DNA of 64,000 nt from Desulfobacterales bacterium (GCA_018335195.1 JAGXKN010000013.1:1941-65940); one strand, 5' to 3'; shown: positions 1 to 64,000, counted from the stretch's first letter. Translations and numbers: made by a program. Notes: generated by a model not told the origin, from the sequence alone.

Positions 1-186
1 GTAACCGATCTTCCGGTTTCCCGTGGCCTTGCGGATCTCCTCGACTACGGCCCAGCCTTTTTCCGGGCTGCGGCCGTGCAGGATCACACCGGCCTTGCGG
101 GCCGCCAGGTCCAGCGCCACTTTTTTCCCCAGCCCGTCCGTGGCCCCGGTGATCAATATCGTCTGGTTCTCAACCGGTTGCGTCAT
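1..186 (-). CDS. short-chain dehydrogenase/reductase, N-terminal part (gene runs off the window start)
   Basis: Reverse translation from the ATG at 184-186 gives MTQPVENQTILITGATDGLGKKVALDL..., with the TGxxxGxG Rossmann motif of SDRs. It is absent from the ORF track because it is truncated. Confidence 0.7.
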   Translation of the reverse strand, partial: MTQPVENQTILITGATDGLGKKVALDLAARKAGVILHGRSPEKGWAVVEEIRKATGNRKIGY

Positions 187-676
187 AATTCTCCTCTCCC
201 TCCGGCCATGCATGCATCACCTGCCGCATGAGAACCAGCTCGCCGGTGTGATAGGCATTGTGATCGGCCGCGAGCATGATCTCCCGGCAGATGGTGTAGG
301 TTTTGGCATGGGCAATGGGCCCGAACAGATCAGTCTGCGGCTCCTTGGCCATTTCTTCCAGCGCTTTTCGATCCGTCAGAAAATCCTGCACGATTTTTTC
401 CCATCCGGCTTCATCGGTTTTCCCGGACGGGGCCGGAAAAAATCCCTCGGGCCACGGCGGCGATTCGTAGTCCGGATCCCGGATGAACCACAGGATGTCG
501 TGCTGGGCGCGGCGCATATGCTCGAGAATGTGCCAGGGCGCATACGGCATGTTCGGGGGTCTGTCGTTAATCCGCTCAAGCGGGAAATCCGCGACCAGAT
601 CTTCGAACGTCATATGCGCATTGCCGCCACGGAGCAATGCCACCAGTTCTTTTCGGACAAGCGATTCATTTTCCAT
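170..676 (-). CDS. DinB family protein
   Basis: ORF 170..802. The likely start is MENESLV at 676. His-rich DinB_2-like motifs are present (HILEHMRRAQHD, ADHNAYHTGE). Confidence 0.7.
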   Translation of the reverse strand: MENESLVRKELVALLRGGNAHMTFEDLVADFPLERINDRPPNMPYAPWHILEHMRRAQHDILWFIRDPDYESPPWPEGFFPAPSGKTDEAGWEKIVQDFLTDRKALEEMAKEPQTDLFGPIAHAKTYTICREIMLAADHNAYHTGELVLMRQVMHAWPEGEENYDATG

Positions 677-783
677 GACGCATCTCCCTTTCTTGAGGTT
701 CTCCATGCCGTGGGCCCCGGCTGCATGAACTCCCGCCGCCCGGACCCTGCAGGCAAGAGCCGGAACCGCTGCGAACGGTTCTG

Positions 784-1107
784 CTACGGCCTGGGGCCCC
801 ATGGCGCCGGATGCAGCAGCTGAACCTCCTGTGCATCCAGAAGCGGCCGGATCTGTACAGCAAACGCCATGAACTTCTCATCGGAAAACAAACGATTCCA
901 AAAATCCCTGCGTTCACTGTCACTGTCAAAGCGCCAAAGATGGACCAGTTGATGCAGGGGACCTGTATCGCTGATAAAATACCCCACCAGATATTTTCCA
1001 AACCCGCCTGCATTGATGGCCGGCCACCCTTCCTCTGAATACAGCCGGCTCACTTCGGGCATTTGGCCGATTTTTACCGAGTACGTGCGCTTTTCATAAA
1101 TTGTCAT
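784..1107 (-). CDS. NIPSNAP family protein
   Basis: A 107-aa ORF, MTIYEKRTYSVKIGQMPEV...LVHLWRFDS, with a typical NIPSNAP pattern. Confidence 0.65.
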   Translation of the reverse strand: MTIYEKRTYSVKIGQMPEVSRLYSEEGWPAINAGGFGKYLVGYFISDTGPLHQLVHLWRFDSDSERRDFWNRLFSDEKFMAFAVQIRPLLDAQEVQLLHPAPWGPRP

Positions 1108-1300
1108 CGCGGCCCCCTCCTTCGGTATTGCGGTTAAAAAGCCTCACGGCAACAGGAACATTTTGTTTTTGTTAAGATTTACAATCATCCGGATTGCTTC
1201 CTGCAATGCCCGGTTTGACATACCTGTGCCGACTGATCATATATTTTTAATTGTAAGACGAACTCTGCTTTTTTCACTTACCCTTTTACGGAGGTCTGTG

Positions 1301-2278
1301 ATGCCAAAAGCCATAAGGATTCATGAAACCGGCGGCCCCGAAGTCATGCGGTGGGAAGAATACGATCCGGGCAATCCGGGACCGGGTGAAGTCCGCCTGC
1401 GCCACGAGGCGGTCGGCCTGAATTTCATCGACGTCTATCATCGCAACGGGCTTTACCCCCTGCCGGCGCTTCCGGCCGTGATCGGAATGGAAGGCGCCGG
1501 TGTTGTCGAGTCCGTGGGTCCGGACGTCTCCGAGTTCAAACCCGGAGACCGGGTGGCCTATGCCGGCGTTCCCCCGGGGGCCTACGCACAGGTAAGATGC
1601 ATGCCGGCCCACCGGCTGGTCCCGCTGCCCGAAAGCATTTCCGCAAAGCAGGCCGCGGCCATGATGCTCCAGGGCATGACCGGCCGGTATCTTCTGCACG
1701 GATGTTACCGCGTCAAGTCCGGCGATCGGATCCTGATCCACGCGGCTGCAGGAGGGGTGGGGATGATCGTGTGCCAATGGGCCATCGCTTTAGGCGCCCG
1801 GGTCATCGGGACGGTCGGCTCACCGGAAAAAGCCGAAATCGCCAGAAAAAACGGATGCAACCATCCCATCCTATACAAGGAAACCGATTTTGCAGACCAG
1901 GTCAAAGAGATCACCGACGGGGAAGGCGTGGACGTTGTATACGATGGTGTGGGCAGGGACACGTTCATGAAATCCCTGGACTGCTTAAGGCCCATGGGTA
2001 CCATGGTTTCTTTCGGCCAGTCATCCGGTTCCGTGCCCCCGATCGAGGTGGGGATCCTGTCTGCAAAAGGCTCGCTTTTTCTCACCCGGCCCAGCCTGAT
2101 GACCTACACGGCCCGCCGAAAGGATTTGCTGGCCCATGCCCGGGATCTTTTCGACGTGGTAGAAAAAGGTGCGGTCACCATCTCCATCGACCAAACCTAC
2201 GACCTAAAGGATGCCGCCCGGGCCCACAAGGACCTGGAAGCGCGGAAAACCACGGGCAGCACCGTGCTGATGCCGTAA
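1301..2278 (+). CDS. qor: NADPH:quinone oxidoreductase (zinc-type alcohol dehydrogenase superfamily)
   Basis: Start MPKAIRIHETGGPEVM at 1301, preceded by GGAGG. Qor-like motifs are LNFIDVYHRNGLYP and AAAGGVG. Confidence 0.85.
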   Translation: MPKAIRIHETGGPEVMRWEEYDPGNPGPGEVRLRHEAVGLNFIDVYHRNGLYPLPALPAVIGMEGAGVVESVGPDVSEFKPGDRVAYAGVPPGAYAQVRCMPAHRLVPLPESISAKQAAAMMLQGMTGRYLLHGCYRVKSGDRILIHAAAGGVGMIVCQWAIALGARVIGTVGSPEKAEIARKNGCNHPILYKETDFADQVKEITDGEGVDVVYDGVGRDTFMKSLDCLRPMGTMVSFGQSSGSVPPIEVGILSAKGSLFLTRPSLMTYTARRKDLLAHARDLFDVVEKGAVTISIDQTYDLKDAARAHKDLEARKTTGSTVLMP

Positions 2279-2575
2279 AAAGGCACTTTTGGCGTATACA
2301 GAAAAGGGCTTGATGCGCAAAACCCGGTCTTGATCCGGTGCGTGCCGCAGCCCTATAGACATTAACAAAAGAAAAAACTGATTGACATCCTCAGGAATCT
2401 GAATATCATTTCAAGTCAAGTAAGCAAAAAAATTGTCACACTTTCTTCTTGAGTTGCCGGGAGAATCAGGGCATCTTGGCTTCAGTTGAATGCCGGCTGC
2501 CGTGATGATGCATCTACAGGTAGAAACACCGCCGTAGAGAATTTCAGAAAAATCAATAACAAAGGGGGGGGGGAA

Positions 2576-3847
2576 ATGCACATGAAAAAAACACTGTTCA
2601 TTCTATTTACCGCTGTACTCGGCCTTGCTGTTTTTACCAGTCCGGTGCCGGCCCAGGACACCATCCGGCTGGCCTACATCGACCCTTTAACCGGGGCGTT
2701 TGCCAATGTCGGGGATGCCGGACTCAAACACTTTGAGTACATGGCCGAGCGCATCAATGAAAACGGCGGCATCCTGGGAAAGAAGCTTGAAATCGTTCCG
2801 TTTGACAACAAGACAAATCCCAAGGAATCTCTGATTCAGCTCCAGCGCGCCATTGACCAGGGAATCCAGTTTATCACCCAGGGAAACGGCTCAAGTGTAG
2901 CCGGCGCGCTGATCGAGGCGGTCAACAAGCACAACAAACGTTACCCCGACGAACGGGTGCTTTATTTTAACTATGCGGCTGTCACTCCGGCTTTTACCAA
3001 CGAGAAATGCAGCTTCTGGCACTTCCGGTTTGACTTTCACGTGGACATGAAGATCAACGCCATTACAAACTTCATAAAAGAGCAGCGGCCGGATATCAAA
3101 AAGATTTATCTCATCAACATGGACTATGTTTTCGGTCATTCAGTGAGCGACGCGGCCAACAGAATGATCAAGGAAAAGCGGCCGGACATCGAAATCGTGG
3201 GCGACACCTTCCATCCGCTGGGCAAGGTCAAGGATTTTTCACCCTACGTTTCCAAGATACAGGCATCCGGAGCGGATGCGGTCATCACCGGTAATTGGGG
3301 CAACGATATGTCCCTGCTGATCAAGGCCGCAGAGAGTGCCGGTCTGAAATCCGACTTCTTCACATTTTACGGCGGGGGCCTGGGCACGCCCACCGCGGTG
3401 GGCAAAGCCGGAAAAGACCGGATTTACCAGGTCATTGAATGGCATAATGCCCTGGCAATAGAGGAAGACAAACCCGAAGACGAAAAATTCTATCTGCGTT
3501 TCCAAAAGGAATATGCAAAGGACTCGGCACTGGAATGGTATTACGGCCGGATCCGTACCATGATGCAAATGGTGCAGAAAGCCTTTGAAGAAGCCGGAAA
3601 GGCCGAGCCCGAAGCAGTGGCGCGGGCGCTGGAGGGCATGACCCACGAAACGCTTTACGGCACGGCAACAATGCGGGCCGAGGACCACCAGTTGAATATG
3701 CCGCTTTATATCGCCAAGATGGTGGAGCAGGGAACCCATGATGCAAAGTATGACGTGGAAAATACCGGCATGGGCTGGACCACTGTAGGCCGGGTGGAGG
3801 CCGAGGATGTGGTCATGCCCACAACCTGTGACATGAAAAGACCATAA
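2576..3847 (+). CDS. livK: branched-chain amino acid ABC transporter substrate-binding protein
   Basis: Signal peptide MHMKKTLFILFTAVLGLAVFTSPVPAQ. Type I periplasmic binding fold. It lies first in a liv-type operon. Confidence 0.85.
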   Translation: MHMKKTLFILFTAVLGLAVFTSPVPAQDTIRLAYIDPLTGAFANVGDAGLKHFEYMAERINENGGILGKKLEIVPFDNKTNPKESLIQLQRAIDQGIQFITQGNGSSVAGALIEAVNKHNKRYPDERVLYFNYAAVTPAFTNEKCSFWHFRFDFHVDMKINAITNFIKEQRPDIKKIYLINMDYVFGHSVSDAANRMIKEKRPDIEIVGDTFHPLGKVKDFSPYVSKIQASGADAVITGNWGNDMSLLIKAAESAGLKSDFFTFYGGGLGTPTAVGKAGKDRIYQVIEWHNALAIEEDKPEDEKFYLRFQKEYAKDSALEWYYGRIRTMMQMVQKAFEEAGKAEPEAVARALEGMTHETLYGTATMRAEDHQLNMPLYIAKMVEQGTHDAKYDVENTGMGWTTVGRVEAEDVVMPTTCDMKRP

Positions 3848-3861
3848 AAGTTTACCATACC

Positions 3862-3885
3862 GGGCCCGTCGTTTGGGGCGGGCCC
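3862..3885 (+). terminator. intra-operon hairpin between the SBP and permease genes
   Basis: GGGCCCG (3862-3868) pairs with CGGGCCC (3879-3885), followed by ATTCTTTG. Such attenuating hairpins are common after SBP genes. Confidence 0.4.
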
Positions 3886-3955
3886 ATTCTTTGCTACCGG
3901 GAGCAATTTTTTAACCGGACAAAAACACCGGCCACTGATCGGGAAATACACAGAC

Positions 3956-4909
3956 ATGCTGGAATTTATTCTTTTCTCATGTATCAACTCCCTGCTGTAC
4001 GGCCTGCTCCTGTTCATGCTCTCCAGCGGGCTGACCCTTATTTTCGGTCTCATGAACGTTTTAAACTTCGCCCATGCCAGTTTTTTCATGCTGGGCGCCT
4101 ATTTTGCCTACGAGATCAGCACATATATCGGATTCTGGCCCGCCCTGGTGTTTGCCCCCCTGGGCGTCGGCGTTGTGGGTATCTTTATAGAACGATACGG
4201 CCTGCGATCGGTTCACAAGTACGGTCATGTGGCTGAACTTCTTTTCACTTTCGGCGTTTTCTATGTGATCGACGAACTGGTTATTCTCATATGGGGGCGC
4301 AACCCGGTGCCTTACGAAGTTCCCGGAGGGCTTGATTTCACCCTTTTGACCATCATGAACACCAATTTCTCGGCATACCGGGCATTCATGCTACTTATTT
4401 CCGTGGCCATGTTTGCGGTCCTTTTCTTTGTGATCACCCGCTCACGTCTGGGCCTAATCATCCAGGCGGCACTTACACACCCGGAGACAGTTGGCGCTCT
4501 GGGCCACAACGTCCCGTCTGTTTTCATGTACGTCTTCGGCGGCGGTGCGGCCCTTGCCGGCCTGGCCGGGGTCATCGGCGGAAACTACCTGATTACAGAG
4601 CCGGCCATGGCGCAAAACCTGGGGCCCATCGTTTTCGTTGTGGTCGTCGTGGGCGGTATGGGGTCGTTAACAGGCGCTTTTGTGGCATCACTGCTCATTG
4701 CCGCCCTCCAGACCTTTGCCGTGGGCATGGAAGTCTCCCTGTCGGACCTGTTGGCCTTGTGGGATGTTTATATCCCGGAAGCAAGCGGGATAATAGAGGA
4801 CTTGTTGCGCATACAGGTTTCTCATACCCGGGGGATGCTGCCCTATCTGTTCATGGTGCTCATGCTTGTCTTTAAACCCAAAGGTCTCATGGGAACACGC
4901 GAAGAATGA
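3956..4909 (+). CDS. livH: branched-chain amino acid ABC transporter permease
   Basis: A multi-TM 317-aa ORF with LivH-like N-terminus MLEFILFSCINSLLYGLLLFMLSSGLTLIFG. Its stop overlaps the next start. Confidence 0.85.
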   Translation: MLEFILFSCINSLLYGLLLFMLSSGLTLIFGLMNVLNFAHASFFMLGAYFAYEISTYIGFWPALVFAPLGVGVVGIFIERYGLRSVHKYGHVAELLFTFGVFYVIDELVILIWGRNPVPYEVPGGLDFTLLTIMNTNFSAYRAFMLLISVAMFAVLFFVITRSRLGLIIQAALTHPETVGALGHNVPSVFMYVFGGGAALAGLAGVIGGNYLITEPAMAQNLGPIVFVVVVVGGMGSLTGAFVASLLIAALQTFAVGMEVSLSDLLALWDVYIPEASGIIEDLLRIQVSHTRGMLPYLFMVLMLVFKPKGLMGTREE

Positions 4910-6189
4910 AGAATACCGGAACTTCCGCCATACACCCCGCTGTTGTCAAAACCGCGCTGTTTCTTACGGCTGCGGTCATTATATTTCTGCTCCCCCAGGT
5001 TTTCCGGTCCCGGTTCGCCCAGTCCATACTCAACCAGATGGGCATTGCCGTAATCTTTGCCCTGTCTTATAACATGCTTTTAGGCCAGGGGGGTATGCTG
5101 TCATTCGGCCACGCGGTATTCTACGGACTGGGCGGGTTCATGGCCGTGCACGGACTGAATATGGTCAACAACGGCGTGGTGCCGATTCCAACTGAGCTGA
5201 TTCCCCTTGTGGGAGGGGCTTTCAGCTGCATTTTCGGCCTCTTGTTCGGCCTGATTTCCACTCGACGTGCGGCCATTCCGTTTGCCCTGATCACCCTGGG
5301 CATCGGCGAGCTTATCGCGTCGTCTGCCCTGATCCTGCCCTCTTTTTTTGGGGGAGAAGAAGGCGTTTCAGCGGATCGATGGACCGGCGTCACCCTGAGC
5401 GGTCTGGATTTCGGACGCGGCAGCGAGGTATATCTGCTGATTGCCGGATGGATGTTTGTCAGCGTGATCATCATGTACCTGCTGACCCGAACCCCCCTGG
5501 GCCGGATGGCAAACGCGGTACGGGACAACCCGGAACGGGCGCTGTTTATAGGCTACAGCCCGCATATGGTCAGAACCATCCAGTTCACCCTGTCTGCTTT
5601 TTTTGCAGGCATTGCCGGAGGGTTGTTTGCCATCAACTACGAAATCCTCACCGCCCATACCGTGGGGATGATTCCGTCTGCCGAAGTGCTCATGATGACG
5701 TATATCGGCGGTGTGGGCCATTTTTTCGGACCTATTCTCGGGGCTGTTTTGATCACGTTTTTACAACTTTTTCTGGCCAATATCACACATGCATGGCTTC
5801 TTTATTTCGGACTGCTGTTCATAGGAATGGTACTCTGGGCTCCCAGCGGAATCTCCGGGTTGATCATGCTCCATGAGCCGGCCTGGAAGGCCGGATTGTT
5901 CAAAAAACTACTGCCGTCCTATGCAAAGGCCTTTGTGCCTGGTTTTGTGCTTTTTCTGGGCATCATGGTTTTCGTTGAGATCAATTATCATCTTTCACTG
6001 AGCACGGACCCCCAATCCCCGATGTCCTTATTCGGTCTCGGGTTCAAGGCCCAGTCCCCACTGCCCTGGATTGCAAGCATCGTGCTGATGATTTTGGGGG
6101 TTTTGTTTTTCAGAAAGGCGATGACGGGAGTGCGCGAAGCATGGGATGAAATCACGCGTCTTATGAGGAAAGGCAAGGCTGATGGCTGA
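4906..6189 (+). CDS. livM: branched-chain amino acid ABC transporter permease
   Basis: A 427-aa multi-TM ORF with LivM-like motif LLGQGGMLSFGHAVFYGLGG. It has an ATGA overlap with livH. Confidence 0.85.
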   Translation: MKNTGTSAIHPAVVKTALFLTAAVIIFLLPQVFRSRFAQSILNQMGIAVIFALSYNMLLGQGGMLSFGHAVFYGLGGFMAVHGLNMVNNGVVPIPTELIPLVGGAFSCIFGLLFGLISTRRAAIPFALITLGIGELIASSALILPSFFGGEEGVSADRWTGVTLSGLDFGRGSEVYLLIAGWMFVSVIIMYLLTRTPLGRMANAVRDNPERALFIGYSPHMVRTIQFTLSAFFAGIAGGLFAINYEILTAHTVGMIPSAEVLMMTYIGGVGHFFGPILGAVLITFLQLFLANITHAWLLYFGLLFIGMVLWAPSGISGLIMLHEPAWKAGLFKKLLPSYAKAFVPGFVLFLGIMVFVEINYHLSLSTDPQSPMSLFGLGFKAQSPLPWIASIVLMILGVLFFRKAMTGVREAWDEITRLMRKGKADG

Positions 6190-6934
6190 AGTGATTCTGT
6201 CTTTAAAGGGGGTTACAAAAAGTTTCGGTGAAAGTGAAATTATCACCGGCGTGGATCTTGATGTATTTGCCGGCGAACGTCACGCCATTATCGGCCCCAA
6301 TGGCGCGGGAAAATCCACCCTGTTTAACCTCATCAGCGGCCTCTACCCCGTTACTCAGGGACGTATCGCGTTGAAAAAAAGAGACATCACGGGACTTGCC
6401 CCGCACAAGATCAACCGGCTAGGTCTTACCCGGAGTTTTCAGACTACCAATATCTTCCCGAAAATGAGTGTATATGAAAACATCCGGTGTGCCCTGCTGT
6501 GGCCTATGGGATTGGGATATTCATTTTGGCATCTTTGCGAACGCAAAAAGGCGCTTAACGAAAAGACCGCGCAAGTCCTGGAACAAATCGGCATGTCGGA
6601 TCGCGCTTATATGCCGGCCGGATCTCTTTCATACGCTGACCAGCGAGCCCTGGAAGTTGGCATCGCCATTGCCGGCGGCGCGGAACTTATCCTGCTCGAC
6701 GAGCCAACGGCCGGCATGAGCCGAAGGGAGACAAGACGCATGGTGGACTTTATCCGGACGATCACCGAGGGCAAAACCCTTATCGTGGTGGAGCATGACA
6801 TGGGAGTGGTCTTCGACCTGGCAGACAGGATTTCAGTTTTGGTCTACGGCCAGGTCCTTGCCACAGACTCCCCGGACGCGGTAAAAAGAAATACAAAAGT
6901 CCAGGAAGCCTACCTGGGCAGCGAGGCGGTCTGA
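6182..6934 (+). CDS. livG: ABC transporter ATP-binding protein (LivG type)
   Basis: Walker A GPNGAGKST, signature LSYADQRALE, Walker B LILLDEPTAG. Confidence 0.9.
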   Translation: MAEVILSLKGVTKSFGESEIITGVDLDVFAGERHAIIGPNGAGKSTLFNLISGLYPVTQGRIALKKRDITGLAPHKINRLGLTRSFQTTNIFPKMSVYENIRCALLWPMGLGYSFWHLCERKKALNEKTAQVLEQIGMSDRAYMPAGSLSYADQRALEVGIAIAGGAELILLDEPTAGMSRRETRRMVDFIRTITEGKTLIVVEHDMGVVFDLADRISVLVYGQVLATDSPDAVKRNTKVQEAYLGSEAV

Positions 6935-6937
6935 ACA

Positions 6938-7633
6938 ATGCTGGCGGTTGCGGACTTGAATGCATATTACGGAAGGAGCCATGTGCTTCAGGGGGTAAAC
7001 CTGAAGGTGGGCGAAGGCGAAATTGTCAGTCTGCTGGGAAGAAACGGCGTGGGCCGTTCCACCACCTGCAGGGCCATTATGGGGCTTGTGGCGCCCCATG
7101 GCTCGATTCGGTTCAAGGACAAAGAAATTGCCGGCTTGAAACCCCATGCCATTGCCCGCCTGGGCGTCGGTTACGTTCCCGAGGACCGGGAGATTTTTCC
7201 CAGGCTCACCGTTATCCAGAACCTCATACTCGGGCTCAAAAACAAGGGGCAGAAGGGTCGGTGGACAATCGAAGATGTGTTTGAGCTGTTTCCACGGCTT
7301 GGCGAACGTACGCATGTGCTGGCTGGATTCATTTCCGGTGGAGAGCAGCAAATGCTGACCATGTGCCGCACTCTGGTCGGGGATCCGGATTTTATAATGA
7401 TTGACGAACCCACCGAGGGGCTGTCTCCGAAAATGATCGAGCAGGTCAGGCAGCTGATTCAGGAAATTGCCCAAAGCGGCATATCCGTTCTCCTGGTGGA
7501 GCAGAAACTGACCATTGCTTTGGCCATATCACACAGGATATACATCATGGGTCACGGCCGCATTGTTTTTGAAGGTACCCCCTCGGAATTCCAGGAAAAT
7601 ACCGATGTGCGCAAAGAGTGGCTCGAAATATGA
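6938..7633 (+). CDS. livF: ABC transporter ATP-binding protein (LivF type)
   Basis: Walker A GRNGVGRST, signature ISGGEQQML, Walker B IMIDEPTEG. Confidence 0.9.
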   Translation: MLAVADLNAYYGRSHVLQGVNLKVGEGEIVSLLGRNGVGRSTTCRAIMGLVAPHGSIRFKDKEIAGLKPHAIARLGVGYVPEDREIFPRLTVIQNLILGLKNKGQKGRWTIEDVFELFPRLGERTHVLAGFISGGEQQMLTMCRTLVGDPDFIMIDEPTEGLSPKMIEQVRQLIQEIAQSGISVLLVEQKLTIALAISHRIYIMGHGRIVFEGTPSEFQENTDVRKEWLEI

Positions 7634-8297
7634 TTTAAAAGTCACCCCCCGGTCCGTTTAAACCGGTTAATGCCAATCTTCTAAGTTCAAAACGGCTTAT
7701 CGGCAAGAATCAATCAAATTTTATCCTTGAAATTTAGTCCCAAATAAGGTAGTTTTAAATTGTTTTCCGTGAATCTGGTTGCCAGATTCCGGATAGAATG
7801 GGGTTTTGCCCGGGTATTATTGATCTTTTCCATGTCACGGACATCTCCTGGATGGCCGGACATAAATAGCATGCGGGCTTTCGGGTGCGTATTCCAGGCA
7901 TGTTTTTACAGCTCGGTCGACTCCGTTTTTCGCAGGCCCACAGCGGCCGCAGGGAGGTCGATTCCCTTTCGGCCCCCGCCTGCCGCGCAGACGGCCGCAG
8001 CGGGTTTTCCCGCCTTAAAGACCTGTTCGCTCTTTGCCATCTTCATTGCGTTTTTAGCCTTTACAAAAATATTATAAGTAATATTGTAAAGTTAGAGGAA
8101 ACGAATAATTAATGGCCAAAGTATCCGGCGGCCCGATATTCGACCGTTGCAGAAAAATCGCTTGTGAACAGTGTTTGCACCTGTTTGTGCAAGCACTGAT
8201 CAAGGAACATCGTCCCTGTACCGCGGGGCAGGAAACAGGCAAATGGGGCCCGATCCTGTAAACCCCGCACAAGAAGATCAGACATAAGGAGGGGGAA

Positions 8298-8435
8298 ATG
8301 AAACTCCGCAGAAACCGCACCCGAAAGTTCCGCAGTCTCCTGCGAAATGAGCGGAAAAACGCTCAGCGCGGGCAAAAATGGCCGGACTGGAAAAAAGATG
8401 TCCGGGTGGCAAAGTACGTGAGCCTGCTCAAGTAA
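8298..8435 (+). CDS. candidate 45-aa highly basic small protein
   Basis: AAGGAGGGGGAA precedes the ATG. Translation is MKLRRNRTRKFRSLLRNERKNAQRGQKWPDWKKDVRVAKYVSLLK. It is followed by the hairpin at 8440-8463 and is too short for the ORF track. Confidence 0.25.
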   Translation: MKLRRNRTRKFRSLLRNERKNAQRGQKWPDWKKDVRVAKYVSLLK

Positions 8436-8439
8436 CTCC

Positions 8440-8463
8440 GGCCCGCCTCGGCCGGGGCGGGCC
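8440..8463. terminator. GC-rich hairpin between convergent genes
   Basis: GGCCCGCC (8440-8447) pairs with GGCGGGCC (8456-8463). There is no clear U-tract on either strand. Confidence 0.35.
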
Positions 8464-8487
8464 TTCAGCAGGCGCCTTTGTCTTTGC

Positions 8488-8961
8488 CTACACAGGAGCG
8501 GTCCAGGGTCGGCAGGAAAGTTTGCAGTAAAGGGCAAACAGCAGGAAGACCATGGTAAGTCCCATGTGCATCAACAGCAGCACCGTTACCACAGCAGGCG
8601 AAAAAGGTACAAAAACGCTGTTTCTGATCACCAGCAGGATGCCCGAGACAATGATGCCCAAAAGAATTGCCGCCCGGGCGACACCTGTAGGTGAAAGCCT
8701 TTGATACCTGCGGGTCACCAGCAGGTATTCGGCTACGACATAGGTCGTGATCGCAAGAATGGCGGTTGCTGCCAGGTAGTGAAGGAAATGGGTGGTGTAG
8801 AACTCTGCCAACCACCCGAAGCCGGGGATGTCGGCAATATAATACCTCTTGAAAATCGGCATCTGGGCAAACCCGGTGAGCGCCAGCAGAAAAAGTGTCA
8901 ATCCATAGGCATAACTGCCCATGCGGCCTTTCCGGGCAATGACGTGAGTTCTTGTGCTCAT
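8488..8961 (-). CDS. small integral membrane protein (about 4 TM, conserved His), putative b-type cytochrome/quinone-interacting anchor
   Basis: A 157-aa hydrophobic ORF with His in predicted TM helices (THFLHYL, LLMHMG). It is translationally coupled (4-nt overlap) to the upstream Tat FeS protein. Confidence 0.5.
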   Translation of the reverse strand: MSTRTHVIARKGRMGSYAYGLTLFLLALTGFAQMPIFKRYYIADIPGFGWLAEFYTTHFLHYLAATAILAITTYVVAEYLLVTRRYQRLSPTGVARAAILLGIIVSGILLVIRNSVFVPFSPAVVTVLLLMHMGLTMVFLLFALYCKLSCRPWTAPV

Positions 8962-9944
8962 GATGCTTTCCCCTGATTCTTGTCTGATTGGCCGGATTTC
9001 ATGTATCCGTAAAATTTTGCCGATGCAGCCGCAATTGCGGCAAACGGCGCGATGATCATTGCCGCGGTCAGGTTTTCCGCCCGGTCCATGGAATTGGCGG
9101 CGGCAGCCAGGTGCGGGCGGCCCGGCCCTTTTTCAATCGCGGCGTCGAGTTTTTCAAACGGCACAGGCGAGACATAGATGGTGTTTGTTCCGCCGTTTTC
9201 GGTTTCCCCGTATATGTAGCCCCCTGTTTTGTCGGCAAGTTCATGGGCCCGGGCGATGATATCCGCTCTGGGACCGATCTGCTGCACGCCTGTGGGGCAG
9301 GCGGTAATGCAGGCGGGCTTTTCGCCTTTGGCCACCCGCTCATGGCATCTATCGCACTTGTACATCACGCCGTTTCCGGCAAACGAAGGCATGATATCCA
9401 GGTAAAGCCCCACGCCGGTCTGCCGCTGGGGGATATGCCAGGGACAGACCTTGCGGCATTTTGATCCACCCAGACACACGTCATAATCGATGCGCGAGAT
9501 TCCGTTTTTGTATTGTCTTGCCGCCCCCCAGGGACAAAGGTTGACACACGGCGGATTCACGCAGTGCATGCAGCGCCTGGGAATGGTGAGCGTCTTTTTT
9601 TTCCCGTCCACCTCGACTTCGGCCTGCTGGATGAAAAGCAGGTTATAAGGGGTCAGCCGGTCGCGTACCTCCTGCTTGTCAGACCAGTCCTCAACCGGTA
9701 CCCTTGGGGGCACCATCTCCGGAAACGGCTTTTCGGGATCCGGGGCCTTGCTGCGGTTTGCCTGCCGACAGGCTTCAACACAGGCCCCGCACCCGATGCA
9801 CTTACGGATATCCAGGAGGGTGGCGAGCTGGTTCCGGCCGTCGCTGCCCACCGCGGCCGCAGAGGGCAACGCAAGGGCGGCCGCGGATCCGGCTGCTGCA
9901 ACCCCTCCCTTTAAAAAAGAACGCCTTGAAATCGATTCAGGCAT
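8958..9944 (-). CDS. Tat-exported 4Fe-4S multi-cluster protein (HybA/FdnH/DmsB-like) with a C-terminal TM helix
   Basis: Twin-arginine signal SRRSFLKGGVAAAGSAAALA. Cys groups are CIGCGACVEAC, CMHCVNPPCVNLCP, CLGGSKCRKVCP and CDRCHERV...CITACP. It has a hydrophobic C-terminal tail. Confidence 0.8.
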   Translation of the reverse strand: MPESISRRSFLKGGVAAAGSAAALALPSAAAVGSDGRNQLATLLDIRKCIGCGACVEACRQANRSKAPDPEKPFPEMVPPRVPVEDWSDKQEVRDRLTPYNLLFIQQAEVEVDGKKKTLTIPRRCMHCVNPPCVNLCPWGAARQYKNGISRIDYDVCLGGSKCRKVCPWHIPQRQTGVGLYLDIMPSFAGNGVMYKCDRCHERVAKGEKPACITACPTGVQQIGPRADIIARAHELADKTGGYIYGETENGGTNTIYVSPVPFEKLDAAIEKGPGRPHLAAAANSMDRAENLTAAMIIAPFAAIAAASAKFYGYMKSGQSDKNQGKAS

Positions 9945-10479
9945 GATCTACCCCATCTGATTGGTTGAAACCTGAAGCACTTCCGGTACTGCCGGCCGCC
10001 ATATCCGCTTTTGCCTCGCGCATGGCAGCGCGCAGAAGCTCCAGGCCTGAAATCACCCGGCTCCTGTCAGCCGGGTCCAGTTTTTCGAGAATTGTTGTCT
10101 GCATTTGTTTCTGCAATGCGTTGGCCCTCTCCACGATCCTGCGGCCTGCAGGCTTCAGCCGCAGCAGCCGCACCCTGCCGTCTGCAGGATCTGTTGCCCG
10201 CTCTATCAGGTCTTTTTCATTCATGCTATTAACAATATTGGTGACCCGGCTCTTGGCCACTTCCAGGCGTTCGGCAATGCCCTTGACCGTAAGATAGCGC
10301 TCGCTGCCGAAAAGAAGCAGACATCGGATTTCGGCACAGGGAAGGCCGAGTTCTTCGGCCTCCGCGAGATGCTTGTCTTCGCAGCACTGCCTGACATCCT
10401 CGATGAGCTCATTGAGCCTGTGGAGCTGATGGGGCGGCAAGGACTGCGCCCGGTCGTTTTTATGCGCATTTTCGTTCAT
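9937..10479 (-). CDS. MarR family transcriptional regulator
   Basis: The likely start is MNENAHKND at 10479. It has a winged-helix region (LTVKGIAERLEVAKSRVTNIVNSMNEKDLIER..DGRVRLLRLKPAG) and overlaps the FeS gene start by 8 nt. Confidence 0.8.
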   Translation of the reverse strand: MNENAHKNDRAQSLPPHQLHRLNELIEDVRQCCEDKHLAEAEELGLPCAEIRCLLLFGSERYLTVKGIAERLEVAKSRVTNIVNSMNEKDLIERATDPADGRVRLLRLKPAGRRIVERANALQKQMQTTILEKLDPADRSRVISGLELLRAAMREAKADMAAGSTGSASGFNQSDGVDHA

Positions 10480-10656
10480 AGTGTTAACTAATTTAAGCTG
10501 CGAACGTCTTCCTGTCAACAAAAAAAGGAAGGCCCCAGACCGGACTCCTGCCAGCTTGACCAGGAGCCGGGCATGGACCTGATATCCATATAAAGCCCTT
10601 GGCGGCGTGAAGGGATCCAAGCGGGAGATTTCCCACTTGAAGATCCAGTAAAAATT

Positions 10657-12534
10657 TTAAGTTTTTTGCAGAGAGGGAGGAACCGGGATATCCGCGGCAG
10701 ATGCAACGGCACGCAGCAGCTCGACCTCCCTGACTGCCACCTTGCCGTCAAAAAGAACAGACTGGCAGCAGGCGTCAAATATGGTTTTCCTGACACCGTA
10801 TGAGGCCCTGGAGAAACGATCAAAAGCGGTGTGCAGATCCTTAAGGGACAGGGTTTCCGGCATTTGCTCTTTTTTTCTTTTTATCGGCAAAACAGACAGG
10901 GCCGCATAAAAGGCCTTTTCGGCCACGGCTTTGTCCCTGTGGCCGACCCGTGCCAGGGCCGCCAAAAGTAAAACCGCGTCTTGTTCCAGCAGGGTAATTT
11001 TTTTGTAACGGACTTTGGAATCGGCCCTTTCAAAGACCGCTTCCAAACGGTGGTTTAAAACCTCCTGAAGGCAGAATTCAAAAAGGGTGATTTTACTGTC
11101 TGCCTGAACAAGCAACCGGATCTGCTCTTTGAAGACGACAAACTGCTCACGGGACATCTGGCGAAGCGTCGGGATCACGATATCGAGAAGCGGAAGGCGC
11201 AGTTCCGACTCAAGGGCCTGCACGGAATTTTCAACGAGTTCCACCTGCCTTAAAAGCTGAGACGATGACGCCCCCCTGAGGGTTTCCTTCTGCTTTTTTC
11301 TCTCCTCCGGGTCCCGGTCGAGAAGAAGAGCGCAAACAAGTGCACAGGCACCGAGAATATCTTCGGCCTCGTTCCTGATCGATTCGGGCAGGGCGGCAAG
11401 AATGGCCGCGCCGTGGGCGATGTTTTCGGGCGTGATCCTGCCGATGTTACTTCCCACCGCATCTGCGTCAATCGACATCTCGCGGCCACCTTCGGACGAA
11501 AAAAACTGCTGCGGCCCGCCGCCCGGGACAGCCGTGGGGCCCGCGTCGTCAAAATCCCCTGTAAAGCCCGGCTCGATTTTTCTGATCCGCTTGATCAGCG
11601 GCGGATGGGTGGCAAAAACCACCCCCACGGCCCTGCCGAAAAACATGTGGCAGGCCTCGCTTGCCGCCGGGGAAATGATTTTTGAACCAACGGGCAGTCC
11701 GCCGATTTTCTTCAGTGCATCTCCAATGGCGGTGCTCCGGGTATACTGGACCGCCGAGGCATCCGCCAGGTATTCCCGCTGGCGGGAAACCGCGCTTTGA
11801 ATCAGCCGTCCGAGCAAAACACCCATGTATCCGATGACGAGAAGGAAAAACGCCATGATCAGAATCCGGCCGCCCCCTCTTGCTCTTCTGCCGGACATGC
11901 GAGAAGTGGCTGCATAGCTTCGAAGGATGGAAATGCCGGCAGTGGCGATCATCATGATTCCGCCCAGAAAGCCCATCAACCTGATATTCAGGCGCATGTC
12001 TCCGTTGAGGATATGGCTGAACTCGTGGGCAATCACGCCCTGCAGTTCCTCGCGGCTCAGCCGGCTGCAGCACCCCCGGGTCACTCCGATAATGGCGTCG
12101 CTCGGGGAAAAACCGGCGGCAAAGGCATTGATGCCATTTTCATTTTCCAGGAGATATACCCACGGAACGGGCGTTCCGGAAGCAATTGCCATTTCTTCAA
12201 CCACGTTTATGAGCCTGCGCTTGTCAGGGTCGCGGGTTGAAGGGCTAATCAGCTTGCCGCCCAGGTCTTCGGCCACATAATCGCCGCCCCTGGAAAGCGC
12301 CGCAATTTTGCCGATGCTGCCGATGCAGATAACGCCTGCGGCCACACCCGCGATGATAAGGAACAATTTGAGATGGAAAAACCCGGAATGCGAATAAGCC
12401 GGGTTAAACAGAAACAAAACCGCCATGGCCGCAGCATAAACCGCTACGATGACAAAAATCACGGCAAGAATAAAAACCAAAACCAGCAGCCAGGTTCTTG
12501 ACCTTGCCTTGTCCTGTTGTACAAAAAAGTCCAT
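10657..12534 (-). CDS. M48 family metallopeptidase with N-terminal TM segments and a long C-terminal domain
   Basis: HExxH motif in VIAHEFSHILNGD. It lies downstream of a LemA gene, which is a common pairing. Confidence 0.8.
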   Translation of the reverse strand: MDFFVQQDKARSRTWLLVLVFILAVIFVIVAVYAAAMAVLFLFNPAYSHSGFFHLKLFLIIAGVAAGVICIGSIGKIAALSRGGDYVAEDLGGKLISPSTRDPDKRRLINVVEEMAIASGTPVPWVYLLENENGINAFAAGFSPSDAIIGVTRGCCSRLSREELQGVIAHEFSHILNGDMRLNIRLMGFLGGIMMIATAGISILRSYAATSRMSGRRARGGGRILIMAFFLLVIGYMGVLLGRLIQSAVSRQREYLADASAVQYTRSTAIGDALKKIGGLPVGSKIISPAASEACHMFFGRAVGVVFATHPPLIKRIRKIEPGFTGDFDDAGPTAVPGGGPQQFFSSEGGREMSIDADAVGSNIGRITPENIAHGAAILAALPESIRNEAEDILGACALVCALLLDRDPEERKKQKETLRGASSSQLLRQVELVENSVQALESELRLPLLDIVIPTLRQMSREQFVVFKEQIRLLVQADSKITLFEFCLQEVLNHRLEAVFERADSKVRYKKITLLEQDAVLLLAALARVGHRDKAVAEKAFYAALSVLPIKRKKEQMPETLSLKDLHTAFDRFSRASYGVRKTIFDACCQSVLFDGKVAVREVELLRAVASAADIPVPPSLQKT

Positions 12535-12590
12535 ATGCGCATCCGGCTTGGAAAAATTTGGTTATTATTCCGGGCCGCGGCCGGCCCGGT

Positions 12591-13181
12591 TCAGAAAGAC
12601 ACGCTTGGCGTTTTTCTTTCTTCCGCCGTTTGCGTGGATTCCAGGAGTTCTGCCGAAGTGAAATGAAACATGCCGGCAACAATATTGTTCGGGAACTTTT
12701 CCCGCGCGATGTTGTAACGGGTGACCGCGTCGTTGAAGGCCTGCCTGGCAAAAGCGATCCGGTTTTCAGTGGAGGTCAGTTCTTCCTGCAGGGCCAGCAT
12801 GTTTTCGTTGGCCTTCAAATCCGGATAGTTTTCAGAAAGGGCGAAAATCCGGCCCAGCGCGCCGGTAAGCGCTCCCTCGGCACCGGACAAGGCCTGCATG
12901 GCAGACGGATCCCCGGGAGCCCGGGCCGCCTCGTCGCTGGCGTTCAATGCGCTGTTCCTGGCCCGGATAACGGCTTCGAGCGCTTCGCGCTCGTGCTTCA
13001 TATACCCCTTTGCCGTTTCCACAAGATTGGGGATCAGGTCGTATCGCCGCTTCAGCTGGACATCTATCTGGGAAAACGCATTTTGAAAACGATTCCTCAG
13101 GGTCACCATGTTGTTGTAAAGACCGACGGTAACAATGATGAGCAAAACGATAATGCCCAGAAAGACAAGGGTGGAAACCAT
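12591..13181 (-). CDS. LemA family protein
   Basis: An N-terminal TM segment followed by LemA motifs (YNNMVTLRNRFQNAFSQIDVQLKRRYDLIPNLVE). Confidence 0.85.
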   Translation of the reverse strand: MVSTLVFLGIIVLLIIVTVGLYNNMVTLRNRFQNAFSQIDVQLKRRYDLIPNLVETAKGYMKHEREALEAVIRARNSALNASDEAARAPGDPSAMQALSGAEGALTGALGRIFALSENYPDLKANENMLALQEELTSTENRIAFARQAFNDAVTRYNIAREKFPNNIVAGMFHFTSAELLESTQTAEERKTPSVSF

Positions 13182-13655
13182 GGCGCCTCCATATACGATG
13201 TTATGATTTCAATGCAAAAAATCCTTCGGCAGGCCAAAAACCAAGGAGCCGTCAGCAAAACCCTTCAGCTGCACGGGCTGCCGATGGGCAAACAGAATCG
13301 AAAGGATGACAATTGCCGCCGGGGGCGTCCGGCAACAAACGATCATTGCCGGAGCCAAAGCGCCAAAATATAAAAACACCCTTTTGTCTCTTTACCATAA
13401 AATCGCCAAAAAAGTACAGGCCTGGGGAAGGGTCAAGGTCTGTTTACGAAAACTCTTGACAGCTTTTTGTTGTCCCAAGTAAATATAAAGAAGATAAAGC
13501 CAAACTATTCGCAAGAATAGGACGGAAAGTCACGGATCTTGTGTTTATTAGAGACAGCCGGACTGCCAGTTCACACACGATGGCGGTCCGACTGTTTTTT
13601 GGGGGGGAGAAGCGGAATTCAGGTTACAAGGCCCCGTTTTGAAAGTGAACAAATC

Positions 13656-14288
13656 ATGGCTTGGGCGACTTTTGCACAGCTAAGACGCAAGAAACGCGAA
13701 CGGCGCAGGGAGCTGATCGCCGAGACCGCGCGGGAGCTGTTTGCTCAAAAGGCGTTCAAGGAAGTCACTGTCCGGGAAATCGCCAGAGCTGCCGGAGTCA
13801 GCGTGGGCACCATCTACAACTACTACTCAAGCGTGGGGGAACTGTTCGTCGACGTTTTTCTTGAAAACGGCCGGGAAATTATCCAACTAATGGACGAAGC
13901 GCTCGAGGACAGAAATCCGGGGGCTTTCAGGCGCGTCTGCCAAGCCTATATCCTCTACCTGAGCGGCAACATCATGTTTTTTCAGATAATGAGCCATTTC
14001 ATCATCGGCGGCGTGCTTTCTGAAGACGCCAGGCCCAAGCTCAATGAATGCATGCGCGCTGTAATAGATCGATTCGAGGAAACCGTCCGACTGGCGGGCA
14101 TCCACACGAACACCCGAATCGCCGCACATACGCTGTTTTCCGCCCTAAACGGGATCATGATCAGCTATATCCGGAATCCGGACGGAATTTCCGACGAGCT
14201 CAAGCAGCACACATTCCGCCTCACAGATAAGATGACTTCGATTTTTGAGTCATGGAACGCCCCGGCAGGCCCCACCCAGGTCAAATAA
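13656..14288 (+). CDS. TetR/AcrR family transcriptional regulator
   Basis: The start is MAWATFAQLRRKKRERRRE. The HTH is FKEVTVREIARAAGVSVGTIYNYYSS. A TTGACA-N17/18-TAAATA promoter-like pair lies at 13456-13485. Confidence 0.8.
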   Translation: MAWATFAQLRRKKRERRRELIAETARELFAQKAFKEVTVREIARAAGVSVGTIYNYYSSVGELFVDVFLENGREIIQLMDEALEDRNPGAFRRVCQAYILYLSGNIMFFQIMSHFIIGGVLSEDARPKLNECMRAVIDRFEETVRLAGIHTNTRIAAHTLFSALNGIMISYIRNPDGISDELKQHTFRLTDKMTSIFESWNAPAGPTQVK

Positions 14289-14342
14289 CCCCGCCCGGCT
14301 TGGGGGGTCTGATTCCTTGCCGCTTCTCTGCGCGATCGGCCC

Positions 14343-15266
14343 TTAATCGCGAAGATTGCGCTCAAAAAAGGCAAGGACCCGGTCTTTGAAAGCCTGCGGA
14401 TGATGAGAAAATGCCTGCACGTGTCCGGCGCCGGGAACCCGCCAGAGATCCTTGGGCCCCGGGGCCAGGGAATGAAGCAGCTCGGCGTTGCCGGGGCAAA
14501 TAACCTGATCACGGGTGCCGTGGATAAAAAGAACCGGCTTTTCCAGGTCCCGGATTTTTCCTGTCAGGTCAAGTTCTTCGAATACGTCCACTTCCAGCAT
14601 CCGTTCGGCCTGGATTCTGAAAACCGGGAGCACGGATTTGAAAAGGAGCTTCCGGATGCCGCTCATGGAGCCGGCCGCGGCCCTATCGAGGCTGGCAAAA
14701 GCGCTGTCTGCAACCACGGCCTTGATCCGCGGCTCCTCCAGGGCCGCCAGGAGGGCTGCCGTGCCGCCGGCTGAAAAGCCGAGTATGCCGACATGCCCGA
14801 TCCGGTGCGCGGCCTCCAGGTACATTGCAGCCCGGATCATGTCCCGGCTTTCGAAATACCCGAAGGCGTATTTCTCGCCCTGGCTCAGGCCGGTGCCGCG
14901 CGGATCAAAAAGCAGGACACTGTAGCCGGCCCGGTAAAGAAAAGGCGCATACGAAAGCACATCCCACCGGTTGGCGCCCTTGCCCGGGCCCAGCACAACG
15001 CAGCTCTCGGTATTGCCCCGGATGAACCACCCCCGGATGCGCAACCCGGATGCGCTTTTGAATTCGACATCCGTGTAGGGCAGGCCCAGGTCAGCGGGTG
15101 TGGCCGAACCGATCCGGTCTCCGGCGGTCGGGCGGATGAGGTCTTCAAGGGTGGCTCTGATCGTGTACAGGGTGACCGCACTTGCCGCCAGAAGAAGGAT
15201 GACGGCCGAAAGACACCCGAATAAAAACTTTTTTCTGCGAAAAAACAAAGTGTTCATGATGCGCAC
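14343..15266 (-). CDS. alpha/beta hydrolase with an N-terminal membrane anchor
   Basis: Nucleophile elbow GFSAGG, then a later Asp/His region (IHGTRDQV, GAGHVQ). Confidence 0.8.
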   Translation of the reverse strand: MRIMNTLFFRRKKFLFGCLSAVILLLAASAVTLYTIRATLEDLIRPTAGDRIGSATPADLGLPYTDVEFKSASGLRIRGWFIRGNTESCVVLGPGKGANRWDVLSYAPFLYRAGYSVLLFDPRGTGLSQGEKYAFGYFESRDMIRAAMYLEAAHRIGHVGILGFSAGGTAALLAALEEPRIKAVVADSAFASLDRAAAGSMSGIRKLLFKSVLPVFRIQAERMLEVDVFEELDLTGKIRDLEKPVLFIHGTRDQVICPGNAELLHSLAPGPKDLWRVPGAGHVQAFSHHPQAFKDRVLAFFERNLRD

Positions 15267-15393
15267 GTCAAAAAGCCAGGCTTTTAGGTGATCGGTTGAA
15301 CGATTGCCGCTGTCCTGTTATCTTTTATTTACCGGACCCAAAAGGGTGGCGCAAGGCCATCCGGACAAAATATCAAATAAAGGAGATTGAGCG

Positions 15394-15951
15394 ATGAACA
15401 GATGCATTGCCATTTTTCTTTCACTGATTGTTACTCTTTGTCTCACCCTGGGCGCCGCCCCGGCAAGCTTTGCGCAAAGCCGCGCCTTTCAGGCAAGCGT
15501 GACACCGGATATCGCCATACACGACAGCGATGTCATGATCCGGGGCCTGGCCCTGAGCATCTGGGGGGAAAACCCGCAAAAAGGTGCTGCACTGGGTTTC
15601 GTGAACGGAAGTTCCGGAGACAGTGCCGGTTTCAGTTGGGGCCTGCTCAACTACGCCGACAATTACAAGGGCGTCCACTGGGCGGGCGTGAACTACACGA
15701 CAGGAAATTTTCTCGGCTGGCAGAGCGGATTCATAAACTATACCGACCAGCGCCTCAAGGGCGTACAAACCGGCTGGGTAAACTATGCCCGGCAATTCAA
15801 GGGCATCCAGCTCGGACTGGTAAATTTTGCTGAAACCGCAAACGCCGGTATCCAGGTGGGCATTGCAAACGTGATTACGGAAAACCGGTGGTTCAAGGAT
15901 TTTCCGGACTCCGTGGCCCCGGGTATGGTTTTTGTAAACTGGCGGTTTTAA
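15394..15951 (+). CDS. secreted repeat protein (GxxxGxVNY-type ~18-aa repeats)
   Basis: A signal peptide ending ASFAQS. The reiterated motif is G(V/I)xxG(W/L/F)(V/I)N(Y/F)(A/T), as in WAGVNYT, SGFINYT, TGWVNYA, LGLVNFA. Confidence 0.6.
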   Translation: MNRCIAIFLSLIVTLCLTLGAAPASFAQSRAFQASVTPDIAIHDSDVMIRGLALSIWGENPQKGAALGFVNGSSGDSAGFSWGLLNYADNYKGVHWAGVNYTTGNFLGWQSGFINYTDQRLKGVQTGWVNYARQFKGIQLGLVNFAETANAGIQVGIANVITENRWFKDFPDSVAPGMVFVNWRF

Positions 15952-16063
15952 CCTGTATATCCGATGCGAAAAGCCGGGGCATGGCTGGAAGCCATCTCCG
16001 GTTTTTCACACTGGTTCGCCCGGGAAATTGCGCCATCGAAGAAGCCTGGGACAAGGAACTCCC

Positions 16064-16537
16064 TCAGTTTTTGAAAACCGGGCCGTTCGGGCCCAGGTGA
16101 CAGGAATAACACCCGAACCCGTTGCGGGTGACGACGCTGAAGGGCTTGAGCCCGAGGGCCTCTGCCATCATGGGCACCAGCCGATCCAGCTTCAGCCGGG
16201 TTGTTTCCGGATGCTTTGCAAACTCGGGGCCCAGCAGTAATTTCCCGCTGAGTCTGGGGAGATCGGCCGTGGGCATCTCGAAATTCCCGGGCGCATGACA
16301 CAGGCTGCAATCAACCTCTGCAAAACGCTCCGGACGCCAACTGCCGAAAAGGGCGGCGGCCCGCGGCAGGACTTCCTTGCGCATATGCACTTTGCGCTGT
16401 GCAAAATCCATTTCGGTCCAGGTCAACCGCGTTCCCTCAGGACCCACAGGCCCCACTGCCTTGGGATAGCAGCCCCAGCAGATCATCAGTAGACCCGCGA
16501 CTGCGAAGATGCATTTGATATATCCATGGGAATCGAT
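16064..16537 (-). CDS. c-type cytochrome with two CXXCH motifs; the start codon is uncertain
   Basis: Haem-binding motifs CSLCH and CYSCH. The first ATG is at 16486, but the hydrophobic signal-like segment is encoded upstream of it (see findings). Confidence 0.6.
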   Translation of the reverse strand: MDSHGYIKCIFAVAGLLMICWGCYPKAVGPVGPEGTRLTWTEMDFAQRKVHMRKEVLPRAAALFGSWRPERFAEVDCSLCHAPGNFEMPTADLPRLSGKLLLGPEFAKHPETTRLKLDRLVPMMAEALGLKPFSVVTRNGFGCYSCHLGPNGPVFKN

Positions 16538-16570
16538 AACCCTGCTCCTTTCGAACCTGCAGCTGAATCC

Positions 16571-17110
16571 CTATCCGCGGCCGCCACCGCCGCCACCTCT
16601 TCCGCGGCCGCCCTGGCCCGGACCCTTGCCCTTGGCACCGCCGCCAAGACCCTGACCGCCCTGACTCCGCCCCCGACCCCGGGCGCCGCCGCCCATGCCC
16701 TGACCGCCCTGATCCGGGCCGCGGCCGCCGCCCCCGCCGCCCATGCCCTCGGCTGCGCCGGGCTGACCGGTTGCTGTTGATATCGGTGACAGCTCATTGC
16801 GCTGAAAGGCATCAATGGCCTCCTGCACCGTAGCGGCCGAACTGGCATAGAGCTGGATCCGGCTCTGGCTCAAGGCTTGCAGGGCCTTAGGCCCGATACG
16901 CCCGGAAATCAGAACGTCCACGCCTGCCCCGCTGACCATTTGAGCGGTTTGAATGCCCGCCCCCTGGGCTAGGTCCTGCTGCTGGGAATTGTCCAGAAAT
17001 GAACTGCTCCGGGTGTCTGTATCAAAGACCACAAAACCGGCGCACCGGCCAAAGCTGGACTCCAATGGATCCTGCAGGGATTGCCCCCTGGCACTGACTG
17101 CGATCTTCAT
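16571..17110 (-). CDS. NifX/NifB-type (dinitrogenase FeMo-cofactor biosynthesis domain) protein with a Gly/Arg-rich tail
   Basis: The start MKIAVSARGQ is preceded by AAAGGAGG. The domain pattern is FGRCAGFVVFD...GAGVDVLISGRIGPKA. The C-terminal 65 aa contain 37 Gly. Confidence 0.75.
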   Translation of the reverse strand: MKIAVSARGQSLQDPLESSFGRCAGFVVFDTDTRSSSFLDNSQQQDLAQGAGIQTAQMVSGAGVDVLISGRIGPKALQALSQSRIQLYASSAATVQEAIDAFQRNELSPISTATGQPGAAEGMGGGGGGRGPDQGGQGMGGGARGRGRSQGGQGLGGGAKGKGPGQGGRGRGGGGGGRG

Positions 17111-17222
17111 GACCGTACCTCCTTTGAAAGGAAAATGGGATATTAAAAACAAAAATACGTTATGGATATCCGCGCGTCCAATGAAAAATTCGCATACGGA
17201 TACCGGTATGGCCGATACCGTT

Positions 17223-17602
17223 TCACGGCAGCGTCTCGGGCACGTAACCCTCGGGCAGATGCGCGGAGCCCTTGACGCAGGGAGACCCCGTGGCCTCGTG
17301 CACCTTTTCCATCAAAGCGTCCACGTGGGTGCAGAATCCACCCTTGTCCATCTTCCATCCATCCTCGATTTTACCGGCAAACATGCAAGTACAGCAATGA
17401 ATGGCTTCAGCGCCCTTGGCCTTCAGAATTTTACTCAATTTCAAGACTTTGTACCCCGGGCAGCGACAGGTAACTACCCCGGCAGGCATGGCCTGATCAT
17501 ATCCGGCAAAACCTTCCGTGGTTTCGACCAGGCACTTGAAACAACTGGTTAAGGGGCACCGCTCCTGGTTTTTTCACAACTGATGATCGCGACTTTGTTC
17601 AT
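17223..17602 (-). pseudogene. CGGC domain protein interrupted by a 1-nt frame change at an A6 run
   Basis: ATG at 17602 with AAGGAG upstream gives MNKVAIISCEK, then a stop. The -1 frame continues NQERCPLTSCFKCLVETTEGFAGY...VVTCRCPGYK, which matches the track ORF 17223..17489. Confidence 0.6.
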
Positions 17603-17632
17603 TTTCACTCCTTTTCAGCAACATTGCATAAC

Positions 17633-18595
17633 TTATTGATCCGCTGCAAAGCTCAGTTTGGTGCCGGACATGTTCAATATGAACCTGTCGCCAAAGGCCG
17701 ATTCCATCCGCATCACGGCATCCCGGCCCGTACAGTGGGTGGGAATGATGTAGGCGGGATCAATCTCCTTTAACGCATCTATGGTGGGCTGAATCACGGG
17801 GGCCATATCCGGCCCGGACAGGTGGAACCCGCCCATAAGCGCATATACCTGATCCACGCCGGTGATCTTTTGGGCGTGGCGCACCGTGTTGACAATGCCC
17901 GAATGCGCACATCCGCTAAGCACCACAAGGCCCTTGCCCCTGACCACAAATGCAAGGCCGGTATCGTCTTCAAAGGTATCCTGCGCGGGCACGCCGTCCT
18001 TTTCATACCACAGCGAGGCCGCGCCTTTCTCAAATTCGGTGGTGCGCTCGATTTCGGAGAGGAAAAGCACCTGCCCGTCAAGCACGGGATACGGCTCTGC
18101 TGTGCCCACCACTTCAGCCCGGGCGGCCTCGGCTTTTTCCCGTGTAAACGGCGGGAACATGACCTTGAAGCTCTCGGTGACCTTCATATAGCGCGGATCG
18201 CGAAATGCCTCCGGGTGAAGCACCAACGGGATGCCCGGTTTTTCGATCATGCCGGAGAGCTTTTCAAGTCCGCCGATATGATCCGGATGACCATGGGAAA
18301 GCGCCATCACCTCCACCTGTTTCATATCCACGCCCAGGGCTTCGGCATTCAGGGCGGCCCCGTGCTCTGAGAAGCCGAAATCAAAAAGCATGCTTCGCGG
18401 GCTGTTATCCAATACTGTGGTAATAACAGCGGAAAACCCGTGCTCGGCCAGGATGCTGTTTTTCACCTCCACGCCCTTCAGCGGCATTGCCCGGGTGATG
18501 ATATCCGAGTTGTCTCTTGCCACGATATCGATGTAATTGTCCTGGAGGGTCAGGATTTCCACCCTGTCCACCGGTTGCATTGAAACCGTCATCAT
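17633..18595 (-). CDS. MBL-fold metallo-hydrolase
   Basis: HxHxDH motif in LSHGHPDHIGG, with later His/Asp ligands (GCAHSG). Confidence 0.8.
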   Translation of the reverse strand: MMTVSMQPVDRVEILTLQDNYIDIVARDNSDIITRAMPLKGVEVKNSILAEHGFSAVITTVLDNSPRSMLFDFGFSEHGAALNAEALGVDMKQVEVMALSHGHPDHIGGLEKLSGMIEKPGIPLVLHPEAFRDPRYMKVTESFKVMFPPFTREKAEAARAEVVGTAEPYPVLDGQVLFLSEIERTTEFEKGAASLWYEKDGVPAQDTFEDDTGLAFVVRGKGLVVLSGCAHSGIVNTVRHAQKITGVDQVYALMGGFHLSGPDMAPVIQPTIDALKEIDPAYIIPTHCTGRDAVMRMESAFGDRFILNMSGTKLSFAADQ

Positions 18596-18892
18596 GTCCT
18601 CCTTTCCCGGGACGCCGGATTAATGAAATGGATCACTTAAATATAGGCGTGTTAATTATGAACATAATCCCAAAACCATTCTGAAGCAAGGAAAAAATCG
18701 CGTCCTTCGCGAATGCGGCTTATCCCGAATTTCCGTGGATTTACTGGATTGCCCGGGCACTACAAGACCGCAGCCGGCAGGTGCCACACAAATCAGGGCT
18801 TGCATTGGGCTTTTTCCGGGTTTATGTTTGCCGTTAAACGTTTCGTGAAGTCGCACAGCTTTTATTTATTCAACGCGTAAGGAGGAATTCAA

Positions 18893-19312
18893 ATGGCAGC
18901 AAAGCCTTTCAAAATCCTTTGCATCTGTCTGACAGCCGCATTTTTCACGGCGGCGGGGGCTGTCGGAGCCTTTGCAGGCGATGCCGAAAACATCGAAATC
19001 GTAACCGTTAATACCAACGAGATCATGCAAAACCACCCGGCCTTTAAAGAGGCCCAGCAGACCCTGCGGGGCGAGGCCCAGAAAATGCAGCAGCAGATGC
19101 AGAATAAGGGCCGGCAGGAGCAGCAGGCAGCCCAGCAGCAGCTCCAGCAGAGATCCCGGGAACTGCAGCAAAACGCCATGGATGATGTAAGGGCCGATAT
19201 TCAGGAAATCGCCAAGGAAAAAGGCTACAACTACGTAATGGACGAAAACGCCCTCATCTCCGGTGGCAAGGACGTCACCGACGAGATCCTGGAAGAAATT
19301 AAAACGGATTAA
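18893..19312 (+). CDS. OmpH/Skp family periplasmic chaperone
   Basis: A signal peptide, a Gln-rich coiled-coil core and a C-terminal KEKGYNYVMDENAL typical of OmpH. Confidence 0.7.
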   Translation: MAAKPFKILCICLTAAFFTAAGAVGAFAGDAENIEIVTVNTNEIMQNHPAFKEAQQTLRGEAQKMQQQMQNKGRQEQQAAQQQLQQRSRELQQNAMDDVRADIQEIAKEKGYNYVMDENALISGGKDVTDEILEEIKTD

Positions 19313-19359
19313 AAACCGGGAAGCCCGAGGGGTCCTCCCCTGCAAAAACGGGATAAAGG

Positions 19360-19397
19360 CCCGGGGCCGGTAAAAGCCGGACCCGGGGCTTTGTTTT
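19360..19397 (+). terminator. rho-independent terminator candidate after the skp-like gene
   Basis: An imperfect GC-rich hairpin, CCCGGGGCCGG-TAAAA-GCCGGACCCGGGG, followed by CTTTGTTTT. Confidence 0.45.
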
Positions 19398-19450
19398 GAT
19401 GTGTACCAAAAAAGGCTGGAAACACCGGGCGGCCTGGGTCAAAGCCTGCC

Positions 19451-20032
19451 TCAGAAATCGGATGGCAACAATAATGCGCTGTATTCATTTAATTTCCGAT
19501 CCATGGCTTTTGCATCCTCGACAAGGCGATTGAGTTCTTCCCAGAACTGTCTGCCGTGATTGCAATGCCTGACGTGGGCAAGCTCGTGGAGCAGCACGTA
19601 ATCCATGAGTTCCCGGGGAAGCAGGACGATTTTATAATTCAGGCTGAGGTTCTTCCCGGATGAACAGCTCCCCCAACGGGTTTTCTGATTCCGGATAAAA
19701 ACCCGGTTATAGGCAATGCCGTGGGCCCGGGCCAGTTCCTCCAGCCTGCCGATGATAAGGCCTTTTGCCGCCGCCCTGCTGATATAGCCGGCATCCTGCA
19801 TATATTCCCTGTGCCGGGCCTCCATCTGTTTTGTCTTTTCCTGCCGGGCCTTTATCCACCCGGCCTTTTGCCTGGCCACCTGCTCGGCGCTTTCAAAGGA
19901 GATCCCCCTGGGAACAGCCACGCGGACATTGTTAAACGGCTTTACCGTGATGTTAATGCGCCTGGCCCTGCTGCTTTGCTCAAACAAAACTTCACCGATT
20001 TCCGGCAGATCAATCGTCATGAATCTTGTCAT
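19451..20032 (-). CDS. YgjP-like M48/SprT-type metal-dependent hydrolase (DUF45)
   Basis: C-terminal HELAHVRHCNH motif. The start is chosen at MTRFMTIDLP; the ORF extends to 20095. Confidence 0.7.
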   Translation of the reverse strand: MTRFMTIDLPEIGEVLFEQSSRARRINITVKPFNNVRVAVPRGISFESAEQVARQKAGWIKARQEKTKQMEARHREYMQDAGYISRAAAKGLIIGRLEELARAHGIAYNRVFIRNQKTRWGSCSSGKNLSLNYKIVLLPRELMDYVLLHELAHVRHCNHGRQFWEELNRLVEDAKAMDRKLNEYSALLLPSDF

Positions 20033-20185
20033 TGTCAGCACTTGCCTCTTTCTACCTGCATTTACGAAAAAACCGGGCACCACCGGTGATTTCATTGTTG
20101 TTGAATTCTCAGTGTTTTGTGTTATTTGTTAAAAACGTATAAAAAATCCGTCAATCCATCCTGAATTTTTACCCGGAGCGTTCAC

Positions 20186-20953
20186 ATGGAAACAATTCCC
20201 GGAAAACCGGCCAAACGTCAATTTTTATGCACATTATGCATCCTGTTGACCTGTATTTTTATTTCAAGCCCGGCCAATGCGGAAAGTTGGTTTGAAAAAG
20301 GGCTTAAATTTCTCTCCGGTTCCGGGGAAAACGGAAGCCAGGCCGGGCCCACAACCAATGAAGTCAGCAGGGCCTTTAAACAGGCGCTGCGCATCGGGGC
20401 CGAAGACGTTGTTGCGCAACTGGGACAGAAAGACGGCTTTAATGCGGATCCGAATGTACATATCCCGCTGCCTGAAAAATTTAAGGTGGTGAAAAGCACC
20501 CTGAATAAAAGCGGGCTGTCATTTCTGATCGACGACCTGGAGTTAAAGCTCAACCGGGCGGCCGAAAAGGCCACGCCCGAGGCAAAGGCGCTTTTTATAG
20601 AGGCGATAAGGAACATGACGTTTGAAGATGCGATGCAAATATACAAAGGCCCGGCGGATTCCGCGACAAAATATTTCCAGGGCCGGATGTCAGATCCCCT
20701 GGCCGAAAAAATGCAGCCGATCGTAGAAAACAGCCTGTCCCGGGTCGGCGCGATACAGTCTTATGACCGGGTAATGGACAAATATCAATCCATGCCGTTT
20801 GTGCCGGATGTAAAAGCGAACCTGACCGGCTACGTCACGCAGAAAGGCATGGAAGGCATATTTTATTACATGGCTGAAGAAGAAGCCGCGATTCGTAAGG
20901 ATCCTGCAAAACAAACCACCGAATTGCTCAAACGGGTCTTTGGTTCCCGATAG
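20186..20953 (+). CDS. DUF4197 domain-containing secreted protein
   Basis: A signal peptide ending SPANAES. DUF4197-like blocks are EVSRAFKQALRIGAEDVVAQLGQKDGF and HIPLPEKF. Confidence 0.6.
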   Translation: METIPGKPAKRQFLCTLCILLTCIFISSPANAESWFEKGLKFLSGSGENGSQAGPTTNEVSRAFKQALRIGAEDVVAQLGQKDGFNADPNVHIPLPEKFKVVKSTLNKSGLSFLIDDLELKLNRAAEKATPEAKALFIEAIRNMTFEDAMQIYKGPADSATKYFQGRMSDPLAEKMQPIVENSLSRVGAIQSYDRVMDKYQSMPFVPDVKANLTGYVTQKGMEGIFYYMAEEEAAIRKDPAKQTTELLKRVFGSR

Positions 20954-20982
20954 TTTCCCGGGCGCTCGCCCGGGCGGGAAAT

Positions 20983-21567
20983 TTATTGGTCCGGGCTGCC
21001 CCTGAGTCCGATTTCTTCGGCCACCGGCTGCATGCCTGAGATGGTTTCCGCGATCACATCGGCGAGTTCCATGCCCAGCCACTGGCACCCGGTTTCAATG
21101 ATTTCCCGGTTGACCCCGGCGGCAAAGTGCTTGTCCTTCCATTTCTTTTTCACTGACTTGGGCTTTAAATCCAGAATGCTTTTCGACGGACGGACAAGGG
21201 CCGCAGCCGCAACCAGGCCGGTTAGCTCGTCAACGGCATAAAGGGTTTTTTCAAGCAGCGACTCGGGCTTCACATCATTTACGATGCCGTATCCGTGACT
21301 GGCCGCCGCCCGGATATATTCTTCCGGCCACCCCCTGGAACGGAGGATCTCCTCGGTTTTTTGGCAATGCTGATCCGGGAACTGCTCGTAGTCCAGATCG
21401 TGAATCAAGCCGACAATCCCCCATTTCTCAGGATCCTCTCCGAATTTTTGCGCAAAATGCCGCATGACGGATTCAACAGTAACGGCATGGGCGATCAGGC
21501 TTTTGCTTTGATTGAATTGCGTTAACAGCTCCCATGCTTGTTGCCTTGAGGGTTGCGTTGAATTCAT
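20983..21567 (-). CDS. HD/HDIG domain metal-dependent phosphohydrolase
   Basis: HAVTVESVM...GLIHDLDYE (His...His-Asp motif), 194 aa. Confidence 0.75.
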   Translation of the reverse strand: MNSTQPSRQQAWELLTQFNQSKSLIAHAVTVESVMRHFAQKFGEDPEKWGIVGLIHDLDYEQFPDQHCQKTEEILRSRGWPEEYIRAAASHGYGIVNDVKPESLLEKTLYAVDELTGLVAAAALVRPSKSILDLKPKSVKKKWKDKHFAAGVNREIIETGCQWLGMELADVIAETISGMQPVAEEIGLRGSPDQ

Positions 21568-21600
21568 GACAGCCTCCGATAGTTGTTTTGCAGAACAGGT

Positions 21601-22938
21601 TCAGGAACCCGACTCATCCCCGGGGGCTCCGGCCTCCGGATCCGAACGTTTTTCCAGCAGCACGCGCGCGGGAGATGCGGTTCCCTGCTTGTTTTCCCCG
21701 AAATAGATGGTCTGGTGCGGATACGGGATTTCAATGCCCAGCTCGTCAAACCGGTTCTTGATCCGGCGGCGGAAATCGCGTTCCAGCCGCCAGCGCATAA
21801 AAGGCAGGGTTTTAAAACGGGTCCGGACGACCACAGAGGAATCGCCCAGCTCGATTAAACCCAGTATCTGCAGATCACTGAGCATGCCTTCATTAAGCTC
21901 CGGCTCCTGCCGCATTTCCGCTGCGACCTGCTGTACCACGCTGACCACCTCGTCAACGTTTTCCCTGTAGGCAAAACCCACCTCAACCACGGCGTATCCG
22001 AAACTCCGCGTCTGGTTGGTAATCGTTTCCACTGAACTCCAAGGTACGGTATGCAGGTTGCCGTAGATATCCCGCACGGCGACGTGCCGAAGCGTCAGGT
22101 TTTCCACCTGCCCGTCATGCCCGCCGAGTATGACCCAGTCGTCCACGTTGATAACATTTTCCAGGAGCACGAAGAAACCGGTCACCAGATCCTTAACCAG
22201 GGCCTGCGACCCGAAGGCGATGGCCAGGCCGAGGATTCCGGCACCGGCCAGCATCGGGGCGATATTGATACCCAGTTCAGAAAGCACCACCAGCAGCGTG
22301 ATTATGCAGATCACTATAAAAAGCGCGATCCGGGCCGGCGGAAGCACGGTCTGGATCCGCTTTACCATTGATTCGCCCAGGTCTATGGCAAACAGATACT
22401 TGTACAGCAGGTAATTGACGAATTCCCAGAGAATGTAGGCGCCGAGCACCACGAGAACAATCGTGGCTGAACTGCCGAAGATGCTTCGGCCCGGCGGGGT
22501 GCCAATCAGGGTGTAAACATCAACGCCCCAGGCAGACAGAATACCCGTCACCACCGCAAACCCGAGGATTACCCCCGAGAAAAGCTTCACCGGCCAGGCC
22601 GAACGGACCCGGGGCAGAAGATAGCGTTTGACGCAGCGCCATAGCATATAGCCGGCAAAAAGCACCACCAGGCTGATGCCGAGGCGCTTGGCCAGGGTCA
22701 GCAAATTGGGCAGGGAACCGAAAGTATCTTCAACCACCGCCAGCGTCTCCCGGCCGGTTTGGGCAACCTCCTGCCAGAGCGCATCCGTTGACGATCCGCC
22801 CGCACCTGCGGCACTTTCTTTCCCGTCCTGCGCGGGGCCGTTTTCGGCCACCGCCAGCGGACCCACGGCAAAAAATCCCGGACAAAGAATCAATAACAGG
22901 ATGATCAGGCTTTTGGCTGGCAATTTTTCAGGTATCAC
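21601..22938 (-). CDS. mechanosensitive ion channel (MscS family)
   Basis: A signal/TM N-terminus, several TM helices and an MscS beta-domain pattern (VNVDDWVILGGHDGQVENLTLRHVAVRD). Confidence 0.8.
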   Translation of the reverse strand: MIPEKLPAKSLIILLLILCPGFFAVGPLAVAENGPAQDGKESAAGAGGSSTDALWQEVAQTGRETLAVVEDTFGSLPNLLTLAKRLGISLVVLFAGYMLWRCVKRYLLPRVRSAWPVKLFSGVILGFAVVTGILSAWGVDVYTLIGTPPGRSIFGSSATIVLVVLGAYILWEFVNYLLYKYLFAIDLGESMVKRIQTVLPPARIALFIVICIITLLVVLSELGINIAPMLAGAGILGLAIAFGSQALVKDLVTGFFVLLENVINVDDWVILGGHDGQVENLTLRHVAVRDIYGNLHTVPWSSVETITNQTRSFGYAVVEVGFAYRENVDEVVSVVQQVAAEMRQEPELNEGMLSDLQILGLIELGDSSVVVRTRFKTLPFMRWRLERDFRRRIKNRFDELGIEIPYPHQTIYFGENKQGTASPARVLLEKRSDPEAGAPGDESGS

Positions 22939-23185
22939 GCTTCGGGCTCCGTTTGATCAAAAGTGCAATCTCTTTGTTGATATATCACAAGATCGTTTTC
23001 TTTCCAAACCGGCCGTAAAGCCCGGAACAAATATCAACCCTGTGGCTGGCGGGAAATACGGGACAAGTGCGGTTTGCGCTTAAAATTTCGGACCGGGAAT
23101 TGTTGACATGAAATCAAATTTAATGGTATCAACCCTGCTTTGAACAACGTTATGTCTATAAAATTTTGTTATAAGGATTGATCCA

Positions 23186-23611
23186 ATGAGCCAGCCCCAG
23201 GAAAAAAAAACCGCCATCCCCGCTGAAAGGCGAAAACATCCCCGCATCAGCACCTCAAACGAGGTGAATTATGTTTTGCTGGATCAAAACCGCCAAAGAG
23301 TCGAGGAAGGAAAGGGACGCACCGTGAACCTGAGTCAAAGCGGCGCCCTTCTGGAGACTGCAAGTCCGCTGAAAGGCTCCTTCATTGTTCTCATGACACT
23401 TTCCCTGGACGGAGAACAGGTGCGAGTCAGAGGCCGCGTAGCCTATACCCGTGAGGCGGATCAGCCGGGCCTTCATCTGACCGGGGTCCGGTTCACCGGA
23501 TCCAAGAAGGAACATGTAAATGCCATTGTTGCATTTGTAAAAGCCTATTATCACCACAAACATTCCGGACAAAACAAGGAAGACCAGCACACCGCAGAAG
23601 AGTCCTCCTGA
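23186..23611 (+). CDS. PilZ domain protein
   Basis: c-di-GMP binding motifs RRKHPR (RxxxR) and NLSQSG (D/NxSxxG). Confidence 0.7.
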   Translation: MSQPQEKKTAIPAERRKHPRISTSNEVNYVLLDQNRQRVEEGKGRTVNLSQSGALLETASPLKGSFIVLMTLSLDGEQVRVRGRVAYTREADQPGLHLTGVRFTGSKKEHVNAIVAFVKAYYHHKHSGQNKEDQHTAEESS

Positions 23612-23675
23612 CCGCCCTGCCGGCATGAAACAACGAAAAGGCACCGGGGCGGCACCCTAAAGCCCGGCCCGGGGG

Positions 23676-24533
23676 CTACAGGTCAGCGATAAAACCGCTG
23701 TTCCGGAAAAATTCCCGGGCCTGCGGCGTGGTGATAAACTGCAGGAATTTGCGGGCGTTTTCCGGGTTCGGTCCGGTTCGAAGAGGGGCAATATAATAAT
23801 TGATGGCCTCTCTTTGATCCAGTTCTGGACCGATTTCCACGCCGTCAACCTCAAGTCCGGCCCGTTTTGCCTCGACAATTTCCGTATACCAGACCGGCCC
23901 GACATCAGCCTCGCCCCGGACCAGGCGAAGAGGCGTTTCCCTGTGGTGCACGGTGGTCAACAGCGTGGTGCCGTTTTCCCGTTTTTTTTCCAGGATCGTT
24001 TCCACCAGTTCCCGGCCGCCGGCTTGTGCGTACATGACCGCAATGTGTTCGGCAATGTGTTCATACTCGGCATTGGGCTGGGAAACAACCACATCCTCCC
24101 GGCCCAGGTCCGAAACAGCAGCAATGCCGAGGGGGTTCTTCTTTCGTACCATCAGGGCCAACCGGTTGCGCAGGTAGATGAAATGCGCATCCGGGCGGAT
24201 CATCTCCCGGTCCGCCAGCGTCCGCATGGCCTGTACGGAAACCGCGGAATAGACATCCGGGTAAAGCCTGTAGGTTTTTTCCCGGAACCGGGCCCCGCCG
24301 GCCAGAATCTGCCGAAGTTCCAGGCCGGGCGGCAGGGTCTGGTACACAATGGTTTCCACCTCCGGATAGGCTTTTTGAAACGCGCTGACCAGTTCCGGCA
24401 TGACCATGAACTGATTGCCTGCCATAAAAAGCGTCAAATCCGCACGGTCCGCCACTTCCAGGCCATGCAGGTCATCGCCGCGATCTTCCGGAATCTCGGG
24501 ATATGCCGTATGGCTCTCTGTGCCCGTGACCAT
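23676..24533 (-). CDS. periplasmic-binding-protein-like (ModA/PBP2-type) domain protein without a signal peptide
   Basis: A 285-aa ORF with SBP type II-like architecture (LTLFMAGNQ...VVVSQPN...GEADVGPVWYTE) and no N-terminal hydrophobic segment. Confidence 0.55.
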   Translation of the reverse strand: MVTGTESHTAYPEIPEDRGDDLHGLEVADRADLTLFMAGNQFMVMPELVSAFQKAYPEVETIVYQTLPPGLELRQILAGGARFREKTYRLYPDVYSAVSVQAMRTLADREMIRPDAHFIYLRNRLALMVRKKNPLGIAAVSDLGREDVVVSQPNAEYEHIAEHIAVMYAQAGGRELVETILEKKRENGTTLLTTVHHRETPLRLVRGEADVGPVWYTEIVEAKRAGLEVDGVEIGPELDQREAINYYIAPLRTGPNPENARKFLQFITTPQAREFFRNSGFIADL

Positions 24534-24572
24534 TTCCCCTTCCTGTATAACTTGCTGCTCGGGCGCCCCCCG

Positions 24573-24770
24573 CTATTTTTTCGCGGTATTGATCCCCAGG
24601 GGAACATAAAGCGGGCAGTACCCGGTAAAACCCGACATGAGCAAGGTCCCGCTGATAATCAGCAGAAGCGCCCAGTAACCCGGCAGACTGCCTGTTAAAA
24701 AAGCCGCGATAATCGCAACAGCCAAAATCAGCCGGATCAATCTGTCGATGATTCCTTCGTTTACCTGCAT
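24573..24770 (-). CDS. DUF2892 (YgaP-like) small membrane protein
   Basis: A 65-aa ORF: NEGIIDRLIRLILAVAII...GFTGYCPLY, the DUF2892 hallmark. Confidence 0.7.
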   Translation of the reverse strand: MQVNEGIIDRLIRLILAVAIIAAFLTGSLPGYWALLLIISGTLLMSGFTGYCPLYVPLGINTAKK

Positions 24771-24877
24771 TTCCGATACCTCCTGAAAGCCTTTTGGGGG
24801 GTGTATGATTGATCAGCTTGAAGCCTGTGAAAGAAAAATCATAAAGAAATCACTGAAAAAAATCAAGCGCCCGGTAT

Positions 24878-25114
24878 TCAGGAAATCTCTCTTATCCGGA
24901 CCGCATCCAGCGGGCAGGCCTCGATACAGTCCCAGCATCCCATGCACATGTCATGAAAGACCATCGGCGGCTCAAAAGCACCGTCCATCTGTTTCATGAC
25001 TTTATAGGGGCACGCTTGGGCGGCCGCACAAATCCCCGCCTCCGGGTCACATTGCCCCGGATTGCACTTTTCATAGACAACCATGGCAAATGATTTTTTT
25101 GACTGCAGGCTCAT
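24878..25114 (-). CDS. small 4Fe-4S ferredoxin-like protein
   Basis: It has one canonical CMGCWDCIEACP motif and a second Cys group CNPGQC...C...CP. It is divergent from the radical-SAM fusion gene. Confidence 0.7.
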   Translation of the reverse strand: MSLQSKKSFAMVVYEKCNPGQCDPEAGICAAAQACPYKVMKQMDGAFEPPMVFHDMCMGCWDCIEACPLDAVRIREIS

Positions 25115-25532
25115 TGGGTATCCATTATAATTTTTTCAGTATTTTTCCATCCGTCTTCCGACCGGCAACGGACAAATAGCATATTCTATCCGCTGTGACC
25201 AGAAAGGCTTCAGATAAATGAGGGCCGTTTGAAAGCTTTGCCGCCCGGTGGAAAGCAGCAGCACGGCCGATAGCGTGATCACGGGATTCCCTTTTCCATC
25301 ACATCATGGGACCTTATTGCAGCTTCGGGCCTACCGGCTTCAAGGACAAATGTCAAGTTTGCAATGCTGCCGCACGGGATTATCTTGGAGCCATGACCCG
25401 CTGTTTCTGCAATCCGGTCAAGGCGTCACTTTTCCGCCCGGCGCCGATACCGGCGGAATCTACCGGTACGGCTTGCCGTATAGCTGCGCTCGGCCTTGTT
25501 CGATATGATTACATCAATTCCGGGAGAATGAC

Positions 25533-28500
25533 ATGACTTCACTAAAGCGCTTGACATTTGAACAAACCCCGATCTATGTGCTGTCCGACCGGCCGGAATG
25601 GTTTGTGCCCGATCCGGCCGGAGACAGGCTCCTTTCAAACAGGCAAGCCAAGCCCGAAAACAGCCGGGAGCCAATGGAAGACATTCGGCACCAGCAGTTT
25701 TTCTCCCTCCTGCCGACCGCGGATCAACAGTCATACACCGGCCGCAGCGACTACCTGGAACTCGAGGGCCTCGAGGAATGCTGGCTGCACATCACGGATC
25801 AATGCAACCTTAGCTGCCGGCACTGCCTGTTTTCCTGCTCCGGTCAAACGCGAACCGCCCTGTCCCTGGCATCCGTTGAGCATGTCTTCGACCAGGCCTG
25901 CAGCCTCGGTGCGCGCGTGTTTTACCTCACCGGCGGAGAACCTATGATGCACCCGGATTTCAGGCAAATCTGCAGCCGCATCTTAACCGCCCGGACTGAT
26001 ACGCACCTGGTCATACTGACCAACGGATTGCTGCTGCCGCAGTTCATGGATCTTTTTAAAACCCTTCCCCAACAGCGCCTGCACCTGCAGATCAGCATCG
26101 ACGGCCGGGAAAAGGCACATGATGGACTCCGGGGGGCCGGTACATTCCAAAAACTGATGAAGGCAATGGAGCCCCTGGCCGATCTTGACACCCAAAAAAC
26201 CCTGGCCATGGCTGTTCATAGCGGCAATGCCGGGCAGATGGCCGACATCGTGGAGCTGGCCGCAAGGCATCGCATCTCCAGGGTACACTACCTCTGGCTC
26301 ATGATCACGGGCAACGCCGCACCCAATTCCTTTGTGCCGCCGCACCAATTGTTTGACGAACTGATCCGGGCCTGCATAGTAGCTGAGCAACGCGGGGTCA
26401 CGGTCGACAACATGGAAAACATGGCAAACCAGGTTTTTTCCGCGCCCGGAACCAAGCATGACCTTGGCAATGCCGGCTGGACATCCCTGGCGGTAGGCCC
26501 GGACGGAAATGTGTATCCCACCCCGGCGCTGATCGGCCAAATGCAGACCCGGTGCGGGCACATCTCGGAAGGCATGGAAAATCTCTGGAAAAACAGTGCG
26601 GCCTTAAAGGACCTTCGCCGGAGTTCTCTTATCCAGAGTCCGGCATATGCGGACAACCCCCTGAAATTCATCGTGGGCGGCGGCGACATTGACCACAGCT
26701 TTTACGCAGGCGGAGAACTTATCGGGCAGGATCCGTATTTGCCGCTATATAACCTCATGGCGCTCTGGCTGATCCACCGGGCAGTCCGGCAAAGCTTATC
26801 AACCAGGGGCCCGCGGATCCTGCTGAGAATGGGCGACCAGCTTCGGCAGTGCCATCAGGACGGCCGGGGCGTGTCTCTGACACACTCGAACTGCGTGCTC
26901 ACGTTTGCCGACACCAAGCGGATGGTGGGCGATTTTTACAACAATGCGGCGCAAAACCTGAACACGGATATTTCCAATCCGGTTTGCTACCCGGAGGACA
27001 CCATGGCGCATATCCCCGAAGCTTCCCGGATCCGCTCCTACGGCTGCGGCAGTCCCGTTCTCGACGCCGCCCCGGCCGCGGACCAGACCGTGGTGGACCT
27101 GGGTGCGGGCGCCGGCCTGGAATGCTTTATCGCGGCCCGACAGGTCGGGAAAAACGGGTGCGTCATCGGAATCGACATGCTCGATGAAATGATTTGCCGG
27201 GCCGAGCAGTCCGCCGAAGCCGTTGCGCAAAATCTGGGTTACAGAAACGTACGCTTTGAAAAGGGCTTTCTCGAAGAAATCCCCCTTGCAGATCAAACCG
27301 CGGACTTGGTCATCTCCAACTGTGTGATCAATCTTTCCGAAGACAAACGCAAAACGTTTTCCGAGATAATGCGGGTTTTAAAACCCGGGGGCCGGATCGT
27401 GATTTCGGACGTGGTCACGGATGCGCAGATGACGCCGGAAATCGCAAACGATGAAAAACTTCGCGGCGAATGCATCGCCGGTGCCATGCGCCAGGAGTAT
27501 CTTGTGGCCATGCTCGAGGACGCAGGATTCGGCCGGATTCAAATCCTGAAGCGCTTTTTTTACCGAAAAGTCCAGAATCACGCCTTTTATTCGCTGACCT
27601 ACAGCGCCCGCAGACCCGGGGCCGCAGAAAGCCGCCGGGTCATCTACCCGGGCCCCTATACCGCGGCGCTCACCGACAGCGGAGAAGTGCTGCTCCGGGG
27701 TCGGCCGTACACCGTGGCCTGGCCATGGGCCGCTCATGAAGATACTTCCGTGCTGGTACTCGACGAGCAGGGCAATGCCGAAAACCTTTCTTCGGAAAAC
27801 ACCTGCACCTGTTACACGCCGCCGGAAAATACCCGCTACCCGGCTCCGGATCTTCAGATCAAATCCGCTCCGCCCGCCGCCCTGTATCCGCACGGCGGCG
27901 AACTGCCCCACCCGGTGGACTGCATGCAGTGCGGAAAACCACTGATATACCTGAACCGGGAAGAACCCCGGGCTTGCGCGTTCTGTGGAGATACCGGCCG
28001 GGCCAACGCCGTCTGCGAGGCCGGCCATTTTGTCTGCGATGCATGCCACACCCGGGATGCGGGCGGAATCGTCAGCCAGGTCTGCAAACACACGAATCAG
28101 GCAGAGATGATCCCGCTGCTTGACACCATTCGCAGCCACCCGGCTTTTGCCGTTCACGGCCCTGAGCATCATTTTGCCGTGCCCGCCGTAATCGTGGCCG
28201 CTTTTGGCAACATGGGCGGAAACATCTCGGATGAAGACATTCAAACCGCCATGGATCGCGGCCGGTCGGTTCCGGGCGGGGTCTGCGCCTTCTGGGGCGC
28301 CTGCGGCGCGGCCGTGGGCGTGGGCATCGGATTCGGCGTGATTCTGCAGAGCAACCCCTTAAAGCCCGATCCGCGCCAGATGGTCCAGAAGGCGGTGGGC
28401 GCAATAATCGGTGAAATCGCGGAAACCAGGGCTGCCCGGTGCTGCCGGCGCGAATCCTATACGTCACTGATCCATGCGGCCCGGTGGTCCGGACACATCC

Positions 28501-28628
28501 TGCCGATCGCCCTGGAAGCCGGTGGAATCCCGGAATGCAGGCAGCAAACAGCCAACCGGGAATGCATCCGGCAGGCCTGCCCTTACGTCGGGGCGACCCG
28601 GCGATCCCTTGCCGTGAAAATGCAATAG
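25533..28628 (+). CDS. tri-domain fusion: radical SAM (SPASM-like, auxiliary Cys missing) + ArsM-type SAM methyltransferase + DUF5714-like Cys-rich domain
   Basis: CX3CX2C at 25803-25826 (CNLSCRHC). MT motifs are VVDLGAGAG, ISNCVINLSEDK and RVLKPGGRIVISDV, plus YGCG and GEC cysteines. The C-terminal region reads CMQCG..CAFCG..CEAGHFVCDACH..HGPEHH..PGGVCAFWGACGA..RCCRRES. Confidence 0.8.
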   Translation: MTSLKRLTFEQTPIYVLSDRPEWFVPDPAGDRLLSNRQAKPENSREPMEDIRHQQFFSLLPTADQQSYTGRSDYLELEGLEECWLHITDQCNLSCRHCLFSCSGQTRTALSLASVEHVFDQACSLGARVFYLTGGEPMMHPDFRQICSRILTARTDTHLVILTNGLLLPQFMDLFKTLPQQRLHLQISIDGREKAHDGLRGAGTFQKLMKAMEPLADLDTQKTLAMAVHSGNAGQMADIVELAARHRISRVHYLWLMITGNAAPNSFVPPHQLFDELIRACIVAEQRGVTVDNMENMANQVFSAPGTKHDLGNAGWTSLAVGPDGNVYPTPALIGQMQTRCGHISEGMENLWKNSAALKDLRRSSLIQSPAYADNPLKFIVGGGDIDHSFYAGGELIGQDPYLPLYNLMALWLIHRAVRQSLSTRGPRILLRMGDQLRQCHQDGRGVSLTHSNCVLTFADTKRMVGDFYNNAAQNLNTDISNPVCYPEDTMAHIPEASRIRSYGCGSPVLDAAPAADQTVVDLGAGAGLECFIAARQVGKNGCVIGIDMLDEMICRAEQSAEAVAQNLGYRNVRFEKGFLEEIPLADQTADLVISNCVINLSEDKRKTFSEIMRVLKPGGRIVISDVVTDAQMTPEIANDEKLRGECIAGAMRQEYLVAMLEDAGFGRIQILKRFFYRKVQNHAFYSLTYSARRPGAAESRRVIYPGPYTAALTDSGEVLLRGRPYTVAWPWAAHEDTSVLVLDEQGNAENLSSENTCTCYTPPENTRYPAPDLQIKSAPPAALYPHGGELPHPVDCMQCGKPLIYLNREEPRACAFCGDTGRANAVCEAGHFVCDACHTRDAGGIVSQVCKHTNQAEMIPLLDTIRSHPAFAVHGPEHHFAVPAVIVAAFGNMGGNISDEDIQTAMDRGRSVPGGVCAFWGACGAAVGVGIGFGVILQSNPLKPDPRQMVQKAVGAIIGEIAETRAARCCRRESYTSLIHAARWSGHILPIALEAGGIPECRQQTANRECIRQACPYVGATRRSLAVKMQ

Positions 28629-28763
28629 TACCCGATGTCTGCAGTTTTCTGATTTTGGACTTGATTCCCCGCATGTGCCGTGGAATGATCAGCCCGCATA
28701 TGACCGGAGGCCCATTTGTGTATCCGCTGTTTCGAAAACTGAGGCATTCACGGAAACCAGCCC

Positions 28764-36384: not shown

Positions 36385-37089
36385 TCAATTCTCCTCGCCG
36401 CACATCTCGCAGTCGACGTCTTCAAGCATTTCCTCGAAATACCGGATTTCCCGGCGGCGGATCATTGACCGGATTTGCTCCGGATCCAGGATCTCCGGCT
36501 GCTGATGGTAGGTTTTAAGCATCTTGACAATGTCCAGGCGGTCTGACAGGGCTTTTTCAGACCGGGGGCTTTTGGCGTAGCGATGCAGCTTCATAGCAAT
36601 GATGAGTTCCGGTTTCAATATGCGGAGGCTGCGCCCGTTCAGGGTCAGCGTATTTGTGGTTTCATCCGGGTTTTCAAGCACGCGGCGCACCAGTTTCCCG
36701 GAAATCGGCTTGCTGGCCTCGGACAGGAAATCCACGTAAAGCCGGGTTTTGCGGTGACGCAGGCTGTGGCTGTTCGAATCCGAGGTTTCAAAAAGCGCGT
36801 CCAGCATCTCCAGCTTGTCCGGCGGGATCTCATCATTTAAAAAATCCGTGAAATCCTGCGCGGGAAGGATGATATCCACATCAAAGGTCACCCTGGGCTC
36901 CACCGGCGGCTGAATATACTTGGAGGCGGCAAGCGCCCCCATGAGCACGGCGTTTTCATAAACACGCGAAATGTCGATCAAAACCCGGTCAAAATTGTTG
37001 ACCCGGTGGTCTTCGGAAAAATATTCCAGAAAATGTTCAGCCACGATGAAACATTGCGTCTGATCGCAGGAGACAATCTGCTGGGGCAT
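36385..37089 (-). CDS. hypothetical protein with a nucleotidyltransferase-fold-like signature
   Basis: MGALAASKY...RVTFDVDIIL resembles the G[GS]x9-13DxD NTase motif (MNT/AbiEii-like). No partner gene is seen. Confidence 0.35.
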   Translation of the reverse strand: MPQQIVSCDQTQCFIVAEHFLEYFSEDHRVNNFDRVLIDISRVYENAVLMGALAASKYIQPPVEPRVTFDVDIILPAQDFTDFLNDEIPPDKLEMLDALFETSDSNSHSLRHRKTRLYVDFLSEASKPISGKLVRRVLENPDETTNTLTLNGRSLRILKPELIIAMKLHRYAKSPRSEKALSDRLDIVKMLKTYHQQPEILDPEQIRSMIRRREIRYFEEMLEDVDCEMCGEEN

Positions 37090-37273
37090 AGCGCGACTCC
37101 TGTATGCTGAAATTTACGGTTTCGGTTTTGCCTTTGTTTTCATACGGATTTGCGGATAATGACAATTTTTTTGTTAGCAACAAGATCATTGATCTCTTTA
37201 TAAGGATATTGCATGTATGATAGCGTATAATTTTAAAAATACAACCGACAACCGCAGAACCAAGGAGGCCGGC

Positions 37274-37477
37274 ATGTCCGATCGCGTCATTATTTACGGA
37301 AAAGCGGGTTGACCCTACACGGAAAAAGCTCGTGAAGCTTACAAGGATCACACCTATGTCAACGTCAAAAGTGACAGGGAAAAACTTGACGAAATGCTAA
37401 AACTCTCCGATGGTCGACGCAAGGTGCCGGTCATTGTGAACGGGGATTCTGTCACGGTTGGCTACGGCGGCTCCTGA
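37274..37477 (+). CDS. glutaredoxin-like selenoprotein candidate (in-frame UGA at 37310-37312)
   Basis: AAGGAGG lies 6 nt before the ATG. Translation is MSDRVIIYGKAG-U-PYTEKAREAY...RRKVPVIVNGDSVTVGYGGS. The UGA sits where the first Cys of Grx CPYC lies, and a hairpin lies 13 nt downstream. Confidence 0.7.
37326..37340 (+). promoter_or_regulatory. candidate bacterial SECIS hairpin for the Grx-like gene
   Basis: AAGCU-CGUGA-AGCUU, a 5-bp stem with a G/U-containing loop, starting 13 nt after the UGA. The stem is weak and AU-rich. Confidence 0.4.
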
Positions 37478-37576
37478 GGGGTCTGATGCTTAAGGCCGTG
37501 TTGCCTTACACGCATTTACGAATATCTTCAAAATCGGATGGACATCAACGGGATTGCCCGGGAACAAGGCTCCCTA

Positions 37577-37629
37577 GGGGCGGAATTGTGTGTTTGTCCT
37601 TTTCCCGGGCGGACACACAGGTCCGCCCC
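37577..37629 (+). other. long imperfect hairpin downstream of the Grx-like gene
   Basis: GGGGCGGA (37577-84) pairs with TCCGCCCC (37622-29). Inner pairings are TGTG/CACA and TGTCC/GGACA. There is no U-tract. Confidence 0.4.
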
Positions 37630-37821
37630 CACATGCTGTCATTGCCATTCTTTTGCAAAAATGAATCATGCGCCCCGGGACGGATTTGGCATCCGCAGCC
37701 TGCCGCAGTTTCCCCGGGCTCATCAAAAACTTGATATTATGGGAACATACTGCTATGAGAGGAAGTCAGTTCGCTGTCACCAGACCAACGGACAGATGGA
37801 TAAAACCGGAAATAAGCGGCC

Positions 37822-38172
37822 ATGAAACTCAAGAGCGAAACCATTGACGACGTGGTTGTCATTACCGTATTGGCGGATGCGCTCGATGCGGGAAACGTCG
37901 CGGATTTTAAATCCAGCATCACCCCCTTGCTCGAAGATTCCCGCAAGGTGGCCCTGGACATGAACCGGATCAAATTCATGGACAGCTCGGGCGTAGGGGC
38001 GATGCTTGCGTGCCTGCGCATCCTGCATACCCGGAACGGAGAACTCAAGCTGTTTAACCTGAGAAGGCAACTGACAGAATTATTCAAACTGGTGCGTCTC
38101 GACCGGATTATCGACATCCACGAGTCCAGAAAATCGGCGATCAAGGCGTTTCAGGAACCGGCCAGCGGATAG
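37822..38172 (+). CDS. STAS domain anti-sigma-factor antagonist (SpoIIAA-like)
   Basis: A 116-aa ORF with FMDSSGVGAML, which contains the conserved phosphorylatable Ser context. Confidence 0.8.
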   Translation: MKLKSETIDDVVVITVLADALDAGNVADFKSSITPLLEDSRKVALDMNRIKFMDSSGVGAMLACLRILHTRNGELKLFNLRRQLTELFKLVRLDRIIDIHESRKSAIKAFQEPASG

Positions 38173-38462
38173 AGACAACCGCATCATCCCGGGGAACCCC
38201 TGCCCAATGACAAACACGAACAACTCCCATACCGGGGAAAACAAACCGCACGCGGCTTCGACGAAAATCCGGATCCCGCTGTTTCCCCCGTTTTACCGGC
38301 TGCCCGGGCCCGCTGGTGATATGCCGGACCGGATCCCGGCAGCTCGAGCCCGAACATCACCGGTATGTAAACATGAATTTCAACATGACATGAGCATCGT
38401 GCCCGATAACCGAACCGGCAACGCGCTGCAAAACCAACCAGCCTGGCAAGGAGTTTTTTCAA

Positions 38463-39653
38463 ATGGATGACTACATGAACAACAAGATTTCCACCCGCGC
38501 GGTTCATTCCGGCGAGGTCCGGTTCAACGAATACGGGTCCGTGACCACACCGATCGTCCAGACCTCGACGTTTATCTTCAAGAACGTGGAAGAAATCCGG
38601 AAACTCGCCGAGGGCGACATTGAACGCTTCGAATACGGAAGATACGGGCACCCCACCCAGCTGGCGGCCGAACGCAAGCTGGCCGCGCTCGAGGAGGCCG
38701 AGGACTCGGTGTTGTTCTCCTCGGGCATGAGCGCCATTACCACTTCCCTTTTCATGCTGCTCAAGGCCGGCGACCACCTGATCATCACGGATGACGCCTA
38801 CAAGCGCACCCTGGACTTCTGCAAGTCCTACCTGGGGCGTTATAATATCGAATGCACCGTGGTCCGGATGTGCGACTACGAGGCCATGGAAAACGCCATT
38901 AAGCCCAACACCAAGGTATTTTTCTCAGAGTCGCCCACCAACCCGTACCTGAACATCATGGACCTGGAGCGGCTCATGGAGATCTTCGGCAAAAGGGACA
39001 TCACCGTGATCTCGGATTCCACTTTCGCCACCCCTTTTAACCAGAAACCCCTGGAATACGGGGTGCACTTGGTGATCCACAGCGCCACCAAGTACCTGGC
39101 CGGGCACAACGACCTGCTCTCCGGGGTTTTGCTCGGCAAAAAGGAACTCACGGATCCCATCCGGGAATTCCTGAAAATCACCGGCGGCGTGATCGACCCC
39201 AACTCCTCGTACCTTCTGATCCGCGGGCTCAAAACCTTCCCGCTGCGAATGGAGCGATTAAACAGCAATGCCCAGGTCGTGGCCGAACACCTGGAGGAAA
39301 ACAGCAAAATCAAGCGGGTGTATTACCCGGGACTTGACAGCCACCCCCACCATGACGTGGCAAAGCGCCAGATGAAAGGCTTCGGGGCTGTGGTCACATT
39401 CGAGGTCAAGGATGATGCCGAATATGTGCTCAATTTTTTAAGCCGGCTCAAAATCCTGAGCATCGGGCCCAGCCTGGGCGGGGTGGAATCCCTGATCACC
39501 CATCCGGCCACCATCAGCTATTACATGCACGCCCCGGAAGAACGGGTGGAACTGGGCATCAAGGACGGCCTGATCCGGCTTGCCGTGGGCATTGAGGACC
39601 CGCGCGACATTGTCGACGATATTGACCAGGCCCTTGCCGGGGCGGAGGAATAA
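38463..39653 (+). CDS. Cys/Met-metabolism PLP-dependent enzyme (cystathionine gamma-synthase / O-acylhomoserine sulfhydrylase / gamma-lyase family)
   Basis: PLP-lysine motif SATKYLAGHND, N-terminal TRAVHSGE, and AAGGAG 9 nt upstream of the ATG. Confidence 0.85.
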   Translation: MDDYMNNKISTRAVHSGEVRFNEYGSVTTPIVQTSTFIFKNVEEIRKLAEGDIERFEYGRYGHPTQLAAERKLAALEEAEDSVLFSSGMSAITTSLFMLLKAGDHLIITDDAYKRTLDFCKSYLGRYNIECTVVRMCDYEAMENAIKPNTKVFFSESPTNPYLNIMDLERLMEIFGKRDITVISDSTFATPFNQKPLEYGVHLVIHSATKYLAGHNDLLSGVLLGKKELTDPIREFLKITGGVIDPNSSYLLIRGLKTFPLRMERLNSNAQVVAEHLEENSKIKRVYYPGLDSHPHHDVAKRQMKGFGAVVTFEVKDDAEYVLNFLSRLKILSIGPSLGGVESLITHPATISYYMHAPEERVELGIKDGLIRLAVGIEDPRDIVDDIDQALAGAEE

Positions 39654-39734
39654 AGTCGACAGGCAAAACGGTTTGCTCATCCATAGACCTTGACAGGGGA
39701 TAAACTGCATGCTATGGATGTTTCGTCTTAAAGC

Positions 39735-39811
39735 CGGGGCGTAGCGCAGTCTGGAAGCGCACTTGCATGGGGTGCAAGGTGTCGCAGGTTCAAATCCTGC
39801 CGCCCCGACCA
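39735..39811 (+). tRNA. tRNA-Pro (anticodon GGG)
   Basis: Manual cloverleaf. The acceptor CGGGGCG pairs with CGCCCCG and the D-stem is GCGC/GCGC. The anticodon stem is CTTGC/GCAAG with loop AUGGGGU. The T-arm is GCAGG-TTCAAAT-CCTGC, with discriminator A and an encoded CCA. Confidence 0.9.
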
Positions 39812-39823
39812 ATGATTTCAAAG

Positions 39824-39852
39824 GGCTATGGAATATCCATAGCCTTTTTTTT
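39824..39852 (+). terminator. rho-independent terminator after tRNA-Pro
   Basis: GGCTATGGA (39824-32) pairs with TCCATAGCC (39836-44) and is followed by T8. Confidence 0.8.
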
Positions 39853-40007
39853 ATGCCCTTTCCGGAGATAGCGGCCCGTTTTTCGGGCCCGTATTTTTTC
39901 CTTGAACTCAAAAGAAAAGGGCCGTGCAAAAATTCCACCCGGCTTTTCAGTCTGAACGATAAAGCCTTTTATTATTCAATTATATAGGCATCCTTCTGCA
40001 TCCATTT

Positions 40008-40345
40008 TTCATGGCTTCGGAAAAAGCTGTTTATTCCGCCGCGGCGGCATTTTTGCAGAAAGAGAATCCGTAAGCACCTTGGCTGATCGGCGGCGCGAAA
40101 AAGGCGTTTCCTCGCTCCAGGAGCCTCTTCGAGCCTTAATTTCCGCTTGGAAACCCGCTTTTCTGCACCGCCGTCAGGGCAACGAAGTGCAATTTCGTTA
40201 GAGCGCAAAAAAAGGATTTCCTTGGAAGTCTTAAAAATGTTATGCTCGACAAACAATAAAAAGATAAGTTTTTGATTTTACCTAAACACTTAACCATTTA
40301 AAACTTAACACTGCCTGTAAAAAGGACTTTTTACAGGCTTATCAT
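40008..40345 (+). repeat. interspersed structured repeat, copy 3 (full length)
   Basis: The core 40016-40230 is about 96% like copies 1 and 2 by eye. The tail has the same phased A(C/T)(C/T)TAA x4 array (40280-40308) and an identical hairpin at 40314-40337. Confidence 0.85.
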
Positions 40346-40352
40346 TTTTCAG

Positions 40353-40793
40353 TCAAAAATCCGGCCGAAAAAACCGGGTGAGATAAAACACGTAAAATCC
40401 GGCAAAAAGACCCTGGGCGGTTCCCCACGCGATATCCACCACGGATATAAACGCCGGGTAGCCTTTAACAAAGGACAGGTTGGTCAGATCATAGGTGCAG
40501 TAAAGGGCAAACCCGGCAAACGCACCCGTGCAAACGGCTGCAGCAAGGCGGTTTTCCACCATGATCGCCAGAGAAACAAACACCGCAAGGCCCAGAGCGA
40601 TGATTGCCTGGGCCAGGATCCCCACCTGCAAGTTAAACACGATCCGCCCGTTTTCAACGGATGCCAGATAGCTCAACTGCCTGAAATAAAGGTGCCGGGC
40701 AACAACGGCCAGCCACAGCATGTCAAGCACGATAAAAATAAAAATCGATATCCCGGCGACCTTGAAAAACGCGGCGGAAAAAAAATAGTGCAT
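40353..40793 (-). CDS. DUF2177 family membrane protein
   Basis: A 146-aa, 4-TM protein. The family call rests on sequence gestalt and on its usual neighbourhood with CFA-synthase/DUF1365/DUF1295 genes. Confidence 0.55.
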   Translation of the reverse strand: MHYFFSAAFFKVAGISIFIFIVLDMLWLAVVARHLYFRQLSYLASVENGRIVFNLQVGILAQAIIALGLAVFVSLAIMVENRLAAAVCTGAFAGFALYCTYDLTNLSFVKGYPAFISVVDIAWGTAQGLFAGFYVFYLTRFFRPDF

Positions 40794-40918
40794 TATTGGA
40801 CTCCTTTTTTTTCATAGATAATCATCACGCCATGATTATCTTAAATTAAGCCCAGCATAGACATCATGCAAAACGATTTTCCTTGTTTCTTTGAACACCT
40901 ATTCGAAAAGGACGGCAG

Positions 40919-41491
40919 GTGAAAACAAGACACCGGGTCTGGATTGTTGGCCTGCTGGCATGGCTCCTGATACCGGTTCAGGCAGCCGGTGCTGGCGAAA
41001 ATGCGTTTGCCGAACAAAAAAACATTGATGGCTATACGCTGACCTTACGCGGCACAGGCGTATTGCGCTACATGGTCTTTATTAAGGCTTACCAGGGCGC
41101 ATTTTATCTGCACCAGGACAAAACGGCAAACCAGGCCCTGGATGAGCGGGCGGCCCGCTGCCTAGTGCTTCATTATTTTCAGCCCATCAAGGCCGCCGAC
41201 TTTGCCGAGGCCACCACGGAAATGATCAAGAAGAACGTATCACCGGGTCGCTTTGCATCCCTTTTGCCAAAAATCGAAAAATTCAACACCTTTTACCGCG
41301 ACATCACTCCCGGAGACCGTTATACGGCCGCATACATCCCCGAAAACGGAACCCGCCTCTGGCTGAACGACGATTTGCTGGGCATGGTGGAAGGCGCTGA
41401 ATTTGCTTCGGGGTTTTTTGCCATCTGGATCGGCAAAAATCCGATAGACAGGAACTTCCGGGATCACATGCTGGGAAAGCACCGGCCGTGA
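40919..41491 (+). CDS. chalcone isomerase-like family protein (secreted)
   Basis: GTG start, a signal peptide, and LTLRGTGVLRYMVFIKAYQGAFYL typical of the bacterial Chalcone_3 family. Confidence 0.6.
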   Translation: MKTRHRVWIVGLLAWLLIPVQAAGAGENAFAEQKNIDGYTLTLRGTGVLRYMVFIKAYQGAFYLHQDKTANQALDERAARCLVLHYFQPIKAADFAEATTEMIKKNVSPGRFASLLPKIEKFNTFYRDITPGDRYTAAYIPENGTRLWLNDDLLGMVEGAEFASGFFAIWIGKNPIDRNFRDHMLGKHRP

Positions 41492-42900
41492 GAAAGCTTT
41501 CCACCGCATCAAAGGCGGCCTATTCCGCCCCGGCGTTTGCACTGGCAGTAGTTGGGATTCCCGTATACGTCTACATTCCGAAATTTTACACCGATGTGGT
41601 GGGGGTTCACATCTCCGCTCTGGGCGCCATTCTTTTGATCGTCCGGCTGTTTGACGCGTTTACCGACCCGGTGATCGGCATTTTCTCAGACCGGTTGAAC
41701 ACGCCCATGGGCCGGCGGCGGCCGCTTATCGCCGCGGGCGGCGTGCTTACGGTTTTTGCCATCGCGCTTTTGTTCAACCCGCCCGGGGCAATGGGCGCCC
41801 ATTCGGCCGGGCTGTATTTCATGGCCCTGATATTTGCCTTGTTCTTATTCTGGACAGTGGTCATTGTCCCGTATGAATCCCTGGGACCGGAGCTGACCTT
41901 TGACTATAACGAACGCACCGCCCTGTTTTCCACGCGCGACGGTGCGCTGATTGCAGGCACCGTTATTGCCGCTGCAATGCCGGGGGCAGTCCGGTGGGCC
42001 GCAGGGCTGGACAGCAGCCCGGCCGGTGAACGGCAAACCTTTTTTATCCTGTCTCTGATTTATATTCCTTTGATCCTGGGAGCCTGCACATGGTGCGTGG
42101 CGGCTTTCCGGGAGCGGCCCCGGGCGGCCGTGCGTTCAGATCTACGGATTGTTGCATGGATCCGTGCAAGCCTGGCAAACCGGCCCTTTCGGATTCTTTT
42201 GATCGCATACACCATCAGCGCCATCGGCAACAACCTGCCGGCAACACTGATTCTGTATTACGTGGAGTACGTGCTTGGCTCCCCCAGGGCGGATTTGTTC
42301 CTTGCCCTGTATTTCGTTACAGGCATTGTTTTTCTGCCCATGTGGGTGTACCTGGCCCGCCGGACCGGTAAAAAGGCTGCCTGGATCGCTTCCATGGCGA
42401 TTAACACCGGGGCGTTTTTCTGGGTTTTCTTTCTGGGCGCCGGCGATGAAACTTTATACGGGATTCTGGTTTTTCTCTCCGGCATCGGTTTCGGGGCCAC
42501 GCTTGCCATTCCCTCTGCCATCCAGGCCGACGTGATCGACTATGACGAGCTGCTCGCCGGAGAGCGGCGGGAGGGGCTGTATATCAGCCTTTGGTCGATT
42601 GCCAAAAAACTGGCGGCTGCCGCAGGCGTCGGTTTTGGCCTGGCCCTGCTCGGGGGTTCCGGGTACCGGCCGGGAGTCGTTCAATCCGATTCCGTGGTTT
42701 TAACCTTGCGCGTTCTCTATGCGCTGGTTCCCTGCCTGTGCAATGCGCTTGCCATTGTAATTGCCCTTTACTACCCTATCAGCGGGGAGATTCACAGGCA
42801 AATCCGGGGGGCCATCGGCGAGCGGGCCGCAGGACGGGCGGTGGAGGATCCGCTGGTTCCCGGACGCATCATTGGCCAGGCAGGGGCAGGCCGGGGATAA
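41488..42900 (+). CDS. MFS transporter (GPH/glycoside-pentoside-hexuronide-like)
   Basis: About 12 TM helices, with LIVRLFDAFTDPVIGIFSDR and GRRRP motifs typical of GPH symporters. It has a 4-nt overlap with the upstream gene. Confidence 0.75.
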   Translation: MRKLSTASKAAYSAPAFALAVVGIPVYVYIPKFYTDVVGVHISALGAILLIVRLFDAFTDPVIGIFSDRLNTPMGRRRPLIAAGGVLTVFAIALLFNPPGAMGAHSAGLYFMALIFALFLFWTVVIVPYESLGPELTFDYNERTALFSTRDGALIAGTVIAAAMPGAVRWAAGLDSSPAGERQTFFILSLIYIPLILGACTWCVAAFRERPRAAVRSDLRIVAWIRASLANRPFRILLIAYTISAIGNNLPATLILYYVEYVLGSPRADLFLALYFVTGIVFLPMWVYLARRTGKKAAWIASMAINTGAFFWVFFLGAGDETLYGILVFLSGIGFGATLAIPSAIQADVIDYDELLAGERREGLYISLWSIAKKLAAAAGVGFGLALLGGSGYRPGVVQSDSVVLTLRVLYALVPCLCNALAIVIALYYPISGEIHRQIRGAIGERAAGRAVEDPLVPGRIIGQAGAGRG

Positions 42901-42927
42901 ACTGCCAACCAACAGGAAGTTGTTGTT

Positions 42928-43740
42928 ATGGAGATCGTGATTTTATTTGCCGTGAATCTGGCAGCAGTTGCCGGGTTTATGACTGTCGGCTGGGTGATCA
43001 GCCTGATGCGCAGAAATGCCGCCATTGCCGATGCCCTTTGGGGGCTGGGTTTTGTACTCGTTGCCTGGCTGACGTTTTTTCAGGCAGACGGGTTTTTCCA
43101 GCGCAAACTCATGCTCGCCCTGCTGGTGACCATCTGGGGCATGCGCCTGTTTGTCCATATCGCCACGCGCAGCCTTGGTAAAGGCGAAGATCCGCGATAT
43201 GCCGCCTGGCGGGCGCAATACGGGCAAAGGTTCTGGCTGGTGAGCCTCTACAGGGTGTTTCTGGTGCAGGCGCTCTTCCTGTGGGTCATTGCCATCGGCG
43301 TGCAGTACGGCCAGATTGCCGCACAGCCCGCCCGCCTGACATGGCTGGATGCGGCGGGTTTGTTGATCTGGCTTGCCGGCTTGGTCATTGAGGCTGTGGC
43401 CGATTACCAGCTGCGGCGCTTTCTGGCCGCCCCGGAAAACCGGGGCCGTGTGATGGATCAGGGCCTCTGGCGTTACAGCCGGCACCCCAACTATTTCGGC
43501 GAAACCCTGGTCTGGTGGGGCATTTTTGTTATCGTGCTGTCTGCATCCCGGGGATTTTTGACCATTGTCAGTCCGCTGGTAATTACGTACACGTTGCTGC
43601 GGCTGACCGGTGTATCTCTCATGGAAGAAACCGAGTTTTCCGAAAACCCGGAATACCAAGCATACATCAGGCGGACAAACGCGTTTGTGCCCTGGTTCCC
43701 AAGGACTCGCCAAGAAAAAGGAGCCGATCATGACAAATGA
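42928..43740 (+). CDS. DUF1295 (steroid 5-alpha-reductase-like) membrane protein
   Basis: The C-terminal block YSRHPNYFGETLVWWG is characteristic. Confidence 0.75.
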   Translation: MEIVILFAVNLAAVAGFMTVGWVISLMRRNAAIADALWGLGFVLVAWLTFFQADGFFQRKLMLALLVTIWGMRLFVHIATRSLGKGEDPRYAAWRAQYGQRFWLVSLYRVFLVQALFLWVIAIGVQYGQIAAQPARLTWLDAAGLLIWLAGLVIEAVADYQLRRFLAAPENRGRVMDQGLWRYSRHPNYFGETLVWWGIFVIVLSASRGFLTIVSPLVITYTLLRLTGVSLMEETEFSENPEYQAYIRRTNAFVPWFPRTRQEKGADHDK

Positions 43741-44992
43741 ATCCAGCCTGGATATTGCAGTGGCGGGCGGCGGGGTGGCCGGGATTGTTGCCGCATATTT
43801 GCTCAGCCGGCGCCACCGGGTGACCCTGTACGAAAAAAACAACTACGTGGGCGGCCACACCCACACGATCGAAGTCGATGAAGGCAACGGATTTCCTGCA
43901 TATGTGGATACGGGATTCATTGTTTTCAACGACCGCACATACCCGAATTTTATTCGTTTTATCGAGCAGCTGGGCGTCTCCCGGTTAAAAAGCGCCATGT
44001 CGTTTACTTACTGGGACCCCAACATCGGGTTCACCTACAACACCACGCGCCCCTTTGCAGACAAAAAGAACCTGCTGCGCCCGTCTTTCTGGCGCCTGCT
44101 TTTTGAAATCAACCGGTTTAACAAAACGACCCGGCGGTGGCTTGCAGAAAAACGTCTGGCAGACATGACCCTTAATCAATATCTGCGGCTGGCCGGATTT
44201 TCCGCGGCATTGGCCAGGCATTACGTCACTCCCGTGAGTGCCGCCATATGGTCCACCGGCGAGCGGGATATAATGGATTTTCCGGCGCAAACCTTTGCCC
44301 GGTTCTTTGAGAACCACGGTCTGCTGTCTTTTTCCGGCCATCCCCAATGGTATACGATCCAGGGAGGCAGCCATGCCTACGTCAAGGCGTTTTTAAAAAC
44401 ATTTCCGGGCACGGTGCATACCGGCCGGCCGGTCCGGAAAATCGCCCGTGAAAACGGGCGGGTGCGGCTGTGGACCGATGAGGCAGAAGCCACCCATGAC
44501 AAGGTGGTCATTGCCGCCCACGCAGACGAGGCGCTGGCAATGCTGGCAGATCCTTCCGATTCCGAGGCAAGTCTGCTTTCGGCTTGGCAATATGCCCAAA
44601 ACCGGGTCATCCTCCACCGGGACACCAGCTGCCTTCCACCCCTGCAGGGGACCTGGGGCTCATGGAATTACAGGCAGGGCCCAGAAAAGGCCGTCCGCGG
44701 CCCCGCAACCCTGACCTATTACATGAACCGGCTCCAGCAGCTGTCCTCAGCCAACCACTATTGCGTCACCCTGAACCCGGATCATCCCATAGGGCCGGGG
44801 CAGATTATCGCGGATCTCAATTATGCGCATCCCACGTTTGACAAAGGCGCTGCGGAGACCCAGCCGGATCTGCCGCAGTTAAACGGCATAAACAACACCT
44901 GGTTTTGCGGCAGTTATTTTCGTTACGGCTTTCACGAAGACGCGGTAATGTCGGCTGCAGCCGTGGGGCGGGATTTCGGAGTTGAACTATGA
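43730..44992 (+). CDS. FAD-dependent oxidoreductase (amine-oxidase/desaturase-like)
   Basis: The start MTNESSLDIAVAGGGVAGIVAAYLL at 43730 overlaps the DUF1295 stop by 11 nt. The GxGxxG dinucleotide fold is followed by YEKNNYVGGHT. Confidence 0.8.
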   Translation: MTNESSLDIAVAGGGVAGIVAAYLLSRRHRVTLYEKNNYVGGHTHTIEVDEGNGFPAYVDTGFIVFNDRTYPNFIRFIEQLGVSRLKSAMSFTYWDPNIGFTYNTTRPFADKKNLLRPSFWRLLFEINRFNKTTRRWLAEKRLADMTLNQYLRLAGFSAALARHYVTPVSAAIWSTGERDIMDFPAQTFARFFENHGLLSFSGHPQWYTIQGGSHAYVKAFLKTFPGTVHTGRPVRKIARENGRVRLWTDEAEATHDKVVIAAHADEALAMLADPSDSEASLLSAWQYAQNRVILHRDTSCLPPLQGTWGSWNYRQGPEKAVRGPATLTYYMNRLQQLSSANHYCVTLNPDHPIGPGQIIADLNYAHPTFDKGAAETQPDLPQLNGINNTWFCGSYFRYGFHEDAVMSAAAVGRDFGVEL

Positions 44993-45765
44993 ACTCAAAA
45001 ATTTTTACAGGCGCTGTGGAACATACCCGGCACCTGCCGGTGTATCATCATTTTCAGTACCCGGTCTACATGTACGGCTTTGACATCGACGAATTGTCCG
45101 TACTAGATAAAAAACTGCCGCTCTTCGGATACAACCGGCTGAGGCCCACATCCATCAATGATGCCGATTACCTGGAGAAACGGCCGGGCGAGATAAAGGA
45201 AAAACTTCTGGATCTGCTGCCCGAAACCGACAGGACGCAGGTGGCATCTGTCATGCTGATCACCGCTGCGCGGTACTTTCACTACGTGTTTAACCCGGTT
45301 TGCTTCTATTACTGTTTTGACCGCCGGGGCGATGTGATACGGCTGATTGCGGAAGTCAGCAACACTTACGGAGAGCGGCACGTGTATTTACCAGAGCCCC
45401 TGCCCGAAGGAACTTCTGAAACAGAAATCCGACAATACAAAGCTGAAAAGGCATTTCACGTATCTCCTTTCAACAATATGGCCGGCCGCTATGATTTTTT
45501 CTGCAGCCCGCCGGGAGAGACCATAGACGTTGGGATCAACCTGGTCCGGGAGGGGAGAAAAATCTTTGAGGCGCGTTTGCAGGCAAGGGGCAGGGAGTTG
45601 ACAAGGGCGGCCCATCTCGGGGTTTTGCTGCGCCATCCGGTCGTGCCGCATCTCACCATGCCCCGGATTATTTATGAAGCTATGCGCCTGTATTATCGAA
45701 AGCACATGCCGTGGCACGACAAGCCAGCCCCGTCGGATCCCATGACCATCCGGTATAAACGATGA
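44989..45765 (+). CDS. DUF1365 family protein
   Basis: GAVEHTRHLPVYHHFQYPVYMYGFDIDEL matches the DUF1365 N-terminal signature. It has a 4-nt overlap with the upstream gene. Confidence 0.75.
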   Translation: MNSKIFTGAVEHTRHLPVYHHFQYPVYMYGFDIDELSVLDKKLPLFGYNRLRPTSINDADYLEKRPGEIKEKLLDLLPETDRTQVASVMLITAARYFHYVFNPVCFYYCFDRRGDVIRLIAEVSNTYGERHVYLPEPLPEGTSETEIRQYKAEKAFHVSPFNNMAGRYDFFCSPPGETIDVGINLVREGRKIFEARLQARGRELTRAAHLGVLLRHPVVPHLTMPRIIYEAMRLYYRKHMPWHDKPAPSDPMTIRYKR

Positions 45766-45786
45766 ATGAATCTTTGAGACCCATCC

Positions 45787-47115
45787 CTATGCCTCATAAA
45801 GAAAACCCCTGTCCATGGGGTAATCCGTGGTGTTTCCCCGGGAAAACGTAATCTGGTAAAGCCGCAGGACGGAATTCCGGGTCCGAAAAAACTCGGCGCA
45901 GAAATAAAGATAAGCTCGCCAGGTCCGCCGGAAGCGCTCATCAAACAACTCCGGGTTGAAGCTGTTGATCATCGACCAGTTTGCATCAAAGCTTGCGGCC
46001 CACTGATCCAGAGTCAGGGCGTAGTGACGGCGAAGGTTTTCAATATCGAGTATCTCAAGGCCATAGACCGCCATCAAATCAATGGTCTCGGTGAGGCCGG
46101 GCAGATATCCGCCGGGAAAAATATGTTTCCGGATGAAAAAGTCGGTTTCCATGGGACGGTCATGGGCGATGAAATGAAGCAGGCCGATTCCCCCGGGTTT
46201 CAGGCATCGAGCCATGGACCGGATCCAGTCCTCCAACTGCCTTTTGCCCGCATGTTCGTAAACCCCCAGGGATGCATACTTGTCAAAGGTGCCCGACACC
46301 TGCCGGAAATCATTTTCCTGGACGCGAATTTTTTCCGCGATGCCTTCCTGCCGGGCCTTATCCAGCAACCACCGATTCTGATCGCTCGTAGGGCTCAAGT
46401 TGGTGCCCACAGCACCGTAGTGTTTGACGGCGTGAAAAAGCAGGGAGCCCCAGCCGCCGCCCACGTCGATTAAGTGCTCGCCCGGCTTGAGCCGCAATTT
46501 CCGGCAGACATGATCGAGCTTGTTTTCCTGGGCCTCCCGCAGGCTTTGGGTGCCTTCTTTCCAGTAGGCGCAGGTATAGGTCATGGTGGGATCCAGGTAC
46601 TGCCAGAAGATATCCGATCCGCGGTTGTAGTGGGCCAGGGCATTTTTTACGCCCCTGCTGCTTTTCCGGTTGCCGTACAGCAACTCCTGCCACAGATTGC
46701 GAATTCGGATGAGGGGATTGGGGATGCGCGTCTTTCGGGCGGCTTCGGCCAGGGGCAGCTCATTGTCAGCTGCTGCGCGTATCAGGGCTTTCAAATCCCC
46801 CTCAATATCCACGCTGCCGGTAATGTAAGATTCGATCAATCCCCATCCCGTAAACAGCATGGAGTTGAACTGGGCTTTTTTTGTTTTGTACCGTATGATA
46901 AAGGCCGCCGGCTCGCTGCCATGCGCATAACAGGTGCCGTCGGCAAAAATCACTTTAAAGGGAATCGACGATTTCCCCAAAAACCCAATATACATTGCTT
47001 GCAACAGCCCGGCCATGTTTTTCCTTTCCCGGGGCAAGGTCGATTCGTTCCGGCCAACTTTGCCGGACTTGCATTCGTATGGAAATATTCTCGGCAAGGC
47101 TTCGGATATGTGCAC
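45787..47115 (-). CDS. cyclopropane-fatty-acyl-phospholipid synthase family methyltransferase
   Basis: HYNRGSDIFWQYLDPTMTYTCAYW and LIDVGGGWGSL motifs. An alternative start is MAGLLQAMY at 47016. Confidence 0.85.
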   Translation of the reverse strand: MHISEALPRIFPYECKSGKVGRNESTLPRERKNMAGLLQAMYIGFLGKSSIPFKVIFADGTCYAHGSEPAAFIIRYKTKKAQFNSMLFTGWGLIESYITGSVDIEGDLKALIRAAADNELPLAEAARKTRIPNPLIRIRNLWQELLYGNRKSSRGVKNALAHYNRGSDIFWQYLDPTMTYTCAYWKEGTQSLREAQENKLDHVCRKLRLKPGEHLIDVGGGWGSLLFHAVKHYGAVGTNLSPTSDQNRWLLDKARQEGIAEKIRVQENDFRQVSGTFDKYASLGVYEHAGKRQLEDWIRSMARCLKPGGIGLLHFIAHDRPMETDFFIRKHIFPGGYLPGLTETIDLMAVYGLEILDIENLRRHYALTLDQWAASFDANWSMINSFNPELFDERFRRTWRAYLYFCAEFFRTRNSVLRLYQITFSRGNTTDYPMDRGFLYEA

Positions 47116-47298
47116 TGGCTCAGGATATTATGCACGGCATCAAAACAGGCAAAATCCTTTATACACCAACCTCAAGCAGGTCATGCAACCCTGTTTACTT
47201 TGCTGACAGCCCCACAAGATATCACCGAGCCAGTGCACCGGAACTACAACCCTTGCAATAATTCATAAACAAATGGAAACCGGGCTTCAAACTCCCGG

Positions 47299-47616
47299 TT
47301 ATCCCGGAACGGAAAACGGTGCTGCCTTGCCGATATAGTCCAAGGTCTCCTCGTATTTTGAACGCATGTTCACATGGGCATCTTCGATCTGTTTTTTTTG
47401 CGGACTCCAATCCGACGGACATTCCGTGCGAAGGGACTCGATTTTGTCCTCCAGGTCCTGGATAATGATCTTCATTTCACCAAAGTGTTCCCAGACCTTG
47501 CCTTTTTCCGCAGTACTCATTTTATCGGTCTTGGAGATTACGTCAAACAGTTTGGCCTTCCAAGCGGTCAATTCTGCTGCCATCGAATTACAATAATCTT
47601 TTGGATCCATAAACAA
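47299..47616 (-). CDS. small helical protein, paralog A (KDYC...CPxDWSP motif)
   Basis: A 105-aa ORF that shares KDYC, KAxLxDV and CP(S/P)DWSPxKxxI with the adjacent ORF 47768..48076. Confidence 0.55.
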   Translation of the reverse strand: MFMDPKDYCNSMAAELTAWKAKLFDVISKTDKMSTAEKGKVWEHFGEMKIIIQDLEDKIESLRTECPSDWSPQKKQIEDAHVNMRSKYEETLDYIGKAAPFSVPG

Positions 47617-47767
47617 AACCTCCTTTTTAAATTAAATGTTTTCAGTCTTCAAAAAACGCATCAATTGCCGTTTTTGCCTCCTCCCAAGCTTTCACCGCAC
47701 GATTATTCCCACTCTGCCAAAAATACAACTCCCTGAATAAAGCATTGCGGCAAGCCATTGGATCCGA

Positions 47768-48076
47768 TTAAATCCACGCCGTAGTATCCGGGACAGTGAT
47801 CTCGAGATGATCGGCGATTTCTTCCAACGTTTTCGAAAGCCTGGTCATACTCTCATCGATCTTTTGTTTATTGGGCGACCAGTCCGGGGGACATTGATTG
47901 CGTAGTTCCTCCAGTTCTTTTTCAATACTGTCGACCAGAGACTGCAATTGTTTCGCAGTCTCTGCATGCGTCGAATCCGATACTTTTTCCGCATTCATGA
48001 GCACATCATATAAACCGGCCTTTATACCGACCAGTCGCTTATAGGTGTTGTCACAATAATCCTTCACATCTTTCAT
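47768..48076 (-). CDS. small helical protein, paralog B (KDYC...CPxDWSP motif)
   Basis: A 102-aa ORF, tandem paralog of 47299..47616. Confidence 0.55.
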   Translation of the reverse strand: MKDVKDYCDNTYKRLVGIKAGLYDVLMNAEKVSDSTHAETAKQLQSLVDSIEKELEELRNQCPPDWSPNKQKIDESMTRLSKTLEEIADHLEITVPDTTAWI

Positions 48077-48179
48077 CTGCTTGCTCCTTTATCCGGCATC
48101 TTGGTGTCTGAGTCCTATTTTAAGCATGTTTCAGAAAGCCGCAAATACATTTCCTGTTGCGCAGGCTGAGGGCCGTTCA

Positions 48180-49022
48180 TCAGCGCTTGTAACGGGACGC
48201 GGGCACAAGCAGCATCCACCCGAGCTTCAGCCACTTGGGGTCCCGGTAATTGGCAAGCCCGATTTTCATGGCAGTATGCCCGGCAGCCGGCTGGTCGCGA
48301 TATGTCCCAAACAACCGGTCCCACCATGAAAGATTGAATCCATAGTTGCTGTCGGTTTCCCGGATGCGCACCGAGTGATGAACCCGGTGCATGTCCGGAG
48401 TCACGATAAAACGCCGGATCCAGCGATCAACCCGGAAATTCATGGATATGTTGCTGTGGTTAAACATCGAGGTGCCGTTGAGCAGGACCTCAAAGGCCAC
48501 CACCGACCACGCAGGGGGGCCCAGGGCGGCAACGGCGCCCATTTTAATCGCCATGGAAAGAATGATTTCAACCGGATGGAACCTTGCGCCCGTGGTGACG
48601 TCAATATCAAGATCCGTATGATGCATCCGGTGAAGACGCCAAAAGACCGGAACCTTGTGAAAAACCACATGCTGGAAATAAACGGTCAGGTCAAGGATGA
48701 CAATCGCGGCAAGCCCGCCGACCCATGCCGGCAGAGATATCGCATGAAACAAACCCCATCCCTTTTCATCCGCGATCAGGGCCGTTCCCACGGCAGCAGC
48801 CGGAAACACGAGCCTGAGCAAAAAAGCGTTAACAGATGTCAGCACCAGATTATTGGCCCACCGGGTCAATTTGCTTTGCTGCAGAAACCGCCTGGGGGCC
48901 GCGGCTTCCCAGGCGGCCATGGCAAAAAAGACCCCCAGAAAAAATCCGAGCCGGACAAACATTTCATTGCCGATAAGAAGCGCATTCACGGTGTTACTCT
49001 CTCCCTGTCTGCCTTTTGACAA
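48180..49022 (-). CDS. sterol desaturase / fatty acid hydroxylase superfamily membrane protein
   Basis: Di-iron His boxes HVVFH, HRMHH and HRVHH, with a multi-TM N-terminal half. Confidence 0.8.
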   Translation of the reverse strand: MSKGRQGESNTVNALLIGNEMFVRLGFFLGVFFAMAAWEAAAPRRFLQQSKLTRWANNLVLTSVNAFLLRLVFPAAAVGTALIADEKGWGLFHAISLPAWVGGLAAIVILDLTVYFQHVVFHKVPVFWRLHRMHHTDLDIDVTTGARFHPVEIILSMAIKMGAVAALGPPAWSVVAFEVLLNGTSMFNHSNISMNFRVDRWIRRFIVTPDMHRVHHSVRIRETDSNYGFNLSWWDRLFGTYRDQPAAGHTAMKIGLANYRDPKWLKLGWMLLVPASRYKR

Positions 49023-49049
49023 ACATTTATAGGTGATTATCTAGTTATA

Positions 49050-49742
49050 ATGATGAAAACACTTGATGAATCCAAATGCCTCATAGTTTTTGTCAAGGCC
49101 CCGGTCCGGGGCACAGTGAAGACCCGGCTGGCCGAAGACCTGGGGGATTCCGGTGCTGTTCGGCTATACAGGGCTCTTGTGGAAGATCTCCTGGCCACTA
49201 TATACCGTATGAACATAAATCTGCGCATTTTTTATCATCCCGGCAAACACGAAGCGTTAATGCGCAAGTGGCTCGGGGCAGACGCGCCGCTGTTTGTACA
49301 GCAGGGCGCCGACCTGGGCCAGCGCATGCATCACGCACTCGGCTGCACTGCAGCCGAAGGATTCCGCAGTGTCGTTTTAATCGGCTCAGACATACCCGGT
49401 CTCAATGACCAAATCATTAACAATGCCTTTTCCCTCCTGGGAGCATATCCGGCGGTAATCGGTCCTGCCGTGGACGGGGGATACTACCTGATCGGCTTCA
49501 GGGCCGGCTGTATTTTCATGGGAGCCTTCACCGGCATTGACTGGGGAACGCCGAATGTCCTGGAAAAAACGCTTCAGCGGTTCCGGCAAAAAGGCAAAGA
49601 AACCCCCCTGTTACCGTCCCTCAGGGATATCGACACCCGGGCGGACCTGCAGGCCTTTGCCGCAGGCCTGTCAGATGGCGCCGCCCGCTCTTCCCGGCTT
49701 CAACACATGCGGGCGGTACTTGGGGAAATGAAGATGATCTGA
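49050..49742 (+). CDS. DUF2064 / TIGR04282-type glycosyltransferase-like protein
   Basis: CLIVFVKAPVRGTVKTRLAEDLGDSGAVRLYRALVEDLL is the DUF2064 N-terminal signature. Confidence 0.7.
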   Translation: MMKTLDESKCLIVFVKAPVRGTVKTRLAEDLGDSGAVRLYRALVEDLLATIYRMNINLRIFYHPGKHEALMRKWLGADAPLFVQQGADLGQRMHHALGCTAAEGFRSVVLIGSDIPGLNDQIINNAFSLLGAYPAVIGPAVDGGYYLIGFRAGCIFMGAFTGIDWGTPNVLEKTLQRFRQKGKETPLLPSLRDIDTRADLQAFAAGLSDGAARSSRLQHMRAVLGEMKMI

Positions 49743-49768
49743 ACCCGAGGGAAATTTCTTTCGGAAAA

Positions 49769-50488
49769 ATGCGGAACACAAAACCCATGAACATGGATCT
49801 TTCTCCGGCGGTTTCCGTTATCGTACCGGTTTTACATGAAACCGCGGTCATTGAGCAGACCTGCGCGCATCTGCTGGCCGCGTGCGGCGGAAGGAATGCA
49901 GAGATCATCATTGTTGACGGCGATCCCCGCGGCTCGACCATAAATCGCGTGGATTCCCAACAGATCCGAACCCTGACGGCATCCCGCGGGCGCGCCGCAC
50001 AGATGAATGCCGGCGCAAGCGCCGCCAGGGGACGCTTGCTGCTGTTTGTTCACGCCGATACCCGTCTTCCAGAAAGCGCGGTCCGGGATGTGCTCGAAAT
50101 TTGCCGCAGGCCTTCAATTGCAGGAGGCGCCTTTTTACTCAGCATAGACAGTAAAAAAGGCTTTTTCCGGGCAGCCCAGGCCTGGGCCAATCTTCGCTGC
50201 CGCCTGACCCGGATACCCTACGGGGATCAGGCCGTGTTTATGAAAAAACGAATCTTCCGGGCTTTTGGCGGCTATGCCGATATTCCGCTCATGGAAGATA
50301 TCGATCTCATGCAGCGGCTGAAACGAAACGGATTTAAAATCGCGCTGATCCGGAAACCCGTTCAGACCTCGGCCCGGCGCTGGGAAAAAGAGGGCCGGAT
50401 TTACGGCATGATCCGCAACAACCTGCTTTCGTGCCTGTATTATGCAGGCGTCAAACCCGCCTTGCTGAAAAAGTTTTACAAAACTTAG
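49769..50488 (+). CDS. family 2 glycosyltransferase (TIGR04283-type partner of DUF2064)
   Basis: VSVIVPVLHE...AEIIIVDGDPRGST...FVHADTRLP (GT2 DxD-type core). It sits immediately after the DUF2064 gene, as in the known pair. Confidence 0.7.
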   Translation: MRNTKPMNMDLSPAVSVIVPVLHETAVIEQTCAHLLAACGGRNAEIIIVDGDPRGSTINRVDSQQIRTLTASRGRAAQMNAGASAARGRLLLFVHADTRLPESAVRDVLEICRRPSIAGGAFLLSIDSKKGFFRAAQAWANLRCRLTRIPYGDQAVFMKKRIFRAFGGYADIPLMEDIDLMQRLKRNGFKIALIRKPVQTSARRWEKEGRIYGMIRNNLLSCLYYAGVKPALLKKFYKT

Positions 50489-50729
50489 ACCCGTCTTCAT
50501 TTTTTCATCCGGATCGCAAAAACAAGCGGAATAAACCCGGCTGCCGGCGTATGAGTGCGGCTACAACTCCCGTCCAAACGGTTTGGTGGCTGGCCCCCCG
50601 GCCCGCTCGCTGATATACGGGCCCCGAGTTTTTCCAGTTGGCCATTCGCCGGTGATGGGCCAGAAGCATTTCCTGTGCTGCATTTAAAGCCATGACTGTT
50701 ATCCTTGTATTTTTTCGGTCAGATTCATT

Positions 50730-51494
50730 TTATTCAGCGGCTTTCATCACGATATCGCCATAATAGGAAACCGTTGACTCACCGGTATTGTCCGAATCGG
50801 TCATGATGGCAATTGCCCGGATCATGGGCGGATCTTCTTCTCCAAAGGCTTTTCTGTAGTCCGCTAAAATATTGCGGGACTCGGAAACCCAGGTATCTGT
50901 CTTTTCCTTTCCGGTTTCCACCACGATCATGCTCACCCGGTCTGTGAATGCGCTTGACACGATTTTGCCTTCCGGTGCATTGCTGGCCCATATGTAGGTA
51001 AGTGCCCCTGTGGGCGGGTATTCTCCGTGAAGCATCCTGGCTGCCTTGAATTTCGCACGTTCGAAAAACCCGACCTTGTCCGGATCGTATTCAAAAGCGA
51101 TATAAACGCGAGCCGGGTAGTCGTCCCCGGATTTTTGGGTGACATCGCCTTTTTCGTAGACGCCGGTTGCCCGCCAGCGCCATTGGATTACCGGATATTT
51201 CCGGGGGTCGATGCGCACCTTGCGGATTAAACCGGATGCAGATGCATCACTTTCCGCGCGTATAACCGCAGTGCCCTTGTCATCGACCAGGCGATAGTCT
51301 GTATGCGCGTCAATTTTTTCAAATGTCAGCGGCTCCCAGTCCGATGGTATCCCGTCAGCGGGATCCGCATCAGAAAACTTGCCCACATGAAGGACTCGGT
51401 TGTTTTCTGCCGCGGCATCGGCGCCGGCGACAACTGACGTGAGAACAGAAAATAATACAAACAGCGAAATCATCGCAATGCGAGTTCGGGTCAT
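50730..51494 (-). CDS. DUF3047 domain-containing secreted protein
   Basis: The chosen start is MTRTRIAMISLFVLF (signal peptide); an alternative start is at 51560. The block PVIQWRWRATGVYEKGDVTQKSGDDYPARVYIAF is DUF3047-like. Confidence 0.65.
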   Translation of the reverse strand: MTRTRIAMISLFVLFSVLTSVVAGADAAAENNRVLHVGKFSDADPADGIPSDWEPLTFEKIDAHTDYRLVDDKGTAVIRAESDASASGLIRKVRIDPRKYPVIQWRWRATGVYEKGDVTQKSGDDYPARVYIAFEYDPDKVGFFERAKFKAARMLHGEYPPTGALTYIWASNAPEGKIVSSAFTDRVSMIVVETGKEKTDTWVSESRNILADYRKAFGEEDPPMIRAIAIMTDSDNTGESTVSYYGDIVMKAAE

Positions 51495-51571
51495 CGGGGG
51501 TCCCTTGCCCGAACTTCCGCCGCCGGAAAACTCAAATGCGGTTGTTCTGCTTTTTTCCATAAAAGCCGCCT

Positions 51572-51856
51572 TTAATCGTTCCTGCCCACGCGAACCGCAC
51601 ATCCGATCACGTCGGTGTCTTCTGTCTGCCAATGCAGACATGATCGCCGCGAGATTGCCCGCGGGGAAAAATCGGCCCTGCTGTTTAGCCGGAATGGGAC
51701 CGCTGAGACGGCAAACTCCCGGGTGAAGACCTGGTCGTAATTCAAAGAAAGCGCATCCGGGTCCCTGGCGGCCAGAGTTCCGACCGGTTCTCGGTTGTGT
51801 TCGACAACAGCCGATTCCAAGGCATGCCAGGCCTTAGGGTAAAAACGCGAGTTCAT
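51572..51856 (-). pseudogene. N-terminal remnant of a GH100 (neutral invertase-like) glycoside hydrolase
   Basis: From M at 51856, KAWHALESAVVEHNREPVGTLAARDPDALSLNYDQVFTREFAVSAVPF matches the conserved GH100 N-terminal block. Similarity is lost after about 60 aa. Confidence 0.45.
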
Positions 51857-51902
51857 CAGAAAAATTACCTCGCAGGCAAAAATGCATCGGTGAATAAATA
51901 TT

Positions 51903-51931
51903 TTGCAATTACGTAACTGTATATTTAAATT
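51903..51931 (+). promoter_or_regulatory. putative merR promoter with an embedded TTACGTAA operator; likely leaderless
   Basis: TTGCAA (51903-08), a 17-nt spacer containing TTACGTAACTGTAT, then TAAATT (51926-31). The ATG lies 7 nt after the -10 element. Confidence 0.45.
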
Positions 51932-51937
51932 ATAGGT

Positions 51938-52417
51938 ATGAATCAAACAGATCACAAAAATTTATTTCAAATCGGTGAGATTGCCCAAAAGGCAGGAACC
52001 TCGGTGCGAACGGTAAGGTATTACCTGGAGGAGAATTTGATCCAGGCCGAAGACAGGAGCCCGGGCGGATTTTACCTGTTTACACCCGAGGTCGCGCAAA
52101 CGGTCTTTTATATCCGAAAGCTAAAGGACGCCGGGCTGGCTTTAAAGGATATAAAAAAAATTTACCATGCCAGGCATAATGGGAAAACCGGAGATGAGGC
52201 GTATCAGGAAGTATTAAAACATCTTGAGGCGCAAAAGGCGCTGGTGGAACAAAAAATTGCCGATTATCAGCTTTTGGAAAGCGAAATCAAGGAAGCCATC
52301 GATCTTGTGCGGAAGTGTGACGGCTGCCGTGTTAAGCCGTCCCGGCAAAACTGTGAAAACTGCCCGGTGGTAAAATCGGCAAGCAAAATCCCCTGGCCGG
52401 TCCAGGCCATACTTTAG
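51938..52417 (+). CDS. MerR family transcriptional regulator with a C-terminal Cys cluster
   Basis: HTH FQIGEIAQKAGTSVRTVRYYLEENLI, a coiled coil, and CDGCRVKPSRQNCENCP. Confidence 0.8.
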   Translation: MNQTDHKNLFQIGEIAQKAGTSVRTVRYYLEENLIQAEDRSPGGFYLFTPEVAQTVFYIRKLKDAGLALKDIKKIYHARHNGKTGDEAYQEVLKHLEAQKALVEQKIADYQLLESEIKEAIDLVRKCDGCRVKPSRQNCENCPVVKSASKIPWPVQAIL

Positions 52418-52512
52418 CCCCCGCCTGCACGGATCTTTTTTAAAATGTCCGGCCTGGCAGGCCCCCCAAAAAATGGCGCATGTCGATCGGCAAATATTTT
52501 ATACAGAAATAT

Positions 52513-52529
52513 ATACAGTTACGTAATTG
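52513..52529 (-). promoter_or_regulatory. second copy (inverted) of the CAATTACGTAACTGTAT operator-like motif
   Basis: ATACAGTTACGTAATTG is the reverse complement of the motif at 51906-51922. It lies between merR and the flavoprotein gene. Confidence 0.45.
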
Positions 52530-52610
52530 TTTAAATCGGCGGACGCGGTTTTAAAAGATGCCGCCCAAAAAAGTGCCAAAACAAGCAGAAGCGGGAACAA
52601 AGGAGGACAA

Positions 52611-53267
52611 ATGAAAATTTTAGGCGTTTCCGGCTCCCCGATTAAAAACAGCAACACGGACAGGGCCGTAAAAACCGTGCTGGAAGCCACGGGCGCAGAA
52701 ACCGAGTTCATTAAACTCAGTGAATTTCAAATCGAGCCCTGCCGTGCCTGCTTGGGATGCGTGGATACAAATCAATGCGTTATCGGAGATGACCGCAATA
52801 TGCTGGCTGAAAAAGCAAAACAGGCAGATGGCCTCGTGGTTGGCGGATATACCCCTTATTCAAGCATTGACGGCCGGACCAAGGCGTTTCTCGAAAGACT
52901 GTATCCGCTTCGGCACAAGCATGGATTCATGAGCGGTAAATCCGGGGTTGCCGTGGTGACATGTGCGATCCCGGAAGACTGTTAAGGCATGCCCCCGGCC
53001 TGCGAAAGCGGTGCCAACAGCATCTTCTATTTCATGATGGAAGAAGGCATGAATTTTCTGGGATCCGTAAAAATCCGGGGAAACATCCCCTGCATCCGTT
53101 GCGGCTACGGAGACGAGTGCCAGATGGCCGGCGTCAAAATGATTTTCGGCCCGGAAGCCACCCTGGATACGGTGGGCATCAACAAATTTGAAACCCAGGC
53201 GGAGACCGAAAAAGCCGCCAGAGATCTCGGCACCGGGTTGGCAGCGGCTTTAACGAAGCAAGGCTGA
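52611..53267 (+). pseudogene. iron-sulfur flavoprotein (Isf / NADPH-dependent FMN reductase family) with an in-frame TAA at 52983-52985
   Basis: MKILGVSGSPIKNSNTDR..., and the compact CX2CX2CX5C motif EPCRACLGCVDTNQC. Track ORFs 52527..52985 and 52989..53267 share one frame and are separated by a single TAA. Confidence 0.6.
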
Positions 53268-53387
53268 TCCCAGGGAAGAAAATCGCTGGCGTTGCTCAAA
53301 TCCCGGAATTAGTGTTTATGGATACAATGACGGAATTGCTGCAATCTTTCCATCCCCCGGGAGAAACAATCGATTTTATGAGAATTC

Positions 53388-53663
53388 ATGGACAAACCGT
53401 TTGTGGTCCTGGACTCCCAGACCCGGCAGGAAATGCAGCAATTGCTGCTGCAACTGTGGGAGCGCTTTTCCCATACTGTGGTGTTTGTCACCCATAATTT
53501 CCGGGAAGCGGTCACCTTTGCCGACCGGGTGGCCATCATGGACAAAAACCCGGGACGGGTAAAAGAAGTGATTGATATCGAGCTGGAAAGACCCCGGGAT
53601 CCGGGTGGAAACCTTTTTCACAAGCAATGTGTCCAATTCGATGACCTGCTGCGCAGCACCTGA
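53388..53663 (+). pseudogene. C-terminal fragment of an ABC transporter ATPase (SsuB/TauB-like)
   Basis: It starts at the Walker-B remnant MDKPF (normally LLMDEPF), followed by the D-loop/H-loop region VVFVTHNFREA. Walker A and the signature motif are absent, and there is a stop just upstream in frame. Confidence 0.6.
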
Positions 53664-53746
53664 AATCCTTTTACAGGAACCAGTGAACCCTGCAGCGCTT
53701 TTGCGGAGAACTTACTGTCACAGTATCATAATTAACATGGAAGCGG

Positions 53747-54682
53747 ATGAACAAAATGATTAGATATATACTCGCAATATCGATAATTTTGGCATGTCCC
53801 TGGCAGGTTGCGGCCGAGTGGGACTTTTCCAGGCACAGCATCCCCCCTTCGGATATTATTTCCGGCGGACCGCCGCGCGACGGCATTCCCGCCTTGTTTG
53901 ATCCGGAATACGCGGACGCCGATCAGGCTGTATCCATGAAAGAAGACGAAATGGTGATGGGTGTTTTTATCAACGACATCGCCCGCGCTTATCCCCTTCG
54001 AATCCTTTCAATGCATGAACTGGTCAATGAACACTACGGAGATAAGCCGGTGCTGGTGACTTGGTGACCGCTTGCCTATGCCGGAGTGGTCTACTCCCGT
54101 AATGTCGAAGACAGGGAACTTACCTTTGGTGTTTCAGGATTGGTGTATAAAAATAATCTGCTGATGTATGACCACCAGACAGAATCGTTGTGGCTCCAGG
54201 TCAAAAACGCCGCAGTCACAGGCCCCATGACCGGATCCACCCTGACCGTTCTGCCCTCCACTTTAACTACATGGAAGAAATGGCGAAAGGCCCATCCCGA
54301 CACTGTGGTTTTGTCTGAAAACACCGGATACAACCGCGACTACAGCCGTGACCCGTATGCAGATTATTATGAAAGTCGCAGAAGCATTTTCGGTTTTGCC
54401 CGCCGCATACTGCAGGGGCATGAAGCAAAGGGGCTTGTGGCCGGCATTCAACTCGAAGACAGCAGCATGGCCTACCCCATGGATATGCTGCGGGAAAGAC
54501 AAAAAATCGTCGAACGGATTGACGGCAAAACCGTCACCCTGGCGCTGAATCCGGAAACCAATCGGCTGTCTATAAAAGATGATACAGGTGCAGACATCCC
54601 GTTTATTATAACATACTGGTTTGTATGGAAAAACATTCATTCACAATCCGGGCGCTACAAAGCAGATACAAGCGCTCCCTGA
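53747..54682 (+). CDS. DUF3179 protein with an in-frame TGA (54065-54067) at the conserved CPLC cysteine; selenoprotein candidate or pseudogene
   Basis: Track ORFs 53747..54067 and 54086..54682 are in one frame. Read-through gives ...DGIPAL...ARAYPLRIL..HELVN..PVLVTW-U-PLAYAGVVYSR..LTFGVSGLVYKNNLLMYDHQTESLW. A signal peptide is present. Confidence 0.6.
54083..54097 (+). promoter_or_regulatory. candidate bacterial SECIS hairpin for the DUF3179 gene
   Basis: GGAGU-GGUCU-ACUCC starts 15 nt after the UGA. As I recall, the GGUCU loop is the same pentamer as the E. coli fdhF SECIS loop. A lower stem 54078-80/54098-100 is possible with a CC bulge. Confidence 0.45.
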
Positions 54683-54752
54683 GCAGAGGGGCACCACATC
54701 TGAATTTGTATCCCTTGCAACCCGGGATCTGTGGACATAAACTGTCGTAAAG

Positions 54753-56231
54753 TTGGGGTGGATGATGCGAAAGCCTTTTTGTTGTTTTTTCCTTGCTGTA
54801 ATTCTGCTGTGCGGTTGTTTGCCGGCAGAACGCTACAGCCTTCCGGAAATATATAACCAGGCCGCACAAAGCCATATCCGAAACCCTGTTGTCATGATCC
54901 ACGGACTGGGCGGATCAATGCTTGTGGACGCGCAAACCGATCAGATTGTCTGGGGGGCCTTTAGCGGCACCGGCAGCAATCCCAACTCCGCTGCAGGCAT
55001 CCGGCAGCTGGCTTTGCCCATGCAAAAGGCTGCCGGAGAAAAGTTTCCCCCCGACGACATTGCCGACTTACAGGACAGCATTCATGCAACCGGTCCGCTG
55101 CAAAAAATCCGGCTTGACGTACTGGGGATGGCCTTTTCAGTGGATGTTTACCGGCAGATCCTCCAAACACTCGGCGTTGGCGGGTTTCGGGACCAGGTCG
55201 TCCGGCCCGGGCAGATCGACTATGGCAGCGAGCACTACACCTGCTTTACGTTCTTTTACGACTGGCGCAAGGATATTGTGGAAAACAGCCGGCAGCTTGA
55301 CAAGTTTCTTTCTGAAACCGCCGAATACGTGGCAACAGAAGATAAAAAACGGGGCATCCGGAGAAAAGAGCTCCGTTTTGACGTGGTGGCCCATTCCTTC
55401 GGCGGCTTAATTGCCCGCTATTATTTGAGATACGGCGCAGCCGATGTTTGTAAAAGCGATGATCCGCCCCGGGTCGATTGGCAGGGCGGCCGATACATAT
55501 CCCGGCTCATCCTGGTGGGCGCTCCCAATACCGGGGCTGCAGAAGCGCTTCAATCTCTTTTGAATGGCTGGCAATATTCATGGCTGATGCCCAGATTTCA
55601 GCCCGCACTGATTGCCACGTTTCCGTCGGTTTACCAGATTATGCCCAGGCCAAGGCATCAGATATTTACGGATGCTTCAGGATCGGCAGTGGAAGTGGAT
55701 CTCTATGATGTCGATTTCTGGGAGAGGAATAACCAAGGAATTTTTTCAGCCGGCCAGGAGAAATATCTGCGCTATTTGCTCCCGGAAGCCCAAGTGCCAC
55801 GAAAAACGGCCCGGTCCTATGTCCGGGCCATGCTCATCAGGGCCCGGCGAATGCACAAAGCCCTTGATGTCAGCCCGGAAAAGGACTGCCCGGCTGAAAT
55901 TTATCTGTTTACCTCCAACACCGTGCCAACCCGAAACCGGGTTGAGTTAATCGGGGCCCCGGGCCTTTACAGGGCGGTGTTTGAAGATAAAGATCTCTAT
56001 GCACCCGGAGACGGCACGGTGACAACCGCAAATGCCCTGGCAGACGAACGCCAGGGGCGGCCATGGAAGCCATGGGTCCGCACAAACATTTCCTTCACCG
56101 GCATCTACATGATGGAGGGCGATCATTTGGAAATCACCAGCAGCCCGCGTTTTACCAACAACCTGCTCCACATCCTGCTGGCGATGCCACCGGCGGGCAC
56201 GGTGCCCGGAGCAAATCCTGAATCGAATTGA
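54753..56231 (+). CDS. lipoprotein, lipase/LCAT-like alpha/beta hydrolase
   Basis: Lipobox-like LLCGC, and the nucleophile elbow VVAHSFGGLIARYYL. Confidence 0.7.
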   Translation: MGWMMRKPFCCFFLAVILLCGCLPAERYSLPEIYNQAAQSHIRNPVVMIHGLGGSMLVDAQTDQIVWGAFSGTGSNPNSAAGIRQLALPMQKAAGEKFPPDDIADLQDSIHATGPLQKIRLDVLGMAFSVDVYRQILQTLGVGGFRDQVVRPGQIDYGSEHYTCFTFFYDWRKDIVENSRQLDKFLSETAEYVATEDKKRGIRRKELRFDVVAHSFGGLIARYYLRYGAADVCKSDDPPRVDWQGGRYISRLILVGAPNTGAAEALQSLLNGWQYSWLMPRFQPALIATFPSVYQIMPRPRHQIFTDASGSAVEVDLYDVDFWERNNQGIFSAGQEKYLRYLLPEAQVPRKTARSYVRAMLIRARRMHKALDVSPEKDCPAEIYLFTSNTVPTRNRVELIGAPGLYRAVFEDKDLYAPGDGTVTTANALADERQGRPWKPWVRTNISFTGIYMMEGDHLEITSSPRFTNNLLHILLAMPPAGTVPGANPESN

Positions 56232-56307
56232 CAAGCCGCGGGCCAAACCCGACCGCTTTCAGCCAAACGATCCCCTGGTTTTAAGTGCCGCTGCAACGGC
56301 CGGTGAC

Positions 56308-56649
56308 ATGGCGCTCAGGGAAACGGACAGAATAATAAAGCACTGTTTCCGGGATGCCGACATTGCCTGCCGTTATGGTGGGGAAGAATTTATGATCATT
56401 CTTCCCGCCACCCGGATAGCGGAAGGCCGATTGGCCTGTGAAAGACTGCGGGAACAGATAGCCCCACATCATTTTAAACACCCCGCATCCATCTTGAAAA
56501 TAATCATTCGCGCCGGTTTGGCGGGGCTTCGGAGCAACGACCAGGCAACTGCCGAGGCGCTGATCCAAAGGGCGGGTGCGGGCCTTTATCAGGCGAAAAA
56601 CAACGGCCAAAACCGAATTGAAACCGTCCTCCCTTTACAGGGCGAATAA
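56308..56649 (+). pseudogene. C-terminal fragment of a GGDEF diguanylate cyclase
   Basis: It contains RYGGEEFMIILP and downstream helices. The N-terminal half of the domain (DxLTGLxNRR, the DxD metal site) is missing. Confidence 0.6.
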
Positions 56650-56854
56650 TTGACCGCAGGTGACATCACTATGGAAAAATCAACCGCCACAAAGAGTCTG
56701 ATCGGGGAAGAAGCATACGAACTGTCCGGGATTATATGGAAGGCCCCTTGAAATGGATCATTGACACCCATGGATCCTTTATATATACACAAATCCGATT
56801 CCCGCAAGTTCTTTGTTTGGGACTTCACCTAGTTAACTTCTGACCGGCGTGAAT

Positions 56855-57877
56855 ATGAGCAGCGAAGTCGTCATTCTTATCATCGAGGCCATGGCCGTCT
56901 ATTTTCTGGTGCTGGGGGCGCACTCGCTGCGCCATCGCTTCGGACCCGTGCATTTCTACGCAATTATGGGCGGCATAACGGCCATCATGTCATGGATTAC
57001 AGACGCCGGCGTCCAGGTGGAAGTGGCGGGCATTACGTTTATCGTTGGATCGACCGTCTTTTACACTGCTATTCTGCTTGGCGTATTTGTGGTTTACGTA
57101 TTTGACGGCCCACGCGCCACTAGAATTGCCATCTCCACGGTGCTGGGCATATCCATTATGGTGCCGATCGTCGCAACCGTGCTGCATTACCAGATGCAGA
57201 TCATCGGCAATTCGCCGATCGACCATGTGCCGATGCCAAGTCTGCGCACCAACCTCGCCTCGGTGGCATCGACCTTTGTCGACTTGATTTTTCTGGCCAT
57301 AGCCTGGGAGTTCCTCGGCAACCCGGTATTGCGGATGAAACTCTGGATCCGGGCTTTCCTGACACTGCTGGGAGTCATGTGGTTAGATGTCATCCTCTTT
57401 GCTACCGGCGCGTTTGCAGGCACATCCAATTATTTTTCCATCATGTCGGGGACCCTGATCAGTCGATTTATTATCTCGGTTTTCGCCCTTCCGTTCCTCT
57501 ACGGCTACCTTTACTGGCAAAGCCACGTAGCCGGTGTTATAATCGAAAATCGGCCAGTTCTGGCCATCTTAAAACAGGTGGCAGAAATCGAACAAAAACT
57601 GACTCTTGCTCAAGAGGAAATCGAACGCCGGAAAGCCGCTGAAAAAGAACGCGATCAAGTTATTCAAGAACTTCAACAGGCGATTTCTGAAGTCAAGACA
57701 TTGCAGGGATTTCTTCCAATATGCAGTCACTGCAAAAGCATCAGGGACGATAAGGGCTATTGGAAGCGGCTTGAGGCCTATGTAGAGGATCATTCCGAGG
57801 CGGAATTCAGTCACAGCATCTGCCCGGCGTGTGCGAGAAAACATCATCCCGACTTAAAAATTTATGAGGATCGCTGA
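56855..57877 (+). CDS. multi-TM sensor-like protein with a coiled coil and a C-terminal Cys4 module
   Basis: About 7 TM helices, a coiled coil (EIEQKLTLAQEEIERRKAAEKERDQVIQELQQ), then LPICSHCKSIRDDKGYWKRLEAYVEDHSEAEFSHSICPACARK. A GTG at 56849 is an alternative start. Confidence 0.6.
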   Translation: MSSEVVILIIEAMAVYFLVLGAHSLRHRFGPVHFYAIMGGITAIMSWITDAGVQVEVAGITFIVGSTVFYTAILLGVFVVYVFDGPRATRIAISTVLGISIMVPIVATVLHYQMQIIGNSPIDHVPMPSLRTNLASVASTFVDLIFLAIAWEFLGNPVLRMKLWIRAFLTLLGVMWLDVILFATGAFAGTSNYFSIMSGTLISRFIISVFALPFLYGYLYWQSHVAGVIIENRPVLAILKQVAEIEQKLTLAQEEIERRKAAEKERDQVIQELQQAISEVKTLQGFLPICSHCKSIRDDKGYWKRLEAYVEDHSEAEFSHSICPACARKHHPDLKIYEDR

Positions 57878-58038
57878 ATGAATTAGTGCGGAGCCCGGCA
57901 TAATCCTCACCGGCGCCCCGCGCGAATACTGCCGCTGCCGGGCCAGTCAGCAGGAGGTCAACGTGCCAGGGCGCCACTTTATCCAGAAGGACTCGCCGGA
58001 TACCATCGGCAAATCGATTGCCGGCTTTATCCGGTCTG

Positions 58039-59532
58039 TCAACGGACAATCTGTGCATCCTCCGTCCATTTTTGCAGAATCTCCCGGTCCTTGGGATCGA
58101 TCCAGGTAATTGCCAGTCTGAAGGTGAATCCGCCCGCCGGATCCGGTCCCGGATCTCCGGAGACCACCTTGGCATAGAGGTCTTCAAAACAGTGGGCCTC
58201 CACACAAAATTCAAAGCGAATCCGCAAATCATCAAAAACATCGAGCCGGGTCTCCACGCAAACATCCATAAAATCATCACTGATCCTGTGGGTCTCGCCC
58301 GACATGGCATCTGCGCAAGCTTTTTTTCCCACGAATTTCCAGAAATAAAAGGGAAGACGGATTTGTACGCCCGGATGCGCATCCCTGTCTGCCTCCAGCT
58401 CCAGGTCATAGGGCGGGTCGATCTTTTCCACCGAATAAAAAACCAGGGGCGATTCCATCCCCTTCATCATCATTGTCTGGGGCGGTTTTACGTGCAGCTT
58501 GTCTGCGGTCTGCAGATACGTAGTCTCCCCGATCAAGACCTGTCCGCCGATGGCATTGGACTCGATCCTGGCCGCGGAATTGACCGCACTGCCCACCACA
58601 CCGTATTTCATCCGAACCTCGGAACCGATATTGCCCACGATCACCGAGCCGGTATTAACACCGATTCCCGTTTCAAGGGGCGGATAGCCTTCTTTTGCCA
58701 TTTCCGAGTTGAGCTGCACAAGCGCGTTCTGCATGGCAATGGCGCACGCAACGGCCCGATAGGTATCGTCCTCGCGGTTTTCCGGAACCCCGAAGACCGC
58801 CAGAATTGCATCCCCGATAATCTCGTCGATAATCCCCTCCCAGGAGACAATAATTTCAGACATCCGACCCAGATACCGGTTGAGAATCCGGACCATCTCC
58901 TCAGGGTCCCGTTTTTCAGAAATCCGAGTAAAGCCCCGCAAATCACTCATCAATATGGTTACGGTCTTTCTTTGTCCGCCGATCTTCTGGCCTTCCGGGG
59001 ATTCCAGGATCTGATCCACGATCTTTTGCGAGAGATAGCGGCCAAAAGTCTCGCGTATGAAGTTGACCAGTCGGAGGCGTTTGCGGGAAGTATCCAGAAT
59101 CGTCTGGAGCATTTGCTCGCGGGTGGCGATGATCTCCCGGATCTCCCGGGGCGCGTTTTCGGCAAAGACATGCTGCACGCTTCCGGGATTGTCTTCGTGA
59201 AAAGCGCGGTTGGCCGAGGCAATCGCCTCCAGGGGAAGGATGATTTTCCGTGAAAGAAACGCCCGGAGGGTAACCATCATAAATGCCAGAATAATGCCCA
59301 CCAGCAGGATGATGCGCAGCCCGTACCAGAAAAGCGCCTCCGGGCCTGCCCCCTCGCTCCACCACCGGTATGCCAGAGACAGCACCAGAAGACCCGCTTC
59401 GATGATTAAAAGGCGCCAGAACACCCCGCGAAGCAGAACCGCACGGACGCCTTTGTTTTTTTGTCCGTCTGATCGAATATGGCCCATGATTTGCCGCCCG
59501 GAACTCGTCTGAACCCGTTTACCAATGCCCAA
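58039..59532 (-). CDS. class III adenylate/guanylate cyclase with 2 TM + HAMP-like linker and an extra C-terminal domain
   Basis: VTILMSDLRGFT...GDAILAVFG...GVNTGSVIVGNIGS..KYGVVGSAVNSAARIE. About 135 aa of unassigned sequence follow the cyclase domain. A possible start is at 59487. Confidence 0.8.
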   Translation of the reverse strand: MGIGKRVQTSSGRQIMGHIRSDGQKNKGVRAVLLRGVFWRLLIIEAGLLVLSLAYRWWSEGAGPEALFWYGLRIILLVGIILAFMMVTLRAFLSRKIILPLEAIASANRAFHEDNPGSVQHVFAENAPREIREIIATREQMLQTILDTSRKRLRLVNFIRETFGRYLSQKIVDQILESPEGQKIGGQRKTVTILMSDLRGFTRISEKRDPEEMVRILNRYLGRMSEIIVSWEGIIDEIIGDAILAVFGVPENREDDTYRAVACAIAMQNALVQLNSEMAKEGYPPLETGIGVNTGSVIVGNIGSEVRMKYGVVGSAVNSAARIESNAIGGQVLIGETTYLQTADKLHVKPPQTMMMKGMESPLVFYSVEKIDPPYDLELEADRDAHPGVQIRLPFYFWKFVGKKACADAMSGETHRISDDFMDVCVETRLDVFDDLRIRFEFCVEAHCFEDLYAKVVSGDPGPDPAGGFTFRLAITWIDPKDREILQKWTEDAQIVR

Positions 59533-59643
59533 TTCTCACGAAACGATTTAACCATGAGACGCGCACCGTTCATACCATACAATAAAAAAAGCGGTTGCAG
59601 GAAAAATTGCTTTGCGGGCACAGCGGCATGCTTGTATGCAGAT

Positions 59644-59663
59644 TTGCAATTACGTAACTGTAT
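59644..59663 (+). promoter_or_regulatory. third copy of the TTGCAATTACGTAACTGTAT promoter/operator motif
   Basis: It is 20/20 identical to 51903-51922. It is followed by a decayed merR-like start (ATGAATGCAACAAAT versus ATGAATCAAACAGAT). Confidence 0.45.
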
Positions 59664-59820
59664 TATTAAGTTGTATAATAATGAATGCAACAAATTGCAA
59701 ATCTCTGACAGGATTGGGCGCGGTTGATGTACGGATGCAGCCGGGCCGGTGTGATCGGATCAACTTCTGCAGCCGATTGACGACGCTTTTGCCCTGAAAA
59801 TCCAAAACAAGAAGGAATTA

Positions 59821-59964
59821 ATAAAAATTTTAAACGCTTCCGGCTCGCCGATTCAAAACAGCAACACAGACCGCGCTGTGAAAACCGTTCTGGAAGCCAC
59901 GGGTGCGGAAACCGCGTTCATCAAGCTCAGTGAATTTCAAATCGAGCCCTGCCGCGCCTGCTTG
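59821..59964 (+). pseudogene. 5' fragment (48 codons) duplicated from the Isf flavoprotein gene, with the start codon lost
   Basis: ATAAAAATTTTAAACGCTTCCGGCTCGCCGATT... aligns with 52611-52754 (ATGAAAATTTTAGGCGTTTCCGGCTCCCCGATT...). Homology ends after CCTGCTTG. Confidence 0.65.
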
Positions 59965-60205
59965 TGTTGGCAGGCTCTCCTTTGCGCCCGTTATTTCGCA
60001 GGCCGGCCGGGGGAAATGTACGGGCAATGCCTGCTGGCTGTTTTTGTCATTGTTCCGGTTGATGACTATAGTTTTAACCAGTTCCCGGTAGTTTCGATTT
60101 GCCGGAAAGGTTTCATCCGGGCTTTACGAACAGCGACCCTGCATCCTGCGCATAACCATTTTATATTGCTGCAAGGGGATCGTCATCCATAAAGAGACAG
60201 GAGAC

Positions 60206-60901
60206 ATGATGATATCAAAGGTATCCCGGACCTGGATAACAGCGCTGGTTTTGGCAGGAATTGCGTCTTCAGCGGCCCACGGACGGGAACCATATTACGC
60301 GCCGTCATATGAACCCCCGAGATCTTATAGGTCTAACAGTGTTCCGGATTCCATCGACATCCAGATGGTTGAAAACGAACTGATCGGCATTGTGGAAGGA
60401 CGCAATGAATACAGCATTGACCTGGACCTCGGCGAGAGAATTGTCTGGCGCGGAACCCGGGGCACTGTGGGCGCAGTGCTGACAGAAAATAGAATTCTGG
60501 CCTTATCCAGGGTTTCCCGGGGCTGGGCGGAGCTGGCGCTCAAGCTGAATGAATCCGATAAGCCGGAATCGATAACGCCCTTGATATCCGATTTTCTGGT
60601 CTTGATGGTGACCGATAGGCGTATTATCGGCTTTGATTCGCAAAGGGGGCGTTGGGTGCAGCAATCGGTTCCCATCCATGACCGAATCGTGAATTCTCAT
60701 ATCAATAGTCATGTGGCCGCTGTAATCACCAGCAAACGGATATTTGCATGGGCATGGGGAAGTATCGATTTCAAGGAGCAAAGACTTCGCAGAAGCGAAA
60801 CCATTCAATACGTTGACACCCGGCCCCACACTGTAACCGTTGGGACCGACCGCCGGTTATTGGTATTTAAATCCGGCGGGGGCGGATGGCGGGAGTTTTG
60901 A
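60206..60901 (+). CDS. hypothetical secreted protein
   Basis: A signal peptide (ALVLAGIASSAAHG) with AGGAGA upstream. No family was recognised; weak internal periodicity (RILAL/RIIGF/RIFAW/RLLVF) suggests beta-repeats. Confidence 0.5.
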   Translation: MMISKVSRTWITALVLAGIASSAAHGREPYYAPSYEPPRSYRSNSVPDSIDIQMVENELIGIVEGRNEYSIDLDLGERIVWRGTRGTVGAVLTENRILALSRVSRGWAELALKLNESDKPESITPLISDFLVLMVTDRRIIGFDSQRGRWVQQSVPIHDRIVNSHINSHVAAVITSKRIFAWAWGSIDFKEQRLRRSETIQYVDTRPHTVTVGTDRRLLVFKSGGGGWREF

Positions 60902-61025
60902 CAGGCTTTCCACATAAGGATTCAGGATACATGCCGGGTTTTGCCCGAAACATACTGCAGGGGCTTGAATCCAAGGCGCCTGTGGCCCGAATTCGTGCTG
61001 CAGGCAGCGCCCGGCGGGAGATCCC

Positions 61026-62039
61026 ATGACACCCACCAAAGAAAAAGACATCACTGTTCTGGCAGGCGATATCGGCGGGACCAAGACGGAGCTCGCCGTA
61101 TATGCCTCCCAAAGCGGGCTGCGCCGCCCTCAGGTAAAGGAAAAGTTTGCGAGCAGTGATTATTCGGGCCTTGAAGCCATCATCGGAAAATTCCTGTCAA
61201 CCCGGGATGTCCATATCGACCGGGCCGCCTTTGGCGTGGCCGGCCCGGTTGTGGGCGGACGGGCGAAAATCACCAATCTGCCATGGGTTATGGAAGAAGC
61301 CGCACTTGCCGAAACCCTCGGCCTCAAATCCGTCTGCCTGTTAAATGACGTTACCGCCTTTGCAAACGCCGTTGCCGTGCTGGATGAAAACGACCTGCAC
61401 GTGATCCGTGAGGCAAGGCCGGCAACAGGCGGGACCATGGCTGTTATGGCCCCGGGCACGGGCCTTGGAGAGGCGTTTCTGACCTGGGACGGAACGGGCT
61501 ACCGGGCGTTTGCCTCTGAAGGCGGACATGCCGATTTTGCGCCCGCAGGCCCGGAGCAAAGCGGTTTGCTTGCCTACCTGGCAAACCGCTATGATCATGT
61601 CAGCTATGAGCGCGTGTGTTCCGGCATGGGTCTGGCCAATATTTCCGCGTATTTCAAAAACACCGGGGTTACAGGAAATCCGGATTGTCCGGCCCGGAAG
61701 GTTCCCGCCGCACAAGACCCGGTGCCCCATATTATCCGGGGCGCATTGGACCAAAACCGGCCGTGCGGTCTATGCCAGAAAACGCTTGCGGTGTTTGTCT
61801 CTGTTCTGGGGGCAGAAGCCGGGAACATGGCGCTAAAGACGATGGCCACAGGCGGCGTCTATCTTGGCGGCGGCATACCGCCCCGGATTTTACCGCTTCT
61901 GGAAAGCGGGGCTTTTTTGGACGCTTTTGTGCGCAAGGGCCGGATGACCGCACTCATGAAAAAAATACCGGTTTACGTGATTCTGCATTCCGAGGCGGCG
62001 CTGCTGGGTGCGGCGCGCCACGCAATGACAACCCGATAG
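61026..62039 (+). CDS. glk: glucokinase
   Basis: N-terminal LAGDIGGTKTELAVY (ATP-binding) and the overall Glk-family pattern (GGVYLGGGI). Confidence 0.8.
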   Translation: MTPTKEKDITVLAGDIGGTKTELAVYASQSGLRRPQVKEKFASSDYSGLEAIIGKFLSTRDVHIDRAAFGVAGPVVGGRAKITNLPWVMEEAALAETLGLKSVCLLNDVTAFANAVAVLDENDLHVIREARPATGGTMAVMAPGTGLGEAFLTWDGTGYRAFASEGGHADFAPAGPEQSGLLAYLANRYDHVSYERVCSGMGLANISAYFKNTGVTGNPDCPARKVPAAQDPVPHIIRGALDQNRPCGLCQKTLAVFVSVLGAEAGNMALKTMATGGVYLGGGIPPRILPLLESGAFLDAFVRKGRMTALMKKIPVYVILHSEAALLGAARHAMTTR

Positions 62040-62094
62040 GCAGAATATAACAGCGGTGCGCCGCCCTGACAGCCCGTCAAGCACTGGAGGCAAT

Positions 62095-64000: not shown

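Follow-up and report, generated by a model that had tools for sequence, protein, structure and literature searches.

The locus at 53747-54682 raises a simple question: is a DUF3179 gene that carries a TGA in its own reading frame a damaged gene, a pair of genes, or a single gene whose UGA codon is translated as selenocysteine (Sec)? The DNA analysed here is a stretch of 64,000 nucleotides from a Desulfobacterales MAG, which we refer to as the window. A first-pass annotation had proposed that the UGA replaces a conserved cysteine, that a SECIS-like hairpin follows it and that the gene might represent a new selenoprotein family. Our main conclusion, to which we give a probability of about 0.9, is that 53747-54682 is, judging from comparative sequence evidence, one functional gene of the already known Sec-containing branch of DUF3179 (PF11376), with its UGA decoded as Sec by means of a conserved hairpin. 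The features of the gene are as follows, with positions counted from the first nucleotide of the window.

53747..54682, + strand: complete gene for a DUF3179 precursor, 311 codons plus stop, with Sec as residue 107; defined by its single frame and by Pfam PF11376.
53747..53815, + strand: predicted Sec-type signal peptide, residues 1-23 (MNKMIRYILAISIILACPWQVAA), with cleavage before EW; read from the sequence.
54065..54067, + strand: in-frame UGA, probably read as Sec107; it aligns with the invariant Cys of the family motif C-P-L-x, which is U-P-L-A in the window copy.
54081..54099, + strand: SECIS-type hairpin, a 7-bp helix pairing +17..+23 with +29..+35; up to three more lower-stem pairs extend it to 54079-54101.
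54680..54682, + strand: true stop codon of the gene, also TGA, after which no SECIS-type hairpin is required.

The TGA at 54065-67 is the sole in-frame interruption of 53747-54682, and the ORFs on its two sides (53747-54067 and 54086-54682) share one frame, just as the first-pass annotation had stated. Reading through the TGA gives a product of 311 aa that matches the Pfam family DUF3179 (PF11376) with an E-value of 3.3e-76 and a score of 257 bits, against a gathering cut-off of 27, with residues 44-274 covered. The earlier description of this product as a full-length DUF3179 protein is thus correct, and the signal peptide also ascribed to it is likely. Judged from its sequence, the N-terminus of the precursor is probably a signal peptide: homologues have hydrophobic N-termini at the same place, followed by a conserved WDFS(R/K)HS, and an AF2 model of the Cys homologue P0002 (55% identical to the window protein) has an N-terminal helix at residues 2-17. 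Around the TGA, the peptide reads VLVTW-[UGA]-PLAYAGVVYSR.

In the GenBank entry for the Desulfobacterales MAG the gene is divided between two CDSs, both named 'DUF3179 domain-containing protein': MBS3755320.1, of 103 aa, and MBS3755321.1, of 198 aa. NCBIfam contains neither a model of DUF3179 nor a selenoprotein model that fits the window protein.

The read-through protein is well preserved. It retains all 38 invariant columns of alignment A3 (48 sequences), with Sec at the Cys column, and the invariant DUF3179 residues that it keeps are H-E-x-V-N, C-P-L, F-G-x-S-G, Y-D, S-L-W-x-Q, R-x-Y, P-Y and A-Y-P. Among the invariant positions are H90, E91, N94, Y141, D142, R197, Y199 and K228. Of the 57 columns with conservation of 90% or more, it deviates at four, each time conservatively; the family median is one and the 90th percentile is four. 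We consider the gene most likely intact, while very recent relaxed selection or loss of function may have affected this copy.

The most serious competitor is a plain nonsense mutation, i.e. a pseudogene produced by a TGC-to-TGA substitution. A single nucleotide change would be enough, and the surroundings lend themselves to the suspicion, since the upstream neighbours are decayed: the FMN_red-type gene directly upstream of the DUF3179 gene is broken by a TAA at 52983, and the ABC ATPase at 53388-53663 survives only as a C-terminal remnant. The four deviations at conserved columns, together with a mismatch in the window copy of the hairpin, could be counted on the same side. The first-pass annotation had raised this caveat itself, and the caveat is real as far as the neighbours go; it has no bearing on the TGA of the DUF3179 gene, and the lesion in the adjoining, genuine pseudogene is a TAA, not a TGA.

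The homologues speak more directly to the point. In a protein search space of 5.8 billion sequences, DUF3179 has more than 3,000 relatives. The closest of these (59-65% identity) are all C-terminal fragments of 185-198 aa, which is what gene callers produce when they halt at a TGA common to all, and their called starts disagree (MVYSR, MVQDQ, MTGEK, MLTFG and MYSRN). Relatives at 40-55% identity are full length and have W/F/Y-C-P-L at the site. On the contigs of three of the fragments, an N-terminal DUF3179 ORF lies in frame and is joined to the fragment via a TGA at the same column, giving LVSW-TGA-PL(A/S)FAGVVYSR.

To these were added a further 160 loci, found by scanning JGI metagenomes and the genomes of GTDB, the latter at one per species. 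TGA occupies the invariant Cys column at 25 of the 80 genome loci and 38 of the 81 metagenome sites, and every remaining locus or site has TGC or TGT. The column, C107, is invariant (Cys or Sec) in alignments A1 and A3, so that the first-pass claim of a UGA at the first Cys of the conserved CPLC motif holds and the pairing of TGA with Cys can be regarded as established from the alignments. TGA forms are carried by Desulfuromonadales, Geoalkalibacter and the isolate Geothermobacter hydrogeniphilus HR-1; by Desulfobacterales, Desulfobulbaceae, Desulfarculaceae and Syntrophobacteria; and by Methylomirabilota, Binatia, a Kiloniellaceae MAG and the Delta 3 symbiont associated with Olavius algarvensis.

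After deduplication, the core proteins comprised 63 Sec forms and 95 Cys forms. When placed on a neighbour-joining tree, the Sec forms fall together in what is essentially a single deep clade, and three changes of state between Sec and Cys suffice to explain the distribution. A TGA common to 63 distinct homologues, which span a range down to about 40% identity and come from many phyla, is an inherited character, and the window TGA is therefore not a recent lesion. With the TGA ancestral to a deep clade, the nonsense alternative raised by the first-pass annotation falls away almost completely, and we regard it as very improbable.

The motif of the window clade differs from the one that the first-pass annotation had given, (T/Y)CPLC. 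That motif describes the Cys forms well (CxxC in 94, CxxA in one) and does not fit the clade of the window protein, which reads U-P-L-A and is without the second Cys. Among the 63 Sec forms, the fourth residue of the motif is Thr in 34 (UxxT), Ala in 20 (UxxA), Ser in eight (UxxS) and Cys in one (UxxC), so that the second Cys is absent from 62 of the 63 (U-x-x-A/S/T).

The codons that follow the TGA show how it is read. Codon 108 encodes Pro (by four synonymous codons) and codon 109 Leu (by five codons) in 66/66 distinct Sec-form sequences. Conservation is also alike on the two sides of the site, at 52% in Sec forms and 48% in Cys forms for the 60 residues upstream, and at 43% in both for the 185 residues downstream. 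Synonymous-only variation at these codons, combined with equal conservation of the flanks, marks the TGA as a codon that is translated directly, with purifying selection acting on the product. Both halves being open and conserved, with the codons after the TGA changing only synonymously, is a further difficulty for a nonsense mutation.

The same data weigh on the possibility that the gene is genuinely split into a protein of 103-106 aa ending at W106 and one of 198 aa starting from the GTG at 54086, which might associate. GenBank and all gene callers do give two CDSs, and the GTG lies 19 nt past the TGA. The start sites of the homologues are inconsistent, however, and the P-L-x-x-x-G-V lying between the TGA and the starts is conserved as protein, with synonymous variation. 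Since this stretch also aligns with the same residues of the unsplit Cys forms, it must be translated in frame with the N-terminal half. A break here would, moreover, cut the invariant C-P-L motif. Two separate proteins are accordingly a still less probable reading than a nonsense mutation.

As a SECIS-like element, the first-pass annotation had pointed to GGAGU-GGUCU-ACUCC, and this core is indeed found at 54083-54097, exactly 15 nt past the TGA, with the apical loop GGUCU at 54088-54092 (+24..+28 counted from the U of the UGA). What had been called a bulged lower stem is, in the window copy, a C/C mismatch (1x1) at pair 18/34 followed by three more pairs. The mismatch arises because the Ala codon used is GCC, not GCG; the same C/C at pair 18-34 occurs in 13/66 Sec forms, which places the window copy within normal variation. 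By itself, the window hairpin stands out only slightly: a stretch of 30 nt folds at -8.4 kcal/mol with a z score of -2.16, and in its 71-nt context, with a z of -0.36, its folding is unremarkable. With single-copy scores as weak as these, a reading of one sequence could not have settled the question of Sec. The C/C mismatch also makes the hairpin weaker than most in its clade, where +13..+42 folds on average at -10.7 kcal/mol, as compared with -5.9 kcal/mol in Cys forms.

Comparison across the clade is far more informative. In alignment A2, the Sec forms are in register from the TGA with no indels, and a 7-bp helix pairs columns 17-23 with columns 29-35 around a 5-nt loop, N-G-U-N-U. Its position agrees with that of bacterial SECIS stem-loops, which begin some 11-20 nt past the UGA. 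For 29 sequences, 85.8% of paired cells are complementary, against 79.2% in column shuffles (0/500 reach the observed value) and 29-56% when partners are slid out of place, and the covariation score is 0.238 against 0.128 in shuffles (0/500). In the same 29 sequences, pair 21-31 is AU in 15, CG in eight and GU in five, and pair 22-30 is GC in 26 and AU in two. At least six of the seven stem pairs form in 54/66 Sec forms and in 4/95 Cys forms. On this comparative evidence the conservation of the hairpin is far beyond chance, and its specificity to TGA forms also counts against a nonsense mutation.

Within the loop, U28 is present in 65/66 Sec-form sequences and G25 and U26 are invariant in 66/66, an invariance to be read with the caution that the same two bases open a Val codon. 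The commonest loop in the Sec clade is CGUGU, not GGUCU. Eight Methylomirabilota-type sequences form only 4/7 pairs in this register; in our reading, they have an equivalent stem whose register is probably shifted by a bulged A.

The helix is formed by the codons for G-V-V-Y-S-R, a peptide that is nearly fixed in the Sec forms and not in the Cys forms, because its codons build the hairpin. Some compensatory changes alter amino acids, e.g. GGA...UCC (Gly...Ser) becomes GGC...GCC (Gly...Ala). One Cys form of the P0002 type, L089, with C-P-L-A at the site, is nested within the Sec clade and still makes 6/7 pairs; its stem looks like a relic SECIS left after a change from Sec to Cys. Rfam, for its part, yielded no SECIS-type family at the gathering threshold over the whole window, nor at E-values up to 10 near the site, where a chance snoRNA match (E 2.4) was the only hit; we do not regard Rfam as informative here.

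The alignment of homologues thus yields both recurrent TGA/Cys pairs and a conserved downstream hairpin, the two things that the first-pass annotation had suggested looking for, and the Sec reading that it offered is upheld by 63 TGA and 95 Cys homologues, a covarying hairpin and synonymous change at codons 108/109.

The first-pass annotation had also likened the loop to that of the E. coli fdhF SECIS. The 46-nt fdhF element was checked and gave a 100% match to fdhF in 5,419 genomes, with GGUCU at +22..+26, so the likeness is verified. In both cases the hairpin lies inside the coding region directly 3' of the UGA and the loop pentamer GGUCU is identical, with the conserved G-U at +25/+26 in the window and at +23/+24 in fdhF. 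The window stem is the shorter of the two, at 7 bp with one mismatch, and it has nothing corresponding to the bulged U that is conserved in fdhF.

We propose that UGA 54065-67 is recoded as Sec during translation, with a short hairpin beginning 14-16 nt downstream of the UGA as the recoding signal. The N-G-U-N-U loop presents G25/U26 about as far from the UGA as G23/U24 lie in the fdhF SECIS and, by analogy with that element, SelB-GTP-Sec-tRNA(Sec) would bind the loop and bring Sec to the ribosome, making the recoding SelB-dependent. The signal peptide would direct the 311-aa precursor across the cytoplasmic membrane, so that the product is probably exported. Sec107 would take the place of the invariant Cys, presumably a reactive or ligand-binding residue, with the second Cys of the C-P-L-C motif replaced by Ala in the window protein; its role may be redox or metalloid-related.

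Such recoding has to operate where UGA is otherwise a stop. TGA is the commonest true stop in the window, ending 18 of the 36 Pfam-supported genes checked, including the DUF3179 gene itself, and a global reassignment of UGA is thereby ruled out: recoding must be local and signal-dependent. Within the 64-kb window (36 annotated genes), no selA, selB, selD or tRNA-Sec was found, ARAGORN reporting only a tRNA-Pro. A window-wide scan for TGA-interrupted ORFs with a downstream hairpin returned 218 candidates and was too noisy to use. The contig does, however, carry a second gene of interest.

37274..37477, + strand: glutaredoxin-like second selenoprotein gene, 67 aa, with an in-frame TGA at 37310-12 (G-U-P-Y-T); NF041114.

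The first-pass annotation had pointed to this UGA-containing, Grx-like gene at 37274, and both its start and its family are confirmed. Its protein scores 105.4 bits against the NCBIfam equivalog NF041114, 'UXX-star selenoprotein family 1' (cut-off 72), with the TGA at the G-U-x-x-T position of that family. Its putative hairpin is thermodynamically not distinct (z 0.1), so that its Sec status is read from family membership alone. The presence of a second selenoprotein gene on the contig gives indirect support to the view that the organism decodes Sec.

The least probable alternative is that the UGA is read through without selenium, by near-cognate insertion of Trp or Cys or by a local non-Sec recoding signal: the Sec machinery is not seen within the 64-kb window and, in other systems, a hairpin that follows a stop codon can favour read-through, but the site is the family's invariant Cys, a classic Sec/Cys pair, the hairpin matches the SelB-binding fdhF element in loop and spacing, the contig bears a bona fide selenoprotein family member and the TGA-form taxa (Desulfobacterota, Methylomirabilota and the Olavius symbiont) are described as selenoprotein-rich (PMC13188914).

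Decoding of the UGA as Sec leaves the matter of novelty, and here the first-pass annotation was mistaken. A 'DUF3179 domain-containing protein' (pfam11376, UxxC/T, MBW1804167.1) is listed among bacterial selenoprotein families in a review of 2022 (PMC9312934), and PF11376 appears again, as UxxC/T with one Sec (MDJ0986319.1), in a review of 2026 (PMC13188914). Both credit the work of Zhang & Gladyshev on the Olavius symbiont metagenome (2007, NAR 35:4952; PMC1976440), in Table 2 of which the family is probably, by elimination, 'OS_HP1'. With DUF3179 on the published selenoprotein list since 2007, the claim of a possible new family fails, and the window gene joins a selenoprotein family already on record, from whose motif it departs slightly.

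The window gene shares with the published DUF3179 selenoproteins its Pfam family, a Sec in the first position of the C-P-L-x motif, a single Sec per protein, the existence of Cys homologues, a SECIS-like hairpin after the UGA and a source of Desulfobacterota type. It differs in its U-P-L-A motif, which lies outside the published UxxC/T, and in being annotated as two CDSs and not as a selenoprotein. The genome of the Olavius-associated Delta 3 symbiont in our sample (L059) has a UxxT form. Given that the fourth residue is A, S, T or C across the 63 Sec forms, it is the published UxxC/T that is incomplete, and the window gene is not aberrant; that residue serves to describe the family, not to define it.

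A wider resemblance is to the UxxT/UxxS thiol-oxidoreductase-like families, such as the UXX-star Grx-like NF041114 and the Prx-like UxxS family (PMC13188914). In these too, Sec stands for the first Cys of a CxxC-type motif, with Thr, Ser or Ala in place of the second. DUF3179 differs in its length of about 300 aa, in its predicted export and in its predicted fold, which is not that of thioredoxin. The AF2 model of P0002 (pLDDT 89.2, pTM 0.85) is mostly beta, and a Foldseek comparison of it with the PDB gave no significant match (best E 0.2, TM <0.2); a sequence-profile search of the PDB likewise returned nothing at E-values up to 1. The predicted fold gives no fold-based clue to function.

The genomic neighbourhood was also examined. 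Two genes matching TIGR models stand 3-5 kb upstream of the DUF3179 gene in the window, both of them above cut-off.

49050-49742: TIGR04282.
49769-50488: TIGR04283.

Between TIGR04283 and the DUF3179 gene lie a DUF3047 gene and a metal-type MerR regulator. At another locus (L001), a TIGR04283 gene is the immediate upstream neighbour of the DUF3179 gene.

An unbiased ranking of neighbours was made over 164 loci from many phyla, a sample skewed toward relatives of the window protein, with counts uncorrected for phylogeny. Redox and arsenic-related genes dominate the ranking. DedA/VTT membrane proteins occur at 25/164 loci, with a MerA-like flavoprotein disulfide reductase either adjoining or fused, AhpD/CMD-like proteins at 16/164 (at a median distance of 425 bp) and ECF sigma factors at 11/164. 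ArsM-like methyltransferases are found at 9-11/164 loci, with arsenite methyltransferases as their best matches, below curated cut-offs, and ArsS, the arsenosugar radical-SAM (seleno)protein, at 6-9/164; ArsS is confirmed above the TIGR04167 cut-off of 300 at two of the loci (421 bits at L018 and 411 bits at L031). DUF3047, DUF547 and the TIGR04283 arsenosugar glycosyltransferases are further common neighbours. Seeds of abundant control families were near DUF3179 at 0-2 loci (ABC ATPase, MFS, GGDEF and Zn-ADH) or at six (SDR). The AhpD/CMD-like neighbours were also considered as a TIGR04169-type 'arsenosugar-associated peroxidase'; they match only the generic TIGR01926, below its cut-off, and this identification was dropped.

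No strictly conserved operon partner was found over the loci examined; synteny is clade-specific, e.g. in Nitrospinaceae, and the associations are statistical only. The literature searched assigns the family no function and held nothing that ties DUF3179 to arsenic, or to the context of DUF3047, DUF547 and TIGR0428x. That DUF3179 is an exported Cys/Sec protein of an arsenic or thiol-stress module is a tentative and rather doubtful proposal.

What does the locus add? A real selenoprotein gene could be recognised from raw sequence, though its family has been known since 2007. Beyond the published one-line descriptions of the family, we report the UxxA/S variants, the near-universal absence of a second Cys from Sec forms, the split annotation and the lack of a fold match in the PDB. 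The published UxxC/T under-describes the family, as 28 of the 63 sampled Sec forms are UxxA/S. Given the split GenBank CDSs and the missing NCBIfam model, public MAGs are likely to contain dozens of DUF3179 selenoprotein genes mis-annotated in the same way. The 66 in-register SECIS hairpins over a fixed G-V-V-Y-S-R also illustrate cleanly how an RNA signal can constrain a protein sequence.

For the function of the family, the neighbourhood of ArsS, ArsM-like, AhpD-like and DedA-reductase genes is a lead and not a demonstration, but a testable one for a widespread, predicted-exported domain with no solved fold. If the arsenic or thiol-stress reading is true, the target of Sec107 or Cys107 would be a trivalent arsenical, or a thiol-reactive species of a related kind, which the residue would bind or transform outside the cytoplasm. 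The Sec forms, having systematically lost the second Cys, would then have changed from a dithiol mechanism to one based on a single selenol.

Two genes lie immediately upstream of the DUF3179 gene, whose in-frame TGA very probably encodes selenocysteine (Sec).

52527-53267, +: FMN_red-type (iron-sulfur flavoprotein-like) gene, with an in-frame TAA at 52983-85
53388-53663, +: ABC-transporter ATPase, C-terminal remnant only, a 91-aa ORF (…FVTHNFREAVTFADRVAIM…)

The FMN_red-type gene, directly 5' of the DUF3179 gene, is a genuine pseudogene. The gene debris that the first-pass annotation had remarked on in this tract is confirmed, since the second feature is a mere remnant of an ABC-transporter ATPase.

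Further upstream are the following genes.

25533-28628, +: 1031-aa fusion of a radical SAM domain, an arsenite-methyltransferase-like domain and DUF5714
48180-49022: fatty-acid hydroxylase, just 5' of the TIGR04282 and TIGR04283 genes
49050-51641: TIGR04282 and TIGR04283 'arsenosugar biosynthesis glycosyltransferases', then a DUF3047 gene

Both glycosyltransferase genes exceed the NCBIfam cut-offs, and the order fatty-acid hydroxylase, TIGR04283, DUF3179 was seen again in L001, a homologous DUF3179 locus. The C-terminal domain of the fusion is related to the 'metal-binding double selenoprotein MbdU' model, with a score under the cut-off. An EamA transporter gene comes next after the fusion gene.

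Across the homologous loci, DUF3179 genes most often have as their neighbour a VTT/DedA membrane domain of TVP38 type, either fused to a MerA-like flavoprotein disulfide reductase or next to one; this arrangement occurs at L029:41-2185 (-) and 24 other loci. The window holds a reductase related to this type.

62056-63561: related reductase

The remaining features include a second gene with an in-frame TGA.

13490-13571, +: c-di-GMP-I-GGC riboswitch aptamer (RF03167), scoring 65.7 bits (gathering threshold 59)
34681-36072, -: IS110-family transposase
37274-37477, +: glutaredoxin-like gene, 67 aa, with an in-frame TGA at 37310-12 (G-U-P-Y-T)
39735-39811: tRNA-Pro
40353-47115: cluster of DUF2177, chalcone-isomerase-like, MFS_2, DUF1295, amine oxidase, DUF1365 and cyclopropane-fatty-acid-synthase (CFA-synthase) genes

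The glutaredoxin-like protein exceeds the cut-off of NF041114, 'UXX-star selenoprotein family 1'. The putative hairpin AAGCU-CGUGA-AGCUU 3' of its TGA was not thermodynamically distinct in the folding test. The transposase lies near this gene and the tRNA-Pro, in the stretch with the lowest GC of the window (0.47-0.49 versus about 0.55). The cluster at 40353-47115 resembles the widespread stress cluster associated with CFA synthase.

Among the DUF3179 homologues, Sec forms carry TGA at the invariant cysteine column and Cys forms a cysteine codon. Each of two metagenome contigs encodes a pair of Sec-form paralogues, L105 (4017, 6239) and L106 (1643, 3871), spaced about 2.2 kb apart, with the TGA and hairpin in all copies. 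Nested within the Sec clade on the tree is a Cys form with C-P-L-A (L089 424, of the type of the Cys homologue P0002), which retains 6/7 of the SECIS base pairs; this stem seems to be what is left after a recent change from Sec to Cys. The sole U-P-L-C example found, L149 10250, is placed on the tree among CxxC forms, and this nested position suggests that it arose by an independent Cys-to-Sec change.
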